64,000 nt of DNA, taken from Zygnema circumcarinatum SAG 698-1b (lineage: Eukaryota > Plantae > Zygnematophyceae). This document shows positions 1 through 64,000 of the stretch, one piece after another. The notes beneath the pieces were generated by a model. That model was not told the DNA's origin, made no database searches, and saw only the letters and a list, made by a program, of their open reading frames with translations. How positions within the stretch are numbered: the stretch's first letter is position 1; each line of letters opens with the position of its first letter. The translations under genes were made by a program, and so were the position numbers. Location: the NCBI GenBank assembly GCA_037447605.1, contig CM074808.1:4211674-4275673 (forward strand). The letters are read 5' to 3'.

Positions 1-321
1 AGACAAGGGAGGCATGGGCCAGGGCGAGGGAGGCAGGGGCAGGTGCAAGGGCAAGGACTCACCGCTGCTCAACTCCGCCGTCGTCACTTCGCGTCCTCGC
101 TGACCACTCTCCCGTGGTGCTTAGAGGTCCGTGAGGACGCGGTTGCCGCAAGGTGGGTGTTGTTGGTGGGAGAAAGAGAAACCCTATAACTGTGCCAGCA
201 CTGAAACGCTGCTCTGCGCGGCGGCGGGTCGCGGCGTCCGGGCGGCGGCGGTGAGGCGCTCGCACGTGCGTGACGCGCATGGCGACAAGGCGGGCACGAT
301 CTCCTCATCGGNNNNNNNNNN

Positions 322-353
322 GAAACGCAGGGCCTCCGGAGGCCCTGCGTTTC
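322..353. repeat. Perfect 32-bp palindrome at contig start
   Basis: gaaacgcagggcctcc|ggaggccctgcgtttc; the second half is the exact reverse complement of the first; immediately after the 10-N gap at 312-321. Confidence 0.95.
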
Positions 354-507
354 GGCGAGCAGAATTCAGAAATTTGGGGGCATTTTTGTAACCTATTCCG
401 TCGTACGGACGTGACACACAGGTTCGGGGGGAGCCGCGGTTTCCGACCCGAATTCGGCATTCGAAATCAATACCTTTTCGCCGGCGAAATCTTTCAATTC
501 CACCGGC

Positions 508-555
508 GATGGTCAAGGTCTGACTCCCCCTGATGGTCAAGGTCTGACTCCCCCT
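508..555 (+). repeat. 24-bp direct tandem duplication
   Basis: gatggtcaaggtctgactccccct occurs at 508-531 and 532-555. Confidence 0.9.
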
Positions 556-691
556 ATTGCAGAACCTTGGCCAAGCTCAACTAGACTCGCTGGCTTTTCT
601 TGCACCGCGGAGGAGATTGTGAAAGTTCATTGAACTTACGATGGCGAGGCGAGATGAAGATGGAGTGTATGAGTGGATGGAGTGTTTCATT

Positions 692-705
692 TGGTATCAG
701 AGCCA
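692..705 (+). other. tRNA-iMet primer-binding-site-like motif
   Basis: TGGTATCAGAGCCA preceded by ..TTCA-TT, the canonical LTR-end CA + short spacer + PBS geometry of plant LTR retroelements; no gag follows. Confidence 0.5.
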
Positions 706-798
706 TGTCAACAGCCAAGAGGTACGGCAGCGCAGCTGGGGGCGGGGGAGGGGACGGGAGGGAAGCGGAGCCGAGTGGAGCACGGGCCCGGGCGCGCC

Positions 799-3700
799 AT
801 GGCGACGCCCAGTAACTGGTACAAGCGGCCCGCCTACGGCTACGCCAAGCAGTTCAAACTCGCCTCCGTCCTGCAGAACCTGCAAGGTCAGTCAGTCCAA
901 GTCATGCAACGGCAGCAAAGACTGGCATTCTGGCGGCGGCAGGCATGCACCCTGCTCCGAGGGAGGATTGGAGAGCCCGGGAGTTTCCGTGCAGGAGGTC
1001 TCATGGTTGGCTGTACAAGGTCTTTCCCCTCGAAATGATCGATTTTCATTAGTTAGTATATGGCTTGCAGCATATCGAGCTGCCAGCGGAGAGGCTATCG
1101 AGGGGGATGCGCTCGGCTCTACTGATAGCGTGCACTATCAGCAATCAGCAGGTCAGACCTTTTGATACTCCTTATTGAATCTCCCTTTTCAAAGTCGGAA
1201 ACGCATATATGTTCTTATGTGTTTGTTTTTTTAATCAAACATGTCATCCTTCACTTTAGCAATTTTTTGCGCTGCTGAGCGATTTTTCGAAAGGAATTGT
1301 GTTATTGATCTGTTATTCTCAATTCCAGATGGTCCACTTTATTTTCAGTAGTTCTAGAATAATTGTGATTGATCATGGAGCAGCCATGCAACTAGACAGT
1401 CCCAAGAAGAATACATGAACATCATTTTGGGAAGCGTCACGTTTTTTTTTGCGGCGCGCGTCAGTGCGCACGTCTTCCAAACACATTCATACGAGAAGAA
1501 AAACGCAAAAGTGACTGTGTGACATATTGCCTTGCCCTGAAGACACCATGCTTGTTCAACCGCAGCCAGAGTTGTTCGCTGTTACTTTGATGCAACCACT
1601 GCATGTCGCAACATCAGTCGGTCGTTAGCCAACCCCTAAAGTGGTGCAATAGTGACATCTCCATGCCGCAGTTCCTGATGTGGCCAGCGGAAGTAGGAGG
1701 CGCCTTCCAGGTGCCCTGGAAGGGGGACCCTTGAAGAAACTGCAGAAGAGGTAAGTGAGATTTCACTTGGCTGTTTTAGCTCGGCTCCGTGATGTTAAGG
1801 CTTGCGAAACTAGGGCCTGCATTGGCAGTTATAATTCCTATCGAGTCAATTGTGCATCAGAGAGTGAACGCACAGCGTTCTTGAGTGTGGGCTAACTGCC
1901 GCCTTCACATGCCATACACTTGGACATTCTAGTGTTCTCTTTCATGGCCAAAGAGTGAAACCATGTTCTTGGTATAGATTGAAAGTGTGAAATTGTCTCT
2001 GTTTGTGACTGGACTTGGCGTTGCAAATTATAAATTGGGCATCAATCTGACTTGAAAAACTCGGGGATGTGCCTTTACATGGGCTGTCACAGGCAGAACC
2101 ATATCTTTACGCAAAGAAGGAGGGAGGGAAAGAGTGCTTCCGTGGACGTACCAAATCTGTCGTCAGCACAACCGTTGGTATGCTTTGTCTGTTCTCAAAG
2201 GACATAATGGCCATCTGTGAAGGGACAGAGAGGAGTTTAAGGCAGCGATTCAGGAATCGGCGCAGGTTTTGTTCACGACTGCTACGAGGCTTATTTGGCA
2301 GACATTTGACACTTATGTGCAGTAACTCTTGTTCAAGGTGCATATGCGCATTCCTTACTCTTCGTTGCGAAGTCGCTCACTTTCAATGCATCGTACAGGT
2401 GGCCAGTGTGATCGGTTTCAAACCCTATGAAGAAGATGCAAGCGTGCGGCAGCCCCATGTTTTAGGCCTGCCGTACGGTGACGACAGCGATTCATCTGTG
2501 GAAGACAAAGCCATCAACTCTGGTGTGGAGGGTTCAGATAGCGCAGCTGAACCAGCCAAAGAAGGGGAGCTGCCAGCATTGCAGAAAGGCAGGTGGGATC
2601 ATTTTTGGGATCAACTAATCTCGCAACTTTAGGGCTCTCACGTCTTTTTCAAAGAAGCACGAGATGTTCATTATGAGGTGGATCGATGGATGCTGGCACC
2701 GGAAGCAGTGCTGTTGCTGAGAGTGGACAATGTGGAGATGCGGGTGGCAATCGCGCGTATGCGGCATGCAAGGTTGCAGCTGCTCACTCATTCCCTCTCT
2801 CTGTGTGTACCATACTAGCTTTTAGACAGTCGTCGCTTTGTGTCTGGTTCCTTACCATCCCTCCCTCGTTAGTCTTAGCCTAGAATGTCAATGGCATTGA
2901 GCTTCATTTCATCATGTGATTATCTTGGAAATCGGGTTTCTCCTTTCTAATATCATCCGGAGCGATGAAATAACTTTACTTGACTTTTGATGAAGAGCAC
3001 ACTACATGGCCTGTTATCTGTCTTGGGGCGTCTGTGGAGACCCTATCTCTGTCTCAGTGCTTTTCCGTGACCTGGGTGATGTGGTTGTTTTATCAGACTG
3101 CTGAAGTATTGAAGTGGCGAAAGGATCAACGTTTCCCTGCACCAGATGAACCTGCTTGTGTTATATGTGGACGGTATGGGGAGTACATCTGTGATAAGGT
3201 AGAGCTCTTCACGCGATTGTGAAGCAATCGTGTATGATTAATTTTAAAGCTGATAGCTTTTTTTTTGAATCCCTCCAATAGAACCACATCTTTGGTGTAC
3301 TTACTAGAGCATAGCACAATATCTTGGGCTCCTATGTGTAGTTAGGAAGTACCCGTTTGGTGTTGTCTGCGTGGCATCCAGACATGGAATGGAATCCATT
3401 GGAAACAAGAGCAATTAGTGTTTACGTAGAGCATGGTGGAGTCAGTGAGCCTGCTCTCAGTTCTTGGAAAGTGGATAATGATGCGTGGGTAAGCGTATGG
3501 ATGCAAGCAGACAGACGCGGACGTGTGCAGTTTGGAGTGCAAAGCAGCGCACCTGCAGGAGCAAGAGAAGTGGAAGGCACGAAGGCTCCACTCTTAACTA
3601 TAGCTTCTAGAGTGGCTTTCTTCGTAGGCATCCAGACTAGCTTGCTGATAGTGCCGTCTGATAAAGCTGGAATGTTCCGCAGGTTTCAAACAAATCCACG

Positions 3701-5392
3701 CACTCTTTCGTGTTGCCGACTCCCGACAAAGGAGCCCTTAACCTTCCAGAAGCAGAGCCAGAACAATGGGACATGGAGAAAGCAGTCTGGTGCAGCAGGA
3801 GCAGCAGTCTTTCAACTTATCGATGGTATGTAACCGCTTGAATATCACATAGCTCCCTGCAAGGCGCTGCTCCATTCAGCAACAACTGGCTGCAAGCTAT
3901 GGAAGCAGCTCCTGCACGGGTACAGCGGCACCTCGGGCCTTGTTAGACTCAACATTTTGCAGCTGCTGAGGATGGCGGTCTGCACTGCGGGGCAGCTGGA
4001 AGTGCGGGCTGGCGGGCCATTCGGCAGTCGACTGCACGCGGGCCTATGGCGCTGCTGCGGCCTCTCCCGCAGAGCCAGGACGCTATCAGGTGCTGCTCTG
4101 CTGCTGCTGGCAATTCACCCGTGTAGCTACTGCGAAAGTAGTTTAAACACAAGAAATCGTGAACCCGATTAAGTGCAACCATGTCGTGATTAATTCCAGT
4201 TGCGTTGACATTTTTTTTGTCCATTTTTACTTCTTCACTCTTCTCCTCCTTCGCCAAATCAACGATGCTTTGGTTACTTGGCGGGCACCAGAGTTGAGAA
4301 AATTGTATTTTCTGTAGCTTGCAGACAATTCTGTACTTAGACAGGTGCATAACCTGGTGGCCTTTTGCCATGTTAGTGTGCTGCACGAAAATTGAGAAAC
4401 GTTCCGTTGTAATTTGCTTGAAATGCAAAACCAACATATAGCATTCATGTGTGCAAAATGCCAAGTCTGCGTCAGCGTGTGTATGGACACACTCACAGTT
4501 GTATGCCTGGACATACTATCATGAATGGTTTGGGGCTCTTGAAGTTTTAGGTCGAGGAATGTTGTAGAATGAGAGCAATGAGTAGAATACGTGAAATTCC
4601 TGCATGGATGCACGCCTGTAGCTACAGGAGTTACGAAAGTCAGTCAATCGACAGTCAGTATTCAAGCACATCCGTCTGCCGGCTTGAGTACTTAGCTCCT
4701 GACTCGTTTCATACATCAGCATGGAACTGCTTTGTTTGGTCGACTTTCTCTTCATGTATATTTTAGTCCAAAATCGTAACCACTGTCCTCTCGCTTGCTG
4801 CTTTATTAGCACCTGACATCCTTCCTGACCCAATATCTTTCCTTTTGTGCAGGTGTCTCTTCCTGGATCAGAGGATGGCAGAGGGGGACTCAGCATGTAT
4901 ACAGCGGAAATGCGCGCGATGTATCACAGGTTGATCTCTGGAATTGTCCGTGAAGCGTGTTGATCCATAACCATCTTGTTTAGTGTTGGATTAGCTATTT
5001 GTTTTGTTTTATTTTATTTTATTTTCCATTTGTTGTCTTCTCGTCTCCATTCATATCAAAAAATTGCATTTACTATTTCAATGACAGAAAGGGATTTGAA
5101 ATTTATATTACGATGCATAATTCCAATTCATCCTTGCTAAACTCCTAAGTTTGAGAGCTGATTGGTACCTTCACCAAAAAGTTATGGCGACTCATGAGAT
5201 AGTACAGACAAACCAGCGATGCGTGGTTGTCATGAGAAAGAGACAGTTGGTCAAGCCTGACTTGTCATCAACCTGTATGGTGAGCAGGTGCCAGAAACTT
5301 CAGGCTGCTGCCGCCTCTGCCAGATGTGTGGTTTGCCAGAAGCGCTCCAACCTGGCGCACTGCATTGACTGTGATAGAGCATTTTGCGACGG
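799..5392 (+). CDS. Multi-exon zf-HIT + CCHC zinc-knuckle protein (plant uncharacterised HIT-type zinc finger family), 3' end lost in gap
   Basis: Exons read with mostly canonical splice sites: 799-886 ([29 protein letters not shown]), ~2399-2590, ~3098-3198 ([24 protein letters not shown]), 3511-~3576 ([11 protein letters not shown], completing the HIT finger), 3683-3825 + 3996-4089 ([30 protein letters not shown]), 4853-4929, 5288-5392 ([22 protein letters not shown]). Family assignment from recalled plant homologues. Confidence 0.8.
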
Positions 5393-5602
5393 GTGAGCTT
5401 TTCGTGACTCTTCTGCCTTGAGCACGTCTACGAGATCAAACCGACAGTATCGTCTCCTCCTCCTCACGNNNNNNNNNNCATGGTAGTTTAATGTTGTTAA
5501 TGATAATGTATAATGTTAGTTCATTATTAAAGTGAGGTGCTTACACTATCATGGCGTGTAAACAGGACGCCCCTATTCTGGAAGATTGCAGAGCAAGCTG
5601 AC

Positions 5603-8380
5603 CTTATTCAGGTCCACCCATTCCCAGCTCTCCAAGGGAGTGCCCATGTCATAGAGAAGTCCGTGCTCGCCCTGCAACGAAGATGGATATGTGTTCTAAG
5701 GTCAGCTATCGTTCTAGGTGTCCATAGACCCACTGACTTACGGAACCATCATCTTGATTAGTAACAGCTAAGTCATCTGAAGGAAAAGCGCAAACTGAGT
5801 TTTATTGACTACATAGCAAAGGTAAGCTCAGAAAACGGAAGAAGCTCTGGAACTACAGTACCGTGTCAGGTCTATAGTCACTGATAACGGACTCATAAAA
5901 CTGAAAGGTGCCATCTTCCTCCGCCCAGCGTGTCTTTATCCTCTTCCCTATCCATGGATGTACGGGTTCGTCCACCACTTCATCCGATAATGGTTGCGTG
6001 GCTGCACCTGTGGACCGGCCCTGCACAGCCAACAGGGCTATATACACACTGTTGGAACAAGGAACAGCATCTGAACTCGTGAAATCTAAGCATTTGAAAG
6101 CCTCAAATTCTCATTTCAATTCACAAAACAATAGTGAATATGTCTAATGACACTCTGCCATCCATCTTCTGATCCCAAAACAGGCTGCGAGTATTCTCCA
6201 AACAGTCCTGAATCAAAGCCCTCGAAAATTCGTGTGCCAATGAAAAAAACAACTGTACGGCGCCACCTCACTGTCCACGGAAGATCAAAAGCTTTACTTA
6301 ATTTATATGCGACGAAACGTGCAAATCAAAGGGAGCATCTGACAAGACTAGCCACTTATCTCTCTGCCTTTCCTCCCCTTTCCCTTCACAGCTCCTCTCT
6401 TTGGAATTGTCGCAGGCCGTGCAAGGGCAGCCACTGCCTCGGGCTTTGCCTGCGAAGGAATTGGCGGAGGGGGGCTGAATGGAGTCCCGCTCCTGCTTTT
6501 TCCGAGCTTAGGTCCGGGGAGGGCCAGGTCCGGGTCTTGAGGGGAGGGGGGGCGAGGGGGGATGGAAGGACCCTCCGCCTGCTTGGGATTTTCTTCCATT
6601 TACTGCGAAACAGTATCGACTCACAGCAGAAGATTGAATCCACTGACAATGTCCGCTAGGGTTTTGGTATTGAAATGAACGAAACACTTAAGGAGCTGGA
6701 AAGGCAAAATAGGGCAGCGGGCATTTCAGTGTCTCTCTTTTTTTGTATTTTTCATGAGAAGTATAGAATTGAGTGTGCCAGTTGCCATAACAGCTACTAG
6801 AAGGAGAAGGTAAGAGAAGAAACTCAACAATGGAAAACAGAGGCCCTAATCCGTTGGGCCATTCTGTTTATCTTTAAATTTTTGCAGTGGGTTTGAGTTA
6901 CCATATTGTTGTTGAACCGTGGAATCAGAAATGATTGATCAGCAGCTGTCGATGTAAAACATCGTCAATGTCTAGTTCTGTTCTAATCGGACATGAGCCT
7001 TTTCTTTCGCCTGCACGCAGTTGTCAAAGCAGCTTGAATCAGGTTGGTGTGCCAAATGTTCTTCACCCAGAGAGGCCTCTGAAGTGCGAAGACGCTAGCG
7101 GATTCATAGCCAAGAAATAGACTAGACTCGCAACAGATGAAGGAACAATGAAGCCTTGTGAGTTCGCGTACTGCACGCTTCTCAATCACATGCATGATGG
7201 ATAACTGAAATATTCTTTAGAAACAGATATAACAAGCAGATGATGGCCGGCATCCAGAATGCGTTTTCATCCACAAGAGACAAGATTATTTGAGAAAACC
7301 AAAGTTATTCGAAGCTTTTCCGTCTTCCGCCAATGGCAAAACGCACCCACCCATGTAATATTTTCTGACCAAATCTAAATGTTGGAGGAGAGCTAGAGAC
7401 GCATTTGCTTCTATTTCGCTCTAACTGCACCTCATACGAAGGTGCGGGCCGACTTCTACCCGCTGCCGCTTCCTTTTCCCGCGGGAGCGCCTGGCCCTTC
7501 TTCGTGCAGTCCGGCTCGATGCAGGATTTTCATCTGACAGAAAAAATGCACAAAATAAGCATAACTCGTTCAGTGATGATGATAATGACTACTATTTATA
7601 CATGGCCAAACCGTCAGATCTTCGCAAAAATTTTACTACATAGCTACGTTGACAATGCCCAGTAACGAGTTGTCAAGGATGCTCTGAGAAAAACAGAAAG
7701 AATTGTTCAATCTTCGCTGCTTGCTATTTCATAAATGATCGACCGTCTACTTCAACCTTGGAAATTAAAAAAAAACACGTCTCGTTCTCAGAAAGCTCCA
7801 TATGACCATGTACTGCAACTGCCCTAAAAGAATTCTAGCACTAAACCACCGCATTACAGACAGACAGACGACTGCAAAACAGCAATTGTTCAGGAATGGC
7901 ATCGCAACAACCATAGTCCATGGTTTCAGCGAGAGCTCGCGCCGTTTTCTTATGGGGCTTTCTGATACCGTCCCTCTCTTCAAATTGATCACTGATGCTC
8001 CCAGGCCAGAGCAACAAGGAAAAAGAGGGGAGAAAAAGGAACTATATCTAAAAAAACAACAAAAATTTAGTGCTTATCCTAACAATCCCTGATAATCATC
8101 TTCCATTGGCTGTTGATGTTTTTCTTTTCTCCAAATGTAATGTAACAGCTAAACCACACCTGTTCTTCTCTCCACCCTAATTCCAGTGCCTGCAGCAGGC
8201 GAGCTAACGCAGGCATTCCGCTCCTGCGCTGATGGCGTTGTCCACATTTGCCGTCCGATGCTTTCAATCGACGGCCAAACACGAACCTGCGACGTTCGGA
8301 GCAGTCGCCAGCGTCTGTGCGACACCGGCGCCTGCACCTCCAGAGTTTGAACTGTCATCATCAGGCCGACCAGGAGACAT
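5603..8380 (-). CDS. EML: EMSY-like (EML) ENT-domain / plant Tudor (Agenet-like) chromatin reader, 3' end cut by gap
   Basis: Exons 5862-6020 (HPWIGKRIKTRWAEEDGTFQFYESVISDYRPDT) and 5603-5671 (GEHGLLYDMGTPLESWEWVDLNK) match the EML Tudor region. ENT-like exons at ~7100-7205 and ~6902-7010 (AKEK/LMSD/RTELDIDDVLHRQLL/SIISDSTV) need three indel corrections. Putative ATG at 8380 (MSPGRPDDDSSNSGG). Confidence 0.8.
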
Positions 8381-8670
8381 GCTGGACTGCTTGCAAATGC
8401 TAATAATGTGCTAATCTGCTCTGCTTTTTCAGCTGAGGATGAGGCTCAAAACATGCGGAAAGGATGGGTTCCACGCACATGCAGTGTTTTCTGCAGTAAA
8501 ATCTCGAGCATACATTGCCGTTTTTAGCCAAGCCATTGCTGAAAGGATGGCGGTTCAGCGGTCGAAACCTTGGAGATAGCTGCGGAATGTGTGCAGAATA
8601 CCAGAGGGTTTCTTGTTTTTTTTTTTTTTGAATATTTTCCCGCCATTCTGCTGTTGTTTTGATTGGAGCA

Positions 8671-10409
8671 ATGTTGACTATCCGCCTCGCCAAAGCTTCT
8701 GATCCACTCTCTAATGACAGCCCAAAGCGGCCAAAACAGCTGTTGACTTCCTCCAAGCCACATTCTGCAGACGGAGCCGAGCCTGCTTCCAAGACTCCGC
8801 AACTAAAAGGGCCTGTTGCTAACAGAGAAGGCAACAACGCTGTAGAGCCGCAGAAGCTGTCACAAAGTAGTGCAGCAAAATTCGAAGTGTCTGGAGTAGA
8901 TATCGCTGGATATAAAGTGATTCGAAGAACTGGAGAGAAAGCCCACTTTTGTATAAATTGCAATTTTCCGATTGCGATTTACGGAAAGCTGGTAAGTGCC
9001 TGGCAAATGTGTACACGGAAGGAATGCAAGCATGTTAAGAGCAAGTTGTGCTTTCAATGGAATTCCACACAAGTTATGAAAATTAATTGCTGGGGTAAAA
9101 GTGATGTCGTGCATTTATTTAACGTTGTCTAATCTAAGACTGCGATTGGAACAAGTCTCAATGACGCTAACTTTTTTATTAACTTACTTCAAGGGTGCCT
9201 TTCACGGGCTGCAAAACTTACGCCCAGTGCTTTCTGCCTCACATGCGCTAAGTGGAGAAAAAGTGCTTTCTGCTGGTGTTCCACTCGTGTTCTTACCATG
9301 TAGCTGCTCTCCTGATTGGTCGGCTTACATTTTAATTTAATGGACGCTGCCTTGTTGCTACTTCCGGGAAGGCGAACATCCCGACGCTTGTGTCAAACTT
9401 CCTGTTTGCTTGCAAGCCTTCTGGATTCTGCTTCAAAGAGTTTGTCGCTGCATTGCTGTTATTCAAGCAATATCACACAATCTAGAAAGCAAGCATGCGC
9501 GAAATTACAGGGGCTAATGCCCTCATAGGGCAGCTAGTCGGGCAAGTAGGCGCTCACGACCAGATAGAGCTTGTTTTGTGCTCTTCTTCGGCTGGCCAAT
9601 GGCTTCATGTTCTCGCCTCTTGATGTTTCAGTTGTGGTGCAGAAGTGTCTCGAATATCAACTGCGGCAGGGATGAATGCCCTCTGCACTTGGAGCTCCGG
9701 GCTGTCTCCAGTGCTTCACAGATAGGCTAGGACTCGCCCGCCAAGCATGTTAGAAGCGCACATCAAGACCTTGCTCAAGGCACTCTACACAAGCTCAAGC
9801 TGAAGCCGTGCAACCAATGAAGACTGTCTGACTCCAGGCCCAAGGATATGTTCACGCACTTGGGGTGCAAAATCAAGAGAAGAGCCTGCTCTCTCTGCTT
9901 GCAACTCGCAGTGGTTGCGCCTTCTCCCTCATCTGTAACTGCTGTGGCAATGCCTGCTCTCAGGTCCTCTCAGCCAGGTGGTGCTCATCCACATCATGTT
10001 CCAGTCCAAGTCCACGACCATTCTGGGGAGCGAGGTCAACAGTCTAAACTTCCCCAACAGCAGGCTGGTCCATTCCTTGACCTGTGTGCCCATGCAAGGA
10101 CCTCCCGACTACCATCAAGGACATATGGGGCATGCAGGAATGCCTGGTCCAGGCATGGGGCCGATGGATATGATGGGCCCCATGGAAGGCCCAGGTCCTG
10201 TGCGACCAGGCCTCCCATGGGTAGGTGGTATGAATCATCCTTACCTTGATCACCGCCCCCCTTTCCATGCTGGTCCGTTTGGTCAGCATGGACCCCGTGG
10301 CAGTTTTCGACCTGGGGTCCCAGACGAGTCACTGTATGGTTGGGGAATGGGAAATCCAGGATTTGGCCCAGGCCCCGGATTTGGTGGTGGTTGGAGACCC
10401 CCGTTATGA
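8671..10409 (+). CDS. HAKAI: HAKAI/CBLL1-like RING E3 ligase (m6A writer complex subunit)
   Basis: Exon 1 8671-8991 starts MLTIRLAK and ends RRTGEKAHFCINCNFPIAIYGKL, as in plant HAKAI. Later exons give AFCLTCAK (~9230), CGAEVSRI and APGCLQCF/EAHIK (~9650-9770, with frameshifts); the Pro/Gly-rich C-terminus ends at TGA 10409. Confidence 0.85.
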
Positions 10410-10695
10410 TAATCAAGCCATGTTGCTTTCCTCCTCATCCATGTTCTCCTAGTGTTTGTAATTGTGCTTTGCTGAATGCTTTAACTTTTTGCATGCAGCA
10501 TTTGTGTTGCATGGGCGTTTTCCACCTCCTGTCCTTGTTCATTCCAATTAATGCTTTGCATCCCACTGTACCAGTGTTCTTCATTCTGTTTGAAAATTGG
10601 GTACCAAAGTCAAGCTAGTTAATTTTCAATGATTGTTGCTGCTTGGAGATGTCTGGGTTCTTTATCACTCAGCCAAGATAGTGATAGTGCAGGCT

Positions 10696-11119
10696 CTAGT
10701 ATTCTTCCTCATAGCCCATGAGTTCCAAAACATCCCATGAAGTTCTCTCGTCAAAACCTAACTGCACCTGCTGGAGTACAGGCTTAGGCTGGGGTCAATA
10801 AGGGCCTGAAATGGTGATTAGGGCACCTGACCATCCGTAAACAAGAGCCAAACCATGCCATGGCATTCTTGAGGCGTTCGTTTTTCTTGAAGACATCTGT
10901 GTCTAGTTGCCAGTGATCTTCACCTCCGATGTATGACAATCAACCCGACTCTGTGACCTGCAATGAAATCTTAGTAACCAGAGTGTGGCTACCGACCGTT
11001 AGGGCTCTGACTATTGGAATTGGCAGCTAAAGTTAGTACCAGGGATCTACCATGAGCGACATGGTGTGGCAATAGGCCTGGACCGCAATCTTTCTCATGT
11101 CATTCTCCTCTGGGTAGAC
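10696..11119 (-). CDS. Unidentified spliced protein-coding gene, last three exons
   Basis: Three phase-0 GT-AG exons: 11051-11119 (VYPEENDMRKIAVQAYCHTMSLM), 10832-10957 (VTESG*LSYIGGEDHWQLDTDVFKKNERLKNAMAWFGSCLRM; one in-frame TGA), 10696-10767 (VQLGFDERTSWDVLELMGYEEEY*). Family not recognised; 5' exons not resolved. Confidence 0.5.
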
Positions 11120-12131
11120 CTAAGACCCATGTACAGGCCGATATGTTGACTCTGGAAGGTGCCAGACCAGCACCTACTAAAGGCCTGTGTGACGAATCAA
11201 TCAGACATCTGCACACTCATCTATGCTAGTAGCAGTACGAGTCGTAGTTTCTTGCTTGCATGCCGAATTTGGAGGGTTCTGCGGTTGGTGGTGCGGGATT
11301 GACCCTCACAAGAGTACTCTTGGTCCGCTGCATATGCGAACTCGCCTTATGAGTGTCCATCTTGAGGACTCCTCATGGCAGTACCAACCCACGCCCTCCC
11401 CGATGGCTGCTCAACAGAGCCTGCCTTCGGCAGGATGTTTGCCACACGGACTCACGCGACCCCGCCGGCGCGACTTCATCCTTGCAATCCTGTTGACCGC
11501 ACGATTCCGCCGACAACGACTGGCGATTGGATCAATCTGAACAGTGTGAACACTAAAAGATAGGCCATCCGTACAACGTGTCCACGTCACTCAAGACCTT
11601 CTGATTGGCTGCCAACCATCCACGTCGGTTATCCTTGTCCGCTTGCACCGGTTTTGCGCGTTCTGTAGGCCGCCACTCGTACGCCCCAGCGGCGAGTGCT
11701 CGCGGTGCGCCAGGTGGCACGCGAGACGCGGTCTCCGGTGGGGCCCACCGGCGCCATGACGCGCTCTGTCGGTCCGGCTCGTGGTGGCCCCGCCTACGCC
11801 TCCGCGCCCGCATCCGACTCCCCTATACAATGGCGCTTGCAAGCCCCGGGACAATCCTAGGGTCGACAGGAGGGAGGTGGCTGGAAGGGGCAGCCATGGC
11901 GGGGACGGGCTTGGAGTTTTCGGGAGGGCAGATGGTTGTGAGGGTGGTGGGCAGAGTGTCCCGTGCTTAGAGGAGGAGGGAGGAGAGGAGGTGCGGCAAA
12001 GAGGGGAGAGTGTGAGCAAAGGGGGGTTGACTGTAAGGAGGAGAGCTTGGGAGGTTGCAGGACTGTGGAAGCAGGTTGGAGTGCAGAGTTCAAGGATTGT
12101 TTGCCAGACAAAAGGGAAGTGAGAGGCGAAT

Positions 12132-15100
12132 ATGGATAGGAGTGTTTCCGTGAGGGGGAAGAAGAAGGATAGAGTACCCCTGAGGAAGCTCGCGCAGATT
12201 GCCTCAGTGGCTACTGGAGTGCAGTTCGGATGGGCATTGCAGCTGTCGCTACTCACTCCCTATGTGCAGGAACTTGGGATTCCGCATGCATGGGCATCTT
12301 TGATATGGCTTTGCGGCCCAATATCCGGCATGTTAGTTCAGGATGATTGTGAAAACTTCGTAACACGTGCACATTCTCCACTTATCGAGAGCCCGTCCTT
12401 CTGGTAATTTTTGTTTCCTTGATGGAGTCTGCATGCAAATCTTCCCTTCTTCGGCGCCTTAATCATTTATTCACTTATGCGATACGACTTAAAGTTTACA
12501 TCCTGAGCATAACCCACACAATGCTATGGTCTAATCTGCCCTTGTTTCCTGACACTAGCGTACCGCATAGTGCGCAAACGTGATGTTTGTTTATTCGAAC
12601 ATCAGCCTGCATAGTACGTATTATCATCGATATGTACATATCATATACATACCTTGGGCATTGATGAGCGTCCTGAACTCATCAACGTCTTAAATGCATT
12701 GCCGCATGGAGTGTCTGCTAGTTGCCCTTTGGGAGAGGGGGGGGGAAGCTTTCCTGAGCGCTCTCTTAAAAATCAAGTCGTTTGCGATTGACAAGTCATG
12801 AGGAATTTATCATCGTGTTTGGTTACTGCAGCCATTGTGGGACATTACATGATATCTGTAAACAAGCCAGTATGGACGCCGGAGGCCGTTCATTGTCGTT
12901 GGGGCCATTCTTGTTTCCCTAGGCGTCGTGGTTATTGGGTTTTCTGCAGATATTGGCAGTCTTCTCGGTGACAGAAAAGAGTTCAAGCCTTGGGCCATAG
13001 GCATATTCATCCTAGGTATCTGGTAACTCAAAGTACAGAAGTTCTGGACTCTTCGTTTCCAGCCAAAAAATGGCAAATTGACAACTTCTTTAATGCTCAT
13101 TCTGCTGCGCCTGATAATTCTGACTCTTCCGTGTCTTAATATCGATGGGGCCATTTTAATTTTATACCATTCATAAAATTCCGGCATTCGTTGCTTGCTG
13201 TGTAAATGATAAATTCATCGTTTCAGGATTAGAGTGTTACGGCTGTTTTGGTCGCTGTTCCTGAAAAACGTCTGTACTTTTTCTTGTTTCGCGTGCTGTT
13301 CTCCACTAAGAAAGCATGCACTGGCCTTTGCGTTCAGAGATTACCTCACTTCTTTTCTGCTCACCAATTGCAGCATTTCGTAATTTGCAAACAACACCCT
13401 TCAGGGCCTTGTCGTGCCTCCTTGCAGACTTCACGGGTGTGTTTCACTTCACTTTTATATCCGAGACAGAACCTTGTATCGAAATCATTCATGCCGATTT
13501 AGGAACTCCTTTTGCCAATTCCTCCGTTGCAAGGGCGGCCTGCAGGTCTAATGGGCCGTCATTTTTGCAGGCATTCAGCATGCTCAGATAGCCAGTGAAC
13601 TTCGGTTCTGGCTCTTGCATCTGAAGCCCAGCAGAGCTTTAGTGAGCAAACATTTTTTCCGTCTATTTAGATGGAAACAATTGACTCTCTAGCACCCACC
13701 CTTTCATTGACATTTGTTGGATGAGCTTTTGATTGATCTGTGTAACCTCATGTTGGGAGCATAAGGCTGTACAATAGCCAAAAACCTACGAAAGAAGTGC
13801 CGATCGTGTTTTGTGCTTCCTCCAAAATCATTTGCTGTCCATGGGGGAAAAAAAAAATCAATCGCTTCCTTCGGTGCGAAAAAGTTTCCTTTCAGGTTCC
13901 GACAATCATTACAGAAGTTGTGCATGGCATAATTACTTGCTGTCGGCATGTCTTTTGATTGCTCCTGCTGCAGGTAGAGATGCCAAGCGTACCCGCAGGG
14001 CCAATGCATTCTTTTCATTTTTTATGGCCGTTGGAAACATTCTCGGATTTGCAACTGGTTCTTTTGACGGCTGGTATAAAATTTTTCCGTTCACTCTAAC
14101 AAGCGGATGTGATGAAGCTTGTGCAAACCTGAAAACGGCGTTTTTGATCGCGGTCATTCTCTTGCTTGCCACAACTTTTCTAAGTGTCACTGCGGCTAAG
14201 GAGAAGCCGTGGGTTCCTGACTCGCAGCTACCAACCAGGTGACCCCTCCTTACTGTTTGGGTATCTTCACTTTTGTTTCGCTTGGCGCTCTTCGTGTGGG
14301 CTCACGCGCCTGCAAGGTCGAACTGTAATGCTAGTCAGTGCTTGTCGGATTTCTTTGGTTCGGGAGCAGCTAGTGCCGCGGCACTTCAAGGGAGAAAACA
14401 TAGTTGTGACACTCTTTTGTTGAGTTCCAACTGACATTCCTGATATTCTGTGCTTCTGGCTGTTTGTGTCTCAGTACTACGCCACTTTTAAGTGATCACA
14501 AGTCAAGAACAGAAAGAAGGGCTCAGATTAGTGGTGCGATACCAACGACCGTCAGATAGGGTGACGTGCAATCTGCGCATAGTACTAGCACAGCCACGGA
14601 TGCTCTCGTGACTGTGGGGGGTACTGCTGATGGTTCTCAAACTGTTGAAAATGACGAAGACGATGAAGATGAAGAGGAGGAGGAGATGGAAGAAGAGGAA
14701 ACCAAATGGGTGCTGTCAGAGCTCCTTTCAGCTTTGAAGGACCTTCCAGCTCCAATGTGGTATGTCCTTCTTGTAACAGGCCTTACGTGGCTTTCTTGGT
14801 TCCCTTTCCTTCTGTTCGATACGGATTGGATGGGTCGTGAATTGTACAGAGGCTCTGCAGACGGAACACAGCCGGAAGTAAAAAGGTACTACAGTGGGGT
14901 CCATACGGGAGCATTAGGCCTCATGTTCAACTCCGTGATTTTGGGCCTTTCCTCCTTGGTCGTGGAGCCTCTTTGTCGAAGACTGGGCTCTCGTACTGTA
15001 TGGGCGGTCTCCAATTTCATCATCTCCGGCTGTCTCCTGGGAACTTACTTCGTGGAACCTGGAGTGACGTCTCACCTGGTCCATTGCCTACCCGCACTGG

Positions 15101-15545
15101 TTGGCCATTGGTATTTTTGCCATTCTCGGCTTTCCTCTTGCGGTGAGTTCTTGTTTCTCTAGACCGTTCAACAACAGGTAATGACAAATATCTTGCTAGC
15201 GCGGTTTTTGGGAGTTTTTTGAAATGGTTTGAAGATGGACTTTTCCACTTCAATGTTCATAAGCCTTCACAACTTGAAAGAAAACGAGGCATTTTAGTGA
15301 GCTTGGTATGCTTTTGGCTCTTACTACTTATTTCGCATGATTGTATGCTGGTTTCGAAACATATTTCTTTGCGAAGCCTAAGTTAAATTAGTAGTTCCGC
15401 ACCTCTTGAAGCTAACATAGACCTGCGACTTCTAGAATGCAGAAGCTTACTGCTCGCTTTTTCTGCTTTGAGGGAATGACAGGTGACTTACAGTGTGCCC
15501 TATTCACTCACTGCGACCTTCACGAGCTTCTAAGCGGTGGTCAAG
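12132..15545 (+). CDS. SUT: Sucrose/H+ symporter (SUT/SUC, GPH family), C-terminus lost at gap; frameshifts and one in-frame stop in this sequence
   Basis: [42 protein letters not shown] (12132-12341); [11 protein letters not shown] (~12870); ANNTLQGPCRALLAD (~13390, indels); [25 protein letters not shown] (13974-14238); [17 protein letters not shown] and [10 protein letters not shown] (14475-15142); [14 protein letters not shown] (15483-15545). Confidence 0.92.
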
Positions 15546-16006
15546 GTGAGATCATGCTACGTCCGCCGGACTCAGTGTAGCCTTCAGTTTGTTTCAATTT
15601 CTGCGACCAGGGCAGGATGTAAGGAGGATTAAAAGAGTGGGTTCTAGGCCCAAAGCCATGCCAAAAAAGCATCCATCCACAAGCTAATGNNNNNNNNNNN
15701 NNNNNNNNNNNNNNNNNNNNNNNNNNNNNNNNNNNNNNNNNNNNNNNNNNNNNNNNNNNNNNNNNNNNNNNNNNNNNNNNNNNNNNNNNAAAGAATCATC
15801 AACATGCCGTGATTTTGAAAAATGACTGTCTTCAAATTGTCTTCAAATTGGACTCTCTAGTTCTGAATTGCTTGATTTGATGTCTGTTGTTAGATATTTC
15901 ACAACTTTGACTCTGCACTATTCCACGAGGTGCTGGATCAACCATTGCAATGGTTGCGAATTATTGATTCGCGACCAACCACTGCTAATGGTTCCAACCA
16001 TTGGAT

Positions 16007-19000
16007 TCAATGGTTGCAAACCATCGATGTTCGCGAATGGCTGCCCCAAGAAAATTGACGTGGAGGTGGCACGGGAGGAAAGACTTCATGTGCATCAGGA
16101 TAATATCTATTTACAAAAGTTGTCTGCAACATAAAACAAAAAACAAAAAATGTTAGGATTAAGGTTGGCGGCAGGACATTGCCGTTCAAATTGTGCTACT
16201 TTCCTTTTTAGGCAACCCTAAAGTAAAAAAACAAAATGCAAGTTAATCATCCTCCTACCCTCCTTAATCGACACACTCTTACCTTCATCCATTTTAATGG
16301 AGTTTCTGGTGGCTCCTTCGGATAAAACTTGTAAACTTTCATGTCTTCCAAAGACTTGCGCTCTGCCTCTGACATTGAATCAATTTCTTGCTGTTTTTTT
16401 GCACGAGCCTGCCATGATGCGACAAACTCACTCTCTTTGTTAACAAGTTAACAAATTATATGTAATAAAAAACAAACATTCATATTAACATTTATATGAT
16501 CCCCTACTCTTTGGCATGTCTAAGCCTTTCCAGTTGAACTGCATCTTCTTATGTAACGCAAACAAGGGTCAAGCGTCTACTAACAAGTTTAGTGACTGGC
16601 GAAGTGACTGCCCAAAGGTTATCATTCAAGATTTCTTTAGAGCCAAAAAGCATGCAAACAGCTTATTGATGACTCTAGCAACTCTAAAGGTAGACAAAAA
16701 AACCCTAAAAACCCTAAAAACCCTAAAACCCCTAAAGTCCCTAAAAACCCTACAACAGTTTATGTCTCAACTCACCTCCCTGATCGTGGCCTTTGCCGCA
16801 TCCGCTTCCGCTTTGCAGTGCGCCTGGCCCATAAATTCAAAGCAATGCAAATATCACACATCCAATCAGGAAATCAAATGTGCCCAAAGATTCTAAAACA
16901 CATAAACCAAAAACAATGACAGTGAGGAGTGTCAGTTGCTCCCTCGACAGTGGCTGATCGATAGTTCCTGCCTTCCGTCTCCACTGCCAGGTTGGTCACA
17001 GGTTGGTGACTTACCCAAAAATTGTCGTGTTCTGAATCGGGCAGGTCGGTTTCAGCAGAAACCCTGGCCAAAAAATCCTGCAAGTAGAATGAAACAGCCC
17101 GAACCATAAACAGTTTACTTAGGATCACATTGAAAGCAGCATTTTCGTTTGGAGATCAAGGCGTCACGAAGTGAAGGCCACGTACATCTTTGTCGTCATC
17201 ATATTTCCAATCATATTCTGTGACAATCTGCCCACCCAGCTCTCCACACCCCAAATCATATAATCACATATAAGACACTCCCCTTAAGCCATCCCTTGTC
17301 TGAATTCCAATTGGCCTGCAAGGATAGGGCTAATAGTCACGGTGGACTCAACGTTCACCCCACTTGATCCCTTCATTATGAAAGCTTATTGTGTTTTCTA
17401 TGTCTAGCCTCGGATCGAGTGCAAAGGACGCACCGGTGCCTTTCCCTCGTCATATTCAAACAGAATCTGGACGGTAGAGACTGCTTCTGGGAGATTCCCT
17501 TCTTTCTCTGGGTTGAAAATATCTGTGAAGGAACACCCAATAGTTCAGTATCTAACCTGGCAGCAACCAAATGAACAGGAATATCTGCGCACATGCGGCT
17601 GATTTCAAGAATCAAGACAGGAAAGCGCACAAGAACCTGCAAGACAGTTGAATAGGAAGGAATAACACTCACATGGAACCACATATTCAAATTTTTTAAG
17701 ATCCTCCTCTGTCATCCTTCTCAAACTTTCCCTGCATAATGCACTTGGAAGTACGTGTTAGCAACTCACTCGACAATACATGATTTAGGCGTGAATCTGG
17801 AAAATAACGGAGAAGCATCAAGACAAATGCAACAACAGTTTCCGTAGTACCTCCGTTGTTTGCACTTCATAAAATGAATTTTGACATCAGAACGACCTTT
17901 TCTCCTGCACACAAAACCAAACAACGAAAAGCAAAAAATAGAGTTGAGAAACTCAGCAATGTTCAATCACATGAGCATACAACTGAACACGTAAAATTAA
18001 GAATATCGCAAGTATTATTACTTGTCGAAGTACGGTATCCAGGAGAACTTTAGTTCGTCCATATGTATAATTTCTTCCCCCCTCGTGACGGACGTCACCC
18101 CGAGCTTGTAAGACGGGGGCAGTGGAGAAACCACCTGCATCCATAACACAAGTCTTAATCAGATTAGTCCATGACCTCTACAATCGCATTTGTGAACAAA
18201 GGAATCAAAGCTCTAAGGGCTAAGGGATGAGGTTTAGCAAGATAAAGGCCAGCAACTTACAGCGACTATCACCGGGATCACATAAACTTTCCCCTCTAGA
18301 TCGTGTTGGCCTGCATTTAACAAACAATTCAACATTGACTTTTCAATGCGGAGAAACAAATTCAGAGCATGGCAATTTGTTCCTACTTTAAGTTGATGGT
18401 CCTTCAACTGTAAAACAAACCTTTACCTTCAGTTGATCCAAATACCCAACACGTTCTCCCGTGGAGAACCGCACCAGGCTTGAATGCTTCCTGCAAAAGT
18501 TTTTGAAGCATCTTGATTAGTACAATGAATAACTAAAAAATGAATAAGGTGAGCAAACTAATGTATTCAACTACTACGTATCATTGCTAAAATGTACAAG
18601 AGAAAAGTAGAGCGTTATGAAAGATGAGAGATTTACCTCAAAGGAAGAAAAATCCCAGTTTTCTTTATGCATCCGATCACATATAGCCCACTGTAAACGA
18701 GCAAGAGGTTATTAATAGCCAAAATTTTGCAAAAGTAAAAAAAAAAAAACCAACTGGCTGCTTAAAACAAGAAAACTGAAAAAAAACACCTTACCTCAGT
18801 CCCAACCAGAAATATCTCCTTCCAAAGGTTTTCCTGCGAACGGAGACATGTCTCTACCAACTTTGGCTCATCTTTCGCTATCTCTGTAGGCGAAGACTCA
18901 GTTTCTTCTTTTGCTTCAGCATTTGCTCTCATTTCGGCTCCTTCTCCCTTGCCTTCCACTTCGCCCTCATTCTCCTCTGCCTTATCTTCCTCATCCAAAC

Positions 19001-20630
19001 CTTTCTCAGATGGACGATATTCCTCTATAAGGCGTCGGATGATACCCTTCTCCTTCTGCAGATCACCGGACAAGGAATCCCCTGAAAAGATATAAAAAAA
19101 AAAAAAACACTAGATTTATGGTTAGATTCAATCCATTGCAGTGATAATGTTCAATGATAATAACCCACAGGCATGGCTGCCTGCAGCCTTTCCACTAGAA
19201 CTTTTAAAGGAAACCCGGGAAGGAAAGAAGTCGTCTTACCAACAAAGTCTATGTCATCCTCATCAGTAATCTGCACGTTACAATGACAAATTAAGAGGAC
19301 AGTACGAGCACCCTTGCAGGAAAATCAGCAGTACCTACACCAATAAAACATACATGCCCGGCAACCATTAGCAAAAGCATCATTAGCAAAAGCATACATG
19401 ATCAAGGTCGACGCACCTTTTTCGGGCTACAACTGGCCACTAAGACCTTGACTTGTGTCCTCAAATTCTGCTCTGCAGCGGGAGGTTTTTTCTTGCCTGC
19501 ATCGCAATACTGTTGTGATCAGTATCCCTCAATCATCCAAAGAATGGTTCCAAAACTGTAAAACATGCAAAATCATTTGTTTTACCTGTCCTCCTTCGCA
19601 CACTTGGATTTCCTGAAATCCTCATCCACTTGGTCGGAGTGGACTCCTCGTCATCTTCTTCTTCTTCTCCTTCATCATTGTGCCTCCGCTTGGCAGTTGG
19701 ATTAGACGGCTACAATTCCAGCATGAAAAAAAAAAAATGAATAGAAATTGTGCTAACCACAACAAACAACTCGCACACTTTCCTACAGGAAGGCAGGCAA
19801 GGCATTCTTTGGCGGCTTGCCCAAGCAACGCCAACGAACGTCCACAAACAATTCATCTAGGCAAAAACACCAGACCACCTGTGGGCCATCTCTTCACTGC
19901 TATGGCCAACGGCGGACTCCTGCTAAGGTGAAGAACCCTTACCTTGGCTTGCACTGCCTTTGCTGGAGGTGTGCATTTCTTGGAGTCCAGCAGCATAACA
20001 CACAGGAAGTTTCTGACAGTTCAGCAGTTGCAAGAGTAGCAGCCTCACCTTTTGACAAACAAAAGAGTTGCAGATACAGAAAAATGCTAAACAGCTGATT
20101 TTGAAGATTCAATTAAGTGACGGACCTGGGCAATTGTTGACGGGGGCCCCAGCCTCAGCAAGAGAGAACACACACGCTCAATCTGCTCCTCCTGCAAACA
20201 CCGAACAAACAAACAGAGAAAAGCATCATCAGGAAATGTGCACTGCGCAAACTACAGAAGCACTAAATAGCAATAACAATAATAATAATAGCAGAATACA
20301 TACCGTTTTTCCATCAGCGTTGGGAAGATCAAGGAGCTCTAGGAGCTGCTGGAAATTTTCCTCTGTGTAACGTTCGAGTTTTTCCTTCAGTTTCGCTTTT
20401 TTCACCTCCTCACCCTCCTCGCCCTTCTCCTTTTCCGCTTCCTTCTCCTCTCCGAACTTTTTCTCTTCCTCCTTTTCAGCCTTTTCCTCCATGCCTTCCG
20501 CTCCTGTCTCCTTCTCCTCTCCTGACTTTTTCCCTCCCTCCCCTACACCTCCCTTAATCGTTGTCTCCACATTTTCTGGAGCATCTGCCACTTCTGAATG
20601 GTTACTCGATATACCCCATTTATATGGCAT
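16007..20630 (-). CDS. HIT4: HEAT-INTOLERANT 4 (HIT4)-family protein with N-terminal DEK-like (SAP-like and DEK_C-like) domains
   Basis: Successive GT-AG exons spell ENLWKEIFLVGTE / WAICDRMHKENWDFSSFE / EAFKPGAVLHGRTCWVFGSTE / SPLPPSYKLGVTSV..IPY / KCKQRR / LKKFEYVVP / EYDW / MKVYKFYP / TFVNRYYPDAHEV, colinear with recalled Arabidopsis HIT4. Upstream exons give KKAKLKEKLERYTEENFQQLLELLDLP (20304-~20600) and a DEK_C-like helix bundle. Start codon uncertain. Confidence 0.85.
16701..16752 (-). repeat. Interstitial telomere-like tract inside a HIT4 intron
   Basis: aaccctaaaaaccctaaaaaccctaaaacccctaaagtccctaaaaacccta, lying between exons 16776-16823 and ~16285-16428. Confidence 0.85.
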
Positions 20631-23051
20631 TGGATCCAACAAAAAGCACAACAAAACTGCACGTTTGACGTGGCAACGTCAGACTCGTGGCAACTATACC
20701 CTATTTTCATGAAATTCTTGTTTTAGCGTGGTACGTTTGTGCTGTGATTAATTTGACCAATACCATATCCTTTTCGGGCGTTGTCAACCGAATGATTCCA
20801 AATCATAGTTAGTCCACATTCAACCTCCAAAAAACCAGAGTTTAAAAGTGTACCGTGAAGAGGTCAGCGATCTTCCACGAAGCTTGGCGCACCAGAAATG
20901 AAGGACGTCAAAGACGTACAGAACGCAAATGATCGACGAACAAATCTATTTATGAAGCAACACCTAATGAGGCTGTTGTAACAATGGATAATGAAACCGC
21001 TACCCTTTATCGAAGTACAAAGGGTACAAACTGCAAAATAAACGGTACGTTTGAGCTGTTATTCTGTTTGTCAACACCATAACCGTTTCGAGAGTTGTAA
21101 ACTGAACCATTTGAAATGGACTTTCGATTCTGCTTTTCGGTTAACAATGCCCGAAACGGCATGTCGGTAGCAGTTGTGTCACCAACATGCCGTCATTGAA
21201 ACGTCGTCGACGTGACCGTATCGGCACGAAACGGCTTTATTTTGTTTTTTTTTTTTTTTGGGACGGAGATGTGGTCATTTTTTGTTTTTGTTTTTTTGTA
21301 ATCGCGTGAGTGTGATTGTTTGTTGACAATTCCCGGAAACGTCAGGTTTGTATCGGTATCTGATCAGAAATAGAATCGAACCGCTAACGCCTCGTGACAA
21401 TTTACGAGAGAATAGACGGCAACGTTTGTCCACATGTCAATGTCTTATTGTAATGATAACCCGTCACCTCATTTTGAATAACTCGCCACCCTGATATTTT
21501 TTATTAGTAAAATGAAATATCGGCTTGCCGAATCGCAATCACGAAAGGATCCGTCCGCCACGAGATCGTTCGCGGGTGTGCAATCTTCACACGTGCGATA
21601 TGTCTCCGCCGTCGATTTTTTCGCACATTTGCGCACGGCAAATCTAGGTTCGATCTGCTATCGGGCTCGGTTCCAGCGAATATGGTACGTGCCGACGTGT
21701 CGCATCCAAGCGGCCTGGCCAGTGCGGGGCCGTTCGTCAATCGGCACGAGATCCCCGTAAAATTATCAGTTGGACCGGCCAGCCGGCGGCGGCTCATTAG
21801 CGTCGACTGAAACAATCACTCACCATCTGCCACATGTCCTTCTGTATGACGTGACACATTTTGATTTGCTGATGATCTTAATGTAACGTATTTCGAACGA
21901 ACGGAAAAAAACGTTTCGCGACAGATCTCGTGGCCGACAGATCTTCCGCTGCGAGCTGATTCGGGCAGGTCAATATTTTATTTTTGTGAACTTATATACC
22001 CCCAATGAGGACCAACGTAAAAGAGCGTGTCCCTATATTGACAAAACAAGCTCTTACGGTTTACCAACACAAACCGGTACAACCGGTATTTGTTAAGTCA
22101 CATCAAATAGCACTGTCGTAACAATGGATTCGGCAACGGCTACCCTTTGTCAAACTACAAATACAGCTGTTACGTATCTGTCAAACACGACACGCTACGT
22201 TAAAGCGGTTCTTAATTTGACCAACACGATGACCGTTTCGGGCGTTGTCAACCGAACCATTTCAAATCTTGCGTGTCCATAGTTTGACAACACAAGCTGT
22301 TACGGTTTGCCAACACATACCGGTACAAACATCCCGTTTCAAGCATTGTCAACCGACAATCACAATCCTGCGATTACGAAAATCGTACAGAAAAAGACCC
22401 ACATCCTCGTCCACAATGATTGTCCAAATACAGCCGTTTCGTGCCAGTACGGTGACCACGACGATTGACCTACCGATTGCCCTCACGTTGTAAATCCTTT
22501 GACCGTCAACACTGTCGCCATTTTCCGGCTGCCGTCCGTACAGCCGTCCGTTCAGATTCGCAGACCCACGCATGGGTGGTCCACATGGCACTGCTTGATT
22601 CGTAGCCGACATTCTGAGGCGACTCCACTGACGCTTCTTTCCGCCGCTTCGTGCACCACCGTTGACTTCAATCAACTTTACCAACACACACCGGTACGAA
22701 CATGCCGTTTCCGGCATTGTCACCTCATAATCACAATCCCGCGATTTGCGCGAACAAAAAATGACGGAAAAGGAAAGTTACGAAAGTACTCCTCTATACC
22801 AGGGTCGCGATATCACCGGAGTACTCGTTCTAGTGTCAAACATACTGACGTTTGTTACGTTTCGTTTCGGTGGTATCAAACAGAACAAATATTGACGGAA
22901 AAGGAAAGTTACGAAAGTCAACAGGCCAATCGATCGGCCGCGCGTCGTATGCGCGTATCGCATGAACGACGTCGCCGGTGTCGCATGCGTGCGTCGTGAA
23001 TTTTGCACCGTCGATCAGCCTCTATTGATTAATGATGACGTCAGCCATCTC
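20605..23051. repeat. Non-coding mosaic repeat with internal duplications (probable non-autonomous transposon remnant)
   Basis: Blocks at ~20745 and ~22212 (ttaatttgaccaa..tttcgggcgttgtcaaccgaa), ~20975 and ~22115 (gtaacaatgga..gctaccctt), a triplicated ccaacacanaccggtac, and a 25-bp direct repeat at ~22765/22895; no credible ORF. Confidence 0.6.
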
Positions 23052-23061
23052 NNNNNNNNNN

Positions 23062-23570
23062 GAAGGGGAGAATGGTGGAAAAATGAAGGATGAAAACGAT
23101 GAAGAAGAAACATCGAGAGTCGAAAGAGCAGAATGGTGGAGGGGGGAAGGAAAAAAAGGAAGGGAAGTAACATGGAGTGTGATGAAGGGGAGAATGGTGG
23201 AGAAAGAAGGACGAAGAGAAGGAGGAAGGAATTAGATTGTAGTGAAAAGGAAAATGGTGGAAGGAAGAAGGAAGAAACAGAAGGAGATAGGAACATGGAG
23301 TGTGGTGAAAGGGAGAATGGTGGAAGTGAGAAGGAAGAAAAAGGGGGAGGAAGGAAAATGGAGTGTGTAAAGAGAAGAATGGTGGAAGGGAGAAGGAAGA
23401 AAGAGGAGAGGTTGTTGATGAAAGATGAAGGCTACTAACTAACAAGTCAGCCCGTCAGTCTGTCAGTTTGTCGGCCAGTCTGTGAGTCCGTCTGTCAGTC
23501 AGTCGTCTGTCTGTCGGCTAGTCTGTGAGTCCGTCTGTGAGTCAGTCTGTCTGTTTGTCGGCCAGTCTGT
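23062..23570. repeat. Purine-rich degenerate minisatellite followed by a (GTCT)-type microsatellite
   Basis: Repeated gaaggggagaatggtgga-like unit (~5 copies) to ~23430, then gtct/gtca repeats at 23445-23570. Confidence 0.75.
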
Positions 23571-23977
23571 GTAATGAGAGGTCCGGGGTCTGGCCTGACG
23601 GACCAGCGAGGAGGCGCGGGAGGTAGAGGGAGAGAGAGATAGAAGCCGGTTTCCGGATTGAATGCCGTTGCATTCGCCCCCGCCCCTATACGCTTCCCCC
23701 GTCGAACCCTCTACCAGCATGAGGGACCGGAAGCACGGCCCACCACTAGCGAGACGCCGCGTGGCTGGTGTAGCCCGTGGCGGATCGCCACGTGGAGTAT
23801 ATGTCAGCGCTCGACCCAGAGCCGTCGCGCAAGGTTCGGCGTCGTCGCATATACGACGCGCGCATACGACGCGCATATGCGACACGCGACCGACACCCGC
23901 GCGCGGCGCCCGCCGAAAGGCGGCGCGCGTCCGTACGCGCGCGGTCCTAGTATGTCGGTCCCCCGGCNNNNNNNNNN

Positions 23978-24944
23978 TATAAGTTCACGAGCTCTTGGCA
24001 ATGGGTCAAATTGCCTTCTTTCTCCCACGTGCTATGTTCAACCCCATAGCCCAGCCACTTCACGAGATATTCGTGGCGGGAGGTCTGACCCCTTTTCACG
24101 GTTCGGTGGGTCTGAATGGACTCGACCTCGTACTCGAGGTCGCCTTCAATATCCACTGGGGGTGGAGGTGGCTGGATCCTCCCGTCACTCAAGTAGCGCT
24201 TTAGCAGACTCACATGAAACACCGGATGTATCTTCATGTGAGCCGGTAAAGCCAGCTTGTAAGCGACTTCGCCAATGCGGCTCAAGACCTTGAATGGCCC
24301 GATGAACCGTGGCCACAACTTACGGGTTCCCCCTCGAAGCTCTCGCCCAAACTGCCAGAGCCAAGAAGACGTCCGCTTCCCGTGCCGAACGCTGAAGCCG
24401 AGTCCGCTTATGACAAGATAGATCTTCGTCGGGATCGTAAGCCGCCAAAGAAGGTCGCCTTTGCACGCCGCATACAGCTTCTGACATGAGTTTTAACAAA
24501 AGATCTAACGGCGGGTGGGTGATCCCCCCCAGCTCCTCTCAAGCCCCAAGGGTCATCGTCCCGGTGGATGCCTTCATTCCACGAGGACGGCGGCTGATCC
24601 CTTGGCTGCAGGCGATTTAGAGGATGCTGACCAAAATTCAGAAAGAAGGGGGTCGTACCGATTGATTCCTGATGAGCATTGTTGATGGCGTACTCCGCCA
24701 ATGGGAGCAAGGTATCCCACTCATCCGGCGTGGGTCCCACGTAATGCCGCAGGAAATCTTCCACAATGCGGTTGACCCTCTCCGTTTGGCCGTCAGTTTG
24801 CGGATGAAAAGCTGTGCTGAGCGCTTGCTTGGTGCCCACGATTTTCAGAATTTCAGTCTAAAAGTGACCGGTAAATCGGGGATCTCTGTCAGAAACAATG
24901 GTGGACTGAAAACCATGCAAGCTCCACACCTTGTCAACGTAGAT
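23978..24944 (-). mobile_element. Chromovirus element A, 3' half (integrase core C-half + chromodomain)
   Basis: YVDKVW..TAFHPQTDGQTERVNR, WPRFIGPF (GPF/Y motif), YEVESIQTHR..YLVKWLGYGVEHSTWE (chromodomain); frameshifted; cut by gap at 23968. Confidence 0.9.
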
Positions 24945-25705
24945 GTAACAGCTGAGATCTGCCTCTTCAGCCTACGCGGAATCACACACCAGCACTCAGC
25001 AAAACAGAGTTCAGATCGAGAGGGATTCAGAGAGAGAGAGAGAGAGCTTCAGAGGGTCGCGCAGCCCTGGGCAGGGGTGCAACCGAATGCCGGTACGTTG
25101 GTTGGGTGACGACAGTCACCCACGCCCCTTTACGCTTCCGTCAACCTCCTAACAAAGATGGAGGATCGAAGTGTGGTCGCCCAATGGCATCGCCACGTGA
25201 AACCTCTCTCAATTCACCGGGTCGCAGGTGTGGCTAACGCATTAACGCCATCATCGCGAGATTCTCTGCGCAGGTGGCGCCGCTACAAGGCCAGCGACGC
25301 GGCGCCAGACATCGTAACGGTGCCGGATCCTACGCTACGCGGGTTCGACAGCCACCGTCCGGCATCAACGTACCCGTGAATTCAGCCTTACTCCAACGGG
25401 CGACTCCCTGGGATCCGGCCGCCGCCCGAAAGATTCACCGCGGACCGATTGGGTCCCTGCGTGGTGCCTGCAATCCCCAATCCTCCCCTAAGCCGAGGTG
25501 AGGGGACCTTTGGTCGCAGCCGTGGGGCGACCGCGACTATGCGTGGTGTGCCCCCTAATGTGCAGGAACCAGTTCTACGGTTCAACCTAGACCTCCGTGT
25601 GGTCTCATAGGGTATCCGGCTCCCAACCGCTGGGGTAGTATCGCATTGATGGAAACATAAAGCCACCGGCCCTATAACCCTTCCGGGGTGATCATGCTTT
25701 TCACA
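24945..25705 (-). repeat. 3' LTR of element B
   Basis: Minus strand reads TGTGAAAAG...TGTTACA; contains an (AG)n tract; homologous to 31557-32294. Confidence 0.8.
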
Positions 25706-25741
25706 TTGGCTTCCCCTGCGGAGAATGCGTGAACGCCTCGC

Positions 25742-27196
25742 TCACGCGGTGGGGTAAGAAGGCAACAGAAGTTTCAACGGGCACGCTGGCCGTAATCCCC
25801 TACGTGATAACCGGGAGGGCTCAGCGATAATCCCGGTCAAGTCCCTTTCCGAGTTGCGCGGGGACGGCTCAGGAACCCCCCGTGCCGCCCTCGCCCGCTC
25901 TCCTGCGGCCTGCGCCTCCCAGTACAAGTTGATGAGCTCCTGGCAATTGGTTAAGTTGCCCTCGCTCTGCCATGTGCTATGCTCAACCCCATAGCCCAAC
26001 CACTTCACGAGGTATTCGTGACGGGAAGATCGACCCTTTCTCACAATACGGTGGGCTTGAATGGTTTCAACTTCATACTCAAGTTCACCTTCAAGTTCCA
26101 CTGGTGGGGGAGGTGGTTGGATCCTCCCATCGCTACGGTAGACCTTTAGCAAACCCACATGAAAGACCGGATGCACCTTCACGTGGGATGGTAAATCCAA
26201 CCTGTAAGCGACATCATTGATTCGCTTCACGACCTTAAAAGGTCCGATGAAACGGGGCCACAGCTTACGTGTTCCGCCATAAGCTTTGAGTCTCAAGTTC
26301 GCCGTACTTAGCAACACCTCGTCGCCTTCGTTGAAGGTGAGTTGGGTACGGTGACGGTCAGCATAGGCCTTTTGTCGCGACTGGGCCGCTAGCAGGGTCT
26401 GCCGTGCCCTCTGCAGCGCCTCAGACATTAGTCGGACAAAAGATCTGACTGCGGGAGGTTGAGTCCCATCAGTCCCTCTCAGCTTCCAAGGATCGGGGTT
26501 TCTGTGGACGCCCATGTTCCACGGATCAGGGGGCTGATCCCTTGGTTGCAGGGGATTTAGGGGATGCTGCCCAAAGTTCAGGAAGAAAGGGGTGGTACCA
26601 ATGGACTCCTGGAAAGCATTATTGATGGCGTACTCTGCCACTGGGAGCAGTTCATCCCACCCATCCGGGGTGGGTCCCACATAATGCCGGAGGTAATCCT
26701 CCAGGATCCTGTTCACCCGTTCCGTCTGGCCATCGGTTTGCGGGTGGAAAGCTGTACTCAACGCCTGCTTGGTCCCAACGATTTTGAGCACTTCCGTCCA
26801 AAAATGGCCGGTGAATCGTGGATCACGGTCAGACACAATTTCTGACTGAAGACCATGCTGGCTCCACACTTTGTCAACATACAACCGTGCAATCTCGTCG
26901 GCCCCAGCGGTCTTAGTAGTTGGTGCAAAATGCACCATCTTGCTGAGCCGATCGACAAAGACGAGGATGGAGTCATGCCCCCGAGGTGTCACAGGAAGAT
27001 CTGTGATCAAGTCCATACCCACACTATCCCATTTCCGAAAAGGAGGTGTGAGGGGTTGCAGCTGGCCAGGGATCCCGCCAGCGCGGGGTTTGTTTCGTTG
27101 ACAAGTTGGACAAGCGAGTACATACGCTTTCACATCCCTCGAGAGTCCAAGCCACCAGAACTCTCGAGCAGTGCCTCGCAAATGGTTTTGGGGCAA
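25742..27196 (-). CDS. Integrase with GPF/Y motif and chromodomain (element B), uninterrupted ORF
   Basis: ORF 484 aa: CPTCQ zinc-binding part, MDLITDLP, SDRDPRFT, QTDGQTERVN, PRFIGPF, YEVETIQAHR..YLVKWLGY. Confidence 0.95.
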   Translation of the reverse strand: MPQNHLRGTAREFWWLGLSRDVKAYVLACPTCQRNKPRAGGIPGQLQPLTPPFRKWDSVGMDLITDLPVTPRGHDSILVFVDRLSKMVHFAPTTKTAGADEIARLYVDKVWSQHGLQSEIVSDRDPRFTGHFWTEVLKIVGTKQALSTAFHPQTDGQTERVNRILEDYLRHYVGPTPDGWDELLPVAEYAINNAFQESIGTTPFFLNFGQHPLNPLQPRDQPPDPWNMGVHRNPDPWKLRGTDGTQPPAVRSFVRLMSEALQRARQTLLAAQSRQKAYADRHRTQLTFNEGDEVLLSTANLRLKAYGGTRKLWPRFIGPFKVVKRINDVAYRLDLPSHVKVHPVFHVGLLKVYRSDGRIQPPPPPVELEGELEYEVETIQAHRIVRKGRSSRHEYLVKWLGYGVEHSTWQSEGNLTNCQELINLYWEAQAAGERARAARGVPEPSPRNSERDLTGIIAEPSRLSRRGLRPACPLKLLLPSYPTA

Positions 27197-30100
27197 CTCC
27201 CATGTGACCTCGGGTACGGAGGATCAAATGTAGCTCTCACCTGCACGAAATGGCCAGATGTATCTCCGGAACCTTGGGCACGACCAACCGCTGGCCGCGG
27301 TACCAAAAATCCGTCCTTAGACACCACTTTGTCCTTATAGCCATTACCTTGGCCATCCAGGAACAAAGGATCACCAGTATACCCCTCTTGGATCATCTGT
27401 CTGAGATCCGAGAGAGCAGGAGGGTTGGATCAAGGCCACCGGTGAGGATCTGCGACAAAGCATACCGAGACGGAGACTCGGGTTGGCCGCCCTCACCTCC
27501 GCCATCCTCGCTCCACCAACACTCTAGCCTTCCACGAGCCGCCATCTCATCCGTGCAAGATGCCGAGGCTGCCTACTCAGTGGGTCTGCTACATTCAGCC
27601 TTCCGGGCCGATAAACCCACTGGCAGTCAAACCTTTGGAGGAACTCAGACCAGCGTGCCTGCCGCCTAGACAGGGTCTGTTGGGTTGAGAGGAACGTCAG
27701 CGGGCGGTGGTCAGTGACCAGCGTGACCGCCTTCGCCCCCTCTAAATAGCACCGCCATGTCCTCAGGGCGTGGACCACTGCAAGCAGTTCTTGTTCTGTT
27801 GCAGAATAGTTGCGCTCAGCGGGATTCATTTTGCGGCTTTCATACGCTAAAGGTTGGCCATCTTGAAACAAGATCTACACTCCGCTTAATCCCGCCACGC
27901 CGTGTTCACTTCATAAGGTTTCTGGACGGGTCCGGGCTAGGATCGAGAGAGTGGGTGCTGCATCAGTGCATGGCGCATTAACCTTCTCATCGCATTCCCC
28001 GCATTCAGGGTCCATGTGAAGGGGACACCTAACGCGGTCAAATTAGCCGCGAGTAACCAACTTACTTTCAAACCCTTGATGAACTTCTACGAAAATAGTT
28101 CGCAAATCCTAAGCATGACCCTCAACCGATGCAAGTCAAGTTTGCGCCCAAGTTTCATCACCGAACTTTGGCGTGGTCTCGGTCAAGGCCCCCATCATTG
28201 GAGAATATGTGCCCAAGATAAAGCAACTCACGTTGCATGAAGTGACACTTCTTCCTCTTGGCATAAAATTGGTGCTTCCTCAGGGTCTCAAACACTTTCC
28301 GAACGTGTTCAAGATGTTCCTCCTCTGTCTTACTGAAGACAAGGATATCATCGAGGTAAACCAAAACAAACTCGTCCATGCCGATGAACATTTCGTTCAT
28401 CACGGCCTGGAAAGTTGCCGGAGCATTAGTCAATCCAAAGGGGCAAAACCTTATATTAGAAATGACCAATCGGCGTCCGGAACGCAGTTTTTGGCACATC
28501 AGCTTCCGTGACGCGGATCTGATGATACCCCTGAGCAAGATCAAGTGATGTAAACACTTTTGGCGCCGCGGGAAGACGATCCAACAGACATCAATACGCG
28601 GTAAAGCAAAACGTTCTTCTGGTGATCTTGTTGAGGGCGCCATAATCAATGCACATCCTCAACGCAGCCATCTTCTTCCCAACAACAAGATGGGCGCCCC
28701 AAAGGGCTTTGACCGCCTCTATCCTGCTCCCTTGTCACGAAAGCTGCCACCGCTACGCGAGATCTCTCTCGCTCTCTTCGGGCTTAACCGAGATCGCCGC
28801 CAAGGCGTTTTTCGCCGCTCAAGAGGGATCAGGTGCCCCACTTCAGATGGTGGCAACCTCTTTGAAGGTCGCCGTAGTGAAAACATCCTCAAATCATCCA
28901 ACGTAGGTTGGATTTTGGGTGGAACGGCCGAGAGCACATCCGTGGATGTGATCTGCCATTCCTGATCTTCGTCATGAACATCCTCAGTGGCTGCCATGAC
29001 ATGCACCATGAACAAGGTGCAACCTTCCTTAACCGCTTTGGCCAATGCATACCGGTGCGCAGATAAGTGAGTAGCTGTGCTGCTTGATACAGCGGATGGC
29101 TCGCTGTGGTGCAGGTGTTACTGCCACCATCAAGTGCGGGTAATGCAATGTGGGACAGAAAAGTCCATTTGTGCTTTGACCATGGTTAACCAAGCACTCC
29201 CCAAAATAACATCAGTACCAGGGGCCAGTTGTGTTAGAAGACACTTGACTGCCCCGGAGTAGGATTGGAGCTTGATCTTGAGTGTGACGCTACCAGAGAT
29301 CTGGCCCTTGCGTCCATCCCCGAAAGTAACACTTTCTGAATGGGGACTGCGGGTCAACCCAAATTGCGAACGCAGGTAACTAACAAAGCTAGCATCTGCT
29401 CCAAAGATTCAGCAGAGAACCGGGCCGGGTGGCTATTGGTTTGATCCTCGGCGAAGGTCAGCGGTAAGTACCCATGGGCAAGATGGAACATAGATCGCAC
29501 TATATGCGAGGGTTGAGGACGAGCCGTCCTCCACACCAATGTGTAGGGTGAGCCAACCAGCAAGCTGGTGGATCCTTCCATCTCTTGCACCAACGTGTGC
29601 CCTTTCCTCAACTGTTTCACCAACCGCCAAGTGGCGTTGGGAAAGGTGCGAACTGCCATGTGCTGAGGAACCAGCACATGCAGCCCAAGGACATGGGAGG
29701 TGTTTCCCATGACATGCAAAGCAGCCATGGCACATTGCATGAGAACATCATCGCCCATGACATTGAGGATAAAGACATGCCAATCACCATTCATCACGAC
29801 ATCCATAAACCCAGAAGGAGTCACTACAGTGGCAGGAGAGAGAGAAATGGAAGAAGGGAGTACATCAAACACAGCAGATCTTGCACTTCGTGAGGCCTGT
29901 CCACCAAGTTAAGAATGTCCAGGTTCTAAGAAACAAGAGTCTTTTATCCCCATGGCGTTCCCCATTCCTCCCCTAGTTTGCTAGCATGTCACCAAAGACC
30001 CACCCCCTAAGCCGTAAGCCAGCTTCCTCGCCCCTTTGCCCTTCTTGTCCTTGGTGTTCAGAGGGCAATCACGGGCCTTGTGCCCCTCCTTGCGGCAGCG

Positions 30101-31556
30101 GAAACACTTGTTCTCCCGCTGCATCTTCTCCATTTCCTCTGGAGTCAACTTCTGCGGCCGTGCAGTGGGTGGGCGGGCAGCCACTTCCGGCTGCTTCCGC
30201 TTGTTCTTTCCTGCCAGTTTGGCAGGAGCTGAGGGTCCCGCCTTCCACGACCCTGTCACGTCGCCCGACCTCTGCTGGGGTCGGGAAGGGCCTGCATCGC
30301 CTGCAGGGGCGGTGTCCAACTGAATGGCTTCATCAGCACAAACAGAGTCGGCCGGGTCCCACTGCCTCTCGTGAGTCCGCGGGGTTAGTTCTTAGTCGCC
30401 TCGTGGCTTCAAGCCATTCCCTCAAGTAGCAACTCAGCCCCCGTCTGTGCTTGTGAGTGGTGATTTGGGGCACACTTGTCACAGGTCTCGCGGTAAACGC
30501 TTGATCACTGCCACCATGTTCTCAAACTTATCCCGGCTCTCGCCGATCCAAGGTCTCAAAGTGTTTGATAAGTTCATCTTCAACTTATCCCAATCGCCCT
30601 GGGCCTCTATCAGATAGGCCTCATACAATACCTGTGATGCTCCTTCGAAAGTGCTGGGTAAGCAAGCTTACCACTGGAGTGGGGACAGCTTGGTCGCCGT
30701 AAGGTAGCCCCTTCGCTTGATTCCAAATCCACCGCCGGCTACAACGGTAGCCCGTGGTAGGATGTTCTCACCGTGTGCTAAGAGGGCTACCTTGGCCCGA
30801 CTCCGCCAAGTCCCGCAGGTTGCGGGGAGCAGTCCGAGGACCGGGATTCCTCCGCCCCAAGAATACACTTTAATGGGTCTCTTCATCGCTGGGGTGGTTC
30901 ACCCCATGGAGGGCTTCCCTCGCGGGAAAAACCAGTGGGTCCGACTGTACGGGTCGCCCTTAGCCGGGTTGGGGCGTCGGGACAGACGACGCTTACCGCA
31001 GTGGCTGCCTTAACCCCTTCCCCTCTTCGTGACTCCGCCGTGACATCCACGCCTCTACAACCGAGGGGTCGCATACCTTCGGACATCCTTCGAACCTCCG
31101 GGGGGCGCCCTAATCTATATTTTCGAGCTGTCCACCAAACGGCTACCGCGAGCCCCATGTCGCCCACCTTCCTGGAGTGTACCAATCTATTCACGCTCTC
31201 GCCTCCCTCACGCTTTCCCCGTGATCCTCAAATCCCCTGCCTCATTACCTTCTACGCCACAATGCGTGATGTGTGGGCCCCGGCAGTAGGGGCCCAGCTA
31301 AGCCACCGGAGCCACGGGCTCCGGTTGGGTGGGGAGAGGGGCGGTGGTCTCCGGGTGACCTTGATCACCCGTGGGCTCGGGACTCGGCCCCTCCATAGGG
31401 ACGGGCGTAGTCTCCGAGTTCTCCTCCATCTCCTCGTCCCGGGGAACGGGAGGTGGAGGTGGCGGCCCCGAGGGCCCCGGGTCCCCTCCGGCCCGGCGAG
31501 TGGTCACCATGACCCACTAGGTTCTCCAAAGAAGCATACGCATGCTCGATACTCAA

Positions 31557-32294
31557 TGTACGAAAATTAGACCGCTTCTTCACTTTACGGAATCACACAC
31601 CAAGATTCCTCGCCGAAAACAGAGTTCAAATGAGAGGGATTCGTAGAGAGAGAGAGAGAGCTTCGTAGGTCAGCAGCCTTCGGCAGGTGCAACTGAATGC
31701 TGGTACGCTGTTTAGCACGGCCAGCCACCATTTCTTTACGCTTTCCCTGCCGTAATCCCTCCTACCAGCGATAGAGGATTGGAAGTGGCCGCCTAATGGC
31801 GTATCGCGTTATCGCAGTTCCTTCAATTCGAATGGGTTTTGCGCTAAACGCACGTAACGCCATCGCGCTACGGGCGCTACACGCGCGCCAGTATATCGCT
31901 GTAATGGCCGATCCTGGCACATAAGGGGCGCGCTGTTCGGACAACAAAGCTGTACTGCCCGCATCAACGGGTACCGTGAATTGTACGGACAACGGGCGAC
32001 TCTGGGACTGGCCGCGCCCGAGATTCAACAAGGGACCGGATTGTCCCTGCGGTGCCGTAATCCCCAATCCTCCCTGCAAGGCCGCAGGAGGGGACCTTGG
32101 TCGGCCGTGGTGTGGGGCGCACTGCGATCATGTGGTGCCCCCACGCGGTGAAATCCGCTTCTACGAAACAACCTAGACCTCCGCGGGTCCTATAGGGTCC
32201 TCATGCCCTAACCGTTAGGGTACCGCATTGACGGAAACATAAAGCCACGCTGGGCCCTAAGTAAATCTCTTCCTCAGCGCATCAGAAGGCCACA
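31557..32294 (-). repeat. 5' LTR of element B
   Basis: Minus strand reads TGTGGCC...CGTACA; shares ggaatcacacacc, the (AG)n tract, caacctagacctccg and ggaaacataaagccac with the 3' LTR. Confidence 0.8.
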
Positions 32295-35200
32295 TGCTAG
32301 AGGCGCCACACCTCTTCCCGACTCTCCGAAAGTGGGTGCAAAGTGCACCATCTTGCTCAGACGGTCGACAAACACCATAATAGCATCGTGACCCCGTGGG
32401 GTTTCTGGTAAATCTGTGATCAAATCCATACCGATGCTCTCCCACTTACGAAAAGGGGGAGTGAGTGGTTGAAGCTGGCCAAGAATCCTGCCAGTGCGGG
32501 GCTTATCACGTTGACAGGTTGGACAGGCGAGCACATACGCCAAAACATCCGTCGTGAGTCCCGGCCACCAAAACTCACGGAGTACTGCCTCGGAGGTTTT
32601 GGCAACACCCATGTGGCCCCTGTAAGGAGGATCGTGCATCTCACTTAGAATGAGTCAGCCGCATGCTTCCAATACTCGGGAACGACTATCTCCGCTTGTC
32701 GCGCAAGTACTCAAAACCCGCCTCAGGAGCGCAAAGCATTCTTGTCCTTATAGCTACTACCGCCGCCCAAGAACATAGATCACCAAAGATAACCCCTCCA
32801 ATCATCTGCCTAAGATTAGAGAGTATAGGGGCTTCACCGCGGCGTTGGTCAGGTATCCATGGCTAAACACGTTGGGAAGGGAGAAGGTGAGGTGGCCGGC
32901 CCACCTTCTCGACCGCTTTGTTCCTCCAACACTCGGGTCGACGAGCGCACCAACCAGGCAAGATGACTGGACTGTCTGCTCAACGAATCGGCAACATTCA
33001 ACCTTCCTGGCCGATATACCCATTTGCAGTCAAATCTCTGGAGGAACTCGGACCAACGGGCCTGCCGCCTAGATAGTGTCTGTTGAGAGGAGAGGAAGGT
33101 CAAGGGCCGGTGGTCTGTGACCAGCGTGACGGCTTCCGCCCCCTCCAAATAGCAACGCCATGTCCTCAAGGCGTGAACAACTGCGAGCAGTTCCTGCTCA
33201 GTTGCCGAGTAGTTTCGTTCAGCTGGGTTCATCTTCCGGCTTTCATAAGCCAGTGGTTGGCCCGCCTGAAACAGGACAGCGCCAAGTGCGAACCCCGACG
33301 CATCGCAAACCACCTCATAGGGTTTGGTAGGGTTTGCCAACACCAACGTAGGTGCGGTGATGAGGGCGTGTTTGGTCCCCTCAAACGCCACCTGACATTC
33401 ATCTGTCCAGGTGTAGCGAACTCCAGATTTGGTTAGGTCTGTAAGTGGAGTGACTAGCTTACTAAATCCCTGAATGAATTTACGAAAATAATTCGCAAAG
33501 CCCAAGAAGGAACGCAACTGATGCAGATCCTTAGGAACAGCCCAAGTGGCAACCGCCGCAATTTTGCCCGGGTCAGGCTTGAGGCCGTCCTCTCCAAGGA
33601 TATGTCCAAGGTAGAGCAACTCGCGCTGCATGAACTGGCATTTCTTGCGTTTCGCATAAAATGTGTGCTGGCGTAAGACCGACAACACATTGCGAACGTG
33701 GGTCAAGTGGTCCTGTTCTGTTTTGCTGAAAACCAGAATGTCATCGAGGTAGACCAAGACGTAATCGTCCATGCCGGTGAACATCTCGTTCATCACAGAC
33801 TGAAAGGTTGCCGGTGCATTTGTCAACCCAAAAGGCAGTACCTTGTATTGGAAATGACCAATAGGCGTACGAAACGCAGTCTTTGGTACGTCAGCATCCG
33901 TGACCCGGATCTGATGGTAGCCCTGGGCCAGATCGAGCGAAGTGAAAATTCGCGCCCCATGCAACCGGTCTAATAAGTCATCTATTCGAGGTAAAGCATA
34001 ACGATTTTTTATCGTGATTTTATTAAGCGCCCGTTAATCAATGCACATTCGCAAGGACCCGTCTTTCTTTCCCACAAATAGGATAGGGGCCCCAAAAGGG
34101 CTCTGACTGGGCTCAATCCAGCCTTTGGAGCGCAGATTCGCCAGCTGCTTCCGCATTTCTTCGGTCTCCTTGGGGCTCAATCGATAGATTGGTCGCCAAG
34201 GTGGTTTCTGCTCAGGCTCAAGGGGAATAGTATGCCCCACGCCACGCGCAGGCGGAAGCCTTGAGGGGAGGTCCTCTGGGAAAATGTCCTGAAATTCGTC
34301 AAGTAAAGATTGGATCGCCAGTGGCACGGGTGGTAACGACTCTGAGGCAGTAGGTAACCATTCCTGGTCGCCGTCATATACAGCCTCGATCTCATCGACG
34401 AGGTGCACATAGAAAAGTACACAACCCGTTTTCACGGCTTTCGCCACCTGCATGGCGGAGCACAAGTGCGCCGCATCTGGATGGAGGGGGGGAACAACCG
34501 TGGGTATACCTGGTAATAAGGTGACCCGCCGAGCGCCACTGCGAACCACGCAGTTTGGAACTGCAAAATCCATCATTGCCCGGACTGACTGCAACCACTG
34601 ACTGCCTAAAATCAAGTCAATGCCAGGAGTCAGAATTGTGACCAAGCACCGAATCTGCCCGGAAAAAGCTTGAATTCGCAATTGGGTAGTCACACAACCG
34701 AGGATCTGCCCTTTACGACCATCGCCGAACGTGACTGTATCGGAGCGGTTCAGTACAAGGGAGTCATCTAACAAACGGCGAGTTCAGAAATTGCCGCTGC
34801 CGAATCAAATAAGGCGAGCGATGCATCTACCTTTCCACAACCCCAAAGAAGGTCATGGCCCGTGGGATCGGGCCAAACACGGACCTGGCGACAACCAACG
34901 CAGCGGACGCGCCGGGCGCCAGCGAGCTGGAACGAAGCGCCGCAAGAGGTGCCGCGGGCTCGAAGTCGCCCCAAAGACACCAACGGGTGACTTACGCCAA
35001 ACTGCACCACTTCTTCCAACGGGCGTGGCCGTAAACAAGTAAGTGATGGGGACGGCCGCGAAGCAAGATGCGCATGTACCGACACCAGCATTGTAGTAGC
35101 GCCCCCGCCAAAGCGCATCAAGGACACTTTCAAACAGATCGGTAGTTCCGGTAGGGTTCAGAATCCAGATTTCAGCAGGGTCATTCCATTGCGCAACAGA

Positions 35201-35775
35201 AAACTCAAGAGAGGTCATTCGGGTGGAGAGGGAGAACAAAGAGTCATTCAGATATTCCGGGCAATGCAAAACAAAAATATCTGACTCAAGGGGCTGCCGG
35301 CCCATAATATTCAATAAATCACTGGAAAAGGGTACAACAAAATCCCTACGCCTGGCAGCTCCAACAACCATTCCCCGCCTCACTACCACCGCAAATAACC
35401 TCTAGGATCAGGTGGAGGTTCGCTTTTCCGGCCGTGAGCTAGTCAATCTTAGGGATGCCTTTCACGCAGCCAAATGCCTCACCGTCGGCACCGCAGAAGA
35501 TCGCCCTCCTTCTGAGCCTCTGTCCGCTTGGGACGCCAACTTGGGACTTGCCGCCAAGGGCTGGCTACCTCAAGACGCTTGGCCCCCTCCCCGCCCAATG
35601 CTACCCGAAGGGTGGGTTCTCCCACCAGGCGCAGTTGGAGCCGAGGGTACAGGGACCAAGTCCCACGCCAAGGGTCTCGGGCCACAGGTTCAAGGCCACC
35701 GCTGCTCACCATGCCAAGATAAAACAGATCTGCGCCCCACAGCCCACCCAGGGCTTGTAGCAGCGGGTTGAAAGC
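32295..35775 (-). mobile_element. Chromovirus element A, 5' half (gag C-term, extra domain, PR, RT, RH, integrase N-half), truncated at a telomeric tract
   Basis: Degenerate knuckle ~35450-35530, ALFDSA protease site ~34800, ORF 34034-34774 (PR-RT start), ORF 32849-33964 (LDLAQGYHQI, YLDDIL, DASG), ORF ending MVHFAPT at the LTR boundary. Confidence 0.9.
32849..33964 (-). CDS. Reverse transcriptase + RNase H (element A)
   Basis: ORF 371 aa with FTSLDLAQGYHQI, PFGLTNAPATFQ, YLDDILVFS, VVCDASGFALGAVL, TEQELLAVV, VTDHRPL. Confidence 0.95.
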   Translation of the reverse strand: MHGARIFTSLDLAQGYHQIRVTDADVPKTAFRTPIGHFQYKVLPFGLTNAPATFQSVMNEMFTGMDDYVLVYLDDILVFSKTEQDHLTHVRNVLSVLRQHTFYAKRKKCQFMQRELLYLGHILGEDGLKPDPGKIAAVATWAVPKDLHQLRSFLGFANYFRKFIQGFSKLVTPLTDLTKSGVRYTWTDECQVAFEGTKHALITAPTLVLANPTKPYEVVCDASGFALGAVLFQAGQPLAYESRKMNPAERNYSATEQELLAVVHALRTWRCYLEGAEAVTLVTDHRPLTFLSSQQTLSRRQARWSEFLQRFDCKWVYRPGRLNVADSLSRQSSHLAWLVRSSTRVLEEQSGREGGPATSPSPFPTCLAMDT

Positions 35776-35782
35776 AACAAAA

Positions 35783-35822
35783 CCTTAAAACCCTAAAACC
35801 CTAAAACCCTAAAACCCTAAAA
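35783..35822 (-). repeat. Interstitial (TTTTAGGG)n tract
   Basis: ccttaaaa followed by four ccctaaaa units, at the point where element A gag breaks off. Confidence 0.9.
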
Positions 35823-35914
35823 TCTCACACACAACCGGACGCATGGTCGACGCCATTTCTTCCCTCACGAGAAAGTTTGTGTGTGGTTTTTTTTTTATTT
35901 TTTTCCCAATTTAG

Positions 35915-36400
35915 GGCTACGTGGCAAAACCTGATTGGATAAAAAACATACCCCATTTCCTACAAACGATCCAAAAAAACACCACAACACCCACGTGGCA
36001 ATTTCTGACTGGATAAGAGGTATACCACATTCCGTTCGACAATCCAAAAAAAAAAAAAAAGCTGATACGTGGCAATAACTGACTGGATATTCAGTTTAGT
36101 TAAACACGCACATTCACACACGCACACGCATTTTCTGCACATTCGATCCAACAAAACACACAACCAATCAGGACGCGCGACGTGGCAACGTCAAATTCGC
36201 GGCAACTATACCCCATTTTCATTAAATTCACCTTTGACAAAATCGAATCCGTAGGTCACATAAAACAAAAACACGTGGCAATAACTGAATACCCCATTTT
36301 CTGCACATTCGATCCAACAAAACACACAACCAATCAGGACGCGCAACGTGGCAACGTCAGACTCGCGGAAACTATACCCCATTTTCATCAAACTCATCTT
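35915..36400 (+). repeat. Degenerate tandem repeat with six ACGTGGCAA motifs
   Basis: acgtggcaa at ~35919, 35993, 36067, 36180, 36273, 36347, interspersed with ataccccattt and ttcgatccaacaaaacacacaaccaatcaggacgcgc units; one unit is also present at 20605-20720. Confidence 0.8.
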
Positions 36401-36794
36401 TGACACCTTAATCGAACTCGTCGTACGGATGAAAACGATGACAAAGCTTTTGCCTACGGCAACGCAAAAACAAAATAAAATTAGAATAACGGGGAAGGTG
36501 AAAGGAGAGTGGGGAGAGAGAAACACAAACATTACATGCAGTTCAAGAAGCAAGACATAGTAGTAGGGAGAAGACTTCGTCGAGCTATTTATTTACACAA
36601 AAGCAGTGCCGATGTTGTCTAACTTGAGATCCTAATTACCTTGAGAGCCTTGTTGCAAAGTACTTCTTGCTCTATATTTAGCAATGCACTCCTACTTTCC
36701 TTTAGCGTGTTCACGATAAATTTCCAACAATTCTTTGCGATTTGATTCAGGTTTTTTAAAAATGAGAGGTCCTGCCCCCGCAGCAGTGATCTTT

Positions 36795-39778
36795 TCCGGA
36801 TTATTGTTTGTGTCGATGATGATTTTTCCGAGAGCATTGTGAACATGCACATCTTGACTGCCTTCGCTCACCAAGTGCTCCAAGAATTGAGTGCAGCAGG
36901 CGCAGTCGATTGCTGTATCAGCACCGCAGACAGGAAATAAGTTTAGAAGACAAGGATGTGGAGAAAGAACTTCCCCTGTGCTCGGAGGGTTGTAAATGTT
37001 CGTGTTAGAAAGAAACATTGGATGAGCACAACCCCTGCAAGAGAGCATATGCTCAAGACCTGGGTCAATGCTACGTTATTTGGAAGACCATAGCCAAACC
37101 ATTACGTAACCATTGCGTAAAGACGTTTATAAAATATATAAAACAAGCAAATGTTTCAGGATGCGTTGAGATATTGTAGCCTTAAATAGCCTCAGACGGG
37201 TACAGCATGACAATGACACCATTGCACTATGTCAACCGTACAACGAACTAAAAACGTTCATATGTTTGGAGCCCCGTTGAAGTTGTTGATTCTATCGTAA
37301 ATATGTGAAACACGTTGTCCTTTAACGTCCACTTTGCATGCTTCTAGCTAGCGCAAACATTTGTTTAACACAGCTAGGAAAACCAAGAATTCCAAGCTAA
37401 GCACACACAAAGGCAGAGTGCATATGCCACTCACCGTTTCTCGCATTCTTCGACGAGTGGTTCGACTGGCAGCAGCGAGCGCACAGAGAGGATGAGGTTT
37501 TTGATGAAGTCTTCCGGGCTCTCATCGTCGAGGAGTTGGTCTACAACCAGCGGTGCATTTGCTTGGATTCACCTGAAGATCAGGTTCAAACATACACCAA
37601 ATCAGGAATGAAATGTATAAACTGCAGCACACAAGGACGGTTTGCTCTAATAACATCATTACAGAATCTCCCTCTGTTCGTGATACAGAAAAGGTAGGGC
37701 CGGCTGCCAAACAAGGTAAGTTGACGATGTTTAAGTTTACCGATGGTTAAAATTGTTGAATCAAAAATGTTCAAAAGTGAAGCAGGCTTATACTGCTCTG
37801 AGGGCAGTTACAAAGGGCAGAATTTTCACTGACCTTCTGCACATATCCCTCGATGTAGCGCAGCATATTGTTCGTGTACACGTAATGTGTGAGATCAGGC
37901 ACGAAATTGAAGCGATCGCAGACATTGATGAGAGGCCTTGCGTCGGGTAGCTTTGATTCCATGAGAAAATTCTTTGTGCGCTCCGCATCATAGAAGTTGG
38001 ACTCTCGAGTCACTCGCTCAACCTCCTTGATCTGCCCTGTCTTTGCAGCCGCCTCGATGTATTTGAAATGAATTTCAGGATCCTCACTGCAAGACACGAG
38101 AAGCAAAGGCAAGATTAAGCACCGGAGAACTTCGCCCCTGCATGTCCAATCACCACAAATCTAAGCCTTGAAACAGAGTGCAGGAATCAGGAGTTCTAGC
38201 AGGACAAACACAATGTTTCATAAGCTCAACCACAAATAACGGTAACTTGTCCCATGGCTGAAAGCTGCTCGACGTCAAAGCCTCGAGAACGGAAGTTTTG
38301 GAACAGAATGTGCCGAAGAGAATGCATCGAATTGAGCTAACGTTTGCTTTTGTTTGTAAAATCGATTGCCAATGCTAGTCGGCATAAAGAATGCTTAAAT
38401 CAACGCACCTGGTGGACAAATAGGCCCCCAAGAAGAAGAAAAGACCCTCATATGACTTGAACTGCTCGAACAGCTTCACACAATCGTGGACTCCCAATTG
38501 GTCCGCGTACTCCTTGGCGACCTGCTCAGAAGGGAACCCCAGCCATCTCCAGTCAAATACACGTCAGCAACCTACCAAATAAAGCGCACTGCTCAGAATT
38601 TGTGCTCAAATTTTTAGTGAAATTCATGTGGCATCAGCGGCTAAGCTACAACTTGCAGGAAAAGACGACCAAACAAACAGTTAAGAAAAGTCAGTTGATG
38701 AATTGATCCTCTAAATGACTCCTCCACAGTGTGCCAGGAAAGACAGCTGACTCAGGACAAAACATAGGTTTGGTAATAAAACATGCTCCCTCTGATGATC
38801 GAGTGCCAGTTGGCAAGAGGATCACCAATGATAGCACAACAAAAGCCTGGGAAGGATAGACACACATGTCTGAGTTTGAGCAGTGACTACATGGTTTTAT
38901 GTACGGCCCAGAATAATGGCTGGATAGACACAAACCTGTACTACAATCTGGAGATTCCCGCGCATGTTGACCAGCAAAAGCTCCTTCATGCACTCAAGCG
39001 CCCATTCCCGTGACAACGTCCCGTAGAATTCGACCAATGACTGCAGCCCACACTCCGTCGAAGTTCATGTCAATATTACCCTCTCTACCCCTCGACTCCC
39101 AAACCCCTTTCGCTCTCCCTCTTCCTCTCACTCTCCCTCCACCCTCCAATTCTCCACTTGATTCTCCTGAATCTTCACCGCTCTGCTCATTCTATTCATC
39201 TACCCCTGCCTCTATTCCTCTCTTCACACTTCCCTCTCCACTCGCCTTCCCTTGTCTGTCCACTTCTTCCCTCTCATCTCACCCTCTCTCCAGCATTCCT
39301 CTCTTAAATCCAACTTTCGAAGCCCGCAAAGAGGCATGACCAACCTGTGGCTCAATTGCATGAGTGTTCACAACCACACGCTTGATGTCCGGTAGGTCTG
39401 TGTAATGCTGCATACGTGGGCAGTAACAAAGTCAGCATTCAAGCATCTGAGGTGGCATTTAAGGAAATGAAAAAGTTGGTTTGAAAGCCGGACCCTGACA
39501 GCACATTGCCCCAAAGATAACATTCTACCAAAGAAGGAACTTCCAGGGAGGGAAGTCACATTCAAAAGTCCTACAGGCCAGCGCCCTGCTAGTTTCTTCA
39601 TTGTATCTACCAACAGAAAGACTCTAGGCCAGCTAATACACACCTGCAGAGCACGCATGTTCAGTCCAGCCTTCTCACACAACTGAGCTATCCTTGGGCG
39701 ATCGTAATGACTGAACATGCCGTTCGCAAGAATGGCGTCGGCAACATTTGGGAAGGTCACCAAATTAATTTCCAAAAC
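36795..39778 (-). pseudogene. CHC: Clathrin heavy chain, internal fragment only (7 exons)
   Basis: [38 protein letters not shown] (39644-39778), [64 protein letters not shown] (37834-38086), [34 protein letters not shown]. No N- or C-terminal exons found; substitutions at normally conserved sites. Confidence 0.85.
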
Positions 39779-40059
39779 CTGCACATTTCCCAGCTCCAAT
39801 GTTCATGTCTGATATTAAAATTAACCGAAGATAGGTTACGATTGGGATAAACTTTTCCAAATCATCAATGCATGGTGTGATTGACAAGGAAAAGGCAGGC
39901 CGTATCTGGCCAAGAAATGAGTATGCCTAATGGGTGCTTCACGATAGGACGAATCACAGTTCGAAAGGTCATACTCTGACATTTTAAAACATGCCTCCAC
40001 TCCAGATGAAAGAAGCGAACATATTTGGTCCGCTCCTACCCCCTGCCTCCTGCCACTTC

Positions 40060-40113
40060 CACCCTGCCCTCCCCCTTCACCTCCCCCATCCCTCTCCCTC
40101 TCCCTCTCCCTCT

Positions 40114-40145
<32 letters not shown>

Positions 40146-40165
40146 AACTCCCTCTCTCTCTGCGC
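40060..40165. repeat. (CT)n / pyrimidine microsatellite between the VPS34 and CHC fragments
   Basis: ccctctccc..ctctctctctctc run. Confidence 0.85.
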
Positions 40166-40643
40166 GCATATACAGACAGTGACAAGTCCCTGTAGTGTTG
40201 GTACATGACGAAGGCAACAAGTATTTAACAAGAGGCCTATTATCTCAGACGTGTAATGCACTTCATTGAATTGCATTTTGTTTGAATCTAACAGCATTGC
40301 CACGCTAGAAAGTTGCTATACAAATTGTCGTGGTTGCAACATTGTTCAAGGCGTATGGATGGCTAAACCAGGTAAATCGCATATAATATAATCCAGAATT
40401 AGTGACTGGACCTTGTAATGCAAAAACTTGAACAGAAGCTCTGACTCCAGAATTGCAATGTAGCTGCATGTAAGCATGTACGGATTGTCTTCGACATCGA
40501 TGATCATTTGTTGATTTGGTGATCATTTGTTGGGGTTTAGTCCTGCATCCTTCTCATATCAACCTCAAGGGATGACTCGTTTTCTGATTCCCAGCTTGCT
40601 ATATATGGGTAAAGGGAAAGTAAAGCAAGGAAAGGAATTGTAC

Positions 40644-41641
40644 AGTAAGAGCCAGCTGCGCATTTGCTGTCAGATCGCAATATTTGACGCTCATCGTCAC
40701 CCATTCATTCCATTTACAGCTGCTTCCCATGGCAGCATGCCTGCAAGTGATGACCCCCAGCAGGAATTTGTGCTCTCTCAGGCAGTGCCAATGTTACAGC
40801 TACAGAAAAGTAGACTGGTGCAATGCTGGCTCTTCTCATAATAATCCAAAAACAAAGATTGGAGTGAAAGGAACAGTATGGCGTTCCACAGCATTTAGCC
40901 AGGAGTCAAGCTCGTGATTTGACATGCTAACTTGGCACAGGAGATATACGTAAAGAATGCTACTGTGTCCTCCCAAAATCAACTCTTTGGGAACCTTGGT
41001 CTTGGCCTGACTTTGAATAAAATAGTAGCGCTGTTCATTTGGTGTAATTGTATCTTAATCCGCTTCACATAAATATGATTCGTCTGTACTGCCGATAACC
41101 AACTACAGATCGAGGAAGTATCAGGTTATGCGTAAGGGAAAGGGAAACCACCTTGTCCTTGACGCGAGACCAAAGGGAACTCCATCAATATAAATGACGC
41201 ACTCCACATACAACTCCGGGGTTGGATACCAAGTGTCATGCACTGGGTCGCCTTGGGGCGGTCCCATTGTGTCACCAGGCGCTGAAAATGTGGTGGACTC
41301 TGTCAAAAGAAATTCAGGGAGAAGAGGCAAACGGACCGACTATGAGTGTTTATCGTACGGGCATTAAACTTCCTTAGTGACAATATCCACTTCTCCAAAA
41401 ATAACCTCGCAACAAGGCAGACATAATCGATCTTTTGCTTTCGTTAGTAGCTGAAAAGAAATTCTTTAAACAATGTGCAATTCGTTAGGCTCAAATTACC
41501 ATTCTTATGAAGGCCATCCTTCCATTAGGGTTGCAGAGCCGACCAGCAGAGGGCATGGGCCCATGCAGAGACTCAAGCTTGAACCGCAGGGGGCAAATTT
41601 ATGTCGCAGGAACGAAAGAGCTTGAGCTCCGCCTCGCTCAT
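40644..41641 (-). pseudogene. VPS34: VPS34 (class III PI3K) 5' fragment, C2-domain exons 1-3
   Basis: MSEAELKLFRSCDINLPLRFKLESLHG (from 41641, one homopolymer correction), PELYVECVIYIDGVPFGLASRTR (41152-41281), NEWVTMSVKYCDLTANAQLALT (40644-40740); later exons not found. Confidence 0.8.
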
Positions 41642-41689
41642 CTTCACTGCTGCAGCCACTCGCGCCCTTGCAGCTCACTCGAACAGTCT

Positions 41690-41915
41690 GAACCTAACCC
41701 TAACACCTTTAACACTACCTTAAACTTTTATTCGTAGCCCTAATTTTAACCTTAAAAAACCCGATTTAAACCTATCCCTTACCCTAACCCAAACCTTTAT
41801 GCCTTTGAAAAATCCACTCCATTAGTTATCAAATTCCTAAGTTCCTGACCCTACTTTTAAAGCCTTTCAGAAACCGCTTATCACCCCTAATCCCTAACCC
41901 TAATTCTAACCCTAA
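41690..41915 (-). repeat. Highly degenerate CCCTAA (TTAGGG-type) repeat tract upstream of the VPS34 ATG
   Basis: cctaaccctaac, cccttaccctaacccaaacc, cccctaatccctaaccctaattctaaccctaatcc. Confidence 0.65.
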
Positions 41916-42279
41916 TCCTCACCAAGAAACCAGGGCAGGTCAAAATTCATAAAAGGCAAGATCCCGGGACCGGCTGCCTGTACGAAAGTACAAATTCAAT
42001 CCAGACCGTACGGTAAGGTCAGAACACAAAACTTTTAATTTATTTTTTGCGCTCTCCTGCTTTGAAATGAAATGGAGGCCCTAACTGGCCCCATGTCGTT
42101 TGCTCCGCTGCTCTCCCTCGTCCTCTCCTCCATGGTTCTCCCTCCCCCGCCTCTCGTTGCAGGAGGAGGAAGCCATGGCGGGAGGAGGAAGACGCGCGCT
42201 GTCTGCGCGGCCACTGTTGCCCCTCACCTTCTCCTTCTATCTCGCCTTCTGTCTTTTGCTCGTCGTTGTTGAGTACAAT

Positions 42280-42865
42280 AGGGGTACAGTACTGTACAGT
42301 ACAGTGGGGGGTCCTCGTATTTACCACCCCAAGGAGTGCGTCCTCAATATTTTCGCCCCAATTTTGCCGAAACCACTTTTTTGTACGGTAACTTGTGTTA
42401 GCCGTACTATTCGTACTATTCTTACTGTCCGTACTGTACGTACTGTCTGTACTAGCCGTTACGGGCTTACGCAAAACGCACCTAATCTCCCCGCTCGTGC
42501 CGCCGTGAGAGGCGCTCGCTCTTCTCCCCGTCTTCTTGACTTCAATTCGATACGATACGATACGATATGTTCGATACGATACGATATGTTCGATACGATA
42601 CGAAACTCCCCGATACGGTAGTATCCGTAGTACGGCATCATCAATGAGACGAACAACATAGTCCTGAAAACTACGCTTATGCGTCACGATATGTCACGAT
42701 ACGATACGATGCTAACTGATAAAGTACGATACGGTACGATATGGTACGGTACGATATGTACGGTCCAACACGACCTCTAACATAATACCGCCCGTCTATT
42801 CGTAACACGAACCTTATATATACAAATTTAATATTTTCGCCTCATTTTGCCCGGAACCAGGGTGG
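42280..42865 (-). repeat. Dispersed repeat family copy (CGTAC/GATAC microsatellite core), inverted relative to 49416-49870
   Basis: Reverse complement shares taccgtacaaaaaagtggttt..ggcaaaat..ggcgaaaatattg, gagcgcctct.acggcggcac and agcccgtaacggcta with the 49.4-49.9 kb copy. Confidence 0.8.
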
Positions 42866-43478
42866 AAAATATGAGGACCCCCTACGGNNNNNNNNNNACA
42901 GCTAAGTATTACTTATTGTTTCTTGCGGTCGACCGTACATTAGTCCGATGTGTACGGACGGACGCTGGAGTGGCGCGCGCGTTGTCCAGGAAGCTTCTCG
43001 AAGGAAGGCAAGTCGGAGGAGGAGCTTTTCTGTACGGACACTCCCCCTCCTGGCCATGGCGACCCTGAGGGAAAGTTACCGCTCGGGGAGAGGCGAGCGC
43101 CAGGAGACGTGGAGCGACACCAGCGACATGGAGGTGCGCAGTGAGATGCGGCGGCGTGTGGTGCAGCGCGGTGGCGAGAAATGGCACGCAGTAGAACGTG
43201 GAGTAGTGCAGCGCCTAGTATTAAAGTAGGATTTGATTAGGAGTTAATCAACCTGAGAGTTCATCTTGATACAGTTGCAGCTTAGCTCGTGTTGCTAAGG
43301 GTAGTTTCTTGGCTGTATGGGCAGGAGGGGGTCGGAAGTTAGTCAGAGCTAGAGTAGAGGCCTGCGGGATGAAACTCTTGCTTGTTACTTCCTTTACTTT
43401 ATTAAGGAGTTTTGAGGCCGGGGGTGCTTTCTCCTTACATTTCCTTACGCTGTTTTTTTTTTTTCCTGGTTTGAATTC

Positions 43479-45067
43479 AGAGAGAAGAGAGGAGAGAGAA
43501 GAGAGAAGAGAGACGAGAGAAGAGAGACGAGAGAAGAGAGAAGAGAGAAGAAAAGAGAGAAGAGAGAAGAGAGAAGCGAGAAGAGAGAAGAGGGAAAAGA
43601 GAAGAGAGGAGAGAAGAGAGAAGAGAGAAGAGAGAAGATAGAAGAGAGACGAGATAGGAGAAGAGAGATGAGAGAATGGATAAGAGAGAAGAGAGGGGAG
43701 AGAAGAAAGAAGAGAGAAGAGAGAAGAGAGAAGAGAGGAGAGAAGAGAGCCGAGAGAAGAGAGAAGAGAGAAGAGAGAAGAGAGAAGAGAGAAGAGAGAA
43801 GAGAGAAGAGAGAAGAGAAGAGAGACGTGAGAAGAGAGAAGAGAGAAGAGAGAAGTGAGAAGGGAGAAGAGAGAAGAGAGATGAGAGAAGCGAGAAGAGA
43901 AAACAGAGTAGAGATTAGAGATAAGAGAGAAGAGAGGAGAGGAGAGAAGAGAGAAGAGAGAAGAGAGGAGAGAGAAGGAGAGAGAAGAGAGAAGAGAAGA
44001 AAGATGACAAAAGAGAGAAGAGAGGAGAGAAGAGAGAAGAGAGACGAGAGAAGAGAGAAGAGAGAAGAGAGAAGAGAGATGAGAGAAGAGAGGAGAGAGA
44101 AGAGAGAAGAGAGGAGAGAGAAGAGAGAAGAGAGAAGAGAGAAGAGAGGAGAGAAAAGAGAGAAGAGAGAAGAGAGAAGAGAGAAGAGAGAAGAGAGAAG
44201 AGAGAAGAGAGAGAAGAGAGAAGAGAGAAGAGAGAAGAGAGAAGAGGGAAGAGAGAAGAGAGGAGAGAAGAGAGAAAGAGAGACGAGAGAAGAGAGAAGA
44301 GAGAAGAGAGAAGTGAAGAGAGACGTGAGAAGAGAGAAGAGAGAAGAGAGAAGAGAGAAAAGAGGAGAGAAGAGAGCCGAGAGAAGAGAGAAGAGAGAAG
44401 AGAGAAGAGAGAAAAGAGGAGAGAAGAGAGCCGAGAGAAGAGAGAAGAGAGAAGAGAGAAGAGAGACGAGAAGAGAGACGAGAGAAGAGAAGAGAGAAGA
44501 GAGAAGAGAGAAGAGAGAAGAGAGAAGAGAGAACACAAGAGAGACGTGAGAAGAGAGAAGAGAGAAGAGAGAAGAGAGAAGGGAGAAGAGAGAAGAGAGA
44601 AGAGAGAAGAGAGGAGAGAAGAGAGCCGAGAGAAGAGAGCAGAGAGAAGAGAGAAGAGAGAAGAGAGAAGATAGAAGAGAGAAGAGAGAAGAGAGAAGAT
44701 AAAAGAGAGAAGAGAGAAGAGAGAAGAGAGACGAGAGAAAAGAGGAGACAAGAGAGAAGAGAGAAGAGAAGAAAGACGAGAGAAGAGAGAAGAGTTGAGA
44801 GAAAAGAGAAGAATGAAGAGAGAAGAGAGAAAAGAAGAGAGAAGAGAAAGAGAGAAGAGAGAAGAGAGACGAGAGAAGAGAGACGAGATAGGAGAAGAGA
44901 GATGAGAGAATGGATAAGAGAGAAGAGAGGAGAGAGAAGAAAGAAGAGAGAAGAGAGAATAGAGAAGAGAGGAGAGAAGAGAGCCGAGAGAAGAGAGAAG
45001 AGAGAAGAGAGAAGAGAGAAGAGAGAAGAGAGAGAGAGAAGAGAGAAGAGAGAAGAGAGAAGAGAGA

Positions 45068-45099
<32 letters not shown>

Positions 45100-47808
45100 A
45101 GAGAGAAGAGAGAAGAGAGAAGAGAGAAGAGAGAAGAGAGAGAGAAGAGAGAATAGAGAGAGAAGAGAGAAGAGAGAAGAGAGACGAGAGAAGAGAGAAG
45201 AGAGAAGAGAGAAGAGAGAAGAGAGAAGAGAAGAGAGACGTGAGAAGAGAGAAGAGAGAAGAGAGAAGAGAGAAGAGAGAAGAGAGAAGTGAGAAGGGAG
45301 AAGAGAGAAGAGAGAAGAGAGAAGAGAGGAGAGAAGAGAGCCGAGAGAAGAGAGAAGAGAGAAGAGAGAAGAGAGAAGAGAGAAGAGAGAAGAGAGAAGA
45401 GAGAAGAGAGAAGAGAAGAGAGAAGAGAGAAGAGAGAAGAGAGAAGAGAGAAGAGAGAAGGGAGAAGAGAGAAGAGAGAAGACAAAAGAGAGAAGAGAGA
45501 AGAGAGAAGAGAGGAGAGAAGAGAGAAGAGAGAAGAGAGAAGAGAGAAGAGAGAAGAGAGAAGAGAGAGAAGAGAGAGAGAGAGAGACGAGACGAAAGAG
45601 AGAAGAGAGAAGAGAGAAGAGAGAAGAGAGAAGAGAGAAGAGAGCAGAGAGAAGAGTTGAGAGAAAAGAGAAGAAAGAAGAGAGAAGAGAGAAGAGTTGA
45701 GAGAAAAGAGAAGAATGAAGAGAGAAGAGAGAAAAGAAGAGAGAAGAGAAAGAGAGAAGAGAGAAGAGAGACGAGAGAAGAGCGACGAGAGAAGAGAGAA
45801 GAAAGAAGAGAGAAGAGAGAAGAGAGAAGAGAAGAGAGACGAGAGAAGAGAGAAGAGAGAAGAGAGAAGAGAGAAGAGAGGAGAGAGAAGAGAGAAGAGA
45901 GAAGAGAGAAGGGAGAAGAGAGAAGAGAGAAGAGAGAAGAGAGAAGAGAGAAGAGAGAAGAGAGGAGAGAAGAGAGAAGAGAGACGAGAGAAGAGAGAAG
46001 AGAGAATAGAGGAGAGAAGAGAGAAGAGAGAAGAGAGACGAGAGAAGAGAGAAGAGAGAAGAGAGAAGAGAGAAGAGAGAAGAGAGAAGAGAGAAGAGAG
46101 AAGAGAGAAGAGAGAAGAGAGAAGAATGAGAGAGAGAGAGAAGAGAAAAGAGAGAAAGAGAGAAGAGAGAAGAGAGAAAGAGAGAAAGAGAGAGAGAAGA
46201 GAGAAGAGAGAAGAGAGAAAGAGAGAAGAGAGAGAAGAGAGAAAGAGAGAAGAGAGAAGAGAGAAGAGAGAAAGAGAGAGAGAAGAGAGAAGAAAGAAGA
46301 GAAGAGAGAAGAGAATAGAGAGAGAGATAGAGAAGAGAGAGAGAGAGAAGAGAGAAGAGAGAAGAGAGAAGAGAGAAGAGAGAAGAGAGAAGAGAAAAGA
46401 GAGAAGAGAGAAGAGAGAAGAGAGAAGAGAGACAAGAGCAGAGAGAAGAGAGCAGAGAGAAGAGAGAAGAGAGAAGAGAGAGAAGAGAGAAGAGAGAAGG
46501 GAGAAGAGAGAAGAGAGAAGAGAGAAGAGAGAAGAGAGCAGAGAGAAGAGAGAAGAGAGAAGAGAGAAGAGAGAAGAGAGAAGAGAGAAGATAGAAGAGA
46601 GAAGAGAGAAGAGAGAAGACAAAAGAGAGAAGAGAGAAGAGAGAAGAGAGAAGAGAGAAAAGAGGAGACAAGAGAGAAGAGAGAAGAGAAGAAAGACGAG
46701 AGAAGAGAGAAGAGTTGAGAGAAAAGAGAAGAAAGAAGTGTGAAGAGAGAAAAGAAGAGAGAAGAGAGAAGAGAGAAGAGAGAAGAGAGAAGAGAGAAGA
46801 GAGAAGAGAGACGAGATAGGAGAAGAGAGATGAGAGAATGGATAAGAGAGAAGAGAGGGGAGAGAAGAAAGAAGAGAGAAGAGAGAAGAGAGAAGAGAGG
46901 AGAGAAGAGAGCCGAAGAGAAGAGAGAAGAGAGAAGAGAGAAGAGAGAAGAGAGAAGAGAGAAGAGAGAAGAGAAGAGAGACGTGAGAAGAGAGAAGAGA
47001 GAAGAGAGAAGTGAGAAGGGAGAAGAGAGAAGAGAGATGAGAGAAGAGAGAAGAGAGAAGAGAGAATAGAGAAGAGAGGAGAGAAGAGAGCCGAGAGAAG
47101 AGAGACGAGAGAAGAGAGAAGAGAGAAGAGAGAGAAAGAGAGAAGAGAGAAGAGAGAAGAGAGAAGAGAGAAGAGAGAAGAGAGAAGAGAGAAGAGAGAA
47201 GAGAGAAGAGAGAAGAGAGAAGAGAGACGAGATAGGAGAAGAGAGATGAGAGAATGGATAAGAGAGAAGAGAGGGGAGAGAAGAAAGACGAGAGAAGAGA
47301 GAAGAGAGAAGAGAGGAGAGAAGAGAGCCAAGAGAAGAGAGAAGAGAGAAGAGAGAAGAGAGAAGAGAGAACAGAGAAGAGAGAAGAGAGAGAGAGACGT
47401 GAGAAGAGAGAAGAGAGAAGGGAGAAGAGAGAAGAGAGATGAGAGAAGCGAGAAGAGAAAACAGAGTAGAGATTAGAGATAAGAGAGAAGAGAGGAGAGG
47501 AGAGAAGAGAGAAGAGAGAAGAGAGAAGAGAGAAGAGAGAAGAGAGAAGAGAGAAGAGAGAAGAGAGAAGAGAGAAGAGAGAAGAGAGAAGAGAGAAGAG
47601 AGAAGAGAGATGAGAGAAGAGAGGAGAGAGAAGAGAGAAGAGAGGAGAGAGAAGAGAGAAGAGAGAAGAGAGAAGAGAGAAGAGAGAAGAGAGAAGAGAG
47701 AAGAGAGACGAGAGAAGAGAGAAGAGAGAAGAGAAGAGAGAAGAGAAGAGAGAAGAGAGAAGAGAGAAGAGAGAAGAGGGAAGAGAGAAGAGAGGAGAGA
47801 AGAGAGAG
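43479..47808 (+). repeat. 4.3-kb polypurine array, basic unit AGAGAAG, with higher-order landmarks
   Basis: Near-pure A/G strand; the landmark gagacgagataggagaagagagatgagagaatggataag recurs at ~43650, 44880, 46810, 47225. Confidence 0.95.
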
Positions 47809-48125
47809 CTGCGCGGGGCCACGCCACCACAAGTCGCGTGGACGCACTTTCGGCGAGAGCACGGCGCGCGCCGCTGCGCCACGCGCAGCTCTGGATGCAC
47901 GGACGCTCACGAAGGGCGCTGCGAGCCGCAAGTTCAGGACGGGCGCGTGAACCTACTATTTTGACGGGCTTCGAATGCGCACCACGGAGGGGACCGGGTC
48001 CGCAGACGAGCCGGCTGCTGACGCACGGCGGCCGCTGAACGCGCGCAGCTGGCTCGCCTGCTCACTGTACCCGCCCAGCTTGGGCGCCCACACGCTGGTC
48101 CACAGAGGATCTGTCTATCAGTGTG

Positions 48126-49315
48126 TGTTGTAGAAGTATATAGAGGGTACATTTCTTTGAGGAGCTTAAGGACCCTATACCACATGCCAATGGGGGTGTG
48201 CTTGAGTTGAGCCGAGCCCGCACTCACAACAGTGCTTCAGCCCCGGGAAATAGGAAACTGGGCAGTGCAAGCCGCATGTAAGTCAGGGCGCCCGAATCGT
48301 TGACTTCACCTCCAAAGAAAATCAGAAGTCCAATGCCTGGGCTTTCTCTATCTACGCTCTGTCTTGATCTGCTCCCCAGCTTTCCTTCGTGAACAGCTAC
48401 GCTAAGATGTCTACGACTTAGAGCCAGGCGGAGGCGATCTGTCGGGCCTGGTGGTTCCACCATGGAATTACCAGCAGCGCGAGAGCTGACGGAGACATTC
48501 GCATACCATTTTGATCTTCAAAGGAACTGACTTCAAGGACTGGCGGCGCACATGTGATTGTGGGCAGACCAACAACCTGGTCAGACGTGGACGGACCGCC
48601 AAGCCGCCGACGCCGGTCCGCACCACTGCGCCTTAACGAGCTATCACGTGACGATGAAGTGCTGAGTGAGGCCGCCCATCGCCTTGAGCGTTGACAGGGA
48701 ACCCCGCCAGATGCTTCTGAGCCTAATTTCCGCCACGAAATGTGGGCACAGCGCCCACACTTCCACCATCGACATCACCATCAAATTCGAGCTCTACGAT
48801 GAGCTGATGCAAATGAAGATGGCCCAGACCGAGGAGTTGACTACATACGTGATACGCTTCGACGAACTGATGGCGAAATTCGTTATTGCCAGGCAGCCTA
48901 TCGTCCAGGATCATCAAATTGTGAGCTTCCTCCGAGGTTTGCTGAGCCGGTTTGCACCAACTATCAACTCCCTGAAAACCCTGCTCGTCAAAAATACGCT
49001 TACTCTTGAGGAAGTGATAATGCGAGTGAGAGCGGAGGAGAGCACGATCAAAGGGACGAAGAGGTCCACCTCGGAGGACGTGATGGCGATCGACCAGCGG
49101 AGACCTCAGAAGAACAGTGGAGCGCCGGCACGACTTTGCAACTTTTGCAAACGCAAAGGTCACCTTGAATGAATGTCGAAACCAAGAAGGCTGCCCAGGA
49201 CCACCTACCCTCAGTGATCAGAGCAGGACGCGCAAAGACAAGGAGATCACCCCACAAGTGCGATATCCTGACACAGGCGTGGATCACCTAGTATGTACCC
49301 GCCCAGATGCGCGAG
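48126..49315 (+). mobile_element. Ty1/Copia 5' fragment: short LTR, leader and degenerate gag
   Basis: Candidate 106-bp LTR TGTTG..CAACA (48126-48231); KGTDFKDWRR (~48520); UBN2-type ELYDELMQMKM..YVIRFDELM..FLRGL..LTLEEVIMRVRAEE; knuckle CNFCKRKGH; cut by gap at 49316. Confidence 0.8.
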
Positions 49316-49415
49316 NNNNNNNNNNNNNNNNNNNNNNNNNNNNNNNNNNNNNNNNNNNNNNNNNNNNNNNNNNNNNNNNNNNNNNNNNNNNNNNNNNNNN
49401 NNNNNNNNNNNNNNN

Positions 49416-49870
49416 TGGTTTCGGCAAAATATTGGGCGAAAATATTGGGTAGCGAAAATATAAGGGTGTCCATGTTAACAATAGGCGGGCGGTATTAGGT
49501 TAGAGTTACTGTTTGTTCGTACGTATCGTATCGTATCGTACCGTATCGAAGCCACGAAGAAGAGGAGAGGAACGAGCGCCTCTTACGGCGGCACTTGCGG
49601 GAAGAGTCTTGAGCCCGTAACGGCTAGTACAGCTAGTACAGCTCGTAGGGTTAGTACAGTACGGCTAATACGGCTAGTACGAACCTTTAGGCTAGTACGG
49701 TAAGGTCAGTACGGCTAGTATGGTTCGTAAGGCTAGTACAGTACGAATAGTACGAACAGTACGGCTAGTAAGGCTAACACAGCCTTACCGTACAAAAAAG
49801 TGGTTTTGGCAAAATCAGGGCGAAAATATTGGGAAGCGAAAATAAGAGGGGCGAAAATATTGGGGGGGTC
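49416..49870 (+). repeat. Dispersed repeat family copy (inverse of 42280-42865)
   Basis: Flanked on both sides by tggttt.ggcaaaat..ggcgaaaatattggg; internal cgtat and ggctagtac repeats. Confidence 0.8.
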
Positions 49871-52800
49871 TACTGTACGGATAGTGTACGGTCAAGAGCG
49901 TCACTGTTAGCGAATTAATCATCAGTAGCTTGTGCCTCCGCTCGGCGCCAGCTGGAAGTCGTACGGACGATAGGTGCGGGTAACTTCAACGCGCGCCAGC
50001 TCACTGCCGTACGCGAGCCAGCTGGGAGATGCGCCGGATCGGACCACGGCTCCCGCCCGCCGACCGATCGACAGACCGACCGACAGACCGACAGACAGAC
50101 AAACAGACAGACAGTCATACAGGCAGGCCGACCGACCAACAGAGACAGCCAACCAGACAGAGACATACAGACATACCGACCGACCCACCAACAGTTAGAC
50201 AGACAGACAGAAAGACAGACAAACAGACAGACAGACAGACTGACTGACAGACGAACCGACCGACAGACCGACCGACAGATTGACCGACAGTCAAAGCCCA
50301 CAGAGAGGCAGGCAGGGGGCCCGGCGACGCGGGCGACGCTCGTACGGACCGTACTCGTCTGTCCTGCGCCACGCGAGAGCGTCGACTCGCATTCCAGTAC
50401 CGTCCGTACACTTCGGCAGCTTTAGCAGTCGCTGAGGCGCCGCGAATACAAATAGAACAAAAAACACCATACAAAAAACAAAACAGATGAGACAAATGAG
50501 AGAAATACGACAGAAGAGAGAGACTTCTCATATGCCACATCTCTGTTATCTGAGAGTAAAGGAAGTGGCATTGATCTCACGTTGAAGAGGCCATCAAATG
50601 TACACAGGAGATTTTAGGGTTTGTAGGGTTTTTAGGGTTTTTAGGGACCTAAAAACCCTAAAAACGCTGTATTGCAGCTGTCTTCTCCTCCTTTGCTCCC
50701 TAAAAACCCTAAAACTGATAACTGATACTTGAACTGTACAGGATGTGAAGAAGGCCGTTCGGCCTCTTCTGAAGCGCACGGACCTTTCAAAGTTCGTCCT
50801 TTAATTGATTTTGTGCCATCGCCATGGGAAGGACTGCTTGACGTTGACGTTCCCCTTGTACGAATTGAATTCTCGCAATCCCAATAACATGTCAACCATA
50901 TGATATGGTGTGCAGATGCACCATACTTTGGTATCTGAAAGTCCCGAACAACTCAGCAAACAACGACGGTCAATGAAACCACCAAGTCATAACCTAAACT
51001 TGATTAGTCGACGTCCACAGGTAGAAGAATATTGCATCGTCAAACTGTGCTGATATTATCCCCAATATGGAGCCTCTGATCATCCTATCAGCATGAATCA
51101 ATCAATTCCCTGTTTCATAGCCAATGATTGACATCTTTGGAATTTGGTGAGCTAAAAATCCTAAAACTCGGTATTGCTGGCAATACCTATGTACCTGCCT
51201 TGATTCATTTGGCTAGTAAGGTTTCTCCATTGTCTGCAAGGCAATTTTAGAATTCTCAGGGCAGAGGGTTTTTAGGGTTTTTAGGGATAGAAAAAGCATT
51301 AACCATATGGTTAACCATCTGGTCGAGGCCTTGTTGCTAACCATTTGCACGAGGCGGTGACTGACTAAACAAGAGCCAGCTAAGGCGCAAAAAAAGCCTC
51401 AACCATACGGTTGACCATCTGGTTGAGGCTAAAAGATGACCAGTCCAAGCCACACACAAACGACAAATGATGGCATCCCTCCCAGTCCAAGCCTTTCACA
51501 AAACAAAAGATGGCATCCCACACACAAAACGACAAAAGATGGCATCCATCCCAATCCGACTTAACATGACGACAAAAGATGGCATCCTTTCAGTCCAAGC
51601 CCTTCACAAAACGACAGACGATAGCATCCCTAACAATCTAAGAATTTCACAAAACGACAAAATATGGGGAAAGAGGGGAAAGAGGGGAAAGAGGGGAAAG
51701 ATGGGAAAGAGGGAAAAAGAGGGGAAAGAGGAGAAAGAGGGAAAAGACGGAAAAGAGGGGAAAGAGGGCAAGGAGGGGAAAGAGGGAAAGAGGGAAAAGA
51801 GGGGANNNNNNNNNNGAAAATATTGGGGGGGTCTACTGTACGGATAGTGTACGGTCAAGAGCGTCACTGTTAGCGAATTAATCATCAGTAGCTTGTGCCT
51901 CCGCTCGGCGCCAGCTGGAAGTCGTACGGACGATAGGTGCGGGTAACTTCAACGCGCGCCAGCTCACTGCCGTACGCGAGCCAGCTGGGAGATGCGCCGG
52001 ATCGGACCACGGCTCCCGCCCGCCGACCGATCGACAGACCGACCGACAGACCGACAGACAGACAAACAGACAGACAGTCATACAGGCAGGCCGACCGACC
52101 AACAGAGACAGCCAACCAGACAGAGACATACAGACATACCGACCGACCCACCAACAGTTAGACAGACAGACAGAAAGACAGACAAACAGACAGACAGACA
52201 GACTGACTGACAGACGAACCGACCGACAGACCGACCGACAGATTGACCGACAGTCAAAGCCCACAGAGAGGCAGGCAGGGGGCCCGGCGACGCGGGCGAC
52301 GCTCGTACGGACCGTACTCGTCTGTCCTGCGCCACGCGAGAGCGTCGACTCGCATTCCAGTACCGTCCGTACACTTCGGCAGCTTTAGCAGTCGCTGAGG
52401 CGCCGCGAATACAAATAGAACAAAAAACACCATACAAAAAACAAAACAGATGAGACAAATGAGAGAAATACGACAGAAGAGAGAGACTTCTCATATGCCA
52501 CATCTCTGTTATCTGAGAGTAAAGGAAGTGGCATTGATCTCACGTTGAAGAGGCCATCAAATGTACACAGGAGATTTTAGGGTTTGTAGGGTTTTTAGGG
52601 TTTTTAGGGACCTAAAAACCCTAAAAACGCTGTATTGCAGCTGTCTTCTCCTCCTTTGCTCCCTAAAAACCCTAAAACTGATAACTGATACTTGAACTGT
52701 ACAGGATGTGAAGAAGGCCGTTCGGCCTCTTCTGAAGCGCACGGACCTTTCAAAGTTCGTCCTTTAATTGATTTTGTGCCATCGCCATGGGAAGGACTGC

Positions 52801-53765
52801 TTGACGTTGACGTTCCCCTTGTACGAATTGAATTCTCGCAATCCCAATAACATGTCAACCATATGATATGGTGTGCAGATGCACCATACTTTGGTATCTG
52901 AAAGTCCCGAACAACTCAGCAAACAACGACGGTCAATGAAACCACCAAGTCATAACCTAAACTTGATTAGTCGACGTCCACAGGTAGAAGAATATTGCAT
53001 CGTCAAACTGTGCTGATATTATCCCCAATATGGAGCCTCTGATCATCCTATCAGCATGAATCAATCAATTCCCTGTTTCATAGCCAATGATTGACATCTT
53101 TGGAATTTGGTGGCTAAAAATCTAAAATTTGGTATTGCTGGCAAATGCTATATACCTTGCTTGATTCATTTGGCTAGTAAGGTTTCTCCATTGTCTGCAA
53201 GGCAATTTTAGAATTCTCAGGGCAGAGGGTTTTTAGGGTTTTTAGGGATAGAAAAAGCATTAACCATATGGTTAACCATCTGGTCGAGGCCTTGTTGCTA
53301 ACCATTTGCACGAGGCGGTGACTGACTAAACAAGAGCCAGCTAAGGCGCAAAAAAGCTCAATCCATACGGTTGACCATCTGGTTGAGGCTAAAAGATGAC
53401 CAGTCCAAGCCACACACAAACGACAAATGATGGCATCCCTCCCAGTCCAAGCCTTTCACAAAACAAAAGATGGCATCCCACACACAAAACGACAAAAGAT
53501 GGCATCCATCCCAATCCGACTTAACATGACGACAAAAGATGGCATCCTTTCAGTCCAAGCCCTTCACAAAACGACAGACGATAGCATCCCTAACAATCTA
53601 AGAATTTCACAAAACGACAAAATATGGGGAAAGAGGGGAAAGAGGGGAAAGAGGGGAAAGATGGGAAAGAGGGAAAAAGAGGGGAAAGAGGAGAAAGAGG
53701 GAAAAGACGGAAAAGAGGGGAAAGAGGGCAAGGAGGGGAAAGAGGGAAAGAGGGAAAAGAGGGGA
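49853..53765 (+). repeat. ~1.96-kb tandem duplication (49853-51805 and 51816-53765) across a 10-N gap
   Basis: Identical ORF translations at a 1960-1963 bp offset; each unit has a GC-rich segment, GACA microsatellite, inverted telomere repeats, GATGGCATCC repeats and AAGAGGGGA repeats; local differences around 51130-51420 vs 53100-53380. Confidence 0.9.
50612..50664. repeat. Head-to-head telomeric repeats (also at 52575-52627)
   Basis: ttttagggtttgtagggtttttagggttttttaggg-a-cctaaaaaccctaaaaa. Confidence 0.85.
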
Positions 53766-54499
53766 AAGAGGGCAAAGAGGGCAAAGAGGGCCAAGAGGGC
53801 AAAGAAGGAAAAGTGGGAAAGTGGGAGAGGGAGGGGAGACAAAACGAGGGAGAGGAGGAAAGAGGAGAAAGAGAAAACAGAGAGAGATGAAGAGGGGAAA
53901 GAGAAAAGTGAGGGAGGGAGGGAAAGGGAGGGAGAAGGGATAAAAAGATAAAGAAAGAGGAAAAGAGGGCAACAAGGAGAAATGAGGGAGAAGGAAAGAG
54001 GGGGAAAGATGTTCCAGCGGACAGCAATGTGTTTAACGTTGTGCAATTGACTGGAAGATGTTTTTTTTGCCATCATGTGACCACTGCCAGAAACAGAATT
54101 GATGAAGGATACCCGCCCAATTAGCGCATTGATACTCTTCCTCGTGAAATGAAGACAAAGATAATTCTCATGTGAACAGTTGCATTTTCACCAAGTTATC
54201 GACGATACTTGAAGTTTCGAGCTTTTCATCTTTATCTTCAGCGGTGTTCTAACTGAGTCCATGCGTTGTTTCCTCTGACTATAGTAGCATTCTTTTTTTT
54301 GTTACGCACTCTAGACCCTGCTGGCAATCTTCAAGATAGGGCGCAGTCTGATGAACGAGGCAGAGCAATGTGCAACGAGGCTTTAATCATTCACCAAACT
54401 CATCCAGGCCACGTGTTTGAAGACTAATCACGATTCACTATTCATGATTATTCACAAGCTGGAAAGTGCTCCAACACAAATACCTTGTTCTATTGAGTG

Positions 54500-55108
54500 C
54501 ACTGCTTCTTACATTACGCCACAGACAGGTCCGTTGTTCTGCAGGGCCCGCACTCGCCCCTGCCTAGGTCGCCTGGCTTCGGTAAGTCGCCTTTAGGCAT
54601 CAAATCTAGCCTCTGCTTCTGGCCAGCCTGCACTTTCCCTCCCTCACTTGCTGCGTCGGTGTGCTCAACAACTGCCTCCAGGGTCATCAATGTCCACTGC
54701 CCGCTTCCAAATGTGTTGTATACCAGAGTGTTCTCTCCACCTGCAGAACCCTTCTTCATTAGTGGCCCATGAAACCTATCTTACGAACATCATAAGTTTT
54801 GAATGTTTTGTAGCTTAAGGAAACAAAAACAATAACTTACGAGGGTTGGAACCCCACACGATTGATGAATGCTGTCTCCCGCCACCATGAAACCAATCTT
54901 GCCGGAACATCGACCTTCAGTACAGACAGGTGATGGGCAAGCTGCGGCGAGGAGTAGACCTTACCTCCCACGCGCAGGCTTCTGAGGTGCAAGCTGCCAC
55001 TGCCGCGGCTGCCCTCCAATGGCAGCGAAATAGAGACGGATCTCCGGCTCGACGCAACGGCCAGGGTGGCTGTGTACCACGGGCCCACGTGCAGAGGCTC
55101 TCCTAGGG
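54500..55108 (-). other. Orphan exon-like coding segments of an unidentified protein
   Basis: AG..GT-bounded stop-free exon 54841-55108 (..YTATLAVASSRRSVSISLPL..LKVDVPARLVSWWRETAFINRVGFQP) and a second open segment 54514-54745; family not recognised. Confidence 0.35.
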
Positions 55109-55456
55109 CTGTTTGCAGGTTTGTGCTCTTCAGGGCTCTCACCCTAGACTCGCTGCAGCTTGAAACATCCATTTGTAGTTAGCATGGTATCTACGCACAC
55201 ACCATGCAATTTATAGTGTAAAAATCCCATCAATAATTTTTCACGGCATAGGAATAGAAAAATGGTGAAAACGTGACTTCGACAAGGACCAGGATGGCTG
55301 CAGTAACCGCTTGCCCACTATAGCTAAGAAAGAAGGATTAGTAAAATCCTAATACTAAAAACACGGTAGTAGCAAGTTACTACGGTATGTGACAGCAGCC
55401 AAACCTCAGTAAGCAGAGAGGTGGAAAGACGCAACTACTTCAACGAAAAGGCTTGG

Positions 55457-55511
55457 TTTTTAGGGTTTTTAGGGTTTTTAGGGTTTTTTAGGGTTTTTAG
55501 GGTTTTTAGGG
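55457..55511 (+). repeat. Interstitial (TTTTTAGGG)n tract, six units
   Basis: tttttaggg repeated six times (one unit has six T), fused directly to the pyrimidine array. Confidence 0.92.
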
Positions 55512-55512
55512 T

Positions 55513-58500
55513 CTTCTCTCTTCTCTCTTCTCTCCACTCTCTTCTCTCTTCTCTCTTCTCTCTTCTCTCTTCTCTCTTCTCCCTCTTCTCTCGTCTCTCT
55601 TCTCTTCTCTCTTCTCTCTTCTCTCTTCTCTTCTCTCTTCTTTCTTCTCTCTTCTCTCCTCTCTTCTCTCTTCTCTCTTCTCTCTTCTCTCTTCTCTTCT
55701 CTCTTCTCTCTTCTCTCTTCTCTTCTCTCTTCTCTCTCTTCTCTCCTCTCTTCTCTCTTCTCTCTTCTCTTTTCTCTCTACTCTCTTCTCTCTTCTCTCT
55801 TCTCTCTTCTCTCTTCTCTCTTCTCTCTTCTCTCTTCTCTCTTCTCTCGTCTCTCTTCTCTCTACTTTCTTCTCTCTTCCCTCTTCTCTCTTCTCTCTTC
55901 TCTCGTCTCTGTTCTCTCTACTTTCTTCTCTCTTCTCTCTTCTCACTTTCTTCTCCTCTCTTCACTTTTCGCTCTTCTCTCTTCTCTTCTCTCTTCTCTC
56001 TTCTCTCCTCTATCTTCTCTCTTCTCTCTTCTCTCTTCTCTTCTCTCTTCTCTCTTATCTCGTCTCTCTTCTCTTTTCTCTCTTCTCTCTTCTCTCTTCT
56101 CTTCTCTCTTCTCTCTTCTCTTTTCTCTCTTCTCTCTTCTCTCTTTTCTCTTTTCTCTCCTCTCTTCTCTCTTCTCTCTTCTCTCTTCTCTTCTCTCTTC
56201 TCTCTTCTCTCTTCTCTCTTCTCTCTTCTCTCTTCTCTCTTCTCGTCTCTCTTCTCTTCTCTCTTCTCTCCTCTCTTCTCTCTTATCTCTTCTCTCTTCT
56301 CTCTTCTCTCTTCTCTCTTCTCTCTTCTCTCTTATCTCGTCTCTCTTCTCTTTTCTCTCTTCTCTCTTCTCTCTTCTCTCTTCTCTCTTCTCTCCTCTCT
56401 CTTCTCTCTTCTCTCTTCTCTCTTTTCTCTTCTCTCTTCTCTTTTTTCTCTTCTCTCTTCTCTCTTCTCTCTTCTCTCTTCTCTCTTCTCTCTCTCTTCT
56501 CTCTTCTCTCTTCTCTCTTCTCTCCACTCTCTTCTCTCCACTCTCTTCTCTTCTCTCTTCTCTCTTCTCTCCACTCTCTTCTCTCTTCTCTCTTCTCTCT
56601 TTCTTGTCCTCTCGTCTCTTTTCTCTCTTCTCTCGTCTCTTCTCTCTTCTCTCTTCTCTTTTCTCTCTTCTCTCTTCTCTCTTCTCTCTTCTCTCTTCTC
56701 TCTACTCTCTTCTCTATTCTCTTCTCTCTTCTCTCTTCTCTCTTCTCTCTTCTCTTTTCTCTCTTCTCTTTTCTCTCTTCTCTCTTCTCTCTTCTCTTCT
56801 CTCTTCTTGCTTCTCTTCTCTCTTCTCTCCTCTCTCCTCTCTCCTCTCTTCTCTCTTCTCTCTTCTATCTTCTCTCTTCTCTTCTCTCTTCTCTCTTCTC
56901 TCTTCTCTCTCTCTCTCTTCTCTCTTCTCTCTTCTCTCTTCTCTCTCTCTCCTCTCTTCTCTCTCTCTCTCTTCTCTCTTCTCTCTTCTCTCTCTCTCTT
57001 TTCTCTTCTCTTCTCTCTCTCTCTTCTCTCCTCTCTCTTCTCTCTTCTCTCTCTCTCTCGTCTCTCTTCTCTTTTCTCTCTTCTCTCTTCTCTCTTCTCT
57101 CTTCTCTTCTCTCTTCTCTCTTCTCTCTTTCTCTCTCTTCTCTCTCTCTTCTCTCTTCTCTTTTCTCTCTTCTCTCTTCTCTCTTTTTCTCTCCTCTCTT
57201 CTCTCTTCTCTCTTCTCTCTTCTCTTCTCTCTTCTCTCTTCTCTCTTCTCTCTTCTCTCTCTCCTCTTTTCTCTCTTCTCTCTTCTCTCTTCTCTCTTCT
57301 CTCCTCTCTTCTCTCTTATCTCTTCTCCCTTCTCTCTTCTCTCTTCTCTCTTCTCTCTTCTCTCTTCACTCTTATCTCGTCTCTCTTCTCTTTTCTCTCT
57401 TCTCTCTTCTCTCTTCTCTCTTCTCTCTTCTCTCCTCTCTCTTCTCTCTTCTCTCGTCTCTCTTTTCTCTTCTCTCTTCTCTTTTTTCTCTTCTCTCTCT
57501 TCTCTCTTCTCTCTTCTCTCTTCTCTCTCTCTTCTCTCTTCTCTCTTCTCTCTTCTCTCCACTCTCTTCTCTCTTCTCTCTTCTCTCTTTCTTGTCCTCT
57601 CTTCTCTTTTCTCTCTTCTCTCGTCTCTTCTCTCTTCTCTTCTCTCTTCTCTCTTCTCTCTTCTCTCTTCTCTCTTCTCTCCACTCTCTTCTCTCCACTC
57701 TCTTCTCTTCTCTCTTCTCTCTTCTCTCCACTCTCTTCTCTCTTCTCTCTTCTCTCTTTCTTGTCCTCTCTTCTCTTTTCTCTCTTCTCTCGTCTCTTCT
57801 CTCCCCTCTCTTTTCTCTCTTCTCTCTTCTTTTCTCTCTTCTCTCTTCTCTCTTCTCTTCTCTCTTCTCTCTCTTCTCTCTTCTCTCCTCTCTCTCTTCT
57901 CTCTTCTCTCTTCTCTCTTCTCTCTTCTCTCTTCTCTCTTCTCTCTTCTCTCTTCTCTCTTCTATCTTCTCTCTTCTCTCTTCTCTCCTCTCTTCTCTCT
58001 CTTCTCTCTTCTCTCTTCTCTCTTCTCTCTTCTCTCTTCTCTCTTCTCTCTTCTCTCCTCTCTCTTCTCTCTTCTCTCTTCTCTCTTCTCTCTTCTCTCT
58101 TCTCTCTTCTCTCTTCTCTCTTCTCTTTTCTCTCTTCTCTCTCTTCTCTCTTCTCTCTTCTCTCTTCTCTCTTCTCTCTTCTCTCTTCTCTCCTCTCTCT
58201 TCTCTCTTCTCTCTTCTCTCTTTTCTCTTCTCTCTTCTCTTTTTTCTCTTCTCTTTTCTCTCTTCTCTCTTCTCTCTTCTCTCTTCTCTTCTCTCTTCTC
58301 TCTTCTCTCTTCTCTCTTCTCTCTTCTCTCCACTCTCTTCTCTCCACTCTCTTCTCTTCTCTCTTCTCTCTTCTCTCCACTCTCTTCTCTCTTCTCTCTT
58401 CTCTCTTTCTTGTCCTCTCTTCTCTTTTCTCTCTTCTCTCGTCTCTTCTCTCTTCTCTCTTCTCTCTTCTCTTTTCTCTCTTCTCTCTTCTCTCTTCTCT

Positions 58501-59371
58501 TCTCTCTTCTTGCTTCTCTTCTCTCTTCTCTCCTCTCTCCTCTCTCCTCTCTTCTCTCTTCTCTCTTCTATCTTCTCTCTTCTCTTCTCTCTTCTCTCTT
58601 CTCTCTTCTCTTCTCTCTTCTCTCTTCTATCTTCTCTCTTCTCTCTTCTCTCCTCTCTTCTCTCTTCTCTCTTCTCTCTTCTCTCTTCTCACTTCTCTCT
58701 TTTCTCTTCTCTCTTCTCTCTTCTCTCTTCTCTCCTCTCTCGTCTCTCTTCTCTCTTCTCTTCTCTCTTCTCTTCTCTCTTCTCTCTTATCTCGTCTCTC
58801 TTCTCTCTTCTCTCTTCTCTCTTCTCTTCTCTCTTCTCTCTTCTCTCTTCTCTCCTCTCTTCTCTTCTCTCTTCTCTCTTCTCTTCTCTTTTCTCTCTTC
58901 TCTCTTCTCTCTTTTCTCTTCTCTCTTCTCTCTCCTCTCTTCTCTTCTCTCTTCTCTCTTCTCTCTTCTCTCTTCTCTCTTCTCTCTTCTCTCTTCTCTC
59001 TTCTCTCTTCTCTCTTCTCTCTTCTCTCTTCTCTTCTCTCTTCTCTCTTCTCTCTTCTCTCTTCTCTCTTCTCTCTTCTCTCTTCTCTCTTCTCGTCTCT
59101 CTTCTCTTCTCTCTTCTCTCCTCTCGTCTCTCTTATCTCTTCTCTCTTCTCTCTTCTCTCTTCTCTCTTTTCTCTTATCTCGTCTCTCTTCTCTTTTCTC
59201 TCTTCTCTCTTCTCTCTTCTGTCTTCTCTCTTCTCTCCTCTCTCTTCTCTCTTCTCTCTTCTCTCCTCTCTTCTCTCTCTCCTCTTCTCTCCTCTCTCTT
59301 CTCTCTTATACTCTTCTCTCTTCTCTCTTCTCTCTTCTCTCTTCTCTCTTCTCTCTTCTCTCTTCTCTCTT
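55513..59371 (-). repeat. 3.9-kb polypyrimidine (plus strand) array, unit CTTCTCT, opposite orientation to the 43.5-47.8 kb array
   Basis: Near-pure C/T plus strand; the landmark ctccactctcttctctccactctc recurs at ~56520, 57680, 58330. Confidence 0.95.
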
Positions 59372-59419
59372 CGAATCCGGTTGACCCTATAAAATGCGCC
59401 CGTCACGTCTAAGGGTGGA

Positions 59420-62400
59420 AAATTTTGTACTCATGCTTTACTTAGTTACGATGTCTGAAGGATTTAACTTTCGAGGAAATGCCACGCGTGGTCGGGTATC
59501 GCGTCGAGATGATGCCAGTTGAAGTCAATGTTGACTCCGGACCTTGTCAGCGTGGGGAGTGGGTGTTACTTGCCGTGAACCGGTTTGTCTTGCTTGATAG
59601 GTCTGAAATGCACCATCTTGCTTTCGGCCGATTGACGAATCTGAGAATGGAGTCAAAACTGGCTGTCAGCGTGTAAATGCGTGATTGCCGAGTCCGTTAC
59701 TACTGTTTCTCGAAACTTGCTTTGTAAGGGCGTGGCTGGCGAGGCGAAGCGAAGCCCGCACGTCGCTTTTCACGATGCTTGAGGCTTATCCTTTGAATTG
59801 ACAAGTTGGGCATCTTGGTCTGTCTGCCTCAGCGTCCATTTGTAATTACGACCACGGAATTTCTCGGGCGTGCCGGGTTTAGCAGCTCCGCGCATGACAC
59901 CACATGCGGAGGATCGTCGCATCTGGCTTCATTGCCAGCTGCCGTCTGAATCGGCCTTAGATACGTACTTCAGCTTGCTCACGTGGTACCAAAAGGCACC
60001 GTCCGAGCGAGCTTTGTTCTTATAGCCGTGCGCCCAGCCGTCCGAGAACAAGGATCGCGGTGTACCTAGAGTGAATCATGCAATGCAGCGAAATCGAGCG
60101 GGAGGTTGGCTAACGTCGGTTGGTGGAGGGTTTTATAATAACATCTTGGAGATGTATGACGGGTTGGCCGACCGCCGTCTCCGCTGTCTACGTACCGCCC
60201 AATACTCGGTCGACTGGCCATCATCAGTAGATGAATGGGTTCAGCTGGCTTCCGATTGGGTCATGCATTCGGCCTTCGGTACGTATCTTTGTTCGAGCCG
60301 TTGGAGGAACTTCGAGGCCAGCGTGCACGCGCGCTTGTGAGTTTCGCTGCGCGTGAAAGAGCGTCCTAGGTGGGCGGTGATGCAGCTCGGCGTATTTGCC
60401 GCCGCCCTCGAATAGCAGCGCCCGTGTCCTTGGTAGGTGAACCCGACCCGAGAACCACTGGCTGCGTGGCCGAGATAGTTTTGTTATTTGGGTTAAATGC
60501 TGCGACTTTTGTATGAGGTTGGTAGATGCTGGAGCAAGGCCGCTAAAGCGAACTTCGGAAGCGTCGCGTACCACTTCAAATGGTAGCGTGGGATCGGCCA
60601 ACTTTCAGCGTAGGTCTTTGTCGTAGCCAGCATGTCTATAACAATCCAAAGGCCGTCTGGCGGCTGCTGGTAATCACGTCATGGCGTGCAGGCGTGTCAA
60701 ATTGGTAGAAGGTGTCACCAATTTACTAAAGCGCGGATAAACTTACGAAAATAGTCGCAAATCGAAAAGGCCGCCGTGATGGAGATCGGTGATGCGACCC
60801 GATATCTTATTTCACCAACGAACGCGCCTTGTTTGGATCGGGTTCGATCCACGATCGTTCCAAGATATGCCAGATACAACAACTCCGTTGCATGAAGTTC
60901 TGAGCTGCTATAGCCCAGCGCAAAAGTATTTTCATGACGCCTCGAACTGCTGGCGTCTCGCGCTTGAGATGTTGTTCGGTCCGTCTTTCTTTGCGAATGC
61001 GAGGATATAAATCCGGGTGGAGCGGGACAAACTTCGTCCGTGCCGGCCGAACATCTGGTTAAATGGCGACTTGGAGCGAAGCACGGGCGTTAGTCGGTCA
61101 GGCACCTTGTATTGGAAGTGACCGATTGGCGTTAGCCCGATCTTAGGCATGTCCAAAATGGCGGATTTGATGATACCGCAGAAGGCGGAGTCCAGCGAGG
61201 GTGAACACCTTAAGCCCGCGTAGAAGCGATCCAGTAGTCGTCCCGATGCAGCGGTAAAAACAAACACGTGCTTTCGCAGTGATCTTATTGAGTCAACGAT
61301 AATCGTCGCGTCCATAAAGATCCATCCTTTTCCAACAAAAGGATAGAGCTGAAAGGGCTTTGCACGGGATTCAATCGACCCCTTATCCCGGCGCCGGATG
61401 CTTGAGAGTTGTTTTCCGCATCTCCTCAGTCTCCTTTGGGCTAAGCCTATAGATAGGCCTCCAAGGAGGTTTCTGTTCTGGCTCAAGGGGTATGGTATGC
61501 CCCACCCCGCGGGCTGGAGGCAAACCCCTTTGCAGATCGTCTAGGAACACATCCCCAAACGCCTTCAACAAAGGTTGAAACGCAGCTGGAACAGTTGGCA
61601 ATGCCTCACCCGCAGTGGGTTGCCATTCCTGGTCCTCGTCATGAGCATCCTCGGTTGCCGTCATGACTTGCACCATAAACAAGATGCTATTCGTTTTTAG
61701 TGCCTTGCCTACTTGCATGGCTGAGCACAGAAACGACAAAGACGACTGCGAAGAGGCCAGTCCAGAGGGACAGCCTGGTTGCAGCGTTATGCGTCTACCC
61801 TCACTGCGGAGGACGCAATTAGGGACCACAAAATCCAGCTGAGCACCCATATGCGTCAGCCATTTGCTCCCCAAGAGAAAGTCTGTTCCTGGGGCCAACA
61901 TCGTCAACAAGCAATTGACGACTCCGGAGTAGGACTGAATCTTCAACTTCACGCTGACGCTGCCAAAAATCTGGCCCGTGCGTCCATCCCTGAAAGTTAC
62001 ACTATCGGAATGAGGCTGGACTGCAAACCCTGCAGTCCTGACAAAGGCTGCGCTAACAAAGTTAGCGTCCGCGCCAGTGTCTAGCAGAATGACTGCTGAG
62101 TGCCCCTCGGCTGAACCTTGGAAGGTCATAGCACGATGGGCCACGTGGAAAATGGACCGTAGCACATTTGGTGCGTGAGGACGCGCAGTCCTCCACACAA
62201 GGGAATGAGGGGACTTCACCAGCGCACTGGTGGGGGATCCCTGCATCCACCTAAGAAGGGAGAAGCCCTCCTTCCATAGCTTTACCACTTCCCACTCAGT
62301 CTATGGGTAAGCCCTCACTGCGACATGCTGTGGGAGCAAGACCCGCAGACTGAGCACATGGTCCTTCGACCGCAGCAAGCGCAGGGCATCAAATGCGCAC

Positions 62401-64000
62401 TGTACTAAGGCATCACTGCCATGGCATTCAAGAGAACAACATGCCATTCATTTCCAAAGACAACATTCAAAAACATTGTTGGAGTCACAGACGTAGAAGG
62501 TAGCAATGAATAGTCAGCAGGGAATGCATCGCACACAAATAACATGTTCCCACCGAAAATTCCCCCACTCACATTGAGAATGTCATGTCTTCGTGGAATA
62601 CAACATTCTACCCCAGTGACTGCAGCCAACGTGCTGCCCCCTCCACTAACAGGCCCACCGGCAGCGACTCCTAAGCTGCCGGTGGGGAGCCGTTTTCCGC
62701 CGGCCCCTTTCCCTTCCAATCCTTCTTGAAAGATGGGCAGTCGTAAGACCTATGCCCCACCTTCCTGCAGCGGAAACACTTATTTTCCGCTCTCAAAGTC
62801 TCCATCTCCTGTGGAGCAAGTTTCGGCGGCTGTGGCCGTTGGTGCTGCTGCTGGTGAGAGGAAGGAAATTTCCTCTTGCCATTCCCCTTAGGTCGGTCGC
62901 CTGGCGCACCAGTCTTGCGCGGCTGTTTGACCGTGTCCGCCCGCGGGGGACGGGAAGGCCCTGCACCATCTGTAGACCCAGCGTTAGTTTGAATCGCAGC
63001 TGCAAACATCTGCTCGTCATCCATAGGCCCCCAAGGTTCCAGGGTACGAGGATTCAGCCGAAGTTGTTTCCGGACGTATGGCTTCAGGCCATGACTGAAC
63101 CTAAAAAGAACTCTTCGTTCGTCAGCTGGAACTTGGTAATTTGCGCCCACGCGCCACGCAATTCCCGGAGGAATTCAGCCGCGCTTCTAGTCTGCGTAAG
63201 CGACTGGAACCTGTCCCAAGCCGCAGCACTGGGATCCAGGATTCCAAAATGTTTGAGAAGTTCAGACTCAAACTTCTCAAAGTCATCCCCGATGATTGCT
63301 GCCCGGCTGGAGTACACACTCCAAGCAGCGCCTCGCAGGGCGGGTGACGCAAAGTTCACCGATTGATTGATAGGGCATTGGGTGGCCCGCAGGTACCCTC
63401 GCGCCTGCCCCATCCAATGCTCAATCGGGGTTTCAGAACTAGACCCGACCCCCGCGCAGGAGGTCGGAGGACGCCGCTGATTTCTGGGAAGGTCGTCACA
63501 GCCGAACGAACCCCCAATGGTCGCCAGCCCGTAACAGCGCCAGCGAAGGTGGGTAAGCTGACTGGCGGCCATACCTCCCAAAGGGACGGCAGCGGCTGCT
63601 CCTGCAAAGGGGAAACAGCAGCCTGCGCCCGGCGAGGACCCAGCGAGGGCTAGGAATGTGGAACCCGTCCGCTGCCGAAGCAGCGGAGGTGGGGAGGAAG
63701 CCTCTTGTCCTACAGGCTGCGCTCCTTTATTCCCCTAAGGCAACACGCCTCTCCCTCTTGTATCGGCAAAGACCACAGGAGGAGGGGATAAAGGCCTACC
63801 AGTGGCTGGAGGGGGAGGGTCCCCACGGTTCTGGCAAACCTGCTCGAAGATCTCGCCGAGGAGGCGCCCCACGTTTTGCTCGTGCGCGTCTTGCTTGCTC
63901 GCAATGCGAGCAAGCGCCTCCTCTGTTGGTAATTCCATGGTGGAACCACCCTCGACAGAGTAAGCCTCCCTTTCACGGCTTTCTTGAGTACGTAGACATC
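59420..64000 (-). mobile_element. Ty3/Gypsy element C (same lineage as A/B), degenerate in RT-INT, 5' end beyond the window, 3' end cut by the CT array
   Basis: gag from 63938 (MELPTEEAL..; FESELLKHFG; FRFSHGLKPYVRKQL; CFRCRKVGHRSYDC), extra domain ~62190-62590, protease ILLDTGADANFVS (ORF 61383-62288), PWRPIYRLSPKETEEMRK, PIGHFQYKV, FEVVRDAS, degraded integrase to ~59480. Confidence 0.85.

Follow-up and report, generated by a model that had tools for sequence, protein, structure and literature searches.

A probable lineage-specific HIT4 variant with a front extension of possible DEK origin in Zygnema circumcarinatum SAG 698-1b

HIT4 (HEAT INTOLERANT 4, Arabidopsis At5g10010, UniProt A2RVJ8) is required for heat-induced chromocentre decondensation. 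A core of about 290–300 residues is common to the family and to the algal gene described here, and the two are colinear exon by exon. In front of this core, known members carry either a short basic tail or a long acidic disordered tail. Residues 1–143 of Arabidopsis HIT4 are predicted to be disordered (pLDDT below 50), and the front tails of six moss-like HIT4 cDNA contigs measure about 30–60 residues. The literature searched names no domains in HIT4, and a comparison of the core with solved structures gave no clear match.

DEK proteins are the second group of interest. Their domains are arranged as a pseudo-SAP/SAP region, a linker with a nuclear localization signal (NLS), and the DEK-C three-helix bundle (PMC13088671). 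There are also proteins in which a DEK_C-type bundle precedes an unrelated body, as is proposed here for the algal gene. These are the SWIB/Tri1/Uaf30-type proteins and the fungal class V/VII chitin synthases (PMC12653383). They differ from the algal gene in that their DEK_C is recognised by Pfam, they are without a SAP box, and none is joined to HIT4. No paper linking HIT4 with DEK or with Zygnema was found in the literature searched.

The window is the whole stretch of 64,000 nt of Zygnema circumcarinatum DNA that was analysed. Reading and translation of its minus strand gave a gene of 18 GT-AG exons in a single frame, from an ATG at 20492 to a TGA at 16007, for a total of 551 codons. The model's 17 introns, each of them GT-AG, span 89–416 nt, and no internal stop occurs in the 18 exons. 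About 245 residues, in five or six extra exons with five in-phase junctions, appear to precede the HIT4 core. The features are as follows.

20612–20634, minus strand: TATA-like ccatataaatgg upstream of exon 1, from reading of the sequence only
20304–20492, minus strand: proposed exon 1; ATG at 20492, an E/K-rich stretch and a helix ending in ...LLELLDLPNADGKT
20126–20191, minus strand: proposed exon 2 of 22 codons, in phase 0 on either side (EEQIERV...LGPPS), continuing exon 1
19943–20049, minus strand: possible additional or alternative exon within intron 2; its donor, at 19943, is good
19586–19709, minus strand: proposed exon 4; an acidic run between the basic patches KRRH and VRRR, resembling a linker and an NLS
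19417–19496, minus strand: exon 5; KKKPP and after it an amphipathic helix, the first third of the DEK_C-like stretch
19240–19270, minus strand: exon 6; 31 nt, ITDEDDIDFV, the middle third of the DEK_C-like stretch
18834–19081, minus strand: 5' part of exon 7; the final third of the DEK_C-like stretch (...DLQKEKGIIRRLIEEY), followed by an acidic linker with DEPKLVE at its end
18795–18833, minus strand: 3' part of exon 7; equivalent of the HIT4 micro-exon, 39 nt, E-D/N-LWKEIF-x-VGTE
16007–18690, minus strand: HIT4 core; twelve exons, the last containing the TGA
18690–18637, 18490–18427, 18310–18261, 18134–18022, 17904–17851 and 17731–17673, minus strand: first to sixth exons of the HIT4 core
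17522–17434, 17227–17186, 17077–17015, 16823–16776, 16408–16283 and 16123–16007, minus strand: seventh to twelfth exons of the HIT4 core

Upstream of exon 1 the frame continues without a stop as far as an in-frame ATG at 20630, an alternative start. Between the TATA-like element and the ATG at 20492 there are two out-of-frame ATGs, with a 13-codon upstream open reading frame. Joining the candidate exon at 20049–19943 to the 19709 acceptor was rejected because the frame shifts into a stop. Retrotransposons are present on both flanks of the locus. A second copy of the front exons was not found in the 64,000-nt window.

From their sequence, the exons from 18833 to 16007 are identified as those of a true HIT4 homologue. 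A tblastn search of the window with Arabidopsis HIT4 gave matches at 18842–18795, 18134–18030, 16420–16079 and further exons, all in order, with E-values of 7e-7, 5e-5 and 3e-3 on successive HIT4 exons. The algal exons are colinear with the family alignments along the whole core, which extends between WK..F..GTEW and NRYYG.A. Alga and land plants have a common donor after GTE, and in land plants the preceding 39 nt form a micro-exon. Land-plant HIT4 has an intron before E-D/N-LWKE; in the Zygnema copy this intron has apparently been lost or is read through. A list of invariant and near-invariant HIT4 residues was derived from 146 sequences. The Zygnema copy keeps five of the six assessable invariant residues and 54 of the 77 assessable near-invariant ones, measured against a reference list that is mostly angiosperm and in which some fragment rows are misaligned. 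The family-invariant Q236 is replaced by T and the near-invariant G428 by P.

These two replacements at otherwise fixed positions, and the retrotransposons on either side, would fit a decaying HIT4 duplicate that gained extra front exons and is drifting, with little or no expression and no function of its own. The 551-codon frame is nevertheless intact across 17 canonical introns, and the 54 near-invariant residues were kept although the list is dominated by angiosperms. Decay is thus an improbable account of the gene. It appears instead that Zygnema circumcarinatum probably possesses a lineage-specific HIT4 variant.

On the sequences compared, HIT4 proteins in general do not have the front extension: it is absent from roughly 170 others that were examined. 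An HMMER search with a 38-residue core exon gave nine matches, which led to the family entry P0004; the protein of the Zygnema gene was not among them. A profile word search with the family alignment gave 779 matches, and the 120 matches listed were all from angiosperms. The precomputed Pfam domains of HIT4 relatives included no DEK_C or SAP among the 43 and the 120 matches listed, and hmmscan found neither in 26 diverse HIT4 members at E<=1. The preliminary description had named a general occurrence of this architecture among HIT4 orthologues as one observation that would speak against its reading; that occurrence was not seen in the relatives examined. A metagenome scan with the HIT4 alignment recovered 54 loci, all 50–60% identical and none close to Zygnema, and among these 54 there were no relatives of the front exons. 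The Zygnema copy also departs from the disordered front of the family in having non-repetitive helical stretches. Its architecture differs in this respect, and its membership by the core is unaffected. The usual short basic or long acidic tail is replaced by some 245 additional residues that include two helical modules.

The coding nature of the front was examined through splice sites, base composition and open frames. A splice-site matrix was trained on the introns of the HIT4 core only, and 130 donors and 179 acceptors were ranked with it. The front donors were placed at ranks 3 (exon 4), 4 (exon 5, AAG/gtgcgt), 7 (exon 2), 11 (exon 1, ACG/gtatgt) and 12 out of 130. Three of the five front acceptors were at ranks 1 (exon 2), 4 (exon 6) and 5 (exon 7, strong and with a poly-T tract) out of 179. 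The other two are weak, at ranks 26 and 57, the latter being the tag/C acceptor of exon 4. The proposed front exons have a T content of 12–24%, except for the 31-nt exon 6 with 35%, and the proposed introns have 33–50%. Exon 1 is at 12%, against 37% in confirmed introns, and the 5' part of exon 7 is exon-like at 17.7%. In the confirmed HIT4 core the values are 25% for exons and 37% for introns. The contrast in the front matches that of the core, which counts for the front exons as coding.

Dynamic programming was used to search for spliced paths that enter the HIT4 frame without a stop, with 300 segment-wise, composition-matched shuffles as the control. The best path in the window is 1044 nt long. 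The shuffles had a median of 15 nt and a maximum of 804 nt; none of the 300 attained 1044 nt and two attained 738 nt, the length of the front in the proposed model. This comparison supports coding continuity of the front with HIT4, as judged from open frames. All three exons of the DEK-C-like stretch occur in every path found, and exon 5 is in all paths that preserve the open reading frame. Alternative in-frame paths run through 20043–19943 and 19683–19586. Because two acceptors are weak and there are several such paths, the exact model of the front is uncertain. The protein-library, word and metagenome searches recovered no transcript-derived protein or contig for the Zygnema gene. The 551-codon model may correspond to an expressed mRNA.

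Exon 7 is where the front meets HIT4. As had been described, the exons at 19496–19417, 19270–19240 and 19081–18795 are GT-AG, are in phase and encode the DEK_C-like peptide, and the third of them enters the HIT4 start without a stop. This 95-residue junction exon has one open frame into ...ENLWKEIFLVGTE and terminates at a GTAAGG donor. In alignment, the DEPKLVE end of its linker falls opposite EP-E-Y-F-E, with which land-plant HIT4 tails end. Relatives of the junction exon were not found among 5.8 billion proteins in a search restricted to lengths of 52–166 residues, nor in the JGI metagenomes.

The model could have falsely joined HIT4 to a small DEK-like gene next to it. Public annotations do contain fusions of HIT4 with neighbouring genes, such as Brassica entries with Pep1_7 or Fer2. 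At this locus, however, the third helix of the DEK-C-like stretch and the HIT4 start are in the same exon and the same open frame, with no intervening stop. The upstream gene would be without a terminal exon or stop unless an intron were retained, and no promoter-like gap separates the DEK-like part from HIT4. A false joining is therefore very improbable, the least probable of the explanations considered.

The preliminary description had gone further, in holding that mis-splicing could not explain a junction inside one exon. This is too strong. Directly upstream of 18833 is an acceptor-like tctccgttcgcag (18834/18833; 6.1 bits, rank 7 of 179), at the exact position of the land-plant HIT4 intron before E-D/N-LWKE. 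Exons 1, 2 and 5 have phase-0 donors, any of which could be spliced to 18833 in frame, with partial or complete loss of the DEK-C-like stretch; the site is thus within in-frame reach of three upstream donors.

This site leads to a simpler account, in which the gene is an ordinary short-tailed HIT4. Translation would begin at an internal ATG of exon 7 or the 18833 acceptor would be used, the upstream exons would be 5' untranslated or alternative, and the SAP and DEK-C appearance would be due to chance in K/E-rich helical sequence. There is an in-frame ATG at about 18935, 34 codons before the ENLWKE start of the core, and a 34-codon tail would resemble in length the moss-like cDNA tails of about 35 residues. 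All searches with the front exons were blank, as this account would have it, and the acceptor-like site stands where land plants have their intron. Against it, such a tail has no basic KRK-type patch like those of other HIT4 tails. Upstream of 18833 there is also a strong acceptor with poly-T, at 19082, and no usable donor separates the two. The only GT dinucleotides within 19081–18834 are in a poor GAA/GTGGAA context or, in one case, 24 nt before 18833, too near for an intron. About 245 upstream codons are also open over five in-phase junctions, a length matched by two of 300 shuffles, and by none for the best path. An ordinary HIT4 is thus unlikely, though it is the strongest of the competing accounts.

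The likeness of the front to DEK is a matter of order and spacing. The helix of exon 1 is read as the first half of a SAP-like motif, and exon 2 as its candidate second helix, with an intron interrupting the motif after GKT. Upstream of this helix, exon 1 is plain E/K-rich sequence, and the K/E-rich stretch ending in ...LLELLDLPNADGKT had been correctly assigned to this exon in the preliminary description. The individual motifs would resemble those of DEK, as judged by eye. The surface of DEK-C that faces DNA is expected to be basic, and in this respect the acidic middle helix of the DEK-C-like stretch (DEDDID) is unlike expectation. DEK proteins have the same order as the Zygnema front, with a SAP-box-like helix-turn-helix, an acidic/basic linker and a three-helix stretch of about 55 residues (PMC13088671). 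They differ in that single exons of the front gave no profile match, and in that the module here is at the front of another protein, which is not a DEK.

Exon-wise hmmscan of eight single exons against Pfam (E<=10) gave only noise, with no row for DEK_C or SAP. The DEK_C-like stretch (PF08766) was scanned as pieces of 26, 10 and 21 residues against a domain of 55 residues. As the pieces cover only 10–26 of the 55 residues, this blank scan is not a refutation of DEK_C. For the SAP box (PF02037), neither exon 1 nor exon 2 gave a row, the motif being split by the intron. Sequence searches of the PDB with three front exons found nothing relevant, and Atlas gave no usable match. A crude pattern search of the three minus-strand frames at 20500–26000 did not find the pseudo-SAP half and histone-binding region of DEK. 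With no pseudo-SAP pattern within 5.5 kb upstream, the gene can contain no more than part of a DEK. The proposed DEK-HIT4 fusion is thus upheld for the HIT4 homology and the single frame. Its DEK and SAP identity found no row in the exon-wise Pfam and PDB searches, in which the pieces were short. The DEK link of the front is a lead, taken from sequence likeness. A Rosetta-stone reading, with DEK and HIT4 as cooperating partners, would be weakened if the join is a rearrangement confined to this lineage and no sign of an ancient functional tie.

The explanation that best accommodates these observations is a lineage-specific HIT4 paralogue that carries, where its tail would be, a front of about 245 residues likely derived from DEK, in one frame of 551 codons. 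The chances that it is right stand about evenly. The short disordered front tail of an ordinary HIT4 would have given way to a stretch rich in E and K, two helices spaced as in a SAP box, an NLS-like linker with acidic and basic parts, a stretch of three helices spaced as in DEK-C, and a second acidic linker that would merge into the HIT4 core. The order of SAP-like motif, linker and DEK-C-like stretch is that of the back two thirds of DEK, which makes an origin from a DEK-type gene the most likely one. The extension may have been acquired by exon capture from part of such a gene. The front modules would then fold as SAP and DEK-C and derive from DEK. The two small helical modules may directly bind DNA or nucleosomes and so hold the HIT4 core to chromatin, and import into the nucleus may be driven by the front's basic patches. 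Anchoring and import would both fall to the basic low-complexity tail in an ordinary HIT4.

If the front is untranslated or a chance pattern, the gene is merely another HIT4 paralogue. A more far-reaching possibility, and a tentative one, is that an alga closely related to the land plants expresses a complete HIT4 core fused to the DEK-C bundle and SAP box of DEK. If true, this would point to chromatin architecture of the DEK type being tied directly, in function, to the HIT4-driven loosening of heterochromatin under heat. DEK and HIT4 are separate genes in Arabidopsis, so the link can be tested there. A natural HIT4 with added DNA-binding modules would suggest that the core acts directly on chromatin and has to be tethered. 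DEK would become a candidate partner of HIT4 if the front modules derive from it.

The gene on the minus strand appears to encode a HIT4 protein with about 245 extra residues before the HIT4 core. Positions 21500-13500 were read on this strand, and the proposed exons were translated in all phases. The three exons of the preliminary description, 19496-19417, 19270-19240, and 19081-18795, are right as it gave them, with AG/GT borders and compatible phases (1, 0, 1). Exon 19081-18795 is indeed one open frame into the HIT4 start, passing from a third helical stretch through an acidic linker to ...ENLWKEIFLVGTE at a GTAAGG donor. The frame extends back to an ATG through the upstream exons 20492-20304, 20191-20126, and 19709-19586. 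An alternative in-frame ATG is present at 20630, and a TATA-like box is present at about 20625. Once its borders were corrected, the complete model came to 18 exons, separated by 17 GT-AG introns of 89-416 nt. The coding model is 1656 nt (551 codons and a TGA at 16009-16007) with no internal stops. The assembly has a gap, filled with N, at 15731-15790, about 220 nt past the HIT4 stop codon; it leaves the coding model untouched.

The downstream part is HIT4, as had been proposed. When the 38-residue exon 18134-18021 served as query, a large HMMER search returned only fragments and a single 380-residue relative, P0004; the window's own protein was absent from the representative library. A word search with P0004 led to Arabidopsis HIT4 (P0022, 434 aa) and to many angiosperm HIT4s, with one protein from a red alga and several environmental ones. 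By tblastn, P0022 matched the exons of the window in their proper order (E = 3e-3 at 18842-18795, 7e-7 at 18134-18030, and 5e-5 at 16420-16079), and the alignment of the exons follows the family core. The gene is probably a variant of the HIT4 family. A drifting duplicate is a less probable reading: the gene departs from the family at Q236 (T) and G428 (P), but of the positions that could be assessed it retains five of six invariant and 54 of 77 near-invariant ones.

Descriptions of HIT4, the preliminary one included, usually present it as a protein of land plants. The family is wider than this, because clear homologues (P0019, P0016, P0004, P0011, and P0048; E 1e-33 to 1e-62 against an environmental member) were obtained from a red alga (Agarophyton chilense), from a EukProt transcriptome, and from several contigs of environmental transcripts. 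In its helical back part (P0022 303-395; window exons 17077-16283), the core has a weak resemblance to CCT-like (PF2-like) domains of WNK kinases. Pfam CCTL2_WNK matched 11 of 26 HIT4 members (best E 6e-4), and Chd1 DNA-binding domain 1 weakly matched seven. VIA-align gave 5g3q_B (Z 6.5; 68 residues at rmsd 2.3 A) and 6fbk_A (Z 6.2), scores at which nothing more than a common arrangement may be shared. Foldseek of the whole core against the PDB gave no match.

The length of the upstream frame was compared with chance. Donor and acceptor matrices were trained on the 12 core introns only, and dynamic programming was used to maximise the length of a spliced path, free of stops, that starts at any ATG and enters the HIT4 frame at 18833. 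The longest path in the window is 1044 nt. Shuffling the sequence 300 times inside each of the proposed exon and intron segments gave paths with a median of 15 nt, a 95th percentile of 540 nt, and a maximum of 804 nt, and two of the 300 were at least as long as the proposed model (738 nt). Several alternative in-frame paths exist within 20300-19580, with the three DEK-C-like exons common to all of them.

The preliminary description held that mis-splicing could not explain the junction. In land-plant genomic loci (L041, L016, and L007), exon 1 ends ...EPEYFEDKRNL and is followed by an intron and a 39-nt micro-exon, EDLWKEIFPVGTE. The counterpart 39 nt in the alga are 18833-18795. The statement was too strong, because tctccgttcgcag, directly before 18833, reaches 6.1 bits on the acceptor matrix (rank 7 of 179), and exons 1, 2, and 5 have phase-0 donors, so that in-frame splicing to 18833 is possible. 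A single long exon is still favoured by several sequence features. The upstream acceptor at 19082 has a long poly-T tract. The GTs between 19081 and 18834 have poor donor context or lie 24 nt before 18833, too near for an intron. The T content of 19081-18834 is exon-like (17.7% vs 36.8% in confirmed introns), and its last residues, DEPKLVE, line up with EP-x-Y-F-E, where land-plant tails end. Two genes wrongly joined in one model would be another, unlikely explanation. A word search with the junction exon among proteins of 52-166 residues found no relative, and the JGI metagenomes held nothing close to the window gene. Transcript or expression evidence for the gene was absent from the protein library, the word search, and the JGI metagenomes.

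The front motifs around E-L-L-D-L and K-K-P-P presumably resemble DEK itself, which gives a lead. The front runs from a SAP-like helix-turn-helix through an acidic/basic linker to a three-helix stretch. The back two thirds of DEK have the same order of SAP, linker, and three helices (PMC13088671). This likeness is at the level of pattern. Exon-by-exon hmmscan against Pfam gave no DEK_C or SAP rows at E<=10. With phmmer against PDB sequences, exons 5 and 7 were blank and exon 1 gave low-complexity noise only; an Atlas search gave no usable match. These blanks are weak evidence, because the 55-residue DEK-C-like stretch is split by exons into 26 + 10 + 21 residues, the SAP-like motif is split after GKT, and the HMMER speed filters discard matches as short as single-exon pieces. 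A crude pattern search of 5.5 kb upstream found no pseudo-SAP half. DEK is an unproven label for the front, suggested by motif order.

The DEK-like front is not general among HIT4 proteins: the relatives examined are without DEK_C or SAP and have short or low-pLDDT tails. Neither domain was among the precomputed Pfam domains of the 43 P0004 word-search matches or the 120 profile-search matches listed, where only Pep1_7 and Fer2 occurred, in Brassica models. These Brassica entries (P0033, P0074, P0075, and P0104; 470-572 residues) seem to result from annotation read-through into adjacent genes. Likewise, hmmscan at E<=1 found neither DEK_C nor SAP in 26 diverse members. The tail in front of the WK..FPVGTEW motif is about 30-60 residues long in six cDNA-like metagenome contigs (L001-L006), which share 52-60% identity with Arabidopsis HIT4. 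AlphaFold2 of Arabidopsis HIT4 (146 aligned sequences) gave pLDDT <50 at residues 1-143 and about 85 in the core. A less probable reading is that the window gene is an ordinary short-tailed HIT4 with untranslated upstream exons; the 1044-nt path speaks against it.

Other features are present in the window:
12132-15162, plus strand, membrane transporter gene, convergent neighbour; one exon ORF matches MFS_1 (E 7e-5)
25742-27196, minus strand, chromovirus-type (Ty3/gypsy) integrase with zinc-binding, rve, SH3, and chromo domains
24408-24839, ORF related to the chromovirus-type integrase

The first exon of the transporter resembles a sucrose/H+ symporter. The HIT4 gene starts about 5 kb downstream of the integrase. 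Strand skew is extreme at 44001-48000 (GC skew +0.8 to +0.9, AT skew +0.9 to +0.96) and, with opposite sign, at 56001-60000. These are purine-only and pyrimidine-only arrays in inverted orientation.

The HIT4 core appears to have gained a front with two small putative DNA- or nucleosome-binding modules. The join is likely specific to the lineage, and the case for an ancient DEK-HIT4 partnership is weakened. The front would also bring basic import signals, and modules and signals together would tether the core to chromatin. Such tethering is the best reading; the open frame and the homology were observed, and folding, binding, and an origin from DEK are its putative parts.

What the first reader, a model, noticed from the sequence alone, without database searches (positions are those of the whole stretch)
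34870..35390. Chromovirus carries a Dam-like N6-adenine methyltransferase-like module between the Gag knuckle and protease
Seen: element A has an extra ~140-aa segment between the CCHC knuckle and the protease: DLLNIMGRQPLESDIFVL..FSLS..SVAQWNDPAEIWILNPTG..LFESVLDALW..GVGT. Established: canonical chromoviruses go Gag-PR-RT-RH-INT-chromodomain, while Dam-like N6A-MTase domains (P-x3-D-x-F..F-S..W..NPP[YFW] pattern) are known in DIRS and some algal retroelements. Inference: the order P-x3-D-I-F, FS, W and LNP matches that fold, with a degenerate catalytic NPP motif. A chromodomain-targeted retrotransposon that also carries its own adenine-methylation writer or reader would be an unusual self-marking or defence-evasion system.
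Basis: partly seen in the sequence, partly recalled or inferred. Interest (0 to 1): 0.85.

Follow-up and report, generated by a model that had tools for sequence, protein, structure and literature searches.

The report
Motif-less methyltransferase domain in algal retrotransposon
A damaged Gypsy-type jumping gene, in what is likely a charophyte green alga, carries between its coat protein and protease a conserved domain predicted to fold like an adenine methyltransferase but lacking the usual active-site motif, so it is likely an inactive version of an element type first described in 2026 and reported absent from this plant lineage.

Summary
The extra segment is real, and two more retrotransposon copies in the window (B, C) carry it at the same position. 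Its 5' half is under purifying selection. No copy hits Pfam Dam, and a direct comparison with NPPF-bearing profiles fails. Homology comes through a bridge protein (P0243), profile matches (E 2-3e-5) and a family model (pLDDT 83). That model's best matches are PCIF1 (Foldseek E 2.7e-4) and KsgA/Erm/DIMT1 N6-adenine methylases (Z up to 9.5). The RT tree nests the copies among DAM-chromoviruses; 62 of 74 relatives with a readable upstream segment carry the domain, but only 17 keep NPP[FYW]. The window's lineage reads LN-x-x-G with no stacking aromatic, so it is probably inactive. DAM-chromoviruses are described (bioRxiv 2026), and this scan met them four times on other DNA. New here: the host is a streptophyte (clathrin exons; TTTTAGGG repeats), a group where the preprint reports none, and the motif was lost repeatedly while the domain was kept.

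The parts
35102..35338 (-). Copy A: reliable 5' half of the N6A-methyltransferase-derived domain (helix, strand, helix, strand with WILNPTG, helix)
   Evidence: z 8.2 vs P0243 (0/1000 shuffles); 22.8 bits vs B/C/P0243 profile (0/1000); 14 synonymous of 25 variants; secondary-structure order as in the family model
35147..35167 (-). Copy A: position of the motif-IV (NPPF) equivalent, reading WILNPTG; aromatic absent
   Evidence: no substitution listed at 35148-35169 among related contigs
34853..35101 (-). Copy A: 3' half of the domain, scrambled by indels (decay or assembly error)
   Evidence: indels relative to related contigs, no cover at 34930-35029; no similarity to relatives; pLDDT under 50
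35450..35500 (-). Copy A: degenerate, frame-broken CCHC knuckle remnant; most of gag and the 5' LTR are missing
   Evidence: no Pfam hit for the frame tested
34034..34815 (-). Copy A: aspartic protease and start of RT
   Evidence: 60% identity to copy C's protease region; relatives carry protease Pfam families
32849..34033 (-). Copy A: reverse transcriptase and RNase H
   Evidence: Pfam RVT_1 E 2.5e-35, RT_RNaseH E 6e-35
32316..32654 (-). Copy A: integrase N-terminal part only; no core C-terminus or chromodomain
   Evidence: Integrase_H2C2 E 4.5e-18; tblastn map
29453..29925 (-). Copy B: homologous domain, best preserved in the window (one frame break near 29865); motif position reads HVFILNVMG
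   Evidence: 11.4 bits vs iterated Dam-derived profile, 0/300 shuffles; z 15.3 vs P0243
30062..30109 (-). Copy B: CCHC zinc knuckle
   Evidence: Pfam zf-CCHC E 1.7e-6
25742..27223 (-). Copy B: integrase, SH3 and chromodomain
   Evidence: Pfam Chromo E 3.2e-15, SH3_Tf2-1 E 1.5e-21, rve E 1.5e-5
62121..62590 (-). Copy C: homologous domain (one frame break, one stop); its end is in frame with the protease
   Evidence: ORF 61386-62300 carries protease Pfam hits; z 14.7 vs P0243
62734..62781 (-). Copy C: CCHC zinc knuckle
   Evidence: zf-CCHC E 1.6e-5
31588..32248 (-). LTR-like repeat between A and B
   Evidence: 66-68% identical to 24977-25666
24977..25666 (-). LTR-like repeat after B's chromodomain
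36794..39784 (-). Intron-bearing clathrin heavy-chain fragment (about residues 595-904), used to place the host lineage; no N gap between it and copy A
35779..35822 (.). TTTTAGGG-type repeats abutting the truncated 5' end of A
   Evidence: repeat type reported for Klebsormidiophyceae and Chlamydomonas (PMC3622300)

Best explanation
The segment is a conserved domain at the front of Pol in a family of Ty3/Gypsy chromoviruses, likely descended from the DAM/PCIF1-type N6-adenine methyltransferase of DAM-chromoviruses, predicted to keep that Rossmann fold, and likely inactive because the NPP[FY] motif is gone. Shown: position, selection on the protein sequence, motif loss, and damage to copy A. Inferred: it is made as part of Gag-Pol, is probably cut free by the adjacent protease, and is probably kept as a non-catalytic binder of the element's RNA or cDNA (or of a partner protein) in the particle. 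In a streptophyte host, where 6mA and AMT1 are reported lost, a writer would have no host system to maintain its mark.
For: Position: three copies in the window. The sister-lineage protein P0246 has CCHC (350), this domain (413-570) and protease (581) in one 1760-aa ORF. Descent: in the RT/RNase H tree (FastTree; 84 hits, A, a 120-aa RNase H piece of B, 3 outgroups), A and B pair with P0002/P0003 (0.84) in a 0.99 clade nested among NPP-intact DAM elements. 11 of the 120 listed protease-RT relatives carry PF05869, and 62 of the 74 with an upstream segment of 100 aa or more join an iterated profile seeded on the 17 NPP[FYW] ones. Bridge: a window-only profile run over 1.84 billion proteins gave 3 hits; one, P0243 (E 7e-5), has the domain directly before a protease, with a chromodomain downstream; the other two are repeat proteins. 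P0243+A+B+C vs the Dam-derived profile without the six nearest relatives: hhalign E 2.9e-5, 0/40 column shuffles. With P0002/3 added, vs the NPP-only profile: E 1.8e-5, 0/40. Fold: an AlphaFold model from 13 rows with no NPP-bearing row has pLDDT 83 and pTM 0.76. Foldseek ranks human PCIF1 first (E 2.7e-4, TMq 0.54). VIA ranks DIMT1, ErmC' and KsgA first (Z 9.5-8.4, rmsd 3.3-4.4 over 128-135 residues), with PCIF1 at 7.7, E. coli Dam at 7.0 and T4 Dam at 6.7. Phage DNA N-6-adenine-methyltransferases appear in the viral library (TMq 0.54, E 4.9e-3). Selection: B vs C dN 0.40, dS 2.04, against protease 0.27 and 2.18. Motif: LNPTG, LNVMG, LNAM-G and LNAQG in A, B, C and P0243. Iyer et al. (PMC4738411, passages) derive the DIRS domain from PCIF1 and call DIRS copies likely inactive.
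Against: No direct sequence hit: Pfam, PHROGs (best E 0.04), PDB sequences (best E 0.053) and the Atlas were blank. The window copies alone do not match NPP-intact profiles, and P0243+A+B+C vs NPP-only reaches only E 0.018. A alone does not score on the iterated profile (99/300 shuffles), and C is marginal (10/300). The good model is of P0243, not of A; A's own model has pLDDT 43 and no Foldseek match (best E 1.3). VIA Z of 8-9.5 is only modestly above the tool's stated background of 7-8. The Asn and Gly of LN-x-x-G are kept in 4 of 4 lineage members, which could be a changed active site. Inactivity and binding were not tested. dS is near saturation, and the 25 variants are not independent. 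Motif loss is also common in relatives from unknown hosts, so the link to the host's loss of 6mA is untested.
Confidence: 0.65

Rival explanations
1. Structural relic: a decayed DAM domain kept only because Gag-Pol needs an open, foldable spacer before the protease; it binds nothing in particular.
For: The domain diverges faster than its neighbours between families (A vs B 29% identity over 41 codons, against 60% in the protease). Nine Haematococcus-named relatives in the same radiation have no such segment, so elements can work without it. The motif positions vary widely across the 62 relatives.
Against: B vs C dN/dS is about 0.2, close to that of the protease and Gag. The whole fold of about 150 residues is kept rather than shrinking to a linker, in 42 relatives without an N[PA]P-aromatic motif.
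Confidence: 0.17
2. Active methyltransferase with a non-canonical site: the conserved Asn of LN-x-x-G is the catalytic residue, and the element marks its own cDNA or RNA.
For: Asn and Gly are kept in A, B, C and P0243. In A's model the strand ends at Leu60, so Asn61 falls where motif IV usually lies. The fold matches active N6A methylases.
Against: There is no aromatic for adenine stacking and no conserved Pro. The motif-I acidic residue is not conserved. Alignments through P0002/P0003 put Leu in the Asn column. Even NPP-intact eukaryotic DAMs gave no 6mA in E. coli (preprint).
Confidence: 0.12
3. An unrelated alpha/beta domain that resembles a methyltransferase by chance.
For: Direct searches were blank. 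Identity to structural matches is 8-13%.
Against: It has the same position as Dam in the same RT radiation, a significant transitive profile chain, and all 40 Foldseek rows shown but one, and the 50 VIA rows, are methyltransferase-fold entries by title or recalled family.
Confidence: 0.06

Closest known systems
Chlorophyta DAM-chromovirus-like clade of DAM-LTR retrotransposons (Fernandez-Moreno et al., bioRxiv 10.64898/2026.05.21.726589; read parts 1-4 of 5; supplements closed)
   Same: Ty3/Gypsy chromovirus architecture with a Dam-like domain in Pol. The RT nests among NPP-intact elements whose domain precedes the protease (52-60% RT/RNase H identity to them). Compact alpha/beta methyltransferase fold.
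   Different: No PF05869 hit, so it would be missed by that paper's screen (hmmsearch, E 1e-5). The NPP triplet and following aromatic, which the paper calls well conserved, are lost. The host is a streptophyte, where the paper reports DAM-LTRs absent. The main text does not state the domain's position for this clade (the terms 'gag' and 'protease' do not occur); figures and supplements were not seen.
DIRS1-type retrotransposon methyltransferase domain, and PCIF1/CAPAM (Iyer et al. 2016, PMC4738411, passages)
   Same: The best structural match is PCIF1, from which that review derives the DIRS domain. The review also judges DIRS copies likely inactive and possibly binding element transcripts.
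   Different: Here the carrier is an integrase-bearing Gypsy element, not a tyrosine-recombinase element, and the domain is N-terminal to the protease.
KnitGypsy-Dnmt3 of Klebsormidium nitens (de Mendoza et al. 2018, PMC5890265, passages)
   Same: Charophyte Gypsy element with a methyltransferase domain in Pol.
   Different: That is a cytosine DNMT3 with conserved functional residues. No DNMT Pfam hit was seen in the ORFs scanned here, and the fold matches N6-adenine enzymes.

Membership tests
Ty3/Gypsy chromovirus | PR-RT-RNase H-integrase order | tested here: met
   for A and B
Ty3/Gypsy chromovirus | chromodomain after integrase | tested here: met
   Met in copy B (E 3.2e-15) and in the nearest relative P0002. 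Copy A is truncated before it.
Ty3/Gypsy chromovirus | pair of near-identical LTRs with target-site duplication | tested here: inconclusive
   Two LTR-like repeats only 66-68% alike; A lacks a 5' end; target-site duplications not examined
DAM-LTR (DAM-chromovirus-like clade) | Dam profile hit at E 1e-5 or better (the preprint's operational definition) | tested here: not met
   0 Pfam families for A, B and the first C piece; P0243, P0002 and P0003 have no PF05869 hit; control P0004 hits at E 2.1e-6
DAM-LTR (DAM-chromovirus-like clade) | Asn-Pro-Pro plus aromatic catalytic motif | tested here: not met
   LNPTG, LNVMG, LNAM-G, LNAQG
DAM-LTR (DAM-chromovirus-like clade) | domain homologous to the Dam domain of these elements | tested here: met
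   Transitive only; direct comparison negative
DAM-LTR (DAM-chromovirus-like clade) | RT groups with DAM-bearing chromoviruses | tested here: met
   (FastTree local supports; no Repbase or REXdb references in the tree)
DAM-LTR (DAM-chromovirus-like clade) | host encodes AMT1 and copies are enriched in 6mA | not testable with these tools
   No whole genome held; no modification data
Class I Rossmann N6-adenine methyltransferases | Rossmann-type methyltransferase fold | tested here: met
   Family model (P0243 first):
Class I Rossmann N6-adenine methyltransferases | full seven-stranded sheet | tested here: inconclusive
   The model lists 8 strands, but sheet membership could not be read; the preprint describes a five-stranded sheet for eukaryotic DAMs; A's own model is unusable
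Class I Rossmann N6-adenine methyltransferases | acidic SAM-binding residue at the end of the first strand | tested here: inconclusive
   Not conserved among A, B, C and P0243, and this region aligns poorly; A's Asp lies at the start of the strand
Class I Rossmann N6-adenine methyltransferases | SAM binding and methyl transfer | not testable with these tools
   needs a bench assay

The most novel reading that the evidence does not exclude
A methyltransferase-derived pseudoenzyme is the usual state of the Gag-protease junction in a large radiation of green-lineage chromoviruses. Catalysis was lost at least 3-10 times while the fold stayed under selection, and such elements persist in streptophyte algae that lack the AMT1-6mA system. 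The domain's main job would then be non-catalytic (binding element RNA or cDNA, or reading or shielding methylated adenine) rather than writing 6mA, which would also explain why intact versions showed no activity in E. coli.
Probability: 0.35. Interest if true: 0.65.

Novelty: new variant of a known kind. Interest (0 to 1): 0.42.

Why it matters
The 2026 preprint ties DAM-LTRs to hosts with AMT1 and 6mA, partly because it found none in Streptophyta, and proposes that the domain writes 6mA. Its screen needs a Dam profile hit. Here a streptophyte carries several families with a derived domain that falls below that threshold, and 42 of 62 domain-bearing relatives lack an N[PA]P-aromatic motif. 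This can be read as support (catalysis decays where the host lacks 6mA) or as a challenge (the domain is kept for something other than catalysis). Either way the comparison is directly testable with pairs of natural intact and motif-less domains. Copy A itself is a damaged fragment of little value.

Tried and rejected
Pfam scans of A, B and the first C piece: no family. Word-indexed search with A's ORF against longer proteins: 0 of 759 candidates at E 1 or better. tblastn of A's ORF against the window did not find B or C. NPP-only and first-iteration profiles against the whole six-frame window: nothing better than E 1.7. hhalign of the window copies alone against NPP-intact profiles: not above shuffles. 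Atlas: thioredoxin-like leads at 0.80 or below for B and nothing for A, rejected as within chance range. PHROGs and PDB-sequence searches blank. Folding A's own ORF: low confidence, no match. The search for related loci with A's RT: 0 viral contigs and 8 metagenome loci at 39-52% identity; the 4 with the protease readable in frame showed no such domain directly before it, as far as the frame ran. The genome index was unreachable and no whole genome is held, so copy number, AMT1 status and intact copies could not be checked. No RNA holder was listed, which says nothing about expression; contig depth was not used as copy number. P0241 and P0242 were dropped as repeat proteins. Literature: 9 searches. 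None returned a paper on a motif-less Dam-derived domain in streptophyte chromoviruses; two searches returned no paper at all. Subscription journals and the preprint's supplements were not searchable.
Full report
Observation. The finding lies on the minus strand, in a stop-free frame at 35401-34853, and the quoted words are there. Upstream are a frame-broken knuckle remnant (35499-35482) and, about 300 bases further, TTTTAGGG repeats (35779-35822), so copy A lacks most of gag and its 5' LTR. Downstream are protease, RT, RNase H and an integrase that stops at about 32316. The window holds two more copies with a segment at the same place. B has a CCHC knuckle (30109-30062), the segment (29925-29453) and Pol through the chromodomain (to 25742). 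C has a knuckle (62781-62734), the segment (62590-62121) and a protease in frame with the segment's end. B and C are 52% identical over 128 codons, and A matches B+C by hhalign at E 3.3e-5.

Quality of copy A. Contigs from 4 public runs laid on 34780-35520 show single-base indels against the window at several places in 35054-35098 and 34818-34870, and none covers 34930-35029 (the tool warns that a hole proves nothing). The 83 residues after DALWR match neither P0243 nor the B/C/P0243 profile, whereas the 74 residues before do, at 0 of 1000 shuffles. A's own model is ordered only in about the first 80 residues (mean pLDDT 43) and finds nothing. The 3' half, including GVGT, is therefore unreliable. 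For the 5' half, 25 of the 39 substitution rows (those at or above 35099; 14 rows in the indel zone were dropped) give 14 synonymous and 11 non-synonymous changes and no stop, against an expected synonymous share of 0.23 (p 4e-4; the variants are not independent). Between B and C, dN is 0.40 and dS 2.04, against 0.27 and 2.18 for the protease. The segment is a maintained coding domain.

Direct tests of the Dam idea failed. Pfam gave nothing for A, B or the first C piece. A's ORF found no relative among 759 candidates. The window copies did not beat shuffles against NPP-intact profiles. PHROGs, PDB sequences and the Atlas were blank.

Indirect tests succeeded. A's protease-RT query gave 265 proteins; the best 120 were listed, and 11 of them carry PF05869. 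In those inspected, the Dam domain lies directly before the protease (output partly cut). Of the 120, 74 have an upstream segment of 100 aa or more; 17 of these have NPP[FYW]. An iterated profile seeded on those 17 converged on 62 (E below 0.01 at Z 1000). The 12 left out were nine Haematococcus-named proteins, P0062, and the borderline P0010 and P0014. B scores 11.4 bits (0/300 shuffles), C 1.5 (10/300) and A nothing (99/300). Three more relatives have NAP[FYW], so 42 of 62 lack the motif. In an RT/RNase H tree, A and a 120-residue piece of B are sister to P0002/P0003 (0.84), within a 0.99 clade nested among NPP-intact elements. A window-only profile searched against 1.84 billion proteins gave 3 hits. 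P0243 (E 7e-5) has the domain before a protease and a chromodomain downstream; the other two are repeat proteins. P0243 bridges the gap. It scores 21.6 bits on the iterated profile (0/500) but only 2.9 on the NPP-only one (7/500). P0243+A+B+C matches P0002/P0003 at E 2.6e-6, the Dam-derived profile without the six nearest relatives at E 2.9e-5 (0/40), and the NPP-only profile at E 0.018. With P0002/P0003 added, the last improves to E 1.8e-5 (0/40). P0246 shows Gag knuckle, domain and protease in one ORF.

Fold. An AlphaFold model of the P0243 domain, with 6 window rows and 6 nearest relatives and no NPP-bearing row, has pLDDT 83 and pTM 0.76. Foldseek ranks human PCIF1 first and second (E 2.7e-4 and 5.9e-4, TMq 0.54-0.55), followed by other SAM-dependent methyltransferases. 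VIA, over 48,161 chains, ranks DIMT1 (Z 9.5, rmsd 3.7, 134 aligned), ErmC' (8.9) and KsgA (8.8) first, then PCIF1 (7.7), E. coli Dam (7.0) and T4 Dam (6.7); the tool puts background at Z 7-8. The viral library gives mostly unnamed phage proteins first and several named DNA N-6-adenine-methyltransferases. Iyer et al. (PMC4738411, passages) derive the DIRS domain from PCIF1, which fits the top hit.

Active site. A, B, C and P0243 read LNPTG, LNVMG, LNAM-G and LNAQG. Profile alignments place the Leu in the catalytic Asn column, as for Phe in P0002 and His in P0003. A shift of one residue would keep the Asn, and the two models end the strand one residue apart, so the register is open. In both registers the aromatic that stacks on the target adenine (established for N6A methylases; recalled) is missing. 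The acidic residue of motif I is not conserved. I infer that the domain is inactive. On the RT tree pruned to 51 labelled tips (14 intact, 37 degenerate; 41 unlabelled tips dropped), a loss-only count gives 10 losses on the resolved tree, at least 7 when nodes below 0.9 are collapsed and at least 3 below 0.95 (domain swaps not considered). Motif-less domains occur in full-length ORFs, for example the 19-member cluster of P0012.

Host. A clathrin heavy-chain exon on the same gap-free stretch gave 651 hits. Of the best 120, 110 bear land-plant species names, 3 bear gene ids that I recall as Mesotaenium, Spirogloea and Ginkgo, and 7 are unnamed; none is named as a chlorophyte. The gene is only a seven-exon fragment (residues about 595-904). 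TTTTAGGG repeats are reported for Klebsormidiophyceae and for some Chlamydomonadales (PMC3622300, passages). Together these point to a streptophyte, probably a klebsormidiophycean alga. The same coded organism's runs hold both the element and the 33-41 kb stretch. AMT1 status could not be tested.

Comparison with what is known. bioRxiv 10.64898/2026.05.21.726589 (parts 1-4 of 5 read; passages; supplements closed) defines DAM-LTRs, including a Chlorophyta DAM-chromovirus-like clade. It finds NPP well conserved, saw no activity in E. coli, and reports DAM-LTRs absent from Streptophyta. Its screen required a Dam hit at E 1e-5. [quoted passage not shown] PMC5890265 (passages) describes a different charophyte Gypsy element with DNMT3. 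This scan noted DAM-bearing Gypsy elements on four other genomes, one with replaced catalytic residues (unchecked notes), and nothing on this genome. The element descends from the DAM-chromoviruses but fails two defining features (profile hit and motif), so I file it as a variant and not as a member.

Verdict. The domain is real, its ancestry was guessed correctly, and it is probably a pseudoenzyme rather than a 6mA writer. The architecture is known; the streptophyte host and the widespread motif loss are the new points. Interest 0.42.

Noticed in passing
window 23978-35500: Three to four Gypsy pieces lie head to tail (A, B, and a further integrase-chromodomain piece at 23978-24995), separated by LTR-like repeats only 66-68% alike. 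By eye, the repeat at 31588-32248 has a purine tract before it and a primer-binding-site-like word after it, as if shared between A and B. Nested insertion, recombination or a chimeric assembly.
   Followed up: partly
window 36794-39784: The clathrin heavy-chain gene is present only as seven spliced exons (about residues 595-904); no 5' or 3' exons were found in the window. It ends next to short ACGTGGCA-containing repeats (35900-36400, also at about 20620), TTTTAGGG repeats and copy A. Possibly a captured or truncated gene fragment.
   Followed up: partly
window 43479-47807 and 55512-59372: Two inverted arrays of about 4 kb of a 7-base purine-rich unit (AGAGAGA-type consensus; 628 and 558 copies); the second starts at a 9-base TTTTTAGGG-type run (55455-55512).
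   Followed up: no
window 49853-51800 and 51816-53760: A 1.95-kb tandem duplication, 99.3% identical, across a 10-N gap; probably an assembly overlap.
   Followed up: partly
window 59400-61400: The RT-integrase region of copy C is riddled with frameshifts while its gag, domain and protease are well preserved; this looks like low-accuracy sequence rather than age.
   Followed up: no
window 48666-49169 (+) and 14560-15159 (+): Weak Pfam hits below cut-off: copia-type gag (E 1.7e-5) and MFS transporter (E 7.2e-5).
   Followed up: no
P0055, P0079, P0085, P0089, P0107-P0114 (Haematococcus-named): A well-supported chlorophyte clade inside the same RT radiation shows no such domain before the protease, which suggests complete loss in that lineage.
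   Followed up: partly
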